Assembly (NCBI GenBank): GCA_030390025.1
Contig: CM059431.1
Coordinates: 125,552,001-125,616,000, forward strand
Length of the DNA: 64,000 bases
Direction: 5' to 3'
Source: Squalus acanthias
Taxonomy: Eukaryota
Shown: piece by piece, positions 1-64,000 of the stretch
Numbering within the stretch: position 1 is the first letter of the stretch
How the letters are laid out: each line of letters begins with the position of its first letter
Position numbers and translations under genes: made by a program
Notes under the pieces: model-generated
The model's database searches: none
What the model was told of the DNA's origin: nothing
The model's input: the letters and a program-made list of their open reading frames with translations, nothing else

Positions 1-609
1 TCGGGTCATGGGGTCCCCATCTACGCTGACCTCAAACCCGACCACCCTCCCACAATCGTGCTTGTGGGTTGCAAACGCGTGCATATTATCTGACACGTAC
101 GTTTGCATGTCCGTTGGGACATCTGCGACCATAAGCCTGAGGTCGTAGCCTCCGGATGGCTGTACGGTACACAGGACCCCCGTTTCTTCCTCTCCTTGAA
201 TTACCATTACCTCGCCTTTTTCACCTTTAGCCCCCCAGAGACAGTGATTTCTGAGGTCCACGAGGATCCCGTGTCCCGCTAGGAGATCGGACCCGAGAAT
301 ACCTCTTCCACCCCCCTTTTGCCATGCCATCAGTATACACTTCCACTTAAGGCGAAGTGTTCCTAAACGAATGGATAGCGGGAGGGAAAACGTGCCAGCC
401 TGTTCTTTCCCTGTGAACCCTGCTAGCGTGAATGGGACCTTGGTAGATAGCGGCGAGTCAAAAGGGTCATCTGTATGGATTATGGTGCAAGACGCTCCCG
501 TGTCCAACAAATAACTGCCCTTCTGTTTCTCTACCTCCATCTCCACCACAGGTCGCCTCCACGCATCATAGCTGAGCGGACACAGGTAGACGGGCTGTGC
601 TGGTTCTAG
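1..609 (-). CDS. pol: pro/pol N-terminal region (aspartic protease, start of RT region), in frame with gag, partial; not in the supplied ORF track
   Basis: Manual translation gives 203 open codons: LEPAQPVYLCPLSYDAWRRPVVEMEVEKQKGSYLLDTGASCTII...GILGSDLL...FATHKHDCGRVV; catalytic DTG at 496-504 and ILGxDLL motif. Confidence 0.93.
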
Positions 610-612
610 TCA
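606..612 (-). promoter_or_regulatory. Stop-codon readthrough signal UGA-CUAG at the gag/pol junction
   Basis: ...GCC CCA TGA CTA GAA...; pol continues in the same frame; UGA-CUA(G) is an established leaky-stop context. Confidence 0.8.
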
Positions 613-2421
613 TGGGGCACTATTAGACGGTCCTGCGGCACCTACGGGGCCGGTTGCGACCGCCACCTGTCCACGCGCATTCAAAACCATCTTGCGCATG
701 GCTCCTAACACTGCTTCGAGGTCGTCGGGGGAGGTGGGTGCCTTTGCTTCCTTAGGCGGGACAGGCGCCTGGGCTCGGACCGCGGGATTTTTATCCTTGG
801 AATCCTTCCAAGGGTTCCTGCAGTGCTTGCGCCAGTGCCCTGTCTTCCCACACCCGTAACAGGCATTACTTGCCTGTGGGGCGCGATTACCCTCCTGATG
901 CCACTCTCTTTGAGCTGGGGCTGCGGGTCGTACCTCATGTACTCTTCCCTTAAAGGGACGTGTCGTCATACCCCTTATGTTACGGTAACCTAACGTGAGT
1001 CGATTCAAGACCGACTCTTCCGTAAGGTTGAGGTCATTGGGATCGAACCAGGCCTTTGCCTGCTCTCTAACGGCTGGTAAACTGTTGGCTATTATGCACC
1101 TAAGCCAATGAATTAAAGCGGCGCCTTCCACATCTTCGCGCTCGGGCGCACCTAGACAGCTGCGCTCATATACTGGCCACAGCCTGTCGGCAAAAACCTT
1201 CGGGGGTTCTCCCTCCATCTGCACTGTCTGTCCCACTCTAGCAAACGGACCTCCGTCGTTCGCTCCCACTACTTCTAGGACCTCATTTTTCAATTCCTCA
1301 TAACTTTTATTTTCCCTCTTGCTCTCGCCTGAGAGACACTGAAGGACCGAGCTGTCTAACGAGAACAGCAGCATTTTTGCTGTCTCCCCATCATCGCAGC
1401 CGTTGATGGCTGCGGCTTGCTCAACTTCCCTGAAATGGACGGAAGGGTCGTCTACCTCGGTCAGCTTCCTTACGTGGTTTATCATGGCTCTCAGCTGATG
1501 TGAACTGTGAGGCAACACCAGCTGTCCGAGGAGATCCCCCGGTTCTTCCCCACCGTTTCTGCTTGGGCCCCTTTTAACCCCCGTTACTGGATACAACGAT
1601 CCCTTTTCTACTTCCTTTTCAACGGGCTCTTTTGTTTCTTCCGTTGCTTCCTCCCTAACCCAGGTTTCTGAATAGCTGGGTGGCGCGGAGGGCGCAGTGG
1701 CTACTACTTCTTCTGCTTTACTTGGTGGGGAATTTCTAAATCTCTCATTTACTAGCGGCTGGCGCGCCGACGGATTGATAAGGCACACCATGCCGTTCGC
1801 ATTATTCACGGCCTTTTTGAGGCTCTCTATCTCTTTTTGGCAGGCGCTATGGTCGGCTCCCTGAAACTTATCCTCAAGGGCCAACTTATACGCCGACCTA
1901 ACCCCCATTAAGCTCTCTTCCTGAGTTCTTATCTGGGCAGCTTGGCGGTTACATCTTTCCTTCATCCTACTCTCGTTCAATTTTGCTTCAGTGATCTGGC
2001 ACTCGAGATACTCTACCCTTGTTTTAAGGTAACTGGAGACTTCCTGGCTTTCCTGGCGTAACTCATTTAAATTCTTAATGAGCACCTCCCCTCCAGAAAC
2101 CTTCTCCTCCATTTCCTCCTCTAAATGCCTGATTCGAGCTGTTAGCGCTGTATTGGTCTGGTTTGAAATCTGAACCTGCCTTTTGTAGCACATAAGCCAG
2201 ACTGCTTTCTCAACTGCCTTTTTATGCTCCTTACTATCAGTCCACCTTTCAGCTGCCTCTAGTGGGCTCTTATCCGCTAACAACTCACTTATCCACTTTT
2301 TAGTTAGATTAACCTTTCCAAACACATAATCCGCTATCTTTTCCTGCATAACATTTCGTACAGTCATTCCAAAATCTAACACACTACCCTCTCGCTGCCA
2401 GTGTCCTGCCGCGGTCGCCAT
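610..2421 (-). CDS. gag: Gag polyprotein, 603 aa
   Basis: Lies between PBS and protease; CYGCGKTGHWRKHC knuckle at 820-861; N-terminal E/K/Q-rich coiled-coil-like region; PSAPPSY motif at 1672-1692. Confidence 0.92.
   Translation of the reverse strand: MATAAGHWQREGSVLDFGMTVRNVMQEKIADYVFGKVNLTKKWISELLADKSPLEAAERWTDSKEHKKAVEKAVWLMCYKRQVQISNQTNTALTARIRHLEEEMEEKVSGGEVLIKNLNELRQESQEVSSYLKTRVEYLECQITEAKLNESRMKERCNRQAAQIRTQEESLMGVRSAYKLALEDKFQGADHSACQKEIESLKKAVNNANGMVCLINPSARQPLVNERFRNSPPSKAEEVVATAPSAPPSYSETWVREEATEETKEPVEKEVEKGSLYPVTGVKRGPSRNGGEEPGDLLGQLVLPHSSHQLRAMINHVRKLTEVDDPSVHFREVEQAAAINGCDDGETAKMLLFSLDSSVLQCLSGESKRENKSYEELKNEVLEVVGANDGGPFARVGQTVQMEGEPPKVFADRLWPVYERSCLGAPEREDVEGAALIHWLRCIIANSLPAVREQAKAWFDPNDLNLTEESVLNRLTLGYRNIRGMTTRPFKGRVHEVRPAAPAQREWHQEGNRAPQASNACYGCGKTGHWRKHCRNPWKDSKDKNPAVRAQAPVPPKEAKAPTSPDDLEAVLGAMRKMVLNARGQVAVATGPVGAAGPSNSAP
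2403..2420 (-). promoter_or_regulatory. Primer-binding site, tRNA-Arg(TCG)
   Basis: TGGCGACCGCGGCAGGAC is complementary to the 3' 18 nt (GTCCTGCCGCGGTCG-CCA) of vertebrate tRNA-Arg-TCG as I recall it; 5 nt from the LTR end. Confidence 0.88.
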
Positions 2422-2425
2422 TTTC

Positions 2426-4149
2426 TGTAAGGGATTCTCCTGACCCTGCGTGTCTCGTAGCCTGTGAGATTCACGCGGCTCTGTGCAGCCTGTATGTCAG
2501 TGCGGGTCTAGGCCTGGTTGCCTGTTCTGGTCTCCAGCCAGTCTGGGAACACTAGACACACCTGTGAGTGGTTCGAATCACTCTCCCTTACGGTTCTAGA
2601 CACTGGACTTAGATGCGAGAGCAGTAATGGAGATAAAACTCATGTAGACTTGGTTTGAATGGTACGAAATGGAAAATCTTTATTGCATGATACTTAAAAT
2701 TATGAAATACATGTCATACGCACAGATTAATGACAGTACAATCTTACAAACGGTTATAATCAATCTTAGGGAAACGAGGAACGAACGGCACAACGTGAAT
2801 AGGGCACACATTACAAATATCCTTAATCTTTACACCCTCCCCTATCAATATCTATCCTAAACTAGCTTCGTAGGATCTCGAGACTCATGCTCACCACTCG
2901 TAATAACTCGGAGAAATCCCGAATAGCTGATCGGATGTTTTTCACCGCAGCACCCACGTGTCGGTCAGGAGATCTCCTGGTCCCACTTGTTTACTGGCTT
3001 CTGCTGCTCGGGCTAGTAGGCTGGACCGTCTGCTGTAGTGAAGACCTCTGTTGGTTGACTTCACAGTTTAGTCGAGGAGCACCGTTGTCAATATCACTGA
3101 TACGATGTGTTTGCACAGTCCAGTTATCATTGATGCAATATGTTTTGTTAGAAGTTTAAAGAAGAAAACTTCCTGTCGAGAAGACTTGGCTGATCGACCT
3201 ACAGGCGCGGTCGGGATTTACTGACCGTGGCGATGGATATGGTCTTCTTCTCTTCTCCTCTCATCTCATCTCATCTCATCTCATCTCGGGCCTTTGGTTC
3301 CGCTGCCAGTTACCAACATAGGTCTTCGTTACGCGACACGAGGTAGATCCGAACGGATCAGAAAGTTCAACAGTCTTTTCAGAAGAGGCAACAGGCACGC
3401 AGAAGCCTAACTACGAGCACACAGGAGCAGCCACGAGGTTACGAATCGACCGGATAAAACACAGGAGCAGCCACGATGATAAAAGCAGCAAGCGAGCAAG
3501 AGCGGCAAGAGCAAGAGAGCGAATGGACGGTTTGGGGCCTGCAATTATAGTGCAAAAATCTTCCGTTTCCCGCCCAACTATAATGTCCATTCTTTTGTTT
3601 AGGGTTTGGCGCCCAAATGTCTTGTATGGGTGATCTCCGTCCTTAATGGGTTTCGGGGCTACTCATGAATGTTTGAGTACCTGTTAATATTTCTCCCATT
3701 GTTAAATCGGTCGGTGTTCTCCCTGGAGGGGTTTGGGGCTTCCAAGTGTCCTGTATAACTACCTGCTAACGGCTCTCTCATCGTAGAGCCGTTGGGAGTT
3801 TACATATTAATGTCCTTTGGATGGGCCCTTAAGTACTTGGTACAATGGCTTTCCTTTGCACCTGGGAGACCGATTCCAGTATCTATGTTTATACTGCAAA
3901 CCCATAATGTCTCGGGTATTATCTTCACTGTGCTGAATCGTTATCGATCTTGCAAAAATGTTTAATGGAACGCCATCTTGTCTGCCTGTTGAAAAGTCTA
4001 GAATGTTCTGTCACGAGGTGCGGCGGCCATTTTACAGGCTGCTTGTGTCCAATTTAAACCTGACAGCATTCTGCTGAAATAAAAGCTGTTTGAACGAAAC
4101 TTTGTGTTTTCTCCTTATTAATCAAATCGCGATAATTGCGAATTCTACA
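2426..4149 (-). repeat. 5' LTR (1724 bp)
   Basis: Minus strand TGTAGAATTCGC...CCCTTACA; ends defined by homology to solo LTRs at 25764 and 49743; TATAA 3545-3549, AATAAA 2679-2684. Confidence 0.92.
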
Positions 4150-4354
4150 GACTGTGCCATTGCATTGCCATGTTGAAGGTTGTGCATATGTGAGCTTGTT
4201 ACATCCATAACATCTAACATTATGATGCCAGCCCATAGATGCACTGAATTAATTCAGCCTATATACTGACCTGGTCCAGGAGCTCTGGGAAAATCTGAAG
4301 GAAAATCAGGAAAACCTGGGTCTCCATTGTCCTTGGACTTACAGAAATCAGGCA

Positions 4355-4790
4355 GGAAAGAAAGATTTTGCATTTATATCACACCTTATCATGTCTCTTA
4401 GGACATTCCAGAGTGCTTTATATATAATTAATTATTTGAAGTGCACTGATCATTGTTTTGTCAGCAAACACAGCAGCCATTTTACACACAGCAATATTCT
4501 ACATATAGTAATGCGATGAATGACCAAATAATCTTTTTCGTTCAGGGAACCAGGATGCCCCAGATACTTGCAAAAGTCCATCCAACAACTTTGACTAGTA
4601 CCATTTGATTTTTAACATCCGCCAAAATAGGCAGATAGCCCTCATCTGGAGGCAACACCTCTGACAATGCCATTCATCCCCAGTACCACACTGAAGTGTC
4701 ACCCTAGATTTTGTGCTCAAGAATTGGAGTTAACCTTGAACTCATGACCTTCAGAGGTAAGAGTGCTACCAACTGAGCCAAGGTGACATT
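4355..4790 (-). mobile_element. Degraded Deu-domain SINE (SacSINE1-like)
   Basis: tRNA-like head (TGGCTCAGTTGG A box) near 4785 and L2-type tail (...GCATTTATAT on +); similar to copies near 9960, 19300 and 46950. Confidence 0.55.
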
Positions 4791-4840
4791 ATGTATGTTT
4801 ATCGTTGGTAGTGCAACATTGGGGAGTTGGCAGAATTAAT

Positions 4841-5479
4841 GGCCCTGAATTTGTGGTCGGAGGAAATGCCTCCGATCCGCAAATAAAATGCTCGCCTACC
4901 TGGTGGTCCGGGAGGTACGGAGACTTGCAGTCCTGGGCCTCTCCGGGTACCCGCGAGTAGAGGCCCACGTATCCCAGGGGTGCAGGCGGTTCGCAAGCGC
5001 CCCTGGATCCCGTGGGTCGGACCAACGAATAAAAGAAGGTATGGCCGGAAACCCCATAAGCATGAATGGACTACCTCAAAAAATACAGCTATACATCAAA
5101 TAATGTTTTTTTTAATTACATATTTAAAATTAATTAAAATGGCATTTAATTAAATATTTAAAACAAAAACTTTTTTTCAAAAATAAATTTAAATGTTTTA
5201 AAGGGGTTAAAAATAAACTTACCTATTGTACAGGTTTTTTAATGTATAAATGATTGATAAAGATTTATTTTTATGTTGTTTTAAACTCTTACGCTGGTAA
5301 AAGCAGGCCTAAGAATTTCAGGGGCATTCGCTGGGCAGAAGCTGAGCAAATAACTCAACTCTCCACCCACAGATGCCCTTTTCCCGGGGATGTGTTGGAT
5401 GCCTAAACTGGAATTTGTGCAGCCCTTATGGGTGCATGCACACCTTGTATGCACCCGCAGGGGTCGCAAATTATGGCCC
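4841..5479. mobile_element. Harbinger-type MITE
   Basis: Imperfect TIRs GGCCCTGAATTTGTGG / GGGCCATAATTTGCGA; GC-rich ends and AT-rich core shared with 21634-22410 and 45594-46356. Confidence 0.65.
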
Positions 5480-5661
5480 ATTACAATGTAACAGCACCCT
5501 TTGCTCCAGTAGCCACCATTTCATTATTTGGGCAAGTTTACAAAAGCAAAACCTACTAATGTCACATTGTTGGGACTGATGATATTGTGAGCTACACATA
5601 TTACTACACTATGGTGAGAGTAAAATGTACTTCAAAATTTGTAATATATAATATTGACACA

Positions 5662-8600
5662 GGGGTACAGTAGCATAGTGGTTATGTTTCTGGACTTGTA
5701 ATCCAGAGGCCTGAACTAATGATCCAGAGAGGTAAATTCAAATCCCACCACGGCAGCTGGGGAATTTAGATTCAGTTAGTTAAATAAATCTGGAATAAAA
5801 ATTTAGCATCCGTAATGGTGACCATAAAACTATCGGATTGTTGTAAAAACCCATCTGGTTCACTAATATCCTTTAGGGAAGGAAATCTGCCATCCTTTAC
5901 CTAATCTGGCTCCAGACCCAAAGCAATGTGATTGACTCTTCTTAACTGCCCCTTTAAATGGCCAGCAAGCCACTCCGATGTACCAAACCGCTACGGAAAA
6001 CAATAATAAAAATAAAACTGGACGGACCAACCGGCACCAAGCTCGGCAGCGGCTTCGGGCACGACAAAGGCACACCAAGTCCAGTCAACCCTGCAAAGTC
6101 CTCCTCACTAACATCTGGGGACTTGTGCCAAAATTGGGAGAGATGTCCCACAGACTAACCAAGCAACAGCCTGACACAGTCAAACTCATAGAATCATACC
6201 TTTCAGCCGATATCCAGGCTCCTCCATCACCATCCCTGGGTATGTCCTGTCCCACATGTAGGACAGACCCACCAGAGGAGGCGGCACAGTGGTATGCAGT
6301 CGGGAGGGAGTGGCCCTGGGAGTTCTCAACAATGACTCCGGACCCCATGAAGTCTCATGGCTTCAGGTCAAGCATGGGCAAGGAAACCTCCTGCTGATTA
6401 CCACCTACCACCCTCCCTCAGCTGATGAATCAGTATTCCTCCATGTTGAACACCACTTGGAAGAGGGCACAGAATGCATTCTGGGTGGGGGACTTCAATG
6501 TCCATTACCAAGAGTGGTTCGGGAGCACCACTACTGACCGAGCTGGCCGAGTCCTGAAGGACATAGCTGCCAGACTGGGCCGATGTCCTTCAGGTGGTGA
6601 GAGAACCAACATGAGGGGAAAAACGTACTTGACCTCATCCTCACCAATCTACCTGTCACTGGTGCATCTGCCCATGACAGTATTGGTAGCAGTGGCTACT
6701 GCACAGTCCTTGTGGAGACGAAGTTCCGTCTTCATACTGAGGACACCCTCCATCGTGTTGTGTGGCACTACCACCGTGCTAAATGGGATCAATTCAGAAC
6801 AGATCTAGCAGCTCAAAACTGGGCATCCATGAGGCACTGTGGGCCATCAGCAGCAGCAGAATAGTATTCCACCACAATCTGTAACCTCGTGGTCTGGCAT
6901 ATCCCTCACTCTACCATTACCATCAAGCCAGGGGACCAACCCTGGTTCAATGAGGAGTGTTGAGCATGCCAGGAGCAGCACCAGATGTACCTAAAAATGA
7001 GGTGCCAACCTGGGGATGCTGCAACACAGGACTACATGCATGCTAAACATCAGAAGCAGCATGCTATAGACAGGGCTAAGCGATTCCACAACCAATGGAT
7101 CAGATCAAAGCTCTGCAGTCCTGCCACATCCAGTCATGAATGGTGGTGAACAATTAAACAACTAATGGGAAGAGGAGGCTCCATGATTATCCCTATCCTC
7201 GATGATGGCAAAGCCCAGCACTCGAATGCAAAGGACAATGCTGAAGCGTTTGCAACCATCTTCAGCCAGAAGTGCTGAGTCGATGAACCATCTCGGCCAC
7301 CTCCTGAGGATCCCATCATAGAAGCCAGTCTTCAGACTATTCGATTCACACCACATGATGTCAAGAAACGGCTGAGCGCACTGGATACAGCAAAGGCTAT
7401 GGGCCCCAACAACATCCCTGCTGTCGTGCTGAAGACTTCTGCTCCAGAACTAGCCGCGCCTCTAGCCAAGCAGTTCCAGTACAGTGACAACACTGGCACC
7501 TACCCGACAATGTGGAAAATTACCTAGGTATGCCTTGTCCACAAAAAGCAGGACAAATCCAATCCGGTCAATTACCACCCCACCAGTCTACATTCAATCC
7601 TCAGCAAAGTGATGGAAGGTGTCATCGACAGTGCTATCAAGCCCCACTTACTAACCAGTAACCTGCTCACGGATGCTCAGTTTGGGTTCCACCAGGACCA
7701 CTCGGCTCCAGACCTCATTACAGCCTTGGTCCAAGCATGGACAAAAGAGCTGAACTCCAGAGGTGAGGTGAGAGTGACTGCCCTTGACATCAAGGCAGTA
7801 TTTGATCGAGTGTGGCATCAAGGAGCCCAAGTAAAATTGAAGCCAATGGGAATTAGGGGGAAAACTCTGCACTGGCTGGAGTCATCGAGCACAAAGGAAG
7901 ATGGTTGAGGTTGTTGGAGGCCAATCATCACAGTCCCAGGACATTGCTGCTGGAGTTCCTCAGGGCAGTGTCCTAGGCCCAACCATCTTCAGCTGCTTCA
8001 TCTATGACCTTCCCTCCATCATAAAGTCAAATGTGGGGATGTTCGCTGATGATTGCACAGTGTTCAGTTCCATTCGCAACTCCTCAGATAATGAAGCAGT
8101 TCATGCCCGCATGCAGCAAGACCTGGACGACATTCAGGCTTGGGCTGATAAGTGGCAAGTAACATTTGTGCTACATAAGTGCCAGGCAATGACTATCTCC
8201 TTCAAGAGAGAGTCTAACCACCGCCCCTTGACATTCAATTGTATTACCATCACCAAATCCGGCACGATCAACATCTTGGAGGTCACCATTGACCAGAAAC
8301 TTAACTGGACCAGCCACATAAATTATGTGGCTACAAGAGCAGGTCAGAGGCTGGTTATTCTGCGGTGAGTGTCTCACCTCCTGACTCCCCAAAGCCTTTC
8401 CACCATCTACGAGACACCAGTCAGGAGTCTGATGAAATACTCTCCACTTGCCTGGATGAGTGCAGCTCCAACAACACTCAAGAAGCTCAACACCATCCAG
8501 GACAAAGCAGCCAGCCTACTTGATTGGCACCCCATCCATCACCTTAAACATTCACTCCCTCCACCACCGGCGTACTGTGGCTGCAGTGTGTACCATCTAC

Positions 8601-8950
8601 AAGATGCACTGCAGCAACTTGCCAAGGCTTCTTCGACAGCACCTCCCAAAACCGCAACCTCTACCACCTAGAAGGACAAGGACAGCAGGCACATGGGAAT
8701 ACCATCACCTCCATGTTCCCCTCCACGTCACACATCATCCTGACTTGAAAATATATTGACGTTCCTTCATTGTCACTGGGTCAAAATCCTAGAACTCCCT
8801 CCCTAACAACACTTATGGGAGTACCTTCAACACAGGGACTGCAGCGGTTCAAGAAGGTGGCTCACCACTACCTTCTCAAGGGCAATTAGGGATGGGCAAT
8901 AAATGCTGGCCTTGCCAGCAACGCCCACATCCCATGAATGAATAACAATA
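5662..8950 (+). mobile_element. Near full-length single-ORF (EN-RT) CR1/Jockey-group LINE with tRNA-derived 5' head, decayed
   Basis: EN motifs (TNIWGL, PDTVKLIESY, GDFNV), RT motifs (ALDIKAVFDRVWH, GVPQGSVLGP, FADD), multiple stops/frameshifts; A box at 5671-5681. Confidence 0.88.
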
Positions 8951-9981
8951 AAATTATAATATAAGTGTAGTATTTTCTATTTATTAAATAACATTTATGC
9001 AGAAGAATTCTGAATAATCTGCAGTATCAGATAAAGTACAATATTTTGCAGGCTTTCACTCGAGAAAAGGTGATAATTAAGGAAAAACAGAGTTTAAGCA
9101 ATTGCCTACTTTAATTCTCACTTTAACCACAACTGCCATTTCTGTCTGTCCAAGGAATCTCACCAGCAAAAGCTTGGGAAATGTACTATTATTTTGAAGC
9201 TGTATTTTGATATATACGATTTCCTGTAAAGTAATGTATGCTCACAATAAGTCAGAGAATATGCTGTTCTAAAGCAATATGATAATTCCTTTTAGCTACT
9301 GGACTTATGCCGTCATAAAATCTCACTCCTGTCTTTGAAAGTGACAAAGCATCGCATCAGTTCTCATTTAAGTTTAAAGTATCAAGCAAATTTATTTTAC
9401 AAGAGATGAATAAGAACATAAGAAACAGTCATATAATCTATATTAAAATCAGTAGGTGTCATTTTAAAGATAGATAAGCAACTCCTATGGGATTTTCCAA
9501 TATTAAAATGTCAAGAGTTAGCTATTACCATTCCCTGTCATGCCTGCAGGTGCCTTATTAATAGGATATCCATTTTAAACTGAGCAATGGGTATCACGGG
9601 TCCCTGTCACAAAGCAGGTCCAGCTGCACTTCCACATCTTCCAAATCCCTTATTACAGCTACACGTTCGCCAGCACAGCTAGCATTCCAAATGTTGTCTC
9701 CCTGCCTTGATAGAGGTAAGTTGAAAGGAATCCATACTCTTTACTATGTTTTTCCTGATATTGTAACTTTCGGCCCTTGGTCCAGCTTGCTGCTCTTCAC
9801 TGTGCCTCCAAGTTGCTTGGAACTTGGGACCTCTGGCCCTACTCGCCAGTCCCTGCTAATGACTGCTAACAGATCATTTAAAATGTTAATACGTCCAAAT
9901 TTAATTCTATGTCTTGCCTTCCACTGGTTTATCCCTCTTGTCTTGATGTCTCTTCATTAAGAAAGAACTTGGATTTATGAT

Positions 9982-10506
9982 GGCCCATATTTTGCATTAA
10001 CAGTAACGGTGAGGCTGTCAGGGCTCACCATTATTATGGAGTATATCGGATAGCAACTTCCAGAGTATGCACATGCGCAGTTAAATGCTGAAATTCGAAG
10101 TTGCAGTCCGAGTTACCCTGCTCCTCCACAGGCTGCGCTATAACAGAACCTCGGCGATAGACTCAACATTGAAATACATGTGTGAAGTTGGGTAATTACC
10201 CCCTAGTTACCCACTAAACATGCCAGAAAAAGTTAGGGGTGGAGACAGGAGGCAGTTTTTTTTTTGCCAATGGAAGCAATAGCTGTAAGGACCAATCTGA
10301 ATTCTTCAATCTGATTGGTTGAGGAGCGATGCTGTTTCTTGACCTGCTCACAGAAGCAACAGATGCCCTATTGAGGGCATCACACTAGATCAGATGCGCG
10401 ATTGGAGCAAGTCTCCGCTCAAAAGCCCGCAAAAACTTTGTGAGCAGCTGTCAGCATAGTGAACAGCAAGCGCTGTTCCTTCATCGCTGACCACAAAATC
10501 TAGGCC
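9982..10506. mobile_element. Harbinger-type MITE inserted in a Deu-SINE tail (SINE remnant ~9960-10690)
   Basis: TIRs GGCCCATATTTTG / GGCCTAGATTTTG; SINE tail sequence is split on either side. Confidence 0.6.
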
Positions 10507-12164
10507 ATTGTGTCTTTCCTGTCCTCAGGATATTCCAATGTGCTTCACAGTCAATGAATCACTTTTAGAAGTGTAGTCACTGTTATTTTCTAGGCTAACA
10601 CAGTGGCCAATACCTGCACAGCCAATTTCCACAAACAGCAGTCGGATAGATGACCAGTAACGTGTTCTTTGGTGTTATTGGTTACATCACCACTACTCCC
10701 TTGTTTAAATTAATAATGCCAACATATATCTATTCAGCCATGCTCTAAAATTGTGTCCTGGCCCTGGTGTGAAATTTAAATAAAAATTCTTCTGCTTGCC
10801 TTGGACTTTGTGCTCAGCCCCATCCAATCCCACTCTAAAATTAAAGAAACAAATTCTCCCTGCCTTGGGTGTTGCATGCCAGCTAGCTCAGGTCCTGCTC
10901 CTGGTGGCTTTTGATCTGAGCCTGCCTGGCTCCCAGCCCTGGTCCTTACAGCTATTGCTTCCATTGGCAAAAAAAAAAACTGCCTCCTGTCTCCACCCCG
11001 CCCAGCTAGCGGCTTCACAAGATGGCTTCCAGAGATGGGTGCTGAAGTGGGATCTCATGACAAAAATAACAGCTATGGGAGAAAGTAATGATGGAGGAAA
11101 TAAACTATGGGGAGGCGATATGTGATGGTGAGGGATAGGAAATGTGATGAAGAGTGTATACATGATCGAAAGAGGGAGAGGTTCATCATGGGTGGTGGGG
11201 ATATCATGCGGAATGGCATTAGGGGATTAGAATGGGAGTTGTTGGGACTAAATATGGGAGGTAGGATAAAGCCAGTGGATTGGAGCAGAACTAAAGGTTG
11301 AGGAAACCACAGTCAATGGTTGATGAGAAGAGGGGATGGCTGCTCATTTAGATTATAAGTGTGGGCAAAGAAACTCACAATAAGAGGTGGAAATTATATA
11401 ATTATGCACTCGCTTACATGCAAACTGTAGAATACTTCCTGGTGTTATGGAAGTCCAATCACAAAATCAAACAACAACAACAGCAACAGAATGAAAAGTG
11501 GGCAAAGATGCAGCTTTATTGATCTGTACCCAATTTCACAAATGGGTATGCACATTTTACAAAAAATTGAGCATAACTGATCAGGAAATCAAGTCAGCTA
11601 ATGGCTTTTCTAATATTAGTTAAATTGGTAGATAGATAGAGTAATGTAAATGAAAGAGCCTTTTCCATTGTGGTGTGGCGGTTGCAGGGAGTGCATCGTG
11701 GGAAATTGTGGATTCACACCAATTAATTAAAATTAATGGATGGAAAATCACAGGCTGTGTGCCCTTGATGTCCCATGAAACACTCCCATCGAGCACTGCT
11801 CCACAGTGGAACCTCAGAATCAGCCCTAAAATCTACAAATTATATATAGATAATTTCAGTGTCTGCAATACAAATTAAAATTCCTAAATAGTAGACTTAA
11901 AAGTTATAAGAACTGCCTTTTTGAAAAATGTTTGATTGTTGTGTCTTCAAATTAACTGTTATTTAATCAAGTGTGGATCCCTGTCTTGTTTCTCCTGAGG
12001 ATTTTCTATTTTCACAGGCTAATGGCTTAAGGCTGTGGTGAAGCAAGGGTTACATCATTGACCTAAATTGAGAGTTTTTGAGAGGGTTCTGTTGTGTGCA
12101 ATGTTATCTGATAGCTATTTTAGACTGAGGTGCTTCCAACACAACTGGATTGGTGATATGTGCT

Positions 12165-12346
12165 AAGAACATAAGAAAAGAACATGAGAATTATGAGCAG
12201 GATTAGGCCATATGGCTCCTTGAACCTGCTCTGTCATTCAATAAGATTATGGCTAATCTTTGACCTCAACTCACTTTCCCACCCAATCCCCCTTGAGTCC
12301 AAAAATCTATCAATCGCAGCCTTGAATATACTCAACAAATGAGCAT
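12165..12346 (-). mobile_element. CR1 LINE 3' fragment
   Basis: AAGAACAT tail and CR1 3'-UTR hairpin motif (gagcaggattaggcc...cctgctc). Confidence 0.65.
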
Positions 12347-15300
12347 TCAACAACAACTTGTAATTAGGTAGCACCTTTAATGCAGTAAAACTGAAAGGAT
12401 ATTTACTAGTTCCAGCCCCTTTGGGGCTATCCCGGATCAGACGTATTTCTCAGATGTTCACTTTCAACTAAAGTTTGAGGTAGCCGAATCCTAAAGACGC
12501 TTAACTGGGTCTAAAGGTCTGGGCTATCTCTCCCTAAAGGAAAGGAGCAACCTGAGAATGTTACCATCCTCCAGATAGCACTTTTAATAAGTTTAGCTAG
12601 ACTGTAACGTCCCGGATATTATGAGGGTCCGGAGATCACCCCTCAGAAATGTACCTCTCCACCAAAGAGTGTCCAGAGATTGGGTTCGCGAGTTATTGAT
12701 ACAGAAGACTTATGTGAGACAATTCTAAAAATATATAGAATTTATTAAAAGAACTGACATGCAATTTACAGTTGGTGAATCAGTCAATCGCAATGCTAAC
12801 AGTTCTAAAAAGAGAAAAAATACGATCTTATTTTTAACAGAGAATCTTACTTTTATATCTCAACTTCACTACAGTATTACAGTTCTTAAAATTTCCTATA
12901 CAGGATATCCATCAATATCAAATTATCTTCGATCCCCGTGGTACAAAGAGTGGAAGACCACAGAGCCGCCTCTGTAGTCGAGAATCGTCTTGCCCGATTA
13001 AAGCAATGCTGATATCCCATTTGAGACTTCAATATTTATACCCTTTTTCAGTTGTATCCCATAAGGTTTCTGCTGATCCAAGTTAATTATCACTATTCAT
13101 CTTTCTGCTGACCTCTTGCAATTCTTACTTCTACATCGGCAATAGTTATTGGGCGTTTTTACCATACAGGTGTGAATGCAGATGTCTCTTGTTTCACGTG
13201 TCATCTTTACGAGGGCAGATGTTCCTTATCTTATGTGCCATCTTTAAGAGGTTTAATTTTAGATCACTTATCCAGGGTTGACCATTGTTCTGCTCCCAAA
13301 AGGCCAGGATTCTTTCATAAGAAAGTGTATTTTTCTAAAAAGGCTATATAGTATATTCCTTCTCAAACATACCAAGGCACTTCACAGGAGTATTAAAAGA
13401 CAAAAAATGTGTCACCGAGCCACATAAGGAGAAATTAGGGCAGGTGACCAAAAGCTTAGTCAAACAGGTAGGTTTTAAGGAGCATCTTAAAGGAGGAAAG
13501 AGAGGTAGAGAGGCGGAGAGGTTTAGGCAGGGAATTCCAGAGCTTCGGACCTTGGCAACAGAAGGCACAGCCACCAATGGTTGGGTGATTATAATCAGGG
13601 ATGCTCAGGAGGGCAGAATTAGAGGAGCGCAGAAATCTTGGGGGGTTGTGGGGCAGAAGGAGATTACAGAGATAGGGAGGGGCGAGGCCATGGAGGGATT
13701 TGAAAACAAGGATGAGAATTTTGAAATCGAAGTGCTGCTTAACTGGGAGCCAATGTAGGCCAGCGAGCACAGCGGTGATGGGTGAACGGGACTTGGTGCA
13801 AGTTAGGACATGGGCAGTCGAGTTTTGGATGACCTCAAGTTTACGTCGGATAGAACGTGGGAGACCAGCCAGGAGTGCTTTGGAATAGTCAAGTCTAGAA
13901 GTAACAAAGGCATGGATGACGGTTTCAGCAGCGGATGAGCTGAGGCAAGGGCGGAGACGGGTGATGTTATGGTGGTGGAAATAGGCAGTCTTAGTTATGC
14001 TGTGGAAATGTGGTCGGAAGCTCATTTCAGGGTCAAATATGATACCAAGGTTGCGAACAGTGTGGTTCAGCCTCAGACAGATGTTAGGGAGAGGGATGGA
14101 GTCAGTGGCTATGGAACGGAGTTTGTGGTGGGGGCCAAAAACAATGGCTTCCGTCTTCCCAATATTTAATTGGAGAAAATTTCTGCTCATCCAGAACTGG
14201 ATGTCGGACAAACAGTCTGACAATTTAGAGACCGTGGAGGGGTCGAGAGAAGTGGTAGTGAGGTAGAGCTGGGTGTCGTCAGCGTACATGTGGAAACTGA
14301 CACTGTGGTTTCTGATGATGTCGCCAAGGCCAATATGTAGATGAGAAATAGGAGAGGGCCAAGGATAGATACTTGGTGGACACCAGAGTTAATGATGTGG
14401 GAGCTGGAAGAGAAGCCATTGCAGACGATTCTATGGCTACAAAGAGATAAATAAGAATGGAACCAGGCGAGTGCAGTCCCACCCAGCTGGACGACGGTGG
14501 AGAGGTGTTGGAGAGAGATGGAGTGGTCAACCATGCGAAAGGCTGCAGACAAGTCAAGAAGGACGAGGAGAGATAGTTTACCTTTGTCACAGTCACAAAG
14601 GATGTAATTTGTGACTTTGATGAGCACTGTTTCATACTGTGGCAAGGGTGGAAACCTGATTGGAGGGATTCAAACATGGAGTTGCAGGAAAGATGGGCAT
14701 GGATTTGGGAGGCGACAACACATTCAAGGAATTTGGAGAGGAAAGGAAGGTTGGAGATGGGGTGGTAGTTTGCAAGGACGGAAGGGTCAAAGGTTGATTT
14801 TTTGAGTAGCAGGCGATGACGGCAGATTTGAGGGAGAGGGAGACAGTAACTGAGGAGAGAGAACCGTTAACAATGTCAGCTAACATGGGAGCCAGAAAAG
14901 GAAGTTGGGTAGTCAGCAGTTTGGTGGGAATAGGGTCGAGGGAGCAGGAAGTGGGCCTCATGGACAAGATGAACATGGAGAGGTCATGAGGGGAGATCGG
15001 AGAGAAACTAGAGAAAGATGTGAGTTCAGGGCTAGGGCAGGGGGGAACCTTAGAGGAAGTTTGGCCCATGGGCTAGGGGAAGGAAGGGAAGTGGCAGAGG
15101 CAGCTGAATGGATGTTCTCAATCTTAGAGACAAAGAAGTCCATGAGCTCCTCACACTTGTTGTCGGAGGTGAGGGTGGAGGAGACGGGAGAGAGGTTTAA
15201 GAAGACGGTTAGCAGTAGAGAATAGGAGCCAGGGTTTATCTTTGCATTCCAGAATGATTCTGGAATAGTGAGCAATTTTGGTAGACAAGAGCAGGTCCTG

Positions 15301-15610
15301 ATAATGCTTTATGTGGTCCAGCCAGATCTGGCAGTGAATGGCTAAACCAATTGTTCGCCATATCCGTTCAAGTCTGCGGCCCTTGGACTTAGGGAGCGAA
15401 GATGAGGGCCATACCAGGGGGAACGGCCAGGGTGAGAGAGTAATTCTTTTAATATGGACTAGGGCATCAAAGGTGGTGGTGAGGGTGTGGTTGAGTAGAA
15501 ATGTCATGGTGAATGGAGGGCCAAAGGCTGGACAGTTGTGATTTCATAAATGCAGTTGTAAGAGAGTTGAGAGAGAGTTTTTCCAGGGGTGGACACAGAA
15601 GGAAGTAGGG
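12347..15610 (-). mobile_element. L2 LINE, 5'-truncated and frameshifted; 3' end split by a solo LTR
   Basis: RT fragments MYADDTQLYL, LLDLSAAF, HAFVTSRLDY, LHWLPV; tail CAACAACAAC at ~12349. Confidence 0.88.
12392..13365 (-). mobile_element. Solo LTR of a second, unrelated family (~974 bp)
   Basis: TGAAAGGAT...TTCCTTCTCA termini with short inverted repeats; (A)AAC duplication; interrupts the L2 tail; minus-strand TATAAA ~13037 and AATAAA ~12743. Confidence 0.78.
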
Positions 15611-16569
15611 TTGGGGGGGGGGGGAGGGGGGCGGGGGCATGGAAGGGGGATTCACAGCCCTCTGGGGTAGAGAATTCCAAATATTCACATGTGTTGGTTT
15701 TGATTATGCTAAATCTGCCCCATTAATACCACAGGGCCCATTTGGCAACAATGTTTAACTGAACGTGTGTGATATCATGCATGCCCAGTTAGTGGAAAGT
15801 CATGTTTATGATTTTGTCTGCATAGTCACGGATTCTCCCTGCTATCTGTACAAATCGGCAATGCCAAAAGTGCATCACTGGCCAGTACAGGCAGGCTGGC
15901 AGGCCACAGACTTGTCAGGTCCAAAAATGGTGGAACCGACCGCACAGCATCAGTACCTGCAGTTTATGTTCATGCTAATGTGGCAGTTTGGGTTGATAGG
16001 AGTGATTGAAAATCCTAGTCCAACAGGTTATCCCTGCTTCCGGTTGCAACAGGATCTGGCCATTTATACTACAAGGTGTCACCTCTGACACTCTTGCCAT
16101 CTAAGGCCACCCTGTATTGTAAAAGGCACATAGGTGTAATGAATTCTTTGCAGCCTCTCAGCCTGACTCTCTAAGCATACAGTCAAGTTTGCACGGTGTG
16201 CTCGACACAGATAAAGGAAAAGGAATTTATTGAGGTTAAAACAGATTAGCAGTCAATGCAGCTGATCACTATGTGGAATTCCGTGCTGAACAATTCTAAC
16301 CTGTGAGTATACTGTTAAATCCATTGGCTGTTCCATTGGGAAAAAAAGTTATAGACATAATTTTTCATTCCTTTCATACTGATCTGCTTCTATTTTAGTG
16401 TCAGTTCAATGCTACAGAGTATGTGTGAATATGCCATTTGAACAGTTAGTGCAAATTCATATTTGCAACGTAATTAATCTGATCAGGACCTTCCTCAATG
16501 TCAAAGAATGTCCTTAAAGATTAGCAATGCTGAAAGCGTAAGAACTGTAAGAATAGCACAACGGTTTGC

Positions 16570-17110
16570 CAATGTAAACTAGTGAAAGAGAAATCTAGGA
16601 CCGATGTCATGAAGTTATTTTTCACACAAAGCATGATCAACATATGGATGGACTTCTGAGTAAAGTAGTGGAACAAAAACCCTGGAATCACTTAAGAAAG
16701 AACTGGATGCTACAATGGAATTGTCGGGTCTTTCTGGGTGGATAAACTAAGATGGCCTCCCTTATCTGAGTTCATCTTGTGATCTGAGAGTGGTTTTCAA
16801 GATTATTCATAATTATTATTGAGCAAGTTAATAGTGAAATAGTTTTTCTGCTGATTGATAAATAACACTAGAACAGTGAAGGAGGAAGTCAGTGGATTTT
16901 TTTCACACACAGTTATGAGAATGCTCTTTTAACATAAATAGCTATTGAGTAATTTAACAGGGAATTTAGTAAGTATTTGAATAGGAAGAATAGACACGTA
17001 AAAGGCAGGGAAATGAGATCAGACTAGATAGCTCCAGTTGAAGAGCTGGCACCAACACAGGCACAATGGGCTGAATAGCCTGCTTCTGTGCTGTCATCTC
17101 TATGACTCTA
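16570..17110 (+). mobile_element. Two old CR1 3' fragments
   Basis: TTTTTCACACA (FFTQ) motifs and CR1-like 3' UTR remnants. Confidence 0.5.
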
Positions 17111-17566
17111 TAATTACACGGTGCATGGCAGGCATGAAGATGATTCTAGGAAACAAAGAGGGGACCCTGAAAGATAAAGATGAAGCAAAACAACTTGTGA
17201 TAAAAATAAAGCATGGTATTGTCATCTTTTTGTCACAGTATATATGGGGTTAAAAACAGCATCAATGTGGCCCAGCTTATTTTGGTACAATATGCCAGAA
17301 TATAGATGTTAGGGTAGAAGCTACAGCATTGGCGTTTTGACACTAGAAGTGTCGTGATTGAAACTTCCACCCACTATTTTTGGCCCACTATGACTCTGTC
17401 CCAAATACCTGAGACAGGGTCACTTAAACATTCAGCCCAAGAATCCACATCAGTAGTGGCACTACAGATACACTCATCCAGTGGAAATGCCATAATCTTG
17501 GAGAGATTTCTTTGCTTAATCAATCTGTTTGCTAGTTTATAGCCGAAGCCTCAGTCTAGTAAAATA

Positions 17567-18232
17567 TTGGGAAAAATTGGGTTGCGCCCCCTTCGGGGCG
17601 CTAACTTCACCAGGGCGCCCGGAATTGAGTGGTAGTGACCCAAGCAGGAGGCGGGGCGCTACTGGAAGCGTTCCCCCTCCCTCTTGGGGCGCTCCCATTG
17701 AATATCGCAACGCTACATGCAGCAGCGCTACGCGAGTCGGCACATAGCGCCGCGGTACTACAGGCCTCCCTCCCCTGATTAAAGGGGAGGGGCTTAGCGC
17801 TGCATGCACTGGGGAGCGGGGTACCGGCATAAGAGCCCGGCACTCAAGTGGAGTGCCAGGCTGACCGATCGCGGCCGGCACCCCACAGGAGGAGGCGAGA
17901 GGGGGCAGGTGCTGGCAGGCAGCCCAAAAAAAAAGGCCACCCGGCACCTGCCCTTTAATTTGCGCCGCCCCGGCCACAAACACGGCACCCTGACCCTGTC
18001 GGACATAGCGTGTGGCGGCGCGAGCGAAGTTTGCGGCTGGGGCACGAGCGTGGCACAGCGCATGGCGATGACATCATCGCCAGAGGCGCAGCACCGCGGG
18101 GTGCTACCGGCTACCGCTGCCAATAACCTCCCGCTGAATTTCACGGGAGGCGTTTGTGGCGTAGGTCCATTGCTCTCCGTTAGTGCCCTCGGGGCACTAA
18201 TGGGAGGTGCAAAGCAACCGAATTTTTCCCCC
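17567..18232. mobile_element. GC/CpG-rich Harbinger-type MITE
   Basis: TIRs GGGAAAAATTGGGTTGC / GGGAAAAATTCGGTTGC; left end resembles the autonomous-type element end at 57664. Confidence 0.75.
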
Positions 18233-19289
18233 TTATTCTCCACCTTCTGAAGTGAAGGAAGATCCTTTGATATAACCAGTGAGCCAAAATACAGCAAAAG
18301 GATACTCTATTTGACACCTATGCTCTCTACAAATTACCTAGATATTGGATAGGTAAAGACACATTCTGGCTCATAGACAGGAGTGATCTGAAATGCAGAA
18401 CCAACAAAAAATATCTAGATATAGAGGCCCAAAAATATAACACAACTGTAGAATAAAAAGGAAAGAAAAGAGTCCCATCCTCATTCTCACATCTTCACAA
18501 AGAGTAAGAGATGACTGCAACAAAGACCCTCTAATTTTGGAAGAAGAGTGTCGGGCAGATCCACACAGCAAATCGAGGAATACTATTAATAGGAAGATGC
18601 AGAAAGATGGTAACAGAAAAGGACACCCCCTTCCCTGCCAAGAGAGCAACCAAAGGGGGACATTAAGTCAAAAAATTCCTTTGTGTATAATGGGGCCAAT
18701 TTTCACTCTTGATTAGCCGTCAGCGACTTGTATTTTTTTTGGTGCTGGAGGGAGCACTCTTGCTGTTCCTGGCTCCACAAAAATATGACCAAGAAACTTT
18801 TCTGGGCTGTTTGGAGTCGCCAACGGCGGTCCCTATTAGGACCAATGGTCAGGCCGCTCAACATCAGGACACATGTGTGGACTGTGCACTCTCTGCCTAT
18901 GCATCCCTAAAATTTGCAATTGGGGGTCCTAACTGTAACGTTATAGGACCCGATTTGCATAATTAAGAAACATACTGGCTGAAACAGCTGGTATTGCGGC
19001 TGCACAAGGGTAAGCAGCTTTAAAAATGGCAGCAGCCAAAGTGTCAGCATTAACGGACAGTAAGTCTACTGACCCTGTTTTTAGGCCGTTACTGTACCTT
19101 TAACACTGATTTGGCCGAGTGACAACCGGCCCACCTGAATGAACTTCACCAAGTTGATGTGGACAGTATACGTCACACTTTCCAGTTGGACTATGTTCCA
19201 TAATCTCTGGACCAATCAGGTCCCCATATTATAATACAAAAGAATATCTATTGGGAGCAGTCACACACAATGAAGAGAGTTGGGATCAT

Positions 19290-19695
19290 CCCCTGCATGG
19301 TTAAACCTTCTGCTCAAGATCCAGTCCAGAGACTTGAGCACATAATCTAGGCTGGCGCGTCATTGTAGTACTGCACATAGTAGGTGCTGTCTTTCAGTGG
19401 ACTTTAAATTGGGATCCTGCCTGGTCTCTCAGATGAACATAAAAGTCCCATGGCACTATTTGAAGAAGAGTTATCCAGTGTCCTGCCTAACACTTATTCC
19501 TCAAGCAAAACTATTGAAGTAAATTATCTGGTCATTTCTCTCATTACTGTTTGTGGGACTTTGCTGTGTGCTGTGTTTCCCTACATTACAACAGTGACTA
19601 TACAGCAAAAAAATACCTCATTAGCTGTGAAACACTTTGGAATGTCCTGTGGTGGTAAAAAGTTATAAATAAATGCATGTTATTTCTTTCTTTCT
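19290..19695 (+). mobile_element. Deu-domain SINE (SacSINE1-like)
   Basis: Deu-like core (gagcacataatctaggctg...cccatggcactatttgaagaagag) and L2-type tail. Confidence 0.6.
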
Positions 19696-19698
19696 TTG

Positions 19699-19870
19699 TA
19701 TCTATCTATCTATATGTCCATCTCTCTATCTATTTATCTATCTGTCTATCTATCTATATGTCCATCTCTCTATCTATTTATCTATCTATCTATATGTCCA
19801 TCTCTCTATCTATTTATCTATCTATCTATATGTCCATCTCTTTATCTATCTATCTCTCTTTCTATCTATA
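19699..19870. repeat. Compound (TATC)n microsatellite with ~36-bp higher-order unit
   Basis: Repeated TATCTATCTATATGTCCATCTCTCTATCTATT. Confidence 0.95.
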
Positions 19871-20314
19871 TCTTCTTTCCATGAAAGATAGTAAATGGAA
19901 TAATTGCTTTTCTTTATTTTCTGTATCTTCAGTGAACTTTATAAATAGCTGCAGGGGTAACTGTCAATTTAAGTTAATCATAAGGTTTATTTGCACTTTC
20001 CTTATTCTAAAGCTCAGCTTGAAGTTAGTTTGCTTGCTGTGATGTTTGAAAGTTAACTCATTGTACATTAGTCACAGTAAATCAACCTTTCGGCTCAACC
20101 TTAGCAGAAACAAGCCCCAGTTCTGAAAGATTTGCAATCCTGAAAAATCAGTTTAAAGTGCTTCATTTTTCTTCTGATTTTGACTTGGAGATTTCTGTGG
20201 ATAAATTTTAATACTTGAGACTACAATGAAGGCTGTAAAAAGAAAAATTGCTTAAAAAAATTTATAATTTTGAGACACTGCTGTAGCTTGCAGCAAATAT
20301 TGGGAGAATTATAT

Positions 20315-20952
20315 GGCCTATAAATTTCGCCACACAGTGCCCGGTTTTTGAGCGCTAACTGGCCTAATAAGCCTCAATATGGTGGATAATAAGCATCTGC
20401 ATATTTGTGATGGAAGTGCCCAAAATTGGTGAAGGAAAAAAAAAGCCTGCAACAAGCATTATTCCCTTCGCATATGTAACTAAGGGGCCTAACACCTGTT
20501 TGAGGCCCCCACTGCACGACTGGTTTGCCCTGAGGCAGCCGACACATGCTGCCCACAAGATAAGATTTTGAAATATACTTACCTTAATATGGTGGCAAAA
20601 GGAGCAGGATTGCTCCTGCTGACTCCACATTTAAAGAATGCGGGCCACCGCACCCCCACCCCCCTGATTGCCGCCACTCCCCCCGACCCAGTCTCCAGTC
20701 CCCTTCCCCAGCCTCTAATCTCCCACTCCTTAACCTTCAATTATCTCCACCCCCAGCCTCAAGTCTCCTGACTCCTGACCCTCACTTACCAAGTACTGTC
20801 AATTTAAGTTTTATCATAAGCTTTATTTGCACTTTCCTTATACTAAAACTCAGTTTGAAGTTAGTTTGCTTGCTGTGATGAGTGAAACATCACTTACGCT
20901 AGCAGGAAATGTACCCCGTGCCCAAAAATGATCGCGCACAAATTTCAACCCC
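20315..20952. mobile_element. Harbinger-type MITE with 3-bp TSD TAT
   Basis: TIRs GGCCTATAAATTT / GGGGTTGAAATTT; TAT at 20312-20314 and 20953-20955. Confidence 0.68.
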
Positions 20953-21633
20953 TATAAGTTCAAATTTTCTAAGAACCCTGTAAAAGAAAAAAAGCAAACA
21001 TATTACAAGAAGAAAATGTTAATTTTTAATAAATGGCATCATCTGCATATCAACAGTCACTACACTTCAAACTGCATGTATGTTCAGTGTTTTGGGATAT
21101 TTGTGAGAAATTTCATCTGATGCTCTATAAATACAATTTCTTCTTTCCTCTCTCTGTGCATGTGTTTTGCGAGACTATTCTGACAATAAGTTGCCAAAAT
21201 TCCTCGGGCGGTCCACCATAACTGGTGGGAGACTAATGGAACTCCTCGCAAACAGCAACCGTTTCTGGGTGTTCCCATGGGCCTAGTAAGGGGTGGAATC
21301 TCCACCGGACTCTTACAGAGGCACAGGGCCAAGGGCTGGGACTTCCAGCTCTGGGAGTTCCCACACCCTCGACCTATAATATTGGAGGCCAGTATACCAA
21401 GGCAGAAAGGTGCAGGAGCCTCCAATCCCAGTGCGAGCGTATACCATCTGGGGATTCACAGATTCAGTTTAAGGGGAGTCCAGCAATACCCCCCTCACAT
21501 CCCCCAAGCTGGCCAATTACAACGCTCTCTGATGGGGATGCTCCTGACACACCCCCAAGTGTCAAAGGCACCTTATTGTAGCCTCAACCCCTGATGCCAT
21601 GAACTCTCCAGGATAAGTGATGATGTATGAAGG

Positions 21634-22410
21634 TGGGTAAATCTTGGCAATTACACAGTTATACCCGTGTGAAATACCCGTGCATATTCGGGCCTGGAGT
21701 ATTTTAAGATCACATTTTGATTCACAGGGAGCCAGAGCTTGCCTATGATAGTGGACGTTTTGGATTGGGTATCGGGACAGAGCTCAAATGATAACAACAA
21801 TGGTATGTATATTCTGATCTCTACGGGTGTGTACGCGCTGTGTTTCAGGCATGCCAAGCACATGTGTTGAAAACCAGCATTTCCGATTTGTCAAGAATGC
21901 GTAAGGCCTGCTTTTACCAGCATAAGAGTTGAAAAAAGTTTTTTAATTTTTTTTTCACTCATTTATCATTTAAAATTACTTTAAAAAAAGGTACGTTTAT
22001 TTTTAGCCCCGTAAAAAACTTTAATTTTTTATTCAACAAATTAAATTTTTGTTTAAAATATTTGATTTATTGTAATTTCAATTCATTTAAAAAATGTGAT
22101 TTAAAAAAAAAATTATTTAATGTTTTACAGTGTTTTTGGGGTGATCTCCATTCATATATTTGCCAGGTCTATCTGTCAAGTGTATGAAGGGAGATTCCCT
22201 TCTCCTATTGGCTCCTCATGGCCCACGTAATCCCAGGGACGCTTGCGAACCGCATGCACTTCTGAGATACGTGGGCCCTGCACATTTCGAGTTGGAGAGG
22301 CCCAGGAGCGGAAGTATACGCACCTCAGGAGCCCTCAGGTAAGTCCCTAGATTTTTTCCAGATCGGAGGCCTCCGCATGCAGGAAGCCTCCGATCGGAAA
22401 ATATGGGCCA
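21634..22410. mobile_element. Harbinger-type MITE (left boundary approximate)
   Basis: Internal homology (ggcccacgtaatcccaggg, AT-rich core) to 4841-5479 and 45594-46356; right end AAAATATGGGCC. Confidence 0.6.
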
Positions 22411-23684
22411 TAATATACCATGGATACACATTTCACCCATAAAGGTGATATTGCTGACCATTATTGAAGCTGGAGAGAGATGTATTATCATGCACCATTT
22501 TTATTCTGTTGACACCACTTCACTAACAAAAATTATGTATTTAATCTTAGTGCGAGGTAATCGTTGCATGGTTTTCAGTTCACTCCCAATTGTCTTGCTG
22601 TTTTGTCACTGCTGATCTCAACCAGATGCTACTGCTATTAAAGATCCACTCTAACGTTATTACTGCTGCCAACCCCACCCCTATAGCTGATAACGCTGGC
22701 AACCTCGCCTCCACTGCTGCTGCCAGTCCTGTTCCCAATCCTACAGCTGATCATAATTCCAATATGGCCGCCATTCTTTCGAGAAATGCAGGTTGGAGGA
22801 TGGGCGGCTGAACATTGAAAAAGCCTTCACAAGAGGTCATTATATTGACCACTCTCATCAACTAATTGCCCAGTAGAAATTCCTCTTAATAATTTGTACA
22901 AATTCTTCAGTGAAACATCTGCAGAGTGCATTACATGTAGTGCAGAGAAGTAGAGTGCAATGTTGACACTGAGAATTGAGTGCTCAGCTATTAATATAAT
23001 GTTATAGCCTTGGATGCTCCAGATTGGCACTGAAGACTGAAAAAGATGCGGAGTGGCATAGAACGTTTTGGAGTCGATCACTGTTGGGAGTGCATAGTTG
23101 AGCTACAGCGCTGTGAAAGCATGTCTCCATGTCTTGAAATTGGGCGTGGAGGTGGGTCCACCATGTACCACAAAATCAGTAAGGTTCCAGTACATTTAAT
23201 AGGATAATTATTAATATTATTCATTAATGATGGTGAAGTGCAGCAACGGAAGCTTATTAATTTCATAATGGGGACATGGTATTAATCAGCAGTAAATCAG
23301 CTCTACAGTGCTAGCTGATTTTATTCAACATTAGCAGAGTGGAGAACAAACTTTTAAGTAGGAGATTAAGTTTATTCACTGATCAAAATGTAGAACCATT
23401 CTTAGAAATGCAGTAAAAGAATTAGAGAGGTGTTAAAGGATCTTTAATCACTTGTACATGACCAGGAGTGATTTAAGCAAGGAATTTAAAAGATGTTTAT
23501 AAAATTCAGGGCATATGACTTGTACTTGTAACACGAAATTGTAAGCTTTAATGGAGTTTATTACAACAAAGCCATAACATTGTGATTTTATAGAATTTCA
23601 CAGTGCATCTACAGCTTGGAAACAGAAACATAGAAAATAGGAGCAGGGGTAGGCCATTTGGCCCTTCGAGCCTGCTCTGCCATT

Positions 23685-24130
23685 CATAGAAACATAGAAA
23701 CATAGAAACATAGAATCTAGGAGCAGGAGTAGGCCATTCGGCCCGTCGAGCCTGCTCCACCATTCAATACGATCATGGCTGATCATCCAAATCCAGTACC
23801 CTGTCCCTGCTTTAATCCCCACAGTACACATATCCCACCCTACCCCTGTAACCCCACGCATCCAATTCCCCCTAACATATCCCATCCTATCCCCATAACC
23901 CCACATATTTAATCCCCCCCTAACACTAAGGGTCAATTTATCATAGCCAAATCAACCTAACCCGCACATTTTTGGACTGTGGGAGGAAACCGGAGCACCC
24001 GGAGGAAACCCACGCAGACACGGGGAGAATGTGCAAACTCCACACAGACAGTCACCCGAGGTCAGATTCAAACCCGGGTCCCTGGCGCTGTGAGGCACCA
24101 GTGCTAACCACTATGCCACCGTGTTGCCCT
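23685..24130 (-). mobile_element. HE1-like V-SINE inserted in the CR1-A 3' UTR
   Basis: tRNA head GGTGGCATAGTGG, V-domain GTGGAGTTTGCACATTCTCCCCGTGTCTGCGTGGGTTTCCTCCGGG, CR1-derived tail (TATGTTTC)n. Confidence 0.88.
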
Positions 24131-27100
24131 TCAATTCAATATGATCATGGCTGATCCTCTATCACAATACCATATTCCCGCTCTCTCCCCATACCCCTTG
24201 ATGCCTTTTGTGTCTAGAAATCTATCTATCTCCTTCTGAAATATATTCAGTGACTTGGCCTCCACCGCCTTCTGTGGTAGAGAATTCCACAGTTTCACCA
24301 CCCTCTGAGTGAAGAAATTTCTCATCTCAGTCCTAAATGTCCTACCCAGTATCCTGAGACTATGACCCCTCGCTCTCAACCCCCCAGCCAGGGGAAGCAT
24401 CCTTCCTGCATGCAGTCTGTCTAGCCCTGTCAGAATTTTATACATTTCAATGAGATCCCCTCTCATTCTTCTAAACTCTAGTGAATACAGTGCTAGTCGA
24501 CCCAATTTCTCCTCATACGACAGTCCTGCCAGACCAGGAATCAGTCTGGTGAACCTTCGCTGCACTCCCTCTATGGCAAGTATATCCTTTCTTAGGTAAG
24601 GAGACCAAAACTGCACATAGTACTCCAGGTGTGGTCTCACCAAGGCCCTGTATAACTGTAGTAAGACATCCTTGCTCCTGTACCCAAATCCTCTTGCAAT
24701 GAAGGCCAACATACCATTTGCCTTCCTAACTGCTTGCTACACCTGCATGTTTGCTTTAAGTGACTGGTGTACAAGGACACCCAGGTCCCTCTGTACATCA
24801 ACATTTCCCAATCTATCACCATTTAAATAATACTCTGCCTTTCTGTTTTTCCTACCGAAAGGAATAACTTCACATTTCTCCACGTTATACTGCATCTGCC
24901 ATGTATTTGCCCACTCACTCAACTTGTCTAAATCGCCTTGAAATCACTTTGCATCCTCCTCACAACTCACAATCCCACCTAGTTTTGTGTCGTCAGCAAA
25001 CTTGGAAATATTACATTTGGTTCCCTCATCCAAATCATTGATATATATTGTGATTGGTGAACTCAAGCATAGGTCCCTTGCAGTCAGAATCAGGGGAATT
25101 TATAATGGGGAACAAAGAAATTGCAGACCAATTAAATACATACTTTGGCTCTGTCTTCACGAAGGAGAACACAAATAACCTCCCAGAGATGTTGGGGAAC
25201 ATAGGGTCTAATGAGAGGGAGGAACTGAATGAAATCAGTATTGTAGGGAAATGGTGTTAGGGAAATTGATGGCATTAAAGGCTGATAAATCCCCAGGGCC
25301 TGATAATCTACATCCTAGGGTACTTAAGGAAGTGGCCCTAGAAATAGTAGATGCATTGCTGGTCATCTTCCAAAATTCTATAGACTCAGGAACAGTTTCC
25401 CATGGATTGGAGGGTAGCTAATGTTACCCCACTGTTCAAAAAAGGTGGTAAAGAAAAAACGGGGAATTATAGTAAGCCTGACATCGGTTGTGGGGAAAAT
25501 GCTAGAGTCCATTATAAAAGATGTAATAGTAGAGCACTTGGAAAACAATGACAGGATTGGACAAAGTCGACATGGATTTACAAAAGGTAAATCATGCTTG
25601 ACTAATCGACTGGAATTTTTTGAGGATGTAACTGATAGAATAGGTAAGGGTGAACCAGTGGATGTGGTGTATTTGGACTTTCAGAAGGCTTTCGATAAGG
25701 TCCCGCATAAGAGATTAGCGTGTAAAGTTAAGGCACATGGGATTGCGGGCAAGGTACTGACTTTGTAAGGGTTGCGTGTCTCAGACGGTGCTGGTGCGAG
25801 GTTAGGCCTTCGTTGCCTAATACTATTGCTTGCTCTGGTCTCCGGCCAGCCTTATTGCAATAAGCACCTGTGAGTGGTTCGACCCACTCGCCCTTACGGT
25901 TCTAACACTGGACTTAGGTGCAGGGAGCAGTAATGCAGAGAAAACTCAAATAGACCCGGTTGAATAGTACGAAATGGAAATCTTTATTGCATAGCGTCCA
26001 AAATCATGAAGTACATGTCATAGGCGCAAATTAACGAGAGTACAAGTATACATACATTCATAAAGCATGGTCTATGGAAATGAAGAACGCACGGCACATC
26101 GTAAAAAGGGGAACACATTATACTTTAACCTTAATAACCACCCTCCCTTAACAATACCTACACTACATCTAGATTTGTAGGATCGTGAAACATGCTCACC
26201 ACTCGTTTAAATTCGGAGATTTTAAAGTGAGGCACTCAGCTCGTTTCGCTGCAGCGCCTGACTGTCACATCTTTGGAAAGGTCTCTGTACCCCACTTGTT
26301 TATTTTCGCTGCTGCGACAAGCAGGCCAGACACCCTGTTGTCATGAAGAACTCGACTGACCTCGGACACAGTTCAAAGAAGAGACTTCCTGTGCTCGACA
26401 CCGGTTGTCGGTAGACTTCAATGAAAAGTTCTTTATTTATATTTTTGGGCGCGGTCGGGGTTTACTGACCATGGCGGCACGTGGATTCTTCTCCTCTTCT
26501 TCTCGTCTCATCTCGTCTCTTCGGGCCTCCGGGTCCAGACACCGTTTACCGACCCTCGGGATGGTGTACCCTGTTACTTGCCCTTGTCGGGGCGGCTCGT
26601 TCCGATTGAGCTCCACCCAACACTTGAATAAACTGACCAGTACGGCTAAGAGTCAAGAGTCAACAAAGTCCAGAGAGAAAATCAAGAGGCTGCAAGTCAA
26701 GCGAGTTCATGAAGAGGCAAGCGAATAAGAGAATAAACCCTCAGCAGTCAGCAGCGAGATAAGAGACCGATGGACATTTGTTCTCTATAGTTATAGTGAT
26801 GTGTCCTCCTTATCTCCCGCTCAAATCTTAATGTTTGTCCTTTGTGTAATATTGGCGCACAAAACTCCCAGCATGGGGCGGTTGTCTTCTTTAACGGGTT
26901 TCGGTAGCACATGAAACTGGCCAACTATCCGTTAATGTTTTCCCCATTGTTGACCCAGCCAGGATGTGTATGAATCATCTCCCTGACTGGTTTTGGGGGC
27001 CCCCGAATACTGACTTAATCACCCGTCAATGTCTCTCTCATTGTAGAGCCGGGGGGGTATTTGAGTTTTGATGTGTCTGGATGGGCCTTCGCTTGCCCAG

Positions 27101-27328
27101 TACAATGATTCTTTCTGTGCATAGGAAAACGATTCCAGCACTTATATCTTTGCTATTGTTCCAAATGCAAACGGGTTGCATCCTGTGTTTATCAGTGTTT
27201 ACCGAGTATGATCCAATCTTATACTAAATGTATATTCGACGCCATCTTGTCTGCCCACTGTGCTACTGGAAGCTTCTGCCACGATGCGCGGCGGCCATTT
27301 TACAGGCTTCTGTGTCCTTTATTATCAG

Positions 27329-27687
27329 TGATGCGGAGATGCTGGCGTTGGACTGGGGTGGACAAAAATGAGAAGTCGCACAACACCAGGTTATAGTCCA
27401 ACAGATTTATTTAAAATTACAAGCTTTCAGAGCTGTCGCCCCTTCGTCAGGCAAAGTTACTGTGAGAGAATCTATCAGAATTCACAGAATATAAAAACAC
27501 AGAGAAAATGCATAGATTAAATAAAGGGAAAGATTTAATCTATGCATTTTCTCTGTGTTTTTATATTCTGTGAATTCTGATAGATTCTCTCACAGTAACT
27601 TTGCCTGACGAAGGGGCGACAGCTCCGAAAGCTTGTAATTTTAAATAAATCTGTTGGACTATAACCTGGTGTTGTGCGACTTCTCAT
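27329..27687. mobile_element. Penelope-type palindromic non-autonomous insertion, 12-bp TSD
   Basis: CTTTATTATCAG at 27317-27328 and 27688-27699; 155-bp inverted arms 27368-27522 / 27533-27687; absent from the sister LTR at 49743. Confidence 0.85.
27601..27638 (+). ncRNA. Minimal type I hammerhead ribozyme-like motif
   Basis: TTGC-CTGACGA-A-GGGGC GACA GCTCC-GAAA-GC-TT-GTAA: conserved CUGANGA and GAAA cores, stem II, palindromic AGCT stem III, 4-bp stem I. Confidence 0.6.
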
Positions 27688-30600
27688 CTTTATTATCAGG
27701 ACAGCATTTCGTTTAATAAAACTGATCAAACGAATCTGCTTCTCTTGTGTTATTTTGAATCGCGATAATTGCGAAACTTTACAACTTGGATAGAGAACTG
27801 GTTGGCAGACAGGAAGCAAAGAGTTGGAATAAACGGGTCTTTTTCCGAGTGGCAGGCAGTGACTAGTGGGGTTCCGCAGGGATCGGTCCTAGGACCCCAG
27901 CTATTCACTATATATATTAATGATCTAGACGAGGGAACTAGATGTAATATCTCCAAGTTTGCAGATGACACAAAGCTGGGTGGGCGTGTGTGCTGCGAGG
28001 AGGATGCCAAGAAACTCCAGTATGATTTGGACAGGTTGGGTGATTGGGCAGAAGCATGGCAGATGCAGTATAATGTGGATAAATGCGAGGTTATCCACTT
28101 TGGTGGCAAAAACAGAAAGGCAGATTATTATCTGAACGGCAATAGATTGGGAGAAGGGGAAGTGCAACGAGACCTGGGTGTCCTTGTGCACCAGTCGCTG
28201 AAGGTAAGCATACAGGTGCAGCAGGCGGTGAAGAAGGCAAATGGTATGTTGGCCTTCGTAGCGAGAGGGTTTGAGTATAGGAACAAGGATGTCTTGCTGC
28301 AGCTGTACAGGGCCTTGGTGAGACCACACCTTGAGTATTGTGTGCAGTTTTGGTTGCCTTATCTGAGGAAGGATGTTCTTGCCATGGAGGGTGTGCAGCG
28401 AAGATTCACCAGACTGATACCTGGGATGGCAGGAATGACATACGAGGAGAGATTGGGTCGAATGGGCTTATACTCGTTGGAGTTTAGAAGAATGAGAGGA
28501 GATCTCATTGAAACTTATAAAATTCTAACAGGGCTAGACAGACTGGATGCAGGAAGGATGTTCCCGATGGCGGGTGAGTCCAGAACAAGAGGTCACAGTC
28601 TAAAGATAAGGGGTAAGCCATTTAGGACAGAGATGAGGAGGAATTTCTTCACCCAGAGAGTGGTGAACCTGTGGAATTCTCTACCACAGAAGGCAGTTGA
28701 GGCCAAGTCAGTAAATATATTCAAGAAGAAGTTAGATATATTTCTTAAGGCTAAAGGTGTCAAGGGATATGGGGAGAAGGCAGGGACAGGGTACTGAGTT
28801 TGGATGATCAGCCATGATCTCATCGAATGGCAGAGCAGGCTCGAGGGGCCGAATGGCCTACTCCTGCTCCTATCTTCTATGTTTCTATGTTTCTATGAAT
28901 AGCTTGGGCCCAAGCACTGATCCCTGCGGTACCCCACTAGTCACCGCCTGCAACCCCGAAAAAGATCCATTTATTCCTACTCTCTGTTTCCTGTCTGTTA
29001 ACCAATTTTCAATCCATGCCAGTATATTACCCCCAATCCCATGTGCTTTAATTTTGCACACTAACCTCTTATGTGGGACTTTATCAAAGGCCTTCTGAAA
29101 ATCCAAATACACCACATCCACTGGTTCTCCCTTATCTATTCTACCAGTTACATCCTCAAAAAACTCCAGTAGGTTTGTCAAGCTCGATTTCCCTTTCATA
29201 AATCCATGTTGACTTTGTCTAATCCCTTTTGTATTTTCAAAGTGTCCTGTAATCACATCCTTTATAATAGACTCCAGCATTTTCCCTTCTACTGATGTTA
29301 GGCTAACCGGTCCATTGTTCCCCTGTTTTCTCTCTCCCTCCTTTTTTAAAAAGTGGGGTTATATTTGCCACCTTCCAATCTGCAGGAACTGTTCCATAAT
29401 CTATAGAATTTTGGAAGATGACAACCAATGCATCCACTATTTCCATGGCTACCTCTTTTAGTTCTCTGGGATGCAGATTATCAGACCCTGGGGATTTATC
29501 AGCTTTCAGTCCCATTAATTTCTCCAGCACTATTTTTGTACTAATACTAATTTCTTTTCATTCCTCCTTCTCACTAGACCCTTGGTTCCCGAGCATTTCT
29601 GAGAAGTTATTTGTGTCCTCTTCCGTGAAGACAGAACCAAAGTATTTGTTTAATTGCTCTGCCATTTCCTTATTCCCCATTATAAATTCTCCCGTTTCTG
29701 ACTGTAAGGGACTTACATTTATCTTCACTAATCTTTTTCTTTTTACATACTTGTAGAAGCTTTTACAATCCGCTTTTATGTTCCTTGCAAGTTTACTCTC
29801 CTACTCTATTTTTCCCCTCTTAATCAATCTCTTGGTCCTTTTTTGCTGAACTCTAAACTGTTCCCAATCCTCAGGCTTGCTACTTTTTTCTTGCAACTTT
29901 ATATGACTCCTCTTTGGATTTAATACTATCCTTAATTTCTTTTGTTAGCCATGGTTGGGCCTCTTTTCCTTTTGTGTTTTTGCGCCAGAAAGGAATGTAT
30001 AACTGTTGCAATTCATGCATTCATTCCTTAAATGTTAGCCATTGCCTATCCACCGTCATGCCTTTTAATGAAGCTCCCCAATCTATCATAGCCAACTCAC
30101 TCCTCATACCTTCGTAGTTTCCTTTGTTTAGATTTAGGACCCTAGTTTCGGATTGGACTTCTTCACTTTCCATCTTAATGAAGAATTCTATCATGTTATG
30201 GTCACTCTTCCCTAAAGGCCCCCGCACAAGAAGATTATTAATTAACCCCTTCTCATTGCACAATACCCAATCTAGGATAACCTGTTCCCTAGTTGGCTCC
30301 TCAATGTACTGGCCTGAAAAACCATCTCGTACACACTCCAGGAATTCATCCTCCACAGTATTATTGCTAATTTGGTTTGGCCAGTTTATATGTAGATTAA
30401 ATTCACCCATGATTACTGTAGTACCCTTGTTACATGCATCTCTAATTTCCTGTTTAATGGCATCTCCTACATTCCCACTACTGTTTGGAGGCATATAGAC
30501 AACTCCCACCAATGTTTTCTGCCCCTTGGTGCTTCGTAGCTCCACCCATACTGATTCTACATCTTTATTTTCTGAGCCAATATCCTTTCTCACTATTGTT

Positions 30601-31094
30601 CTGATTTCATCCTTTACTAACAACGCCACCCCACCTCATTTTCCTTTTTGCCTGTCCTTCCAAATATCGAATATCCTTGGATATTCAGCTCCCAGCCTTG
30701 GTCACCCTGCAGCCATGTCTCCGTAATCGCAATTATATCATATCCATTTACATCTATTTGCGCTGTTAATTCAGATACAGTGCCTTTAGATTTGTCTTTT
30801 TAACATTTTTAGACATCTTTACCATGGCCCTATTTGTCTTATTACCATTTTTTCTTACCCGGACCCTATTTGTTAGTGCACTCCTTTGTTTGTACACTTT
30901 GTCCCTTCCTGACACAATCTGGTTATCCTTACCCCAATCACTTTCCTACACTGCTTCCTTGTCTTTTCTCTTTAGCATACTAGATTTCTTTCCACCGGGA
31001 CCCTCCCCCCCTCCCCCCCCCTCCCTTATTTAGTTTAAAGCCCTATCTACCTCCCTAGTTATTCGATTCGCTAGAACTCTGGTCCCAGCATGGT

Positions 31095-31982
31095 TCAGGT
31101 GTAGTCGTCCCAACGGAACAGCTCTCTCTTTCCCCAGTACTGGTGCCAGTGCCCCACGAATCGAAACCCACTTCTCCCACACCAATCTTTGAGCCACGCA
31201 TTCATCTCCCTGATCCTATTGACCCTATGCCAATTTGTTCGTGGCTCCGGTAATAATTCAGAGATTATGACCTTTGTGGTTCTGCTTTTTAATTTAGTCC
31301 CTAGCTGCTCAAACTCTCTCGGCAGAACCTCTTTCTTTGTCCTACCTATGTCATTAGTACCTACGTGGACCACGACAACTGGATCCTCCCCCTCCCACTC
31401 CAAGTTCTTCTCCAGCCTGGAGGAGATGTCCTTTACCCTGGCACTAGGTAGGAAACATAGCCTTCGGGACTAACGCTCCTGGCTGCAGAGAACAGTGTCT
31501 ATCCCCCTAACTATACTGTCGCCTACTACAACCACCTTCCTTTTTTCTCCCCCCACTTGAACGGCTTCCTGTACCACGGTGGTGTGGTCAGTTTGCTCGT
31601 CCTCCCCGCAGTCCCCGCACTTATCGACAAGGGTTGCAAGAACCTCGAATCTATTGGACAAGTGCAGGGACTGAGGCTGCTGCAATACTACCTCCTGGAT
31701 CCCCGTACCTGCCTCACTCGCAGTCACACCCTCCTGTCCCTGACCACGTGTCAATTCTAAAGTATTTAATCTAAGGAGTGTGGCTGCCTCCTGGAGCAAA
31801 AGGTCCGGGTAACTTTCTCCCTCCCTGATGTCTCGCAATGTCTGCAGCTCAGACTCCAGGTCCTCAACTCGGAGCCGAAGTTCCTCGAACCGCAGACACT
31901 TACCGCAGATGTAGTCGCCCTGGACAAAAATGTCCACAAGTACCCACATATTGCAGCAGCAACACATCTCCTGCTCTCCCAT
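31095..31982 (-). pseudogene. CR1 ORF1 (Cys-rich/leucine-zipper region plus SGNH esterase), disrupted
   Basis: CxxC...CGKC, heptad ELRLRVEDLESELQTL, VVVVGDSIVRG, VHVGTND. Confidence 0.85.
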
Positions 31983-32984
31983 TATTTTATGTATTTAATT
32001 AATTAGTTTAGTGTTAATCAAATTATTTATCTCACTTAGTTTATTAAATTAATTAAATTAAGTTTAGTTTTTAAAATTTTGTTTTATGTTATATGTTAAC
32101 TTAAAACTTAGTCCATAGTCACTACCAATCACTTACCTGCCTTACCTGTGACGTCACACTGCCATTTTCTCTTGTTGATGCAGGTCTGCTGCTGCTTTTA
32201 TCACTGCTCTCGGACTTCGGTTTGCTCCTGCTCAGGTCCACCGCCGCTCTGCGGGAGAAGTTAGGAAAAGCAAGCACCTCCTTCCCCCACTTCACCGAAC
32301 TCCCACAGTTACCAAACTCCCAGTTGTTCACCCTGTGCTGGCTGCATTCACAGGCCCCTGTGTTTATACTGTTTGTGACTCAGCTGAGTCAGCACTGCTC
32401 TGCTACTGTTTCAGGAACCAGTTTAATCTAGTTAGCTAATTAACTAACTACAGCAGCTCTCCCACAGGAGAGCTTGTTTGTTTGTCTCTGCTTAAGCCTG
32501 AAGAAACTTAAACATTTAAAGTTTAAATTTTAACCTAAACAGTTGATCTTACTTAAGAGCTACTCGCAATTAACACTAGATTTTAAAAGAAATTAACCCT
32601 TAAAACTCCCACACTTACCAAACTCCAAGTTGTTCACTCTGTGCTCGCTGTACTCAGTGTTACAGTAGCTGATTAAAACTGAGAGACATTGCCATGAAGA
32701 AAATTATTCAGAATAGGACTGATTGCTGAGCAGGAGTTTGCCAAGGACATCTCTGAGTTTGTTAATTTTTACTTCAGTTTTAATCAGCTGCTGTAGACAG
32801 TTTCCCTTATTCTGGGTATCAGTCACTTCACCCCATTGGTTACAGGATTCCATTTGGAAATCCATCATTTCAAATACGTAGCTTGCAGAAAGCAGTTAAT
32901 GGTCCTGCTACAATCTTTTAGTGACAATTCACCTTGACCTCATAATAAATTAGCACTGACATCATCAGCTTAACGTTTATAAAA

Positions 32985-33640
32985 ATTATAGCACAGATGG
33001 AAACCATATGCCTGTATCAGTACTAGTCCTTCAAATAGAGCTATATACTCTAAACTTATTTGACTGCCCTTTCCCCCTATTCTTTTATATTTGTCCTTTA
33101 CAAATACTTATCCATTCATTCCCTTTTAATTTATGTTGTCACCTCTATCTTAATAGCCACTTCTGATAAAGCATTCCACACTATAACAACCTCCTTTATG
33201 TGAAAATGCTTCTTCTAGTTTTCCCTTTCATTCTTGTAATAATGATTCTAAATCTATGCCCACTCGTTACCGATTTGTCAATTTGTAGAAACCAGAATTT
33301 ACTGGTTACCCTCTCAAAATAATTTCAAAATCTTCTATTAGATCCTTCCATAACTTCCTCTGTTTGAGTTTTTCTTTATATCTATACCTCTGATTCTGGG
33401 CAGCCTTCTAATGAATGTTCACTGTACAATTTCCATGGTTCTAATAGCCTTTGTATAATGAGATGTATGGAACTACATACGACAATCCAATTGTGATAAA
33501 ACTGAATTTAATATCACTTTCCTGCTTTTATATTCAATGCCCCCTATGAGTAAAATCCAGAATCCCAGTTGCCTTTTTACGCCCTTTCCTATTTACAGTC
33601 TCATCTTTAAAGATCTGTCCATCTTCATCTATACATCTTT
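32985..33640 (-). mobile_element. Old degraded CR1 3' fragment
   Basis: Residual CR1 RT C-terminal and 3' UTR similarity (gcattccacactataacaacc, ccttttacaaatacttatcc). Confidence 0.45.
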
Positions 33641-35751
33641 CAGGAAGGAACTGAAAACTGATATTTCAGTGGTGAAAGGGATAATTTAATATTTTTTGAA
33701 TAAGTAGTCAATGTTCTGGGAGCACTTTCAAAATTAACATGGATGCTTTTAGATGTTTGCGTTATTAGAAATCAAAACAAAGGTTTTCTCAATTAAGACA
33801 TCAAAAGAATTAAAATAGTGGTCTGGGCTGAAAAATTGATGCACCCAGCTTTAATGGGGTATAGGTTACCAGTATATAGGTACATGCTCCCTCAGGAGAT
33901 TAACATACATTAGGTACTGTGAATGATGGAACATAGTACATACATGGTAGGAGGAATGAGTTTAATGGGCCAGATGGCTTTTCACTTACCCTGGACTTTT
34001 ATCTTTTTAGATGACAGGAAGAAACACAGAGCAGCAGAAGACGTTTCTAGCTCAAATATATGAATTAGAGCATTGTGGGAGTTAATTTGGAAACCCCCTG
34101 AAAACAGGCATGGGGATCATGGGCCATGAAATTTGGCACCTTAGCGCCGGTGGTTATGGCCGTTTAAAAAAAAACTTCCGCCCACTTTCAGCACGGCCCG
34201 CGCTGTTCGGCATCTTGTTGAGGGCAATAGCGTAGGAAATACGTGCATGCGCCGGCAGTATGCAGAGTAGGCAGATTGAGATGTCAGTCTTAGGACTAGG
34301 GGGCACAGTCTAAAAATTAGAGCCAGACCTTTCAGGAGTGAAATTAGGAAACACTTCTACACACAAAGGGTGGTAGAAGTTTGGAATTCTCTTCCGCAAA
34401 CAGCAATTATGATGGTGAATGCCTGGTATCCTGGCAGCAGTCATGATGCCTTAATTCTGCGCCAGTCCACTGTACAGCAATCTTCCAGCCACCACGTCGA
34501 ACCCGAGGGTGGCTGCTAGGTGCAAGGGCTAGCCGCTCTACGCCTGACTGACGCCTTTCCTCCGCGACCCCACCACTCATGGCCAGCACTCATATAATGA
34601 CAGCCATGCTCTCATGAGGAACATCATTGAGCAGACCATCGGTGTGCTCAAGCAACGGTTCCGCCATTACTCGCCGGAGCGAGTGCTCCAATTTTTGGAG
34701 GTCTGCTGCATCCTCCACAACTTGGCCATCATGAGGGCATAGCCTTTACCACGACGGGTTCTGTGACCGTCTCAGGAGCAGGAGGAGGAGGAACAGGAGG
34801 CGGAGAAGGAGGAAGAGGAAGGGAGGAGGCAGCCTGCAAATCCATGTTCTGGATAGGCTGTCCATGAGCACATCATCATTCTCTGGTTCCCCTGAATGAA
34901 ACCCCAGATCCCAGTTGCTCAAAACTTCCCCACCTTACCATCCCTCTCTCATGGAACATCACAGCGTCCTCTTGGCCACAATGCTGAAATGAAAGCCAAA
35001 ACAAACATTTCAAACCACATTTATAAATCATTCAATTCAATACTACGTAAAAAAGTCAACTGATCGCCCTTTTGCATTCCGTTAGTGCCTGTCTTCCGTG
35101 TGCCTTTGCCTGTCCTAGTGCTCCTCCGAAGTGTTACCCCAGTGGCTGCAGCATGGCTGTTTGAAGGCTGCTGACTTTCAGTGGGGAGCCTGCAGATGGC
35201 CTTGGAGGATGACCTCGAGCAGCTCTGAGCAAAAAAGGTCTGGCTGTAGACTGCACCACCTCAGCATGGCTGGCAGCAGTCTGGGCTGGCTGGTTGACAG
35301 GCAACAGCAAGGGCACTGGCGGAGTGGCAGTGTTGAAAGTGCGAATGCTGTCATCTTGAGAGGTGATCCATGGAGCCACTGCCACACCCCTGGGGTGGTG
35401 CCTCAGCAATCCTAGTAATCTGTTGTAGGACAGATTGCTGGACTGCTGAGACACACTGCAAGCCCCTTTCCACACTTGTAAATGCAGCCAGGATGGCAGC
35501 AGTCTGAGCTTGTGTGGCAGCAAGCTGAGCATGCATGACAGAAGTCTGAGCTTCCAGTGCAGCACTCAGACATTGGGTCGCTTGCAATTGTGCTGCAATG
35601 GCAGCTGAGACATCGCCCTTCAGACCCTGTATCATGGTTGTGTCCATGTGCTCTAATGCAGTTACTCATCACTTCCATCCTGGAAATCACGGGTTCCAGG
35701 CTCTGTGCAAAGCCCTGTACAAGGTTGGAGCCGGTCTCCTCCATGCTCTTT

Positions 35752-38700
35752 ATAAAAAAAAATGTAATTCATTTTTATGGGATTTGGGCATCGCTGTCCA
35801 GGCCAGCATTTATTGCCCATCCCTAGTTGCCCCTTGAGAAGGTGGTGGTAAGCTGCCTTCTTGAATTGCTGCAGTACGTGTGGTGAAGGTACTCCCACAG
35901 TGCTGTTGGGTAGGGAGTTCCAGGAATTTGACCCAGCGACGATGAAGGATCGGCGATATACTTCTAAGTCAGGATGGTGTGTGACTTGGAGGGGAACTTG
36001 GAGGTGGTGGTGTTTCCATGCGCCTGCTGCCCTTGTCCTTCTAGGTGGAAGAGGTCGCGGGTTTGGGAGGTGCTGCCGAAGAAGCCTTGGCGAGTTGCTG
36101 CAGTGCATCCTGTAGATGGTACACACTGCAGCCATGGTACGATGGTGGTGGAGGGAGTGAATGTTTAAAGTGGTGGATGGGGTGCCAATCAAGCGGGCTG
36201 CTTTGTCCTGGATGGTGTTGAGTTTCTTGAGTGTTGTTGGAGCTGTAGTCATCCAGGCAAGTGAAGAGTATTCCATCACACTCCTTATTTGTGCCTTGTA
36301 GATGGTGGAAAGGTTTTGGGGAGTCAGGAGATGAGACACTCATCGCAGAATACCTAGCCTCAGACCTGCTCTTGTTGCCACAGTATTTATGTGGCTGGTC
36401 CAATTAAGTTTCTGGTCAATGGTGACCCCCCCAGGATGCTGATGGTGGGGGATTCGGCGATGGTAATGCTGTTGAATGTCAAGGGGCGGTGGTTAGACTC
36501 TCGCTTGTTGGAGATAGTCATTGCCTGGCACTTCTGTGGCATGAATGTTACCTGCCACTTATCAGCCCAAGCCTGAACGTCGTCCAGGTCTTGTTGCATG
36601 CGGGCGTGGACTGCTGCATTATCTGAGGAGTTGTGAATGGAACTGAACACTGTGCAGTCATCAGCGAACATCCCCATTTCTGACCTTATGTTGGAGGGAA
36701 GGTCATTGATGAAGCAGCTGAACTGGCTGGGCCGAGGACACTGCCCTGAGGAACTCCTGCAGTGATGACCTGGGGCTGTGATGATTGACCTTCAACCACC
36801 ACATACATCTTCCTTTGTGCTAGGTATGACTCCAACCAGTGGAGAGTTTTACCCCCCAATTCCCATTGACTTCAGTTTTACTAGGGCTCCTTGATGCCAC
36901 ACTCGGTCAAATGCTGCCTTGATGTCTAGGGCAGTCACTCTCACCTCACCTCTGGAATTCGTCTCCTTTGTCCATGTTTGGACCAAGGCTGTAATGAGGT
37001 CGGGAACCGAGTGGTCTTGGCGGAACCCAAACTGGGCATCAGTGCGCAGGTTATTGGTGAGAAAGTGACTCCAGACCCACAGCAATGTGGTTGACTCTTA
37101 ACAGCCCTCTAAAATAGCCTAGCATTTCACTCAGTTGCAACTAAACGCTATGAAACAAAATAATAAGAATGAAACTGGACGGACCACCCGGCATCGACCT
37201 CATCACCGGCTACGGACACGGCAACGGCACACCCAGCCCAATCAACCCTGCAAAGTCCTCCTCACCAACATCTGGGGACTTGTGCCAAAATTGGGAGAGC
37301 TGTCCCACAGACTAGTCAAGCAACAGCCTGACATAGTCATACTCACAGAATCATACCTTTCAGCCAATGTCCCAAACTCCTCCATCACCATCCTATGTCT
37401 TGTCCCACCGGCAGGAATGACCCACCAGGGGTGGTGGCACAGTGGTATACAGTCGGGAAGGAGTGGCCCTGGGAGTCCTCAACATTGACTCTGGACCCCA
37501 TGAAGTATCATGGTTCCAGTTCAAGCATGGGCAAGGAAACCTCCTGCTGATTACCACCTACCGCCTTCCCTCAGCTGATGAATCAGTTCTCCTCCATGTT
37601 GAACACCACTTGGAAGAAGCACTGAGAGTAGCAAGGGCACAGAATGTACTCTGGGTGGGGGACTTCAATGTCAGGGCCCATTGCCTTTGCCATATCCAGT
37701 GCGCTCAGCCCATTTCTTGATATCACGTGGAGTGAATCGAATTGGCTGAAGACTGGCTTCTGTGATGGTGGGGATCTCAGGATGAGGCCGAGACAGATCA
37801 TCCACTTGGCACTTCTGGCTGAAGATGATTGCAAACACTTCAGCCTTGTCTTTTGCACTCACGTGCTGGGCTCCACCATCATTGAGGATGGGGATATTCA
37901 TGGAGCCTCCTCCTCCCGTTAGTTATTTAATGGTCCACCACCTTTCACAACTGGATGTGGCAGGACTGCAGAGCTTTGATCTAATCCGTTGATTGTGGGA
38001 TCGCTTAGCCCAGTCTATAGCATGCTGCTTCCGCTTTATAGCATGCAGGTAGTCCTGTGTTGCAGCTTCCACAGGTTGGCACCTCAGTTTTAGGTACGCC
38101 TGGTGCTCCTCCTGGCATGCTCTTCTACACACGTTGTTGAACCAGGGTTGTTCTCCTGGCTTGGTGGTAATGGTAGAGTGAGGGATATGCTGGGCCATGA
38201 GGTTACAGATTGTGGTGGAATAAAATTCTGCTGCTGCTGATGGCCCACAGCGCCTCATGGATGCCCAGTTTTGAACTGCTAGATCTGTTCTGAATCTACC
38301 CATTTAGTACGGTGGTAGTGCCACACAACACGATGGAGGGTGTCCTCAACGTGAAGACAGGACTTCGTCTCCACAATGGCAGTGCGGTGGTCACTGCCAC
38401 CAATACTGTCATGGACAGATGCATCTGCGACAGGTAGATTGGTGAGGATGAGGTCAAGTAGGTTTTTGCCTCATGTTGGTTCTCTCACCAGACTTGCAGT
38501 TATGTCCTTCAGGACTCAGCCAGCTCGATCAGTAGTGGTGCTTCTGAGCGACTCTTGGTGATAGACATTGAATTCCCCCACCCAGAGTACATTCTGTACC
38601 CTTGCTAATCTCAGTGCTTCTTCCAAGTTGTGTTCAACATGGTGGAGTATTGATTCATCAGCTAAGGGAAGGCGGTTTCCTTGCCCATGCTTGACCTGGT

Positions 38701-39931
38701 GCCATGAGACTTCATGGGGTCCGAAGCCAATTTTGAGGTCTCCCAGGGCCACTCCTTCCCGAAGGTATACCACTGTGCCGCCACCCCTGGTGGGTCTGTC
38801 CTGCCGGTGGGACAGGACATACCCAGGGATGGTGATGGAGGAGTTTGTGACATTGGCTGAAAGGTATGATTGTGTGAGTATGAATATGTCAGGCTGTTGC
38901 TTGACTAGTCTGTGTGACTGCTCTCCCAATTTTGGCACAAGTCCCCAGATGTTGGTGAGGAGGACTTTGCAGGGTCGGCTGGGCTGGGTGTGCTGTTGCC
39001 GTGTCCGTAGCTGGTGCTGGGTGGTCCGTCCGGTTTCATTCTTATTATTGTGTATCGTAGCAGTTTGTTACAACTGAGTGGCTTGCAAGCCATTTCAGAG
39101 GGCAGTTAAGAGTCAACCACATTGCTGTGGGTCTGGAGTCACACATAGGCCAGACCAGGTAAGGACAGCAGATTTACTTCCCTAAAGGACATTAGTGAAC
39201 CAGATGGGTTTTTACGACAATCCAATAGTTTCATGGTTACCATTACTGATACTAGTAATTATTCCAGATTTATTTAATTATCTGAATTTAAATTTCTCCA
39301 GTTTCCGTGGTGGGATTTGAACTCACGTCTCTGGATCATTAGTCCAGGCCTCTGGATTACATTACCACTACGCTACCGTTCCCACTTTGACAGTGACAAC
39401 AGTCCCCATCTGAGTCCTCTGCAGCAGAACTAGGTTGCGATCTCGCCCTCTGGTAAGCAGGCACCTGTGCTATTCTTTTCCCCAGCCTGGCTCCAGCGCA
39501 CTTGTGCCCAGCTTCTTACCACGTGCAGATCCCGCCTCTATACTGCACTTGGGGACAATCCCAGGCAATCAGGAGGGGAGAAGGTCGGCTATTGTGACTT
39601 GTGGAGGGCAAAGGTCAGCCATATCGACTTGTGGAGGGCAAAGGTCAGCCATAACAACTTGTGGGGGCAGAAGGTCAGCCATCGTGGCAGGGAGTGAGAT
39701 CAGATTTCGGGGCTGGTGGGGGGTGGGTGGTGATTGGCAGTCACAGCAGGCGGGAGACAGAGGCCACGATTTTCACTATTACTGATACTAGGTTTTTTAT
39801 TCCAGATTTATTTAATTAACTGAGTTTAAATTCCCCAGCTGCCGTGGTGGGATTTGAACTCACGTCTCTGGATCATTAGTCCAGGCCTCTGGATTACTAG
39901 CCCAGTGACATTACCATTATGCTACCATTCC
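35752..39931 (-). mobile_element. Rearranged copy of the tRNA-headed LINE (duplicated head, internal inverted segment)
   Basis: Homologous to 5662-8950; heads ending at ~39383 and ~39931; + strand segment ~37066-37672. Confidence 0.85.
39580..39685. repeat. ~30-bp minisatellite, about 3.5 copies
   Basis: AAGGTCAGCCATATCGACTTGTGGAGGGCA-like unit repeated. Confidence 0.85.
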
Positions 39932-40689
39932 CGCTTTGACAGTGACAACAGGCTCTCTGGCAGGCATGCCAATGCACCGAGCATTTCTGTGTGCATGGCC
40001 ATCACCCTTCTTCTGAAGGCTGCCCCTCCGAAGTCCTCATCTGTGCGCTCTGCAGCAGAACTCGTGTGTGCCCTCGCCCTCCAGGGAGCTGGCACCTGCG
40101 CTACCCTTTCCCCCTACCTTGACTGCAGGCCACTCATGCCCGGTGACTCACCATGTGCAGATCCCACCTCTATACTACCCTCTAAAGTACCCGCAGCGCC
40201 AGTTTCTGAGCTGGTGCCTGTGAGTGTCAGATCGAGTGATGGTGTCCTTCTCCATCACTCTCCTCTTGTTCTTCCTGCACTGGCTGGGAAGCTTGGAGAT
40301 CTTGGGTATCGGAAAGGAGAAAGGCACAACATTAGGGTTGTGGTGAGGGGAGGGGGGGGAAGCAAGATGTGCATGCTTACACCATCAGCAGCTTGTGAGT
40401 GAGAAGAGATTGTGGAATAAGGGGGATGTGGGACATACCGTCCACTTCAATGGTGTTAGCCTCGCCGATCGTCACGGTCTTAGTGATGGCCCCTCCAATA
40501 ATGTCAAGCACAGTCTGCTCCAGTTGGGTCAGGATATGCAGACAGGCTTGTCGCCTGTAATTTAGCTGCTGCTGTCTCTGTTATGCACCACCTTGGCTTG
40601 CAGGGAAAGGGAAGTGTGTCAGTGAGTATGGTGCAATGTGTTTGGGTGGTGTGTCTAACTGAGGAGGCAACAGGCAAGAACTGGAGGAG

Positions 40690-43565
40690 GATAATCTTGC
40701 CTACATGTTTTACCACCTACGGAGGAGACATTGTTGGCCATCATTAGAAGTGGCATCACTGAGGCTGTGGCCACTGGCAGGGCTGGAAGGTTCGATGATG
40801 AGGTTATCTGCATACCTAATCCTCCTTCTCTCTTCCTTCTTCTTCCTCGTCCCACAAACTCTTCTGATTCACAAGCTGCAGATGGTGTAAGCACACACTT
40901 CTTACTTTCATCTCTTCCCTCACCGCAACCCAACCCTTGTCCCTTCTTCATTTCAGATACACAAGAACTGGAACCTTCCTAGTCAGAGGAGGCAGAGGCA
41001 GATGACACTGAAGATGAAGAGACACTGTCACGTGATCTTCCACTTGCAGTCACCAGCTCAGAGACTGAGACTGCGCATATTTTAGTGGCTAGGATAGAGG
41101 AGGAATCTGTACGTGGTGAGACACTGGGCACAAGTGTGCAGGAGCCAGGGGAAAGAATACCTCAGGTGGCAGTTTGCCGGAGGGCGAGGTCGCACATTAG
41201 TTCTGCTGCAGAGAAGTTAGATGAGGACATCGGTGGCCCAGGCTACAGAAGAAGGCTGATAGGTGTACACAACTAAATGGTTGGTGCACTGGAAAGCCTG
41301 CCAGCATGCCTGCGCACAGTGGCAAGGAGCGTGGAGGAGTCCAGCTCCAACTTGGCACAGGGCTTTGCGCAGAGCTTGGAGCCCATCCTTTCCAACATGG
41401 AACAGGTGGTCACCTCCATCAGCACACCTGTGGAACCCACCATGATTCAGCGTCTGATGGCCGATGCCACAGCTTCCATTGCAGCACAAACATCTTCCAT
41501 TGCAGCACAAATAGCTTTCATCAAAGGTCTGAGTGCTGCATTGGAAGATCACACTGCTGCCTTGCAAGCTCATGTTGCTGCCATCACGTCTCCGGCTACC
41601 ACTGTCCAAAGGGGCTTCCAGGGCATCACAACAGTCCATCAATCTCTTCTCCAAAAGATCAGTAGGATTGTTGACTTGCCGGCCCGGGAGAGTGGCAGTG
41701 GCTCCATGGAACAGGAACCTAATGTCCTCTCTCAGGATGCGAGCATTCCTGCTCCCACCTTTCCCACTCCGCCAGTGCCCTTGCTGTTGTCTGCCAACCA
41801 GCTGGCCCAGACTGTTGCATCCCAGCTCAAGATAGTGCAGTTTGAAGCCCAGAACTGCTTGAGGTCATCCTCCAAAGCCATCTTCAGTCTCCTCACTTGA
41901 AGTCAGCAGCCTTCCACCACCCATGCTGCAGCCACTGGGGAAGAGTGATGAAGGAGCACTAGGTAGTCAAAGGCACATGGAAGACAGGCATTAAGGGAAT
42001 GCACAAAGGGTGATTAGTTTAATTTTGTATGCATTATTTAATGAGTGAATTCATAAAATTGAATTAGAATTTATATTTTCTGCTGGTTTTTATTTTTGTG
42101 TTGTCAGAAAGAGGATGATGTAATGGTCGGTGATAGAGGAATTGTAAGGAGTGTGGAACTGTTGGTGTATGGGAAGATGTAGTTGAGGTTACTGGTATTG
42201 CTCATTAATAATCTGATCACATAGAGCCCAGGCAGAAAGAGGCTGTCTACATTGTAGCCTTGCTTCCTCTTCCTCTTCCTCCACTTCTTGCTATGTATGT
42301 GTGCCAGGGTTCCTGACCTGAGTCATGAGCCACGTCATGAGGGGATAACCCTTGTCAACCAGTAGCCAGCCTTTGACTTGCCATGGTGGGACAAATACAG
42401 GTGGAACAGAGGCCTGCTGCGGAATGAAAGAATCATGACTACTGCTAGGATAATGGGCATTCACCTGCATAATGCGCTACTTGTGGTCATACATCATTGA
42501 GGGAGTGGAATCTCTTTTCATTGATGAAAATGGCCGAGTTCAGATGAGGAGCATGCAAGGCAATGTGCATGCAGTCAAGTCACCTTGCACAATGAGGAAG
42601 CCTGCAATCCATTCAAACCCTTGAGCTCACTCCTCCTGCTTGTCTCTGGCAAGAGGGAATGAGATGAATGTGTTGCTTGTGGTATAGAGAGCCTCAGTGA
42701 CCTCCCTTATACAGCAGTGAACTGCAAACTATGAGATGGTGCTTTTATCTCTAGCAGCAGCCTGAAAGGAGCCAGACACATAAAAATTAAGAGCCACGGT
42801 CACCTTGACAGCCATAGACAATGCTGTCCTTGCCCTGCTTCGAGGCTGCAGTTGTGGCTGCAGCAGTTAACAGATTTCACTCACAACCTCTTTTTGAAGG
42901 GACGACGTCTCATGCATTGGTTGGCGCTGGAGTTGAGGTAAGAGAATTGCTCCCTGAAGTCACTCGATGGATATGGCCTCCAGCTGAGTGTTGTTCTCCT
43001 CCTCCTCCTCCCTCATCTCACAGCTTGTCCCGCTCTGCATCATCCCAGTCATCTTCAATTCCCAAAGGAAGCCCTACCAGGCTACCCATGTCTGGAAATA
43101 ACTTAATTCAGCACAATATTTTATATGCCAAAAAAATACTACAAGACCCACCAGACCACCCCCTGTAGGTACTCAAACTTTAGTCAAGTAAAGGAAACGT
43201 TCAAAAACATGCACAATTGCACCAGCAGCCGGAAGAAATAATTTAAATAGCGCTGGTCGGGGGTCCTTCATTCTGTTTAACGTCGTGTTTAGCTGTGCGA
43301 GGTTAAGACAGGGCATTGGCTGGAGTGTGGAGTTGGAAAATGGCAGCAGTGGCTTCAAATCAATGTTGCAGACTGATTAGCATCATCAACTCTCTGTTCT
43401 GCATGCTGCCAGTGGTCGTTATGCGTGCGGGCAAACGCTTTTACCAAGATGGTGTCCTACGTACTTCCCATCTGACGTGTGCGCGTATCACAAACCCTAT
43501 TTCAGAGTCCTATTTAGCTGCTTAGCATCTGAAAAATGGGTGCTACAGAACCCAATTTAACCCCC
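40690..43565 (-). mobile_element. PIF/Harbinger element B (transposase pseudogene - ~42190-43090, partner gene 3' exons + ~40700-41990)
   Basis: Right TIR CCAATTTAACCCCC; minus-strand GWLLVDKGYPL and YPSSSHD remnants; ORF 41277-41900 homologous to 35412-35744 and 59809-60470. Confidence 0.75.
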
Positions 43566-44744
43566 AGTGCAATTAACAACTCTCTTCCTATGCTTTCATA
43601 GCTTTAAGATGGAATCATACAGTGATAGATCGACTGAACCTTACGGCAATTTCATAATGTGTTTGGCGAATATATTCATAGCATAGGAATACACCCTTCT
43701 GATGTTTCATTGTTTCCGAGAAAATTGTAAAATATAACCAATGGGGGAATTAATGAATATTAATAAAACCCCAAGAAAAGATTATTAATGTTGCTTACTG
43801 GGGGCAGAGTAATAATTAAGTGGGGAGTTAAGTGAGGGAGAGTGTGCAAACTTTAAAGTCAAGTTAGAGCCTTTAGTTAACTGGAGTGGATGGAGTTGTC
43901 TCTTGCTTGTATAATTGTATGCTTAACTAAACATACCAGCTTTGCATTATATTAAAAATGTAAACATAGCATGATATACCATTCGTGTTTGTAATTTGCA
44001 TTAGCAAGTCAGTTAGCCACTGTTTTAAATAAGTTTAATAAGCAATACAATGATAGCTTAAATGGGATGACAAATTCAGGAGTATGTTAGATTACTGATG
44101 TGGGGAAAAACCTTTGTGCCAGAGGCTGAGATCAAATCAAATAACTGAAGTAGATTATTCACCAAAATATTTCTACTTGTCTATCTAATTTTTTTTATCA
44201 CCGGTTTGAAATTGGGAGAAATACGTCATTTGGGATTTTTTTTTGAGCAATTACATTCGATAATCATCATGCAGTCATAATCTTAGAGAAAAATGCTTTT
44301 AAATTGACAGATAAGTGCACAGGTCTAGAACAAGGGTTTAAATGTCTAAGGAAGAGGATGAACAATGTCACATAATGACCCAGGGTTGGGATATTCTGGC
44401 TCAGAGATACAGGTGAGGTTCAGATACATTACCAAGTTGTCAGTGTGACTGGTGCTTAGTTTAGCATTTGGTGAATGATTAGTTTTTGCCTTGTAATCTG
44501 GTAGTTGCAGTAATCTTAATCACAAAACTCTTCCTAATCCATAAAATAATGGGTTTTCTGTCATCTTTTTACAAATACTGCTATTCTCTTTAACAATTAC
44601 AGTATATGCTGCTGAAATTGCTGGAAACCAAATTTAGGTTATTTGTAACAAAAAATTCAGAATATTGCCCTAAAGTGGGGCTTGGCAGATCAAACCAGAG
44701 GCAGAAATCAACGGCTATTAGGAGCATTATTATGGGAAAGAAAA

Positions 44745-44962
44745 GCAGAAAATGCTGGAAATACTCAGCAGTCAGTCAGCATCTGTGGAAAGCACAGATG
44801 AGTTAACGTTTCAGGTGCAGACCCTTTTTCAGAACGAGCTGTTTTAAGAAAGGGTCTGCACTTGATGTTAACTTATCTGTTCTCTCCACAGTTGCTGAGT
44901 GACCTCCTGGGTATTTCCAACATTTTCAGTTTTTGTCTCAGATTTCCAGTCTTTTGCTTTTT
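44745..44962. mobile_element. Degraded Penelope-type palindromic repeat
   Basis: Imperfect inverted arms aaaatgctggaaatactcag...gttaacgtttcagg / gttaac...tatttccaacatttt around ~44838. Confidence 0.65.
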
Positions 44963-44994
44963 TGTTAAGGTGTTCTTCTGACTGCTTTTTAGCC

Positions 44995-45540
44995 GTTTTT
45001 AAAACATGTTCTTGGGATATGGGCAATGGTGGCAAATCACATCCATTGCTCATCCTGAGTTTGCCTGAGAATGTGCTGATCGGCCTTCTTCTTGAACCGC
45101 TGCTGTCCTTGTGGTGATAGTGCTTCCATGATGGTATGAGGTAGGAAATTCCAGCATTTTGACCCAGTGACAGTCAAGGAAGAGCAGGAATGGTATTTGA
45201 CTTGGATGGACACGTGACGATGATGCTGTTGCCATAATATTGCTCCTCTCGTTCTTCTTAGTGGTAGAAGTCAGAGGGCTGGGAGATGCTATTGAAGTAA
45301 CGTTGGTGAGTTGCTGTGGATGGTACATGCTTTAGCTACAGTTCAGCGGTGGTGGACCAGGTGCACTTTGAACCCAATGATAGGGCACAGAGCAAGTGGA
45401 CTGCATTGTCCTGGATAGTGCCAGCTTCTTCAGTGTTGTTGCGACTGTACTTATCCAGATGAGTGGGATTGTTCTATCACAAACTTGACTTGAGCTCTGA
45501 AGCTAGTGGAGAGGCATTGAGGGGTCAGGAAGCGAGCCAG
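44995..45540 (-). mobile_element. Old 3' fragment of the tRNA-headed LINE family
   Basis: Degraded similarity to 8370-8940. Confidence 0.6.
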
Positions 45541-45593
45541 AGTAACTAGTGCTATTTACCCATTTATTTCATTTATTTTGGCAGAAAAAAGTT

Positions 45594-46356
45594 GGCCCAA
45601 AAATTCGGCCGAATACGGGAGAGTACCCGCTGCGTACTCACCCGTATTCGGTCCCGAAGTGCCGGTTTCCTGCATGCACTGCGCATGCGCGGGAAACCGG
45701 CACTTCCGGTATTGCGAAGGGGGCGGTTCCTAAGTGAACCGCGTGTGCACTACAGGCTGTGCGCACGCAGCACACTTAGGTTTTTTTTCAGGTTGCAACG
45801 CGAGGGTAAGTATTGAAGATTTTACACATGAAAAAAGGAGGCGTAAGACCCCTTTTGAACAAGGTAAGTAGTTAATTAAGTATAATTTTAATTTTTTTTC
45901 AACAGGTTTATCTTTTTTAGAGACTTTAAAGAAAGGTAAGTTTATTTTTATAACTTTTAAAAAATGTTTTAATTTTTTCAAAAATTTAAATTTTTGTTTA
46001 AAGTGGTTAATTTATTTAACTATAGTTATTTTATTAATGTGATGGGTTTTTTTAAAATTTATTTGAGGTTTAGCTGTTCTTTTGGGGTCTCTTTCAATTC
46101 ACAGATTTGACAGGTCCCTGTCAAAACTATGAATGAAAGATGGTGTGCTGCCATTGGCTCTCCATGGCCCACGTGATCCCAGAGGTCGCATCGCACTAAC
46201 TGCACCCCTGGGACACGCACACACTGCGCGCCGACACTAGGGAGAGGCCCAGGACCTGAAGTTCCTGTGGGCCCACAGCACAACGGCCGGCGCGGAGTGT
46301 GATATCGCGCGTGATCCTTACCCCCGCGGCAAGCCTCCGAGTCAAATTTCTGTGCC
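45594..46356. mobile_element. Harbinger-type MITE with 3-bp TSD GTT
   Basis: TIRs GGCCCAAAATT / GGCACAGAAATT; GTT at 45591-45593 and 46357-46359. Confidence 0.72.
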
Positions 46357-46944
46357 GTTATATAGATGCATTCATGCATATGTATTGTACAGTGCAATTT
46401 CAACCACTAATAATTTAGACAAGTTGTTTTAGGGATTTGGATAAAATACTGTCAAGCTGACAGTGCAATAGGCTTAGTCAGTCTTGTTTTTCTTAACAAA
46501 AGGTAAGGCAACTCTCCCAAGACCTATAATCTGCTTTTGTAACAATCTCACACTTAATGCTAATTTATTCTTCTTTCTCGCCTTTTGAACAGTCCTTACT
46601 AAACCTTCATACACGCTCCAACATACACAAGGGAAAAAGTTCTTGGTGTGCTTGTGAATGTATAAAATGTCCAACTGCATTCTGTAATTTACTCAGTTCT
46701 TGTGTTCAAGATTTCCCAACCATGAAAACCGGAACTGGACTTTTCCATGATCCAAATATTTTCTCAAATGTTTCCATCTTTCTTTTAATCATACTTTAGT
46801 GTCAACATGTATATAACCAGTCTTGTTTATGAGCGTATAATTTTGTATTCAATATCCCAAAATTCTGACAACAACATTTTGCTGCCAAAACTTGCCTTGA
46901 GGTCGTGGCACAGATCCCATTGTAAATCATCTGCTCAGCAAACT

Positions 46945-47165
46945 TAAAGAATGAAAGACTTGCATTTATATAGCGCCTTTCACAACCACTGGATGTCCCA
47001 AAGTGCTTTACAGCCAATGAACTACTTTTTTTTAAAGTGTTGTCACTGTTGTAATGTAGGAAATGTGGCAGCCAATTTGTGCACACAAACAGCAATGTGA
47101 TAATGACCAGATAATCTGTTTTTAGAGATGTTGATTGAGGCATAAATATTGGTCAGGACCAATTA
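46945..47165 (-). mobile_element. Deu-domain SINE 3' part
   Basis: GAAAGACTTGCATTTATATAGCGCCTTTCAC tail. Confidence 0.65.
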
Positions 47166-48409
47166 AGTATGCAGAAGCATGAAGGCAATCTACATATAGC
47201 TTGCAATGCCTCAGATACAGCAGGGGGTTGGTGTAAAACTCCTGCAGAGACAGGAGTTTGGTCCCAAAAGGGCCCTGAATACATGGGGAATTACATAGAG
47301 CTACATTGAATTTACAGCATAGAAACAGGCCATTCGGCCAGTGTTTATGCTCCACACGAGCCTCCTCCCACTCTTTTTACTTCATCTCACCCTATCAACA
47401 CATCCCTCTATCCCTTTCTCTCTCATGTACTTAACTAGCTTCCCTTAAATGCATCTGTCCTGGTGCAGCAAAAGGAAATAAATCTTAATGCTGCTTACAG
47501 CGACTATGTAGCACTGGGGGAAGCGGGCAGTCTGACTGACAATAGTGGCAGCCAAATCGAAGAATCGAGTGGCAAACTTCAGACCTGTGTGTCCTCATAA
47601 CAGAGATATGCAGTAGAAGGGATGATCTGTTTGGAGCCAGAGACCCTCCAAGAATGTAATACCACTGTGTGCCGCATCCTTGAATCCCAGGTTTCCTTTG
47701 CAGTACAGAAAAAAGATTAATGATCTCACCAGAACAGCAAGGATAAGCTACCTGTCTCTATGGACCCTCCCTTGTAGTCTCTTTATATGTATAGTACTCC
47801 TTCAATCATTACAGTCACAGAACCAGATGAATCAGAGGTGCACATCAGATCTGACAGTAGGGAACTGAGGCTCCACAAGAGTCAAACTCTGGCTCCCAAG
47901 CCTGCAGCCTCAGTTACCTGAGACTCTGTTGTGTAATGGTAGCCGGACCGAGCATTTCACTCACATGGAGGCACTAAGAATTGTTCTTATTTATTTATTT
48001 ATTTATATTATTTTTTTTAATATATTTTTGTTTTGGAGGGCCTGAGAGAAGGAGCCGTGGTCATGTGAAGTCCAATGCCATCCTCAGTGCCAATATCCAA
48101 GAAGCATTTACACAATGCAATGTTAATTGGAATGGGTGGTGGCACATCTACATCAATCCTGCCTGACTGAGGGGCCTCCAAAGTAGATGATTTGACCACT
48201 GGCCTCAGGGCTTGAGGGACTGTTTAGTGAGAACAATGGTAAGTGGCTTCCAAGAGCTTTGGGGCAACATTGCTCAGACTCTGCAAGATCTAACTGATAA
48301 CATCAGGTTTGCCTTTTTGCTGAGGGAACACTCAGATCCAGGACCCAGCACAAGTGGGATGCCTAGTGTTCACGAAGCCATTCTCACTCCTGGTTAAAGC
48401 AGACCTTTA

Positions 48410-51400
48410 GGCCGCAAATTTAATAGAGCTAAGAGGGCGGGTTTGGAGGCGGGTCAGTAGGGAAAATCGGAAAAATTGACGGCGGGCTGTGATCCCGCCT
48501 CCATCCCGGCTCCACGCTACTTTGGCAAGTGTTGGGTCAGCGGCTCCCGAACCGACCCGACACCAAATGGTGGGAGAGGCACTTAAGGCAGTTAACAGCT
48601 TGTACCTGCCTGGATAATCTTATTTTAACTGCCTGTTCAGATTTTGCAGCTTTTTCTGCAAGTTGCCTGTCATCATAAAAACACGCCAGCTGCATTGTGC
48701 CGGGTTTAGCGAGGACCTGATTTGTTGGCAGCTGCTGTAACAACTTAAAAGCAGTTCTGCAATATCTCTGAGTTTCAGATGCCCGAACTTAGTGCTTTGA
48801 GGTTTTGGCAAACATTTATCAGCTCTACTAATCTTGTGAGTGTTCAAGCTGAAATCCATCTGCAGTGTGACCTCCTTGGACTACCTTCTGGCCACTTTGT
48901 CTGCGCGCAAACAATCTCTATTCCTCGACTGAGATATATACCAGCGGTATGGGAACCATTTATCTCCTCTCATCCTGGTCGTCAGATTTGGAGGAAGAGC
49001 AGCCGTGGCGGCAGCGCAACCAGGCACAGCAGCAGCACCAACAACAGGAGCGCCAACCTTCTCCTCCGCCACCTGATGATGCACAGGGCACAGGGCGTCA
49101 ACGCAGGGCTGCACCTCGTCGCTGGAGATACGCCCAACACAGGGTTTATAGGCAAAGGATAAGCTGCCTCAACATGAGTGAGCAGCAGTATCAAAGGAGG
49201 CTGAGACTTTCGCGAGAGGTAGTCGCTGACATCTGCACAATGCTGCCTCCATAAAGGCAGCGCTCGTGTTTGAGATGGACTCCTCCATTCTCTGCATGCG
49301 CGCAGTTACCGTGGATGCAAACCCTTTCAAAGACTCCTGCACTTGTTCCTGGAGTTCTAGCACTGCTCTCTTTCTGGATGGCCCCAGAGGCACAGCGTCT
49401 ACATGCAGCTGAGCAGAGCTGGGAGCGCCCTGCGACCTCCAACGAGGACTCTCCACTGCTGTGGCTGTCTGAACCATCTGCTAATGCTCACTTGTGAGCT
49501 GTGATACACCAGGTGACAACATGTCACGAAGGACCCGCCGAGGTGTGCGTTTCTGCGCTGGTGCTGGGTGCGCTGAGTCCTGGTGACGCTGCTCCCTCAG
49601 AGGCTGCAGGTTCCTCTGAGGAGTCGTCTGGCTCTTCCTCCTGGACAGTGGGGAGGGGGGCTCTCGATGGTCCTGTGGGAGAGTAAAGGCATGAGTTAGA
49701 CATCTGATTTTTAGGTTGCAGACACATCCTATTGTGCAGATGTGTAAAATTCGCAATTATCGCGATTCGAAATAACGAGATAAAGCAGATTCGTTTCATC
49801 AGTTTTATTTCAACGAAATGCTGTCATGATTAATCAGGACACAGAAGCCTGTAAAATGGCCGCCGCGCCTCGTGGCAGAAGCTTCCAGAATTTTCAGTGG
49901 GCAGACAAAATGGCGTTCGAATAAACATTTATAAGTAATACGCAGCAAACACTGATAAAGACAGGATGCAACCTGTCTGCATTCGACACAATAGCAAAGA
50001 TATAAGTGCTGGAATCATTTTCCATGCACAACTAAGGACCATTGTACTGGGCAATCGAAGGCCCATCCAGATACATCAATACGCAAATTCCCCCACGGCT
50101 CTACAATGAGAGAGCCATTCTCGGGTGATTTAGTCAGTATTCGAGGAGGCCCCAAAACCAGTCAGGGAGACTCCTAGCTGGTTCGACAATGGGGAAAACA
50201 TTACCGGATAGTTGGCCAGTTTAAGGTGCTACCGAAACCCATTAAAGGAAAGAATCACCCCATACTGGGAATTTTGAGCGCCAAGATTTTACAAAGGATG
50301 AACATTAAGATTTGGGCGGGAGATAAGGGCACCCAGCACTATAACTATAGTGAACAAATGTCCATCGGTCTCTTATCTTGCTGCTGGCTGCTGAACTCTC
50401 TTATTCCTCTGATCCTCCCGGGGCTGATTCATTTGAACTGACTTTTGACGCGGGCTGAACTTTTATTCTCCTATGTTGGGTGGAGCTCAATTTGGAACGA
50501 GCCGCCTCAACGGAGGCCAGTGACCGGGTGCACCATCCCGAGGGTCGGTAAACGGTGTTCTGGACCCGAAGGCCCGAAGAGATGAGACGAGACGAGATGA
50601 GAAGAGAAGAAGAAGAATCCACGTGCCACCATGGTCAGTAAACCCCGACCGCGCCCGTAAATATAAAGACCATTTTTGAACTCTACAGGTTACTGCATGA
50701 ACTGGTCAAAGACTCTTCTTTGAAGTCTACCGGCTAACTGGTGTCGGTCCAGAAAGACTTTTCTTTGAGTTCTACAGCCGGGCCCGAGCACTGTCGAGTT
50801 CTTCATGACAACGGGGAGCCCAGCCTGCTAGCCGGAGCAGAGAAGATAAACAAGTGGGGTACAGAGACCCCTTCCAACACGTGACGGTCAGGTGTTGCAG
50901 CGAAACAAGCCGAGTGCCTTACTTTAAAATTCTCCGAAGTATCACGAGTGGTGAGCATGTTTCCTCGATCCTACAAATCTAGATTAGTGTAGGTATTGAT
51001 AGGGCAGGGTGATTTTATTAAGGATAAATATAATGTGTTCCCCTTTTTACGATGTGCCGTGCGTTCCTCATTACCCTAGACCAAGCTTTATGAATGTATG
51101 TATACTTGTACTGTCGTTAATTTGTGCCTATGACATGTACTTCATGATTTTGGACATTATGCAATAAAGATTTCCATTTCGTACTATTCAACCGGGTCTA
51201 TTTGAGTTTTCTCTGCATTACTGCTCTCGCACCTAAGTCCAGTGTTAGAACCGTAAGGGCGAGTGGGTCGAACCACTCACAGGTGCTTATTGCAACAAGG
51301 CTGGCCAGAGACCAGGGCAAGCAATAGTATTAGGCAACGAAGGCCTAACCCCGCACAAGCACCCTGAACCGAAACCCCTTACAGATGATCAAAAGTTAAT

Positions 51401-52485
51401 CTCTATGAACAACATATGCCATTGCAGTCAATCATGAAATCTAAATGAGAGGGTTGAACATCTATTCTGTCACCAGCTTGCTCTGCTGCGCCTGTCTCTC
51501 TGTCCCCCACTTCCAGCTCCTCGCCACCTCCCACGATCTCGTGAACAGCCTCCTCAGCACTTGTCAATGTCGCCAGGGATGGTGGGCCTCCTCCTGTCAA
51601 CACTCTCTCCCTCTTATTGTGGGCTATCTTTTCCTGCAAGGAGGGACACAAGTGGAGTCTCAGTGAGATTGATGGAGTGACTGTGAAGAATCCATAACAT
51701 AGAAGCTTAGAGGGAGACCAAGATGGAGTGAGGTGCCAAGAGGAAGCTGCCTCCCTGTGCATTGTTAGTTGTTGTCAATGCATAACAGTGAGAGCGAGTG
51801 TGAGGGGTGCATAGTAGGATGGTGAAGTGATTCTGTACATAGAGAGAGAGGGATAGGTAAGGGTGCAAGGGAAGTAAGGGTAAGGTGGGATGTGGAAGAG
51901 GAGGCGGACAAAGCAGAGTGCTGGTGATGAGAAGAGAAGGGAAGCAGAGTGACGGTAAGTGTGATGCGATACTCACTTTTGATGATCGCAGAAGATCATT
52001 AAACCGTTTTCGACACTGGACCGAGGTATGTGAACATAAGGACCTAGCGCTGACCTCCTCAGCAATGTGCAGCCAGGCTGCCCTTGTTTACTGAGGAGGT
52101 TTCCTCCGGCCATCGGGAGAGAACAGAATGTCCCTGCGCCCTCTTACTCCCTCCACAAGAGCTTGGAGGAAGTCCTCATCGAACCGTGGAGCAGCCTTGG
52201 CTTTGGCAGCAGTCATTGTAGTCTGGGCCCATTCACACAGCAGCAGAAAGGAAATGACAAAGTGAGGCTACATGGGCCCCTTAAAAACAACTGCAGCAAT
52301 GACGTCGTCAGTGGACAGCAACAGACCCGCTCCCACTCATTGGGCCGGGCAGCGCGCACGGCGGGCCTAATGAGGCCACTTAAACTAAAATCGTAAATCG
52401 GGAGCAGCTGAGACCGGCAGCGGGACCGGAAGCTGCCCACCAGGCAACCCGACTCCAACCCGCCTCCTCCAATAAATTTGTGTTC
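48410..52485 (+). mobile_element. PIF/Harbinger element C with internal deletion; TSD TTA; solo LTR in a Myb-gene intron
   Basis: Imperfect TIRs; TTA at 48407-48409 and 52486-52488; transposase N-terminus 48949-49250 (+); Myb exons on - incl. QCRKRFNDL followed by GTGAGT at ~51975. Confidence 0.78.
49743..51383 (+). mobile_element. Solo LTR related to the provirus LTR, 4-bp TSD GATG (1641 bp)
   Basis: TGTAAAATTCGC...CCCTTACA; GATG at 49739-49742 and 51384-51387. Confidence 0.94.
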
Positions 52486-52772
52486 TTAGGGTCAGCCCCT
52501 TAGATGCCTGCTCATGTAGATTCCAGGATACCTCCGAGGTAAAGCAGCCTGCTGAAAAGACCTCCAGGTGCTCAGAAACCCTGAGACGAGGTCTACTTCA
52601 GTACCACAAAGCTTGTGATAACACAGTGCAGCCAAGCACCACTGGCATTCCTGGCCTTCCTATAGTACCTCATTGCAAGAAGAATAGGTTTTACAACAAC
52701 ACAGAGAGGCACCAGGGACCTGCAGGGTGGTAAAAAAGAGCACTTGCTGTGTGTGTATATATACATACACAT

Positions 52773-52774
<2 letters not shown>

Positions 52775-52850
<76 letters not shown>

Positions 52851-52896
52851 CTCGCTCTCTCTATCTATCTCTCTCTCTATGTCTCTCTCTATCTAT
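52775..52896. repeat. (TATC)n/(TC)n microsatellite
   Basis: Direct inspection. Confidence 0.95.
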
Positions 52897-52921
52897 CACA
52901 ATAAAACCACTTGGTCATATA

Positions 52922-54666
52922 GGCCCCGATTTCGCCAGCCGTGGCGAGTCCGGTGCAGCCGGAGCAGACAGCGGCCTCAAAATCCGCACCCATCTTCATC
53001 CCGCCTCCACCAAGTGATTTTGCCCTGATTGGGCTTGTTAAGCCCGCCCTGCGAGGTTCCCGGCAAATTAACAGGAAGCGGGTCTGATGATGTCATCTGA
53101 TGACGCGTCATCAGCCGGATTCCTTGAAGGGACCATGGCCACATTCATTTTGACAGTTGTGCTGTCAGTGTTCTGCAGCATTGAGCTGTTGCAAACACTG
53201 ACAAGCACTGCACAGATGCGCACAGCTGTACCCAGGCATGGAGGGAGTCACAGCACGCAGGGAGGTTCGCTTCCCTTCCAATGGGTGGAAGAGACCTCCG
53301 CAGGACACCAACGCAGCCTGGTTGCACATTGCACAGGAGGGCATAAGCAGGGATGTCCTCAGGAGCACCAGGTTGCAGTGCCACAAACCTTTCAATTGAT
53401 CACATTAGATCACGAAACGTTAGTGCAAAACCACACTCAACCTCATCCTCCTGTGCCACTCATCACATCCCCATCATTCTGCCTTCCCTACCCTACTCCT
53501 GCACATCCTTACTCACACCAACTTACTTTGCACTTCCACCCATCCCTCTCCATCTACTTTATAACTTCCCCATCTCACTAGCCACCCGTCACACTCACCC
53601 TCATCCTAGTCCAATCATACCAAGTAACAACACACAAGGGTAGGCACTTGGGTGTTTTAGCCAATGTTCATGAAGAGTTTCTGCTAATGTGTTGTCAAAC
53701 ATTGAAATCTTTATTTGAACACTTTACCTTCTTGAACAGTTTTGTGTGCACCTTTGGAAGTGGCTTAGTGAGTTGTAGTGAATGGTGAGACACAAGGGCA
53801 CCCCCCGCAATGGTGATGAGTGTGAAAGGAATGGCTTGGGCATTGTAGGGATGCTTTATGGTGCTGGTGTGGGGTGGTGCCAACCTGGTGCATCATGTGG
53901 CAGCCAGGGTGTACAGTGTTAAGTGAAGCAAATCTGGACATGGTGAGGCCATCGCTGGCATCCCGGGTGGCAATGTGGTCAGGTGCTGATGCTCTGTGTC
54001 CAATGCAACATTAGTTGATTGCGGAGAAGGTTGGTGTGGATGTTGGTGCTGCTGGTGTGACCTGTGATGCTGGTGTTGGGGCTGATCATAGTGGGATTCT
54101 GAGGTGCAAGGTGAGATTTTTTCAAGGGCACCGATGCTGATGGAATAGATGGCAGGTGAGGTTAAGATGACAGAAGCGATCTGTCACTGGTGAGAGAGGT
54201 TGTTCCAAGGAGGTGACACTGGATAGAGAGTTTGCCCCAAACACTTGCTATCTGCATAAAGGTCAATCTGTCTTCCAAATGCAGTAAGCAACAGCTTCTA
54301 ACCTTGGAAAGTGAAGACCTATGAAATGGAAGCTTTCATAGACCTATTTGCAGCTGTCAGGTTAGTAAATCATTCCATGCTGACACAGCACCCGACCTAC
54401 TTACCTGACTTGATCCCCGCGCTCTGGGAAACTCATGGAAAAGCTGGTAAAATGGTGCTTAACGACCTTTTAACAAGCTTTTAAGTATCTAAATTGGCTG
54501 ACCCGCCGCTTGGTGTCGGGTCTGTTCAGGAATGACAGACCCGACACTTGGGAAACTGACAAGGAGGCGGGTTTACAGCGGGATAACGACCCGCTGTCAT
54601 TCTTTTTGATTTTGACAGCAGACCCGCCTCCAAACCTGCACTCTGAGCGCCGGCAAAATTCCGGCC
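52922..54666. mobile_element. Non-autonomous Harbinger derivative with decayed Myb-like remnant
   Basis: TIRs GGCCCCGATTTCGCCAGC / GGCCGGAATTTTGCCGGC; remnant AWLHIAQE...QCHK.F near 53310-53410. Confidence 0.65.
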
Positions 54667-55334
54667 ATGATGTCCAGTATTCTAGAATAAGACTGTTCTT
54701 TGTTTTTTGGGTTTGAGAGGATGTCGGTGGGAGATAACATTCCTTTTATTTCTCCTTACTGAAGCATTGCCTCCTTAAGCAGACCTCATCAAGGGAGAAG
54801 CATGGTATTTAGACTCTGGTGAAAGGGTGCTTTCTAGTTGGTCTTATTCTCCTTTTCTGTAGCCTTTTCCTGCATGTCTCTGTCATTTTCTCTTCTTCCT
54901 GTTCTGCCTCCCTTATAAGGTCATATATGAGAATGCCCATCATGAACCCCAGGGTAAGGGCTCCCTGACACAACATGGGACGCACACAATTTCATTCCTT
55001 GAAACTGCTCAAAGGCAGCTTGCAGAATCCTTTCTTAGTTGCATAGTTCAGGAAAATATTTTCCAATTATTTCAATCAAAGCTGTGTTTCAGACAAAGTA
55101 TGTGCGCATTCAAAGCTTGTGAACTCAATTACTTCCTGGTTTAACAAATCGTGCAGGTTATTTACCATTGATTTCTGCAGATTTAGCTTCAGTGAGGGGC
55201 ACTTCTGCTGGAAATGGTGGAAGTTCTGGGATAAGCAGCTTTTGCACTCATTACCCTGTTATTTGCATGCAGGCACCATTTTGGGGTTGGCCTCTCTTCT
55301 GCCACCAACCAATTTTACTTGAATTAAACATTTT

Positions 55335-55705
55335 TAAAAATTAATTCTAAGGATGTGGGTATTGTTGGCATGGCCAGTATTTATTGCCCATCCCTAGTTG
55401 CCGGTTGGTTACAGCTGAGTGGTTTGCTTCAGAGGGCAGTTAACAGTCAATCACCTTGTTGTGGGACTGGAGTCACATATAGGCCAGACTGGGAAAGGAA
55501 TTCCTTCACTAAAGGACAGTAGGGTGTTTATGACAATCCAACAGCTTCATGGTCAGTTTGACTGACACCAGCTTTTTATTTCCAGATTTTGTAAACTGAA
55601 TTCAAATTCTCAAACTGCCATGTTAGTATTTGAAGTATTCTCTAGATTATTAATCCAGGCCCCTTGGATTACTAGTCAATAACAAAAACACTATGCTACC
55701 GTGTC
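55335..55705 (-). mobile_element. Short bipartite element: tRNA head and 5' UTR joined to the 3' tail of the tRNA-headed LINE
   Basis: 55335-55401 matches LINE 3' end (8881-8940); 55402-55705 matches LINE 5' end (5662-5990); coding region absent. Confidence 0.75.
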
Positions 55706-57574
55706 AGTGTATTTCCGAATAGATGTAACCCTGTTGTATCTGACTTGTGCCCCAAATTCCAGTTCCCTAAACCAGAATTGTACCAGTTTTTTCACAAAAG
55801 ATCTTGGCATTTTGGGGGCTAAACCTTTAGCCTACTTTACATCAATATACCTATTTGTCACTCTACCTCTTTTCTTCTCCTCCTTAAGTCTGTTTAGAAA
55901 ACCTTGCCTCAAAAGCCCCACTAGGAGATGAAAGAAAAGAAGCTGGACACCGAATGAATAACTAATGTGGAAACTGGAGTCACTGGTGTCGTGGTACTAA
56001 TGATATGTCCCTGATGGTGTTGCTGTCAGTGAATCTTTGGGCGAGGGCCCTTAGGACAAAGTGTAGGATAGATTGGGATAAGTGCAATTGATTTTTGACT
56101 TTGACTGGATTTTAGAATAAAATTCACATACGAAATAGACATTACATTTCATTGCACTGTTGGCTTGTGTTCTGTTTGGATGAATACATGTCGAGCTAGA
56201 AATGGGAAGGTATGCATCACTTGGTATTTGAATTATTTGAAGTAATCTTGATGCCAAATGTCAGTCTTCTTTTTCATCGTTGTTTTATGGACTGTATTAG
56301 TGTCCCATTTAGTTTATTCTGGAAAGTATTTTACTGAAGAATAGATATTTCATTTCTTAAGATGTCATTATGGAATTAGAATCAGAGATCTCCTTTGATT
56401 GATATAAAGCACGAAAGTACCACAATCGATATAATTCTGCAGGGGTTATTCTGGTCTGCCGTAAATCACATAAGCAGCTGGAATTGGCCACTTACGCATT
56501 TGCTTGGGGTTTCTGCTGCAGTTACAGTGGGAGACCAGGAAATTCCCGCAGAATTTCAGGGCCAAACTCGCTAAGGAAGTATATGTGTGTCATTGTCACT
56601 GAAAGTGAAATGTGCTTTAAAGATGGCACTTGTTAGTACAGGGATCAACATTTCGCTCTAATAAAGAGACCACAGAACTGCAAATTCAGACTACTTGTAT
56701 ATTTTGTGCTAAGAATGAGTATTGTTGGGTAAAGAAAGGCAGAGATGTAGAGAAGAAATCAATGTAATACAGGATCCATTTTTATACTTTTAGATTGGAT
56801 GCAATACTAAATTGTATCATAGAAATTCACTTAAAAATGTTTAGTTTTATGGACTATTTAACTAATCTTTCTGCTGTGCAAAAGTCAATTTGGCTCAGGT
56901 TAGAAGTATCTGCACATTATGGTTTGATTATTAAAGACCATGACCTGGTACGGTATTTTAAATCTGAACCAAAATACCTTTTATGGAAGAGCTCAGATTT
57001 CTTAAAGTTGTTTGCATTTTCAGCCCTCTTTGCCCTTTCCGTTGACCTCCCTGTATCACTTCCTCCCCCTGGCAAAGACAAGAGGCAACCAGATCTGAGG
57101 CCTCCACTAAAACCACATGATAATCAGCAGCTAAAAGGAATGCCAGAACGGTATGGGGTAGCACGCCCACCCTGATCTCTGTTTGGTGCTTCCCAGACTG
57201 GTATGGTTAAGATCTATCACTCAATGCACAGGGAACTCAGAGGAACTCAGAGGGCAGGAACCAAAAGTTCTTCTATTCTGTCGTGCATGCTATTGTCGTT
57301 CCAATCTGCTGCACCACCACATCATTCTTAAAGCAAAGCACTTTGATTTGAAATTGAAAATTAATTTAAGGTACATGAAGCAAAGAAAACACTTGATCAT
57401 ATAGGCTGATCAAGCAGAACTTAGAGCTGTAGCATTCCTGTCACATTCATCTACTCCCTCCTCAATGAGGAGTCTGTTTCATAAAATACGTTGAATAATT
57501 TCAATATTCAACATGTTCCACAACTTTTCAACTCTTGTGTAAGCGAGTATTTCACTTCAACTCATCTATTTCTA

Positions 57575-57662
57575 ATTTTGATGAAAGGTCAACAACCTGA
57601 AACGTTAACTCTGTTTCTCTCTCCACAAATGCTGCCTGACCTGCTGAATATTTCCAGCATTT
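57575..57662 (+). mobile_element. Penelope-type repeat half with degenerate hammerhead core
   Basis: TTGATGAAAGGTCAACAACCTGAAACGTT followed by ctccacaaatgctgcctgacctgctg. Confidence 0.55.
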
Positions 57663-58029
57663 TGGGTGAAAAATTGGGTATCGCCCATTTTGGGGCGCTA
57701 ATATCGGCCAGGCACAAAGCTTAGCGCCCGGCGTTAATTATCGCCTCCGACCGCAAAATTCGCCTCGATCGTCCCTGGAGGTGATTGGAGCGCTAAATCA
57801 AGCTCTACACACCTCTCTTAAGGCGCTAACGTTGGGGAGTGAGGCGCTACCTCAGAGCGCTACCGAAGCTCAGGCGATGTCAATTACCCCGGAACTCAGG
57901 CAGACTGGCGCCATCCAGTTCTTAAAGGGGGGGGGTCCATCTTGTTGCACAGCCACACCTTGCTCATTGCAGCGTTTGACCTCGGTCTGCAAACACCTAC
58001 TCAGCTGAAACAATTGTGGTGGATACTCA

Positions 58030-60470
58030 GAGGCCCAGGGAGAGAGCTCAGCGCTTTAGGGACCAGGCTTTGGTGGCTCTGGTTGGCGCAGTTGAACGGT
58101 GACGGGCAGTGCTCTTTCCAGAGACTGGCAGGAGGTCATTGCCCCGCGAGTTTAGAAGAGTCTGGAGGGAGGTGGCCCAGCATGTGTCATCGCGGAGCCT
58201 GGTGCAGAGGACACATACACAGTGTCGCCAAAAGTTCAACGACCTCACTCGGGTGGTCAGGGTGAATACCTGCTTTTCAATACTTCTACACCCCACCATC
58301 TCAACTTCACTCTGCACCCAGACGGTGTACATAAGAACATAAGAACATAAGAAATAGGAGCAGGAGTAGGCCAATTGGCCCCTCGAGCCTGCTCCGCCAT
58401 TCAATAAGATCATGGCTGATCTGATCCTAACCGCCAATCTACTATCACAGAACCATCTCCTGAATCTAACAGAATTGGACACACGAAATAGGAGCAGGAT
58501 CAGGCTACACGGCCCCTGGGCCCGCTCCGCTACCCACAGGGCCATGACCGATCCGAACCTAGACTCATGTCCAAATTCCTGCCCGCTCCCCGTAACCCTT
58601 AATTCCCTTTGCTTCTAGGAAACTGTCTATTTCTGTTTTAAATTTATGTAATGATGTAGCTTCTACAGCTTTTTGGGGCAGCATATTCCATGGACCTACC
58701 ACCCTCTGAGTGAAGTAGTTCCTCCTCATCTCAGTTTTGAAAGAGCAGCCCCTTATTCTAAGACTATGCCCCCTAGTTCTAGTTTCACCCATCATCGGGA
58801 ACATCCTCCCCGCATCCACCCGATCCAACCCCTTCACAATCTTATATGTTTCAATAAGATCGCCTCTCATTCTTCTGACCTCCAATGAGTAGAGTCCCAA
58901 TCTACCCAACCTCTCCTCATATGTCCATCCCCTCATCCCCGGGATTAACCGAGTGAACCTTCTTTGTACTGACTCGAGAGCAAGGATGTCTTTTCTTAAG
59001 TATGGACACCAAAACTGTATGCAGTATTCCCGGTGCGGTCTCACCAATACCTTGTACAACTGAAGCAATACATCCCTATTTTTATATTCTATCCCCCTAG
59101 CAATGAAAGCCAACATTCCATTGGCCTTCTTAATCACTTGCTGCACCTGCATACTAACCTTTTGAGTTTCGTGCACCAGGAGCCCCAGATCCCTTTGTAC
59201 TTCAGTACTTTCCAGTTTCTTGCCATTTAGATAATAACTTGCTCCACTATTTTTCCTGCCAAAGTGCATAACCTCACACTTTCCAGTATTGTATTCCATC
59301 TGCCAAATCTCTGCCCACTTACTTAGCCTGTCCAAGTCCCCTTGCAGATTTTTTATGTCCTCCTCACTCACTACTTTCCCTCCCATCTTAGTATCATCTG
59401 CAAACTTTGATATGTTACACTCGGTCCCCTCCTCCAAATCGTTAATATAGATTGTAAAGAGTTGGGGACCCAGCACTGACCCCTGCAGAACACCACTAGT
59501 TACTGATTGCCAGTCTGAGAATGAACCATTTATCCCAAATCTCTACCTTCTGTTAGATACCCAAATTCCCAACACTCATCCAACAAGTATGGCCATCTCA
59601 TAAAACTCACATGCACATCCCACACCTTGCACACATTAACAGCTATTCAACTATGGTAGGCACATCTGCCAAACACATGGCTGCACACTCACTCACACGT
59701 GTCCTTTTTCTTGCAGGCCAAGTTTTCACATAATCAAAGGGAGACCCAGCGGATGGGAGGAGGACCTACATCCCCTCACAGAATTGCAGGAGAGAGTCCA
59801 GAGACTCATTGCGAGCCAGGTCGTCGGCGCTGTGGCCAGTGGAGAGGTCGACCCACTTGGCGACAGCAATGGTAGGTTCATCAGCTTTCTCTCTGGAGGG
59901 GAGCAGGGGATTTGCATCTGATGTGGGTGAAGCTCCGGGACCCAGCGAGCTGCAGCAATGCCATGGGGGAAGGGAAGCTCGGAGGCCATCTCCCCGGAGG
60001 GTGAGTACACGCATGAGTTCTGCTGCACAGGACTCGGATGAGGACCTCGACATCGCGGCCATGAATACGCAGGCGATGAGCATGCACACTGAGCTCATGG
60101 GTGCAATGGCAAGGGTGCCCAACAGCATGGTTAATCTGGCTAGGAGCGTGGAGGAGTCTGCCGCCAGCACAGCTGTCGTCTGTGCACAAACCCTTCAACC
60201 CATCCTTGCCTCCTTACAGAGGATGGTTGAATTGCAGAGAGACCGTGGGGAACCAGAGCCCATGCCGCGTGTAATGGGTGAGGTGGCAGGATCTATTGCA
60301 GCACAGGCCGACGCAATGCAAGAGCTCACTGCGTCAATCGAGTCATTGGCTGGTGCCATCCAGTCTCAGGCTGCTCTCATACAGTCTCAGATTGATGCCA
60401 CGCAAGCGCTGACTGCTGCCATCCTTGCTGGGTCGCCCACTGTGCAGGGGATGGAGGTCACCCTCGAAGA
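58030..60470 (+). pseudogene. Harbinger Myb/SANT-like DNA-binding gene, spliced, decayed
   Basis: WREVAQHVSSRSLVQRTHTQCRQKFNDL then GT; acceptor TTTTTCTTGCAG at ~59717; 3' ORF 59809-60470 homologous to elements A and B. Confidence 0.72.
58328..59560 (-). mobile_element. 5'-truncated CR1 LINE in the Myb-gene intron
   Basis: 303-aa open RT C-terminus (SKFADDTK), (CATAAGAA)n tail. Confidence 0.92.
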
Positions 60471-60786
60471 TCGAAAACTAAAAATTATTAATAAACGGGG
60501 GGAATGTTTGTGGGAAAGTTTGATGTTCATCTTAATATATTGGTTTACTGTTTTGACACTTATCTCGATGTCGTGAACAAGTTTTGTTAGTTTATGAATT
60601 GTTGGGTTTGTTTCTAATTGTTTGTCCTGAATAAATAAGACAGAGTTTGTAGTATAAATAAAACATTTTATTGTCACTTTACAACTTTCCTGATTTGACT
60701 CATTGGAGCTTTGCCTGGCAATAGTTGCTGCGGGAACTTGCAATGGTGTGCTTCTTCATCCCAGAAGCCATCTTCTCTGTCATTTG

Positions 60787-63700
60787 TTAGAAGCGGTGTA
60801 TTATCAGGCGTTCACGGACGGCCTTTGCAGAGGCAACATTGTGCACCTCCCTCCCACATTGTTGCTGCTCATCCTCCTCTTCATCCTCCGCCGCCTCCTC
60901 CTCCTCCTCCTCCTCCTCCTCTCCCTCTCCCTCCTCTTGAAGTGGTGCACCAATCCCTGGTGGCAATGGCTGGGTCCTCATGATTGCAAGGTTGTGAAGC
61001 ATGCAGCACACAACTATGAAAAGCGAGACTCACTTGGGAGAGTACTGCAGGGCTCCTCCAGAGTGCTCAAGACACCGGAACCATTGTTTCAAGACGCCGA
61101 TCGTCTGTTCAATGAGGTTCCTGGTGGCGCTATGGCTCTCATTGAATTGGAGCTCATCAGGAGTGTTGGGGTTACGGAGCGGTGTCATCAGCCAGGTGCA
61201 GAGTGGATAACCCTTGTCCCCTAGGAACCATCCACTAGGTTGACGCAGTGGTTGGAAGAGGTCTGGGACACCAGTCTGGCGCAGGATAAAGGCATCATGG
61301 CTGCTGCCAGGATAGCGGGAATTGACAGTGAAGATGCGCTGTCTGTGGTCACACATCAACTGGATGTTCAGACAGTGGAAGCCCTTGCAGTTTCGGAACA
61401 CCTCTGCATTCTCATGAGGTGCCCACAATGCCACATGCGTGCAGTCAATGACGCCCTGAACCATGGGGATCATCCCGCAGCATGCTACCCGCCACCATCT
61501 CAGCACAACCCCAGCCCGGCATGAGGTTGAAAAGGCCATACGACAACTGAAGAACAACAAGGCCTCAGGAACAGATGGAATCCCCGCCGAGGCACAAAAG
61601 CATGGCGGAGAAGCACTACTGGCGCGAATTCATGAACTCATTTCTCTTATATGGAAGGAGGAGAGCATACCAGGGGATCTCAGAGATGCCGTAATTGTGA
61701 CCATCTTCAAGAAAGGTGACAAGTCCGATTGCGGTAATTACAGAGGAGTTTCCCTGCTGTCTGCCACAGGGAAAGTCATCGCAAGTATCCTCCTCAATCG
61801 CCTTCTCCCAGTAGCCGAAGAGCTCCTCCCAGAGTCGCAATGCGGATTCTGCCCACTAAGGGGCACAATTGACATGATCTTCACCGCACATCAATTACAA
61901 GAGAAATGCAGGGAACAGCACCAACCACTGTACATGGCCTTCTTTGATCTCATAAAGGCCTTCGACAATCTCAACCATGAGGGATTATGGAGTGTCCTCC
62001 GCAAATTCGGCTGCCCTCAAAAGTTTGTCACCATCCTCCGCCAGCTTCACGAGGACATGCAAGCCGTGATCCTGACCAACGGTTCCACCACAGACCTAAT
62101 TCACGTACGAACTGGAGTCAAGCGAGGCTGTGTCATCGCACCAACGCTCTTCTCGATCTTCCTTGCTGCAATGCTCCATCTCACCCTCAGTAAGCTGCCC
62201 GCTGGAGTGGAGATAATTTACAGAACAAACGGGAAACTGTTCAACCTCCGTCGCCTCCAGACCAGATCCAAGGTCGTCCCATCCTCTGTCGTCGAATTAC
62301 AGTATGCAGACAACGCTTGCGTCTGCGCTCACTCGGAGGTCGAACTCTAAACCATCGTCAACACCTTCACCGAAGCATACGAGAGCATGGGCCTTATACT
62401 AAACATCCGTTATACAAAGGTCCTCTCCCAACCTGCCCCCGCCACTCAGTACTGCCCCCCGATTATCAAAATCCACGACAAGGCCTTGGACAACGTGGAC
62501 CACTTTCCATACCTCGGGAGCCTACTGTCAACAAGGGCGGACGTCGACGACGAAGTCCAACACCGTCTTCAGTGTGCCAGTGCAGCCTTCGGTCGCCTGA
62601 GGAAGAGAGTGTTTGAAGACCAGGACCTCAAACCCGGCACCAAGCTCATGGTCTACAGAGCAGTAGTGATTCCCGCCCTGCTGTATGCCTCAGAGACATG
62701 GACCATGTACAGCAGGCACCTCAAAGCACTGGAGAGGTACCACCAATGCTGCCTCCGCAAGATCCTGCAAATCCATTGGCAGGATAGGCGCACCAACATT
62801 AGTGTTCTCGCTCAGGCCAACATCCCCAGCATCGAAGCTTTGACCACGCTCGATCAGCTCCAATGGACGGGTCACATTGTCCGCATGCCCGATACGAGAC
62901 TCCCAAAACAAGCGCTCTACTCGGAGCTCCGGCACGGCAAGAGAGCCCCAGGTGGGCAGAGGAAACGCTTCAAGGACACCCTCAAAGCCTCCTTGAAAAA
63001 GTGTAACAGCCCCACTGACACCTGGGAATCCCTGGCCCAAGACCGCACAAAGTGGAGGAGAAGCATCCGGGAAGGCGCCGAACACCTCGAGTCTCTTCGC
63101 CAGGAGCAAGCGGAAGCCAAGCGCAGGCAGCGCAAGGAGCGCACGACAACCCAAGCACTCCCACTCGCCTGCTCCTTCAACCACCGTCTGCCCCACCTGT
63201 GACAGAGACTGTAGGTCCCGCTTTGGACTCATCAGTCACCTGCGAACTCATTTTTAATGTGGAAGCAAGTCATCCTCGGTTCCGAGGGACTGCCTAAGAA
63301 GGAAGCATGGGGAAGCCCGCTATCCTAGCAAAGCCACATGTGCCTTCACACTGTTTGTCCCGGGTCATGGGGAAAGATATGTAGTGCCTTCTCTTTTTGT
63401 ACAGAGCATTTGTCACCTCCCGGATGCAGCAATGGACAGCGAACTGGGATATATTCATTATATCCCCAGTTGAAGCCTGGAAGGAACCACTGGCATTGAA
63501 ATTCAGAGCCACCGTTAACTTCACTGCCACCGACAGAGATGTCCTGGTCCTGAGCTGAGGCTACAGATCTGGTTGCAGGAGGTGGCAGAGCTCAGTGACC
63601 ACCTCCTTGCTGAAGCGCAGCCTTATGAAACACTACTCCTCAGACAAATGAATGTAGGAGAATTGCTCCTGGAATACCCTGGGAGGGTAAGGTCTCCTGT

Positions 63701-63815
63701 GCAGAGCCCTGTTGGCCCTCCTCCCTCTGGCCACGTTTGTCACTCTATCTCTGCGCCTCTGCTGCTTCCGAAGGTGAAGCTGAGGGATGATGCCCCGAGT
63801 TAATACAGCCTCCAT
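60787..63815 (-). pseudogene. Harbinger DDE transposase (HARBI1-like family), split by an RTE insertion
   Basis: GFP|MVQGVIDCTHV, YPGSSHDAF, LGDKGY, IEQTIGVLKQWFRCL, CCMLHNL; in-frame stop at ~61030 and frameshifts. Confidence 0.88.
61470..63305 (+). mobile_element. 5'-truncated RTE-clade LINE, 8-bp TSD CATGGGGA
   Basis: RT motifs (NYRGVSLL, GVKRGC, YADN), one stop at 62348-62350, C-terminal Cys/His finger, AAG-type tail; TSD at 61462-61469 and 63306-63313. Confidence 0.93.
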
Positions 63816-64000
63816 AAAATCTTCTAAATGTGCTAAATATGAAGCTCAGATAAATAGGAACCTCAAAAGTGGTGCTGAGGACCAAAACTCCTTAGGACAG
63901 CGTTAAATCTCTCCAGACGTCTCTCTCCCTCTCAACCTGCGTATACCAAAATTTTGCCGACAAGAAAAAGCAGGACGCGCCTGCCTTTAAATAGCGCTCC

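Follow-up and report, generated by a model that had tools for sequence, protein, structure and literature searches.

A UGA codon in a type II context at the gag–pro-pol junction of an endogenous retrovirus of Squalus acanthias

The provirus and its gag–pol junction

How does a retrovirus make Pol when gag ends at a stop codon and the pro-pol frame lies directly behind it? The question is raised by a locus in Squalus acanthias. In the window (the whole stretch of DNA analysed, 64 000 nucleotides) the minus strand carries the 5′ third of a very young endogenous retrovirus of 12.8 kb, whose order is LTR, gag, UGA, pro-pol, env, LTR. A reading made from the sequence alone had gag ending at a single TGA, followed by CTAG and 203 open in-frame codons with no need of a frameshift, and all of this is confirmed on the minus strand. 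The parts of the element that are used below are these.

4153 to 4150: target-site duplication AGTC, 4 bp, read from the sequence at the window copy
2426 to 4149, minus strand: 5′ LTR of about 1724 bp with TG...CA termini; BLAST of the window against locus L031 gives a 1725-bp match
from about 2894, within the 5′ LTR entry, minus strand: splice donor GTGAGC of the env mRNA, from one contig of run X2 with a GT..AG joint
2403 to 2420, minus strand: PBS-like 18-mer beginning TGG, 5 nt past the LTR and overlapping the first ATG of the gag ORF, read from the sequence
613 to 2421, minus strand: gag ORF of 603 amino acids, its N-terminal part rich in coiled coil, with a PPSY motif and one CCHC zinc knuckle
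864 to 817, minus strand: CCHC zinc knuckle of gag, CYGCGKTGHWRKHC, read from the translation
610 to 612, minus strand: gag stop TGA, the proposed readthrough codon; translation of window 2421 to 1 shows one stop
606 to 609, minus strand: CTAG at +4 to +7, the type II leaky context, read from the sequence
541 to 609, minus strand: the 23 codons that follow the stop and precede the first in-frame ATG (540 to 538), LEPAQPVYLCPLSYDAWRRPVVE, protease N-terminal region
1 to 609, minus strand: start of pro-pol, a retroviral aspartyl protease (Pfam RVP and gag-asp_proteas) with DTG at 504 to 496
580 to 600, minus strand: hairpin GCACAG-N9-CTGTGT, present, its functional role not supported

A later methionine may be the true start of gag, and the zinc knuckle gives only a weak Pfam match to zf-CCHC (E = 0.3). 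The pro-pol frame is open to window position 1, with LLDTGAS at codons 34–40 after the stop and a downstream ILGSDLL, and runs on for 1291 codons past the window edge (L031, 10000 to 6125) through reverse transcriptase, tether, RNase H and integrase. Pfam recognizes RVT_1, RT_RNaseH_2/RT_RNaseH (residues 267–399), RNase_H (447–590), Integrase_H2C2 and rve in Pol. The two LTRs differ at 2 positions in 1725 bp (99.9% identity, BLAST of the window against L031), copies of the window type are 99–100% identical, and the family comprises hundreds of copies. Of 40 loci, 36 have a gag frame open as far as the edge of the locus, and the same number have a pro-pol frame open that far. The identity of LTRs and copies and the open frames indicate that the family was active recently, and a working route to Pol must exist.

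We propose that this route is readthrough. For a minority of the ribosomes on the full-length RNA, a near-cognate tRNA would be accepted at the gag UGA and translation would go on in the same frame into the protease, giving Gag-Pro-Pol. The signal would lie chiefly in the UGA and the nucleotides directly 3′ of it, UGA C-U-R-G, here UGA-CUAG, and a pseudoknot of the gammaretroviral type would apparently not be involved. We give this reading a probability of about 0.78; in it we infer the occurrence of readthrough, its efficiency and the sufficiency of the context.

Retention of the stop codon and the codons beyond it

Is the stop peculiar to this copy? The genome was searched with 31 exact flanking bases around the stop and the degenerate codons TNA, VNN, TNB and THA in its place. 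TNA was matched by 627 copies, and VNN, TNB and THA by none, so that the codon is TGA in all 627 and a sense codon in none of these exact-flank copies. Among 80 fetched loci, deep lineages included, TGA is found at the gag stop in 79, the remaining one (L079) not being alignable. It is followed by CTAG in 68, CTAA in six, CTGG in four and AGAG in one; thus 74 of the 80 have CTA(G/A), with +6 varying between A and G and +7 between G and A from lineage to lineage. TGACTAG is present in 40/40 loci of the window type. The TGA occupies the same place in 30/30 subfamily copies that are only 77–84% identical over gag-pro, and in nine of ten deeper-lineage pieces, in which the gag C-terminus aligns at no better than 37–61% identity. 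The lineage with CTGG has kept the TGA in 31 of 32 copies. A private nonsense mutation, named in the sequence-only reading as the finding that would overturn it, is thereby refuted, since no sense codon occurs among the exact-flank copies and the TGA extends to the deep lineages.

The weight of these counts is uneven. With the four bases equally frequent, one stop in 256 would be followed by CTAG by chance; a single copy with the motif is therefore unremarkable, and what exceeds chance is its retention across copies and lineages. The TGA shared by near-identical copies of the window type would by itself reflect inheritance rather than selection; the argument for selection rests on the deeper lineages, which provide some four to five independent comparisons. 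The sister lineages with CTGG or CTAA suggest that CUAG is not strictly required. Contigs of run X2 show no differing letter on the stop or CTAG among 40 of 1657 rows listed, which is uninformative either way.

The codons just past the stop are informative in a different manner. The stop lies 68 codons downstream of the gag CCHC and ahead of the protease DTG at codons 36–38, close to the N-terminus of the protease, and all lineages examined keep gag and pol in one frame. For the 23–24 codons that separate the stop from the first in-frame ATG, pN/pS is 0.14–0.40 at pS of 0.49–0.77 in four lineages, and we conclude that they are translated in the gag frame. Residues 16–46 after the stop align with residues 5–35 of HIV-1 protease, the equivalent of whose residue 1 is at about codon 12, and the first methionine aligns with protease residue 13. 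A protease begun at that methionine would thus lack the N-terminal strand and the conserved W-x-R-P region. These codons form a protease N-terminus under protein-level selection, a pattern which indicates that translation must run through the UGA. P0001, at 87% identity the closest Pol relative, begins at the methionine past the junction and so is silent on the stop.

RNA structure and other routes to Pol

Does the signal include an RNA structure? The hairpin suggested in the sequence-only reading is there, with a 9-nt spacer, CTAGAACCA, ahead of GCACAG/CTGTGT at 600 to 580, forming 6 bp (one of them G•U) with a 9-nt loop. A function for it is unsupported. It is weak (–4.8 kcal/mol) and missing from the minimum-free-energy fold, and an equivalent hairpin follows 147 of the 2079 codons (7.1%) of the element's own gag-pro-pol, so that it is no rarer than chance. 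In nine lineage sequences 88.9% of cells are paired, with a C•U mismatch in four of the nine and no compensatory change, and the hairpin was rejected as the readthrough signal. The stem-loop of the minimum-free-energy fold, starting 6–9 nt after the stop, was also rejected: the 83-nt fold has z = –1.0 and is matched by 26 of 200 shuffles, the 143-nt fold has z = +0.57, and changes in the 3′ arm are uncompensated in subfamily copies. RNAalifold and pair counts on nine sequences from four to five lineages gave nothing convincing (–7.9 kcal/mol, covariation term –0.31). In a manual inspection of the junction, the nearest thing to an H-type pseudoknot involved a second stem of 5 bp and a loop of 44 nt. 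Rfam returned only a chance snoRNA match over the junction at E ≤ 10, with no readthrough-knot family, and nothing relevant at gathering score over 20 kb covering the whole provirus.

Some features do suggest that readthrough might depend on a downstream structure or a long-range interaction, akin to type III, with CUAG only contributing. In the younger subfamilies hardly any change is seen at nucleotides +16 to +55 past the stop, and divergence at third positions drops to 0.08 at +30 to +60. One long-range pair covaries (alignment columns 15 and 106, window 598 and 507), taking four standard pair types across lineages with a score reached by 10 of 500 shuffles, and the RNA may contribute through this pair. 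Yet the synonymous profile against 30 subfamily copies has dips like the one after the stop elsewhere in pro, the copies being mosaic with pol far more alike than gag, and pS of 0.49–0.77 among lineages leaves little constraint at the RNA level. The fold scores, the uncompensated 3′ arm, the RNAalifold result and the want of an Rfam readthrough-knot family all argue in the same direction. A conserved downstream structure is not supported by these comparisons, and we consider dependence on one unlikely.

Pol might instead bypass the stop altogether. It could come from an RNA of its own, spliced or driven by an internal promoter (foamy viruses and the junction promoter of Tca2 being examples), or from reinitiation at the ATG 23 codons downstream. 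All lineages retain that ATG (540 to 538), which stands in the good context GAGATGG, and among solved structures a foamy-virus integrase is the nearest to that of the element. The yeast element Tca2 has an in-frame gag UGA that is not read through by virtue of its local context (PMC2194720), and the in-frame layout alone is thus no proof of readthrough. However, purifying selection acts in the gag frame on the 23 codons upstream of the ATG, and these specify the N-terminal region of the protease. A separate Pol would also have no need of a Gag that has a CCHC knuckle and, in all lineages examined, shares its frame with pol. Among 15 of the 36 splice joints listed, which come from contigs of run X2 and are weak evidence, none enters pol, and the only long one joins the leader to a site shortly before the env ATG. 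We regard this route as improbable. Still less probable is that the TGA is a tolerated defect in non-autonomous copies spread by trans-complementation or genomic duplication. The near-identity of the window-type copies would agree with this, and some copies stand in tandem about 11.08–11.1 kb apart, so that part of the copy number is due to duplication at the DNA level. But the same stop, as the same codon, is found in lineages whose synonymous divergence is saturated and whose gag ends cannot be aligned, and the exact-flank copies include none with a sense codon. The copies are moreover on many contigs, the window copy (the sole copy checked) has its 4-bp target duplication, and the gag and pro-pol frames are open in most copies. 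Decoding of the UGA as selenocysteine, for which the identity of the codon is the sole support, is hardly credible, as neither a SECIS nor any other Rfam family scores above threshold in the 20 kb spanning the whole provirus. Of the explanations for the expression of Pol, readthrough is by far the best.

Relationship to known readthrough systems and retroviruses

Readthrough of an in-frame stop is a known strategy of gamma- and epsilonretroviruses (PMC13517186). Gammaretroviruses of the MoMLV type share the layout found here, with a single stop between the NC zinc knuckle and the protease DTG, near the protease N-terminus; we verified this on reference genomes L084–L090, where TAG-GG..GTCAGGG is seen. 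Their signal is described as UAG-GGA/GGG, then a spacer of 8 nt rich in purines, then an H-type pseudoknot (PMC13517186). The present junction is not of this type III kind: the stop and its context are UGA-CUAG, the spacer is not rich in purines, Rfam matches no knot, and no conserved structure was found. A UGA at this position is itself on record, as UGAAGA in SSSV, UGACGA in ZFERV and UGAAGU in the toad virus RMEV (PMC13517186, section 4.1.2), and as TGA between gag and pro-pol in XtERV-S (PMC8278194); in an SSSV-like genome (L092) we see TGA-AGA directly. These are likewise retroviruses of lower vertebrates with UGA between in-frame gag and pro-pol, and for the fish and frog viruses readthrough has been inferred, not demonstrated (PMC13517186, PMC8278194). 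Unlike the junction here, none of the three hexanucleotides contains CUA(G), XtERV-S being compared by stop codon only.

The type II motif UGA-CUA(G) is known from the alphavirus nsP3/nsP4 junction and from OPRL1, OPRK1, AQP4, MAPK10 and MDH1, genes in which no RNA structure is needed (PMC4132726). The type II context is defined as UGA-CUA or UGA-CGG; the window has the first of these (UGA, C at +4, UA at +5/+6), and it also has the layout of retroviral in-frame suppression, with one frame and a single stop, suitably placed and retained among relatives. The heptanucleotide UGA-CUAG is the same, but the known cases are an RNA-virus replicase or cellular genes and not a retroviral gag-pol junction. 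UGA-CUA alone gave 1.5% readthrough and genes with UGA-CUAG 3.5–31%, with only 12 nt of 3′ sequence needed; for OPRL1, AQP4 and MDH1 the context alone drives readthrough at the percent level in HEK-293T cells (PMC4132726). In OPRL1 each of the four nucleotides had an effect (PMC4132726), so that the CTAA, CTGG and AGAG variants may differ from CTAG in efficiency. The idea that the element sets its Gag:Gag-Pol ratio with a host-type motif thus agrees with the one frame and the single conserved UGA in UGA-C-U-R-G, and less well with the variation of CUAG to CTGG and CTAA.

The sequence-only reading had called the arrangement unusual for a retroelement. This is too broad, since readthrough is usual for gamma- and epsilonretroviruses and UGA is known in SSSV, ZFERV, RMEV and XtERV-S; it is the CUAG context alone that appears unrecorded for retroviruses. 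Our literature search, which for the lokiretroviruses covered the main text of the papers, found no retroviral case of UGA-CUA(G), and UGA-CUAG in a retrovirus is absent from the listing in a 2026 review. Only the type II context thus appears to be new for retroviruses, and as readthrough for Gag-Pol is long established, the family refines known biology and brings no new principle. Retroviral Gag-Pol readthrough has been studied almost only in viruses of the MLV type, with UAG and a pseudoknot, and the 2026 review calls the cis-elements of epsilon-like and unclassified fish and frog retroviruses unknown. The natural series of lineages with CTAG, CTAA and CTGG behind the same UGA, with no detectable structure, could show whether a minimal leaky context of host type suffices for a retrovirus. 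The family is also of interest to palaeovirology, with its hundreds of near-identical copies, frames mostly open over the stretches examined, LTRs of 99.9% identity and an F-like envelope.

To which retroviruses is the element related? In a tree of 22 reverse transcriptase rows, which includes no lokiretrovirus, foamy or epsilon reference, it groups with homologues from frog, Xenopus and coelacanth (support 86). This group is sister to a clade of SnRV-like, SSSV-like and gamma sequences (95), outside that clade, and stands apart from six Ty3/Gypsy outgroup rows with 100% support. The reverse transcriptase scores as high against Ty3 as against that of MLV, and downstream of the integrase there is an SH3_Tf2-1-like stretch, whose Pfam match (E = 0.00038) falls short of the cut-off. 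The element is distinguished from Ty3/Gypsy by a gene for a viral fusion glycoprotein, a spliced env message, a 4-bp target duplication and a second, bona fide RNase H, and an identity as Metaviridae was rejected on the dual RNase H, the F-like Env and the placement of the reverse transcriptase outside the Ty3/Gypsy clade. The dual RNase H consists of a degenerate tether and an acquired RNase H, and is also a feature of canonical retroviruses. Spumaretroviruses (class III) make Pol from its own spliced mRNA and have a Gag without a CCHC knuckle. The element differs in having a Gag with CCHC, in frame with pol, and more weakly in the want of a pol joint among the 15 of 36 listed.

The nearest Pol homologues are from frogs and coelacanth, which are among the host groups reported for lokiretroviruses (PMC7947760). 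The element appears to resemble these viruses in its modelled F-like Env, its layout, its tether and RNase H and the hosts of its homologues; the order LTR-gag-pol-env and the tether with RNase H are shared with them, and an Env with a basic cleavage site and a predicted F fold may be. Term searches found no mention of a stop-codon, readthrough or frameshift strategy in the text of two lokiretrovirus papers, nor of cartilaginous fishes in that of the first. It is tempting to see here a lineage of cartilaginous-fish retroviruses with an F-type Env, lokiretrovirus-like and active now or very recently, that sets Gag:Gag-Pol by a bare UGA-CUAG without a stimulatory RNA structure. We hold this wider picture tentatively, at a little under even odds. 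If true, type II readthrough would have its first retroviral example here, and Pol expression in this deep-branching group its first account.

Env has a basic cleavage site, RQRR, and heptad regions. The best 50 structural matches to its AlphaFold model are all paramyxovirus or pneumovirus F proteins, the top one being 1ztm (E = 8.5e-11, TM 0.49 on the target), which points to an F-like fold in a model whose mean pLDDT is only 56.6, with residues 240–650 mostly at 55–90 and lower values over about 310–390. Pfam gave no match to PF00523 for Env or ten homologues, a difference from the criterion for lokiretrovirus Env. Pfam for Gag and Env, the protein atlas for Env and a profile search of the Env alignment against PDB sequences yielded no usable family at the sequence level. 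Among the Env homologues P0097, a chimeric model, matches Baculo_F below threshold (E = 0.0011), which serves as a lead only. The closest named homologues of Env are from a skate and a sawshark.

Layout of the provirus

The features of the provirus, together with other retroelement sequence in the window, are as follows. L031 is the adjoining 10-kb stretch, which lies upstream of the window and holds the rest of the provirus.

Window 2421..1, minus: a single frame by translation, with a gag-like ORF of 603 aa containing one CCHC knuckle (CYGCGKTGHWRKHC)
Window 612..610, minus: gag stop TGA, the only stop in the frame of window 2421..1
Window 609..606, minus: CTAG, directly 3' of the gag stop in the sequence
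CTAG to window position 1, minus: post-stop open frame by translation, 203 codons with LLDTGAS and ILGSDLL
L031 5833..3485, outside the window, minus: env, 783-aa product, an ORF of the same provirus
Window 5900..8400, 13456..14866, 24131..24736, 27769..28797, 30021..30635, 38516..39067, 58565..59542 and 61460..63202: non-LTR retrotransposon fragments, by-eye ORF reading
Window 61030..61629: possible DDE-transposase fragment, by-eye ORF reading

Translation of the minus strand thus bears out the sequence-only reading, in which the gag stop TGA is followed by CTAG and 203 in-frame codons with LLDTGA and ILGSDLL. The post-stop product is a retroviral aspartyl protease by Pfam, and the gag-pro frame extends for 1291 further codons into L031, with successive Pfam matches to RVT_1, an RNase-H-like tether, a true RNase H, an integrase zinc-binding domain and an integrase core. 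Next comes an 815-codon stop-to-stop ORF that encodes, from its first methionine, the 783-aa Env. The whole is flanked by a 1725-bp repeat with TG...CA termini and 2 differences between its two copies (99.9% identical LTRs), bounded by a 4-bp duplication, AGTC. Thus the element is a complete provirus of ~12.8 kb.

A PBS-like TGG 18-mer (within window 2430..2400, minus) begins 5 nt past the 5' LTR. Since it shares bases with the ORF's first ATG, Gag may begin at a later methionine. The N-terminal 200 aa of the gag ORF (window 2421..1800, minus) form a long coiled-coil-like region, where the Pfam coiled-coil matches are all sub-threshold. An SMC-like gene has been reported in some lokiretroviruses. 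At the other end of the frame, the integrase is followed by the C-terminal ~330 aa of Pol (L031 7100..6125, minus), a low-complexity extension with much proline, glutamate and serine. No family matches this extension; a weak SH3_Tf2-1 match lies just ahead of it. Non-LTR retrotransposon fragments fill the remaining window, their translations being, as judged by eye, reverse transcriptase and endonuclease-like.

Retention of the UGA and probable translation across it

How general is the UGA among copies of the element? A 501-nt junction query gave 1896 first-look candidates in its own 3.7-Gb genome; the 40 scored were all 99-100% identical, and a 41-nt core was identical in 30/30 loci from this query, the window's own copy among them. 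We then required 31 flanking bases to match and varied the codon at the stop position. The pattern T-N-A occurred 627 times, and a non-T start, T-N-(C/G/T) and T-(A/C/T)-A not at all, so that the codon is TGA in 627/627 exact-flank copies; allowing one further mismatch raised the matching copies to 705. The TGA is therefore not a private mutation. Window-type copies are too similar to demonstrate selection by themselves, and deeper relatives were therefore sought within the same genome.

A protein query with P0001, the nearest foreign Pol homologue, yielded 30 subfamily loci, 77-84% identical over gag-pro. All 30 have TGA, followed by CTAG in 23, CTAA in 6 and CTGG in 1. Ten 471-base pieces of deeper lineages were taken using a frog homologue as query. 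Their gag ends are barely alignable, the last 72 nt having 37-61% nucleotide identity, and TGA is found at the equivalent codon in nine, with contexts CTAG (5), CTGG (3) and, in a decayed copy, AGAG (1); the tenth does not align. Within the CTGG lineage the TGA is kept in 31/32 copies. The total is 79 of 80 loci, counting the window's own copy and two loci (L006 and L041) that are the same place. Across lineages UGA and the CU at +4 and +5 are invariant, the decayed AGAG copy being the sole exception; +6 varies between A and G, as does +7.

The lineages also conserve the post-stop protein pattern LE.AQP.YLC.L.YD.W.RP.V.M. Between the stop and the first in-frame ATG (24 codons) pN/pS is 0.14-0.40 with pS of 0.49-0.77. 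This is purifying selection on the protein read in the gag frame, synonymous change being almost free. A search against the sequences of solved structures aligns post-stop residues 16-46 to residues 5-35 of HIV-1 protease (AWRRPVVEMEV...LLDTGA in the element, LWKRPLVTIRI...LLDTGA in HIV-1). This places the protease N-terminus at about codon 12 after the stop, with the first methionine as protease residue 13. A product begun at that ATG would be without the N-terminal strand and the W-x-R-P region. Taken together, selection after the stop and a protease N-terminus ahead of the ATG imply that ribosomes must come from gag over the UGA, and we regard this as the strongest argument for readthrough that could be obtained from sequence alone. 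The earlier proposal of readthrough holds up.

An in-frame UGA does not in itself prove context-driven readthrough, as the case of Tca2 illustrates (PMC2194720). Expression of pol from a spliced RNA was examined with contigs from four public sequencing runs, aligned to 10 kb of the provirus. No joint into pol was present among the 15 listed of 36, a weak negative that concerns contigs only. A single contig, from a run that is only guessed to be RNA, connects the leader with a site 13 nt ahead of the env ATG, skipping 7048 nt. Both ends are canonical: the donor reads GTG|GTGAGC (about window 2894), and the acceptor is a pyrimidine tract followed by CAG|G. The contig looks like env mRNA, though, being the only one and having a short side of 23 letters, it may instead represent a joined copy present in DNA. 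The donor lies inside the LTR, ~468 nt ahead of its 3' end, which would require a very long R/U5.

Stop-codon context and RNA structure

The possible GCACAG/CTGTGT hairpin (window 600..580) noted earlier is present (6 bp, -4.8 kcal/mol), but does not stand up as a signal: comparable hairpins follow 147/2079 codons of this element, there is no compensatory change, and in one lineage (4/9 sequences) a C.U mismatch interrupts the stem. Minimum-free-energy folding prefers a longer stem-loop (z = -1.0 for 83 nt, +0.57 for 143 nt), which we rejected on these scores and because its 3' arm is altered in subfamily copies without compensation. For 9 sequences RNAalifold reached -7.9 kcal/mol (covariation term -0.31), and there was no Rfam match, whether to a readthrough knot or to a SECIS. 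A possible long-range helix, formed by window 598..592 against 519..517 and 510..507 (minus), closes ~90 nt downstream of the stop; the pair 598/507 covaries (A-U, G-C, C-G and G-U in four lineages), and the inner helices are weak.

Retroviruses need a few percent of Gag-Pol, as established for MLV. According to Loughran et al. (PMC4132726), UGA-CUAG is necessary in four mammalian genes and ~12 nt of 3' sequence is enough; UGA-CUA alone gives 1.5% readthrough, and natural contexts 3.5-31%. This range matches the retroviral need.

In a 2026 review (PMC13517186), pro-pol expression by readthrough is described for gamma- and epsilonretroviruses, the experimentally verified cases being of the UAG-GGA type with a pseudoknot. 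UGA is recorded there for SSSV (UGAAGA), ZFERV (UGACGA) and a toad ERV (UGAAGU), and the type II contexts UGACGG and UGACUA are listed for alphaviruses, coltiviruses and a dicistrovirus only. An in-frame TGA is likewise present in the Xenopus element XtERV-S (PMC8278194). Reading junctions directly in IMG/VR reference-like genomes, we found TAG-GG(A/G) in seven gamma-type genomes and one each of TAG-GGC (the hexanucleotide given for SnRV in PMC13517186), TGA-AGA (that of SSSV) and TAG-GAC. TGA-CTA was in none of those checked, and a literature search did not find UGA-CUAG together with a retrovirus. By these comparisons neither the mechanism nor the use of UGA in this host range is new; the CUAG context without structure appears to be unrecorded so far in a retrovirus. 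The description 'unusual for a retroelement' is overstated, readthrough being usual in gamma- and epsilonretroviruses and UGA known in fish and frog retroviruses. What is found is a well-known retroviral strategy in a variant form, carried by a young, abundant, lokiretrovirus-like ERV.

Affinities, Env and copies of the element

The nearest database protein is 87% identical, followed by frog, Xenopus and coelacanth models named 'NYNRIN-like' or 'Gypsy integrase-like' (36-45%). Against solved structures, the RT scores about equally with Ty3, MLV/XMRV and foamy-virus enzymes; for the integrase, the nearest is that of foamy virus. In a quick RT tree of 22 rows the element groups with the frog, Xenopus and coelacanth homologues (support 86), sister to a clade of SnRV-like, SSSV-like and gamma sequences (95), a placement that is incomplete, the tree having no foamy, epsilon or lokiretrovirus references. 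The group is clearly separate from the Ty3/Gypsy rows (100). The earlier framing against Ty3/Gypsy was thus mistaken; the element is a complete provirus with Env, and not Ty3/Gypsy.

Pfam has no match for Env, whose closest named homologues come from a skate and a sawshark. An AlphaFold model built on 24 homologues averages a pLDDT of 56.6, with residues 240-650 mostly 55-90 and lower over ~310-390. All the Foldseek matches listed for this model (ranks 1-50) are paramyxovirus or pneumovirus F proteins (best E 8.5e-11, TM 0.49 on target). After an RQRR cleavage site come a long helical stretch, a large domain rich in beta structure, another helix and a membrane anchor. An F-like Env is the reported hallmark of lokiretroviruses (PMC7947760). 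The first lokiretrovirus paper does not mention sharks, cartilaginous fishes or Chondrichthyes, and neither of two such papers mentions a stop codon, readthrough or frameshift. We term the element lokiretrovirus-like, membership being unproven.

The gag frame stays open as far as the locus edge, or for 500 codons or more, in 36 of the 40 window-type loci, and pro-pol is open to the locus edge in 36/40. Twenty of the 150 scored matches to P0001 lie within an open frame of 1496 codons, about full pro-pol length, and 14 more exceed 1400. Same-strand pairs of junction matches occur 11.08-11.1 kb apart, e.g. C20:24437845 / 24448951 and C3:90695797 / 90706879. This spacing equals the 12.8-kb provirus minus one LTR of 1.72 kb, which suggests tandem proviruses with a common LTR. 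Compared with the window copy (window 1..2421, L031 8800..10000), the subfamily loci L042-L071 differ by 10-40% in gag, 10-25% in the protease region and 1-10% in RT, a mosaic that suggests recombination between lineages.

Follow-up and report, generated by a model that had tools for sequence, protein, structure and literature searches.

A 64,000-nt window of the Squalus acanthias genome, on whose minus strand a retrovirus-like element begins, raises the question of which retroviral lineage this element represents and how recently it integrated. The element is a provirus 12.8 kb long; its 5' third lies in the window, and the remainder was read in L031 (Table 1). The provirus was ordered LTR-PBS-gag-(UGA)-pro-pol-env-LTR, and every frame was open. 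The initial annotation had described a young, intact provirus with a very long LTR and many retained CpGs, and these points held. The LTR measured 1,724 bp, and the comparison of the 5' and 3' LTRs, proposed earlier as a check, revealed differences at 2/1,724 positions. The expected GACT was found at both ends of the provirus, and the 4-bp target-site duplications of the sister solo LTRs were recovered as ACTT and GATG. The CpG observed/expected ratio was 0.75-0.85 in positions 1-4149 vs 0.34-0.47 in four flanking blocks. The earlier claim that the coding sequence bears no lesion stood for the gag frame (603 codons) and the pol frame, which were both open, and had passed over a TGA that lies in frame between the two, at 612-610. 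Under the definition of invading ERVs in PMC10435555, gag, pro, pol and env were intact (open frames with catalytic motifs), while the LTRs of this copy were not identical, as that definition also asks. The provirus is a very young ERV, one recent insertion among the many of a young family.

Table 1. Features of the provirus and of related solo LTRs. Positions are those of the window unless L031 is named.
Feature	Position	Strand	Remarks
Target-site duplication GACT	4150..4153	.	same 4 bases next to the 3' LTR, L031:1132-1135
5' LTR, 1,724 bp, TGTA...TACA	2426..4149	-	2 transitions vs 3' LTR (L031:1136-2859)
Sole sense AATAAA of the LTR, probable polyadenylation signal in R	2679..2684	-	inferred U5 ~235 nt
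U5 block	2559..2598	-	93% kept in a solo LTR otherwise ~76% identical
PBS, 18/18 to tRNA-Arg(TCG)	2403..2420	-	begins 5 nt past the LTR
Gag start codon (last spacer base + first two PBS bases)	2419..2421	-	PBS codes Gag residues 1-7
gag, 603 aa, no Gly2	613..2421	-	open over 603 codons
Predicted Gag coiled-coil region, residues 68-215	1777..2220	-	model pLDDT 56-75; weak coiled-coil Pfam matches
Candidate capsid C-terminal domain, residues 384-492	946..1272	-	best match MLV capsid 6hwx
Single CCHC zinc knuckle	820..861	-	from sequence; PF00098 E=0.3; annotated in a skate homologue
In-frame gag-pol stop, UGA-CUAG context	606..612	-	30/30 loci read; 100/100 listed of 705 matches
Protease (DTG at 504-496) and RT start	1..609	-	frame runs on open in L031
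env, 783 aa	L031:5633-3285		after pol, before 3' LTR
Older related solo LTR, ~76% identical	25764..27783	-	TSD ACTT; split by an inverted-repeat insert
Older related solo LTR, 70-75% identical	49743..51383	+	TSD GATG

The spread of the family was assessed across the genome, in which 2,776 LTR-PBS junctions and 848 matches to a pol-less gag+env satellite were found. Among the 30 best-scoring loci, 28 contained the ATG plus 603 codons, and 24/30 were also open over the ~700 pol codons read. At 9-13 kb each, ~2,800 internal-bearing copies would make up roughly 0.7-1% of the assembly, which contrasts with an elephant-shark ERV content put at ~0.007%. In a published screen that took in 13 cartilaginous-fish genomes (PMC10435555), no chondrichthyan order was among the 37 with invading ERVs. 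A narrow literature search gave no intact recent shark ERV burst, and a single-protein search of viral contigs gave no match. Among sister copies, the distinct variants of gag comprised 48 synonymous and 40 nonsynonymous changes (22% expected; p=3e-11, uncorrected for transition bias), showing purifying selection on gag.

The Arg primer site named by the initial annotation was substantiated by 18/18 complementarity to the 3' end (plus CCA) of tRNA-Arg(TCG) genes from the same genome. A leader between the LTR and gag was absent, and the Gag ATG was present in 100/100 listed of 2,776 LTR-PBS junction matches. In a skate relative, the Gag ATG likewise appears to lie inside the primer site. The primer of SnRV is also tRNA-Arg; however, its PBS sequence differs from that of the provirus, and its Gag ATG lies 252 nt past the PBS start. 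No title describing a gag start that overlaps the PBS was found in a similarly narrow literature search. Seven consecutive nucleotides of the U5 block are complementary to the primer-tRNA T-loop, which points to a possible role of the block tied to this complementarity. The U5-PBS fold was mildly stable (z=-1.95). TATA-like boxes at 3893, 3549 and 2758, with 13 upstream ATGs below 3549, leave the transcription start not fixed.

The long coiled coil and missing Gly2 reported for Gag were reproduced, with an M-A-T N-terminus and helices predicted across residues 68-183 and 192-215, although the structure model was poor (mean pLDDT 50.7, 3 sequences). Similarity to SnRV Gag was weak (E 4e-4) and confined to the coiled-coil region. 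The putative capsid C-terminal domain matched 6hwx (Z 11.8, rmsd 2.6, 96 residues), which for a helical fold with such a Z does no more than suggest the assignment. The TGA was the only stop between gag and the protease/pol frame. The UGA-CUAG motif is described in the literature, and passages of a 2026 review that give retroviral stop contexts do not include it. No readthrough-stimulating RNA structure was found in the 123 nt after the UGA (z=+0.84). The pro/pol frame comprised 1,494 codons and encoded RT, tether, RNase H, integrase and a C-terminal tail. Pol thus contained a dual RNase H (degenerate tether plus second RNase H), which is common to all canonical retroviruses and so non-diagnostic.

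The search for an env gene proposed by the initial annotation was also successful, since the 783-aa frame in L031 matched a paramyxovirus-F-type fold (hPIV3 F, E 1.4e-11). No PF00523 sequence match to Env was found, and F-type folds were present too in the WDSV, WEHV and foamy Env models; foamy Env is reported as F-related (PMC11468914). The Env profile aligned with that of SnRV Env (hhalign probability 90.7, E 1.2e-6), indicating homologous proteins. The class I traits of a gamma-type Env with CX6CC and a myristoylated Gly2 were absent. Four runs whose type is uncertain gave contigs covering the stretch, and none of the 9 joints listed from them was spliced to the env acceptor, which is neutral evidence. 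Between the Env of this copy and that of sister L072, 5 residues differed, including two immediately past the cleavage site, and an open frame is therefore not equivalent to a functional one.

To place the provirus, we built an RT+tether tree with 41 rows kept. Partial RT rows with short matches, such as P0172-P0174 and L063, were dropped, as were redundant rows from the gamma, foamy and Gypsy sets. The Loki rows were two contigs identified by their motifs, L050 and L051, and the tree had no ERV-L, FLERV, class II or Odin rows. The RT sat with the canonical retroviruses, apart from Loki (100/99), outside the class I clade (100/98) and separated from Gypsy at 100/100. The RT core joined the ERVs of coelacanth and frog (SH-aLRT 93) within the canonical retroviruses (97). 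In the free tree, SnRV, foamy viruses and class I came together (87/90, unstarred) with the shark group outside, whereas in the tether-only tree SnRV, on a long branch, joined the shark group (89). In AU tests, neither monophyly with SnRV (p=0.23) nor grouping with foamy viruses (p=0.29) was rejected. Among named viruses, RT identity was 43.5-45.8% to SnRV, 38.7% to the best gamma, 37.9% to the best epsilon, 36.8% to the best foamy virus and 33.6% to Loki. Pol had its nearest relatives in SnRV and in the published SnRV-like ERVs, which is what delimits class III (clade Huo). These results suggested that the provirus probably belongs to a young ERV family of the SnRV-like group (class III, clade Huo) in an elasmobranch.

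The known members of this group were then compared with the provirus. SnRV-like ERVs have already been reported from elephant shark, and Han 2015 (PMC4422223) placed CmiERV lineage I with SnRV. By eye, 83/137 RT residues (~61%) were equal between CmiERV lineage I and the provirus. The two also share the ATHKHDCG, PACAP and LDISNGFWSIPL motifs, a coiled-coil-like Gag, an in-frame TGA after gag and a chondrichthyan host. Unlike the provirus, CmiERV lineage I is old and decayed (LTR divergence 0.033, ~75 My), with an LTR of ~0.83 kb, a different PBS and a leader of several hundred bases before gag; in our own reading its Env is gamma-type with ISD and CX6CC, whereas the provirus Env is F-type. 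The SnRV traits rest on L037, which was matched by its RT row, and on passages of PMC12193657, PMC2717909 and PMC13517186. These passages describe a non-myristoylated coiled-coil Gag with one zinc knuckle and an in-frame gag-pol stop, as in the provirus, but with UAG-GGC instead of UGA-CUAG. The combination of non-myristoylated Gag, coiled coil and in-frame stop, which had seemed unprecedented, was therefore already on record. The provirus differed from SnRV in lacking its accessory ORFs (no free-standing sense ORF of at least 100 aa was found), its 250-nt leader and its 136-residue Env tail, the tail being ~30 aa here. Since the SnRV-like group has a sole exogenous member and an old, decayed elephant-shark representative, the open-frame family shows the genes of this group intact.

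Foamy viruses have a long LTR, a 4-bp target-site duplication and a non-myristoylated coiled-coil Gag, which are also traits of the provirus; their Gag has no Cys-His box, their Pol is made from its own spliced mRNA and their primer is Lys. The provirus differed from them by its zinc knuckle, its pol in frame behind the gag stop and its Arg primer, and the first two of these depart from the definition of Spumaretrovirinae. The initial view that the layout is neither gamma-, epsilon- nor foamy-type, nor that of Gypsy, was borne out. Another reading is that the shark family, CmiERV lineage I and the coelacanth and frog 'NYNRIN-like' ERVs form a separate deep canonical lineage that was lumped with SnRV, lies nearest the Loki split and kept an ancestral Loki-type tether and integrase, which we regard as somewhat unlikely. 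The free tree, with the group outside SnRV, foamy viruses and class I, argues for it, but SnRV and foamy viruses have long branches and their exclusion may be an artefact, and the AU test does not reject a grouping with SnRV. The tether was 41% identical to Loki and 27% to SnRV, and the integrase ~42% to Loki-Pma (94/~226, by eye) and 36% to SnRV; this nearness to Loki may, however, be no more than common ancestry preserved by slow change, and the tree had only two Loki rows. The relatives are named 'NYNRIN-like' by NCBI, and we take NYNRIN to be CGIN1. The Loki integrase is reported as sister to CGIN1. An F-type Env and coiled-coil Gag are common to the group and Loki. The new basal lineage raised by the initial annotation stays a candidate because monophyly of the group with SnRV was neither shown nor rejected.

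The lokiretrovirus proposed at the same time, which would be the first in cartilaginous fish, is refuted for the RT and is very improbable. Lokiretroviruses and zebrafish BHIKHARI (PMC7947760; bioRxiv 2024.03.25.586437) share with the provirus a tether plus RNase H, an F-type Env, a coiled-coil Gag, a similar tether and integrase, and recent multi-copy activity. They also have an smc-like ORF that the provirus lacks, and Bik-1 has a glycine-rich patch where the provirus Gag has a CCHC knuckle. However, the RT carried the canonical LPQGF and lacked the PLSRWPM and CPFG.NSPAEFNIFL motifs of the Loki rows, it fell outside the Loki clade, and grouping with Loki was rejected (AU p=0.002). A Loki RT query gave nothing >40% among 124 scored matches in the genome, and the F-type fold extends to WDSV, WEHV and foamy Env. 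A recombinant integrase or tether from a Loki donor is possible. It is scarcely credible that the locus is an env-carrying Ty3/Gypsy element or that its copies arose via segmental duplication or assembly error. An Atlas feature search of Gag put retrotransposon Gag clusters first (0.92), and Ty3 topped the whole-Pol PDB search with MLV-type RT nearly tied, but the RT stood apart from Gypsy, and the degenerate tether with a second RNase H departs from the single RNase H of Metaviridae. Some copies were in tandem; however, the 5' flanks of the 30 loci differed except for one shared pair, and the provirus has its own target-site duplication.

For the family read as SnRV-like, the following working model can be proposed. 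No leader separates the LTR and gag, and therefore the 5' UTR and env splice donor would lie in R/U5 and the packaging signals in R/U5 or gag. Gag would be translated from the AUG inside the PBS, and annealed tRNA-Arg would cover this start codon. Tentatively, tRNA-Arg annealing might take the RNA out of translation and direct it to packaging and reverse transcription, so that the overlap yields a direct prediction on how retroviral RNA chooses between the two. Gag-Pol would very likely be made via low-level UGA-CUAG readthrough. By analogy with proposals for SnRV and foamy Gags, the coiled coil quite plausibly replaces myristate-driven targeting. Env would be an F-type class I fusogen that furin cleaves, and its mRNA would be spliced at the acceptor-like sequence lying 15 nt upstream of the env ATG. 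The family would spread via reinfection, and pol-bearing copies would carry the pol-less gag+env form in trans. A broader proposal, which we consider unlikely, is a deep, so far undescribed canonical branch nearest the Loki split, with a canonical RT core, a Loki-type tether and integrase and an F-type Env, that still invades the shark germline and in which primer tRNA over the Gag AUG acts as a translation/packaging switch. The pairing of a canonical RT with a tether and integrase of Loki-like character is relevant to the divergence of retroviruses from lokiretroviruses. At the Env N-terminus, a putative Ig-like domain gave E=0.57 to Pfam Ig_3 and E=0.54 to CD8-alpha, with low model confidence, and one shark homologue carries the UniRef name Ig-like.

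The 5' part of the provirus occupied positions 1-4149 of the window (G000:C7:125552001-125616000) on the minus strand, and the remainder lay in the adjoining 10-kb stretch (L031), giving a length of 12,814 bp by coordinates. The observations of the initial annotation, which had described a young and intact provirus, all held, and the target-site duplication GACT was recovered at both ends. The gag frame stayed open for 1,494 codons past the TGA, running through protease and RT to an RNase H-like tether, then a second RNase H and integrase, and ended in a tail of ~270 residues; an env of 783 aa lay downstream of pol. Catalytic motifs of the RT, RNase H and integrase were present. The CpG level was 0.75-0.85 in the element vs 0.34-0.47 in the flanks, indicating no depletion. 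The window also held two older solo LTRs, each with a 4-bp TSD. In its mode of working, the element resembles a simple readthrough-type retrovirus with an SnRV-type Gag and an F-type Env.

Coordinates of the provirus, its pol-less sister copy and further features
Feature	Position	Strand	Remark
5' LTR	window 2426-4149	-	1,724 bp
3' LTR	L031:1136-2859		2 positions different from 5' LTR
TSD	both provirus ends		GACT
gag	ends at TGA, window 612-610	-	603 aa
pol tail, with antisense frame	L031:5925-6730		antisense frame of 185 codons
pol-less sister copy (L072)	G000:C1:86698300-86704600		gag+env form
U5 block	window 2559-2598; 25865-25904
solo LTR	window 25764-27783
inverted repeat in solo LTR	window 27364-27691		159-nt arms, 99%, 10-nt gap
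polyadenylation-signal 10-mer	window 2684-2675; L037:26-35		element LTR; SnRV
dispersed repeats, set one	window 5949-8813; 35899-39019		probably LINE fragments
dispersed repeats, set two	window 24165-25759; 27809-29733; 58563-59553		probably LINE fragments
tRNA-Arg(TCG) tandem arrays	G000:C26:38.9-42.2 Mb		period ~1.62 kb

The PBS started 5 nt past the LTR and matched tRNA-Arg(TCG) at 18/18 positions. The Gag ATG consisted of the last spacer base and PBS bases 1-2, so the PBS encodes M-A-T-A-A-G-H; no alternative in-frame ATG was found upstream before a stop. This ATG was intact in all 100 junctions listed among 2,776 matches. Both Gag homologues found started with M-A-T at the equivalent place; for one cluster member the annotated start was an ATG 25 codons further upstream. 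The Gag of the skate starts with M-A-T-T-K-G-H, and its back-translation predicted a different tRNA 3' end, whose single match in the assembly was a tRNA-Arg(TCG) isodecoder. A single match might be a coincidence in a 3.7-Gb assembly, although chance would not easily place it at the 3' end of a tRNA-Arg gene. The Gag N-terminus thus seems to co-vary with the primer, judging from the skate protein. The Gag ATG of SnRV is 252 nt downstream of the start of the PBS, and CmiERV lineage I, an elephant-shark ERV, has a long leader. In yeast Ty1, the PBS lies inside gag. As far as our limited literature search goes, a leaderless, PBS-encoded Gag start is new. The primer tRNA gene was itself highly amplified, with 429 pattern matches genome-wide and large tandem arrays.

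The gag-pol junction, UGA-CUAG, was invariant in the 30 loci read and in the 100 listed matches (of 705), and was retained in the pol-less form. In the portions of the literature available to us, UGA-CUAG is the alphavirus type II signal and gives readthrough of at least ~1.3% in human genes, and the retroviral stop contexts listed are UAG-GGA, UAG-GAU, UAG-GGC, UGA-AGA, UGA-CGA and UGA-AGU. No stable RNA structure was found 3' of the UGA. We infer that Gag-Pol is produced by readthrough of this stop; the UGA-CUAG junction is new as far as the limited search extends. The literature basis comprised parts of PMC7947760, PMC9040795, PMC4422223, PMC12193657, PMC10435555, PMC13517186, PMC2717909, PMC11089739, PMC10699275, PMC6001957, PMC4977317, PMC11468914 and bioRxiv 2021.11.23.469661, 2024.03.25.586437 and 2023.10.26.564294.

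The pol-less copy L072 was found through LTR starts 7.6-7.7 kb apart and was the sole such copy read. Its gag and env were open and ~98% identical to those of the element. In place of protease to integrase it had ~330 unrelated bases, which continued the frame from the protease start into the pol tail. This form would have to borrow RT and integrase in trans. The tail remained in frame behind the UGA, suggesting some function for the tail itself or for its RNA. The tail is acidic and proline-rich, and both it and the antisense frame over it were open in the full-length and pol-less forms.

Env opened with a signal-peptide-like stretch and carried ten N-glycosylation sequons and RQRR at 327-330. 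Its further features were long heptad helices, a beta region rich in cysteine, a transmembrane helix and a ~30-residue tail; CX6CC was absent. The Env model (mean pLDDT 61.5, mostly high across 240-650) matched paramyxo-/pneumovirus F (best E 1.4e-11; TM-score 0.28 by query and 0.47 by target, with high rmsd). It also matched the WEHV, WDSV and foamy Env models, and an F-type Env is therefore no marker of lokiretroviruses (Loki). The Env profile matched SnRV Env with a probability of 90.7, and plain BLASTP between them gave no match. An acceptor-like sequence lay 15 nt upstream of the env ATG. The Envs of the element and L072 differed at 5 residues, two of them directly past the cleavage site.

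Among named sequences, the closest Gag (51%) and Env (74%) both came from the skate Rhinoraja longicauda, with further Env relatives in Chiloscyllium and Mustelus. Taken with the assembly size, these relatives suggest an elasmobranch host, probably a shark. The SnRV reference (L037; 10,688 nt, the size of the SnRV GenBank sequence) was obtained by a profile search of viral contigs, and its RT corresponded to the SnRV row in the available alignment of the lokiretrovirus paper (PMC7947760). The gamma, epsilon and foamy references were found by motif scans, and two contigs carrying Loki motifs served for Loki. In RT (279 residues compared), the highest identities were 91% to the relative P0003, 44-55% to frog and coelacanth ERVs, 43.5% to SnRV, 38.7% to gamma, 37.9% to epsilon, 36.8% to foamy and 33.6% to Loki. 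In a 41-row RT+tether tree, comprising two Loki rows and built without ERV-L, fish foamy-like, class II and Odin rows, the element was apart from Gypsy (100/100) and Loki (100/99) and outside the class I clade (100/98). Forced grouping with Loki was rejected (p=0.002), and the lokiretrovirus candidate of the initial annotation is accordingly dropped; its statement that the element fits no gamma-, epsilon-, spuma-type or Gypsy layout was borne out. Foamy virus, class I ERV and Gypsy identities each failed the tests applied. Two further constraints, its group plus SnRV (p=0.23) and the element plus foamy viruses (p=0.29), were not rejected.

The RT-core tree joined the element to frog and coelacanth ERVs (93), and the tether-only tree added SnRV to this group (89). 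CmiERV lineage I matched the element at 83/137 RT residues (by-eye translation) and shared the group's motifs; Han 2015 (PMC4422223), in the part available, grouped this lineage with SnRV, and the main coelacanth ERV class is described in the accessible literature as SnRV-like. Together with the trees and identities, these sequence comparisons place the element in the group known in the literature as SnRV-like or clade Huo. Against a plain SnRV label, the free 41-row tree did not join the element with SnRV, tether identity was 41% to Loki vs 27% to SnRV, and integrase identity was ~42% to lamprey Loki (by eye) vs 36% to SnRV. The Loki-like tether and integrase may be ancestral sequence kept by a slowly evolving lineage, or may signal a separate deep branch. 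Neither group nor host is new, since class III ERVs are already known as common in cartilaginous fish from the sources available. Additional class III-like RT loci were numerous in the assembly (35-40% identical to a Loki query, stops in some), showing that older related families exist; among the 124 scored matches of that query, none was a true Loki RT.

The LTR differences (2/1,724) corresponded to 0.26 My at a mammalian rate and 2.6 My at the rate adopted for sharks in the available part of Han 2015 (PMC4422223), with a 95% range of 0.3-9.5 My at the slow rate. Pattern searches of the whole 3.71-Gb assembly gave 2,776 LTR-PBS junctions, 2,099 LTR starts close to the element's, 705 gag-pol junctions of its form and 848 matches to the insert of the shorter pol-less form, some in tandem arrays; part of these counts may come from haplotype duplicates or tandem arrays, and reversed-pattern controls gave 0 throughout. 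Among the 30 best-scoring loci, the element included, 28 had the ATG and 603 gag codons, 24 were also open over the ~700 pol codons read, and all 5' flanks differed except one pair; chosen by score, this sample leans to the youngest copies. Distinct gag variants comprised 48 synonymous and 40 nonsynonymous changes (22% synonymous expected; p=3e-11, without a transition bias model), indicating selection during replication. The accessible part of a large ERV screen (PMC10435555) listed no invading ERV for cartilaginous fish, and an expansion this large and this young is new for that host class as far as our limited search goes.

The U5 block was conserved far above the remaining LTR and would form a hairpin with a loop complementary to the T-loop of the primer tRNA. 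An identical 10-mer was present at the polyadenylation signal in SnRV and the element. The RNA of SnRV begins 25 nt upstream of this 10-mer, hinting at a short R and a long U3 in the element. One solo LTR carried an inserted, near-perfect inverted repeat. Both dispersed repeat sets were 70-90% alike and occurred in both orientations.
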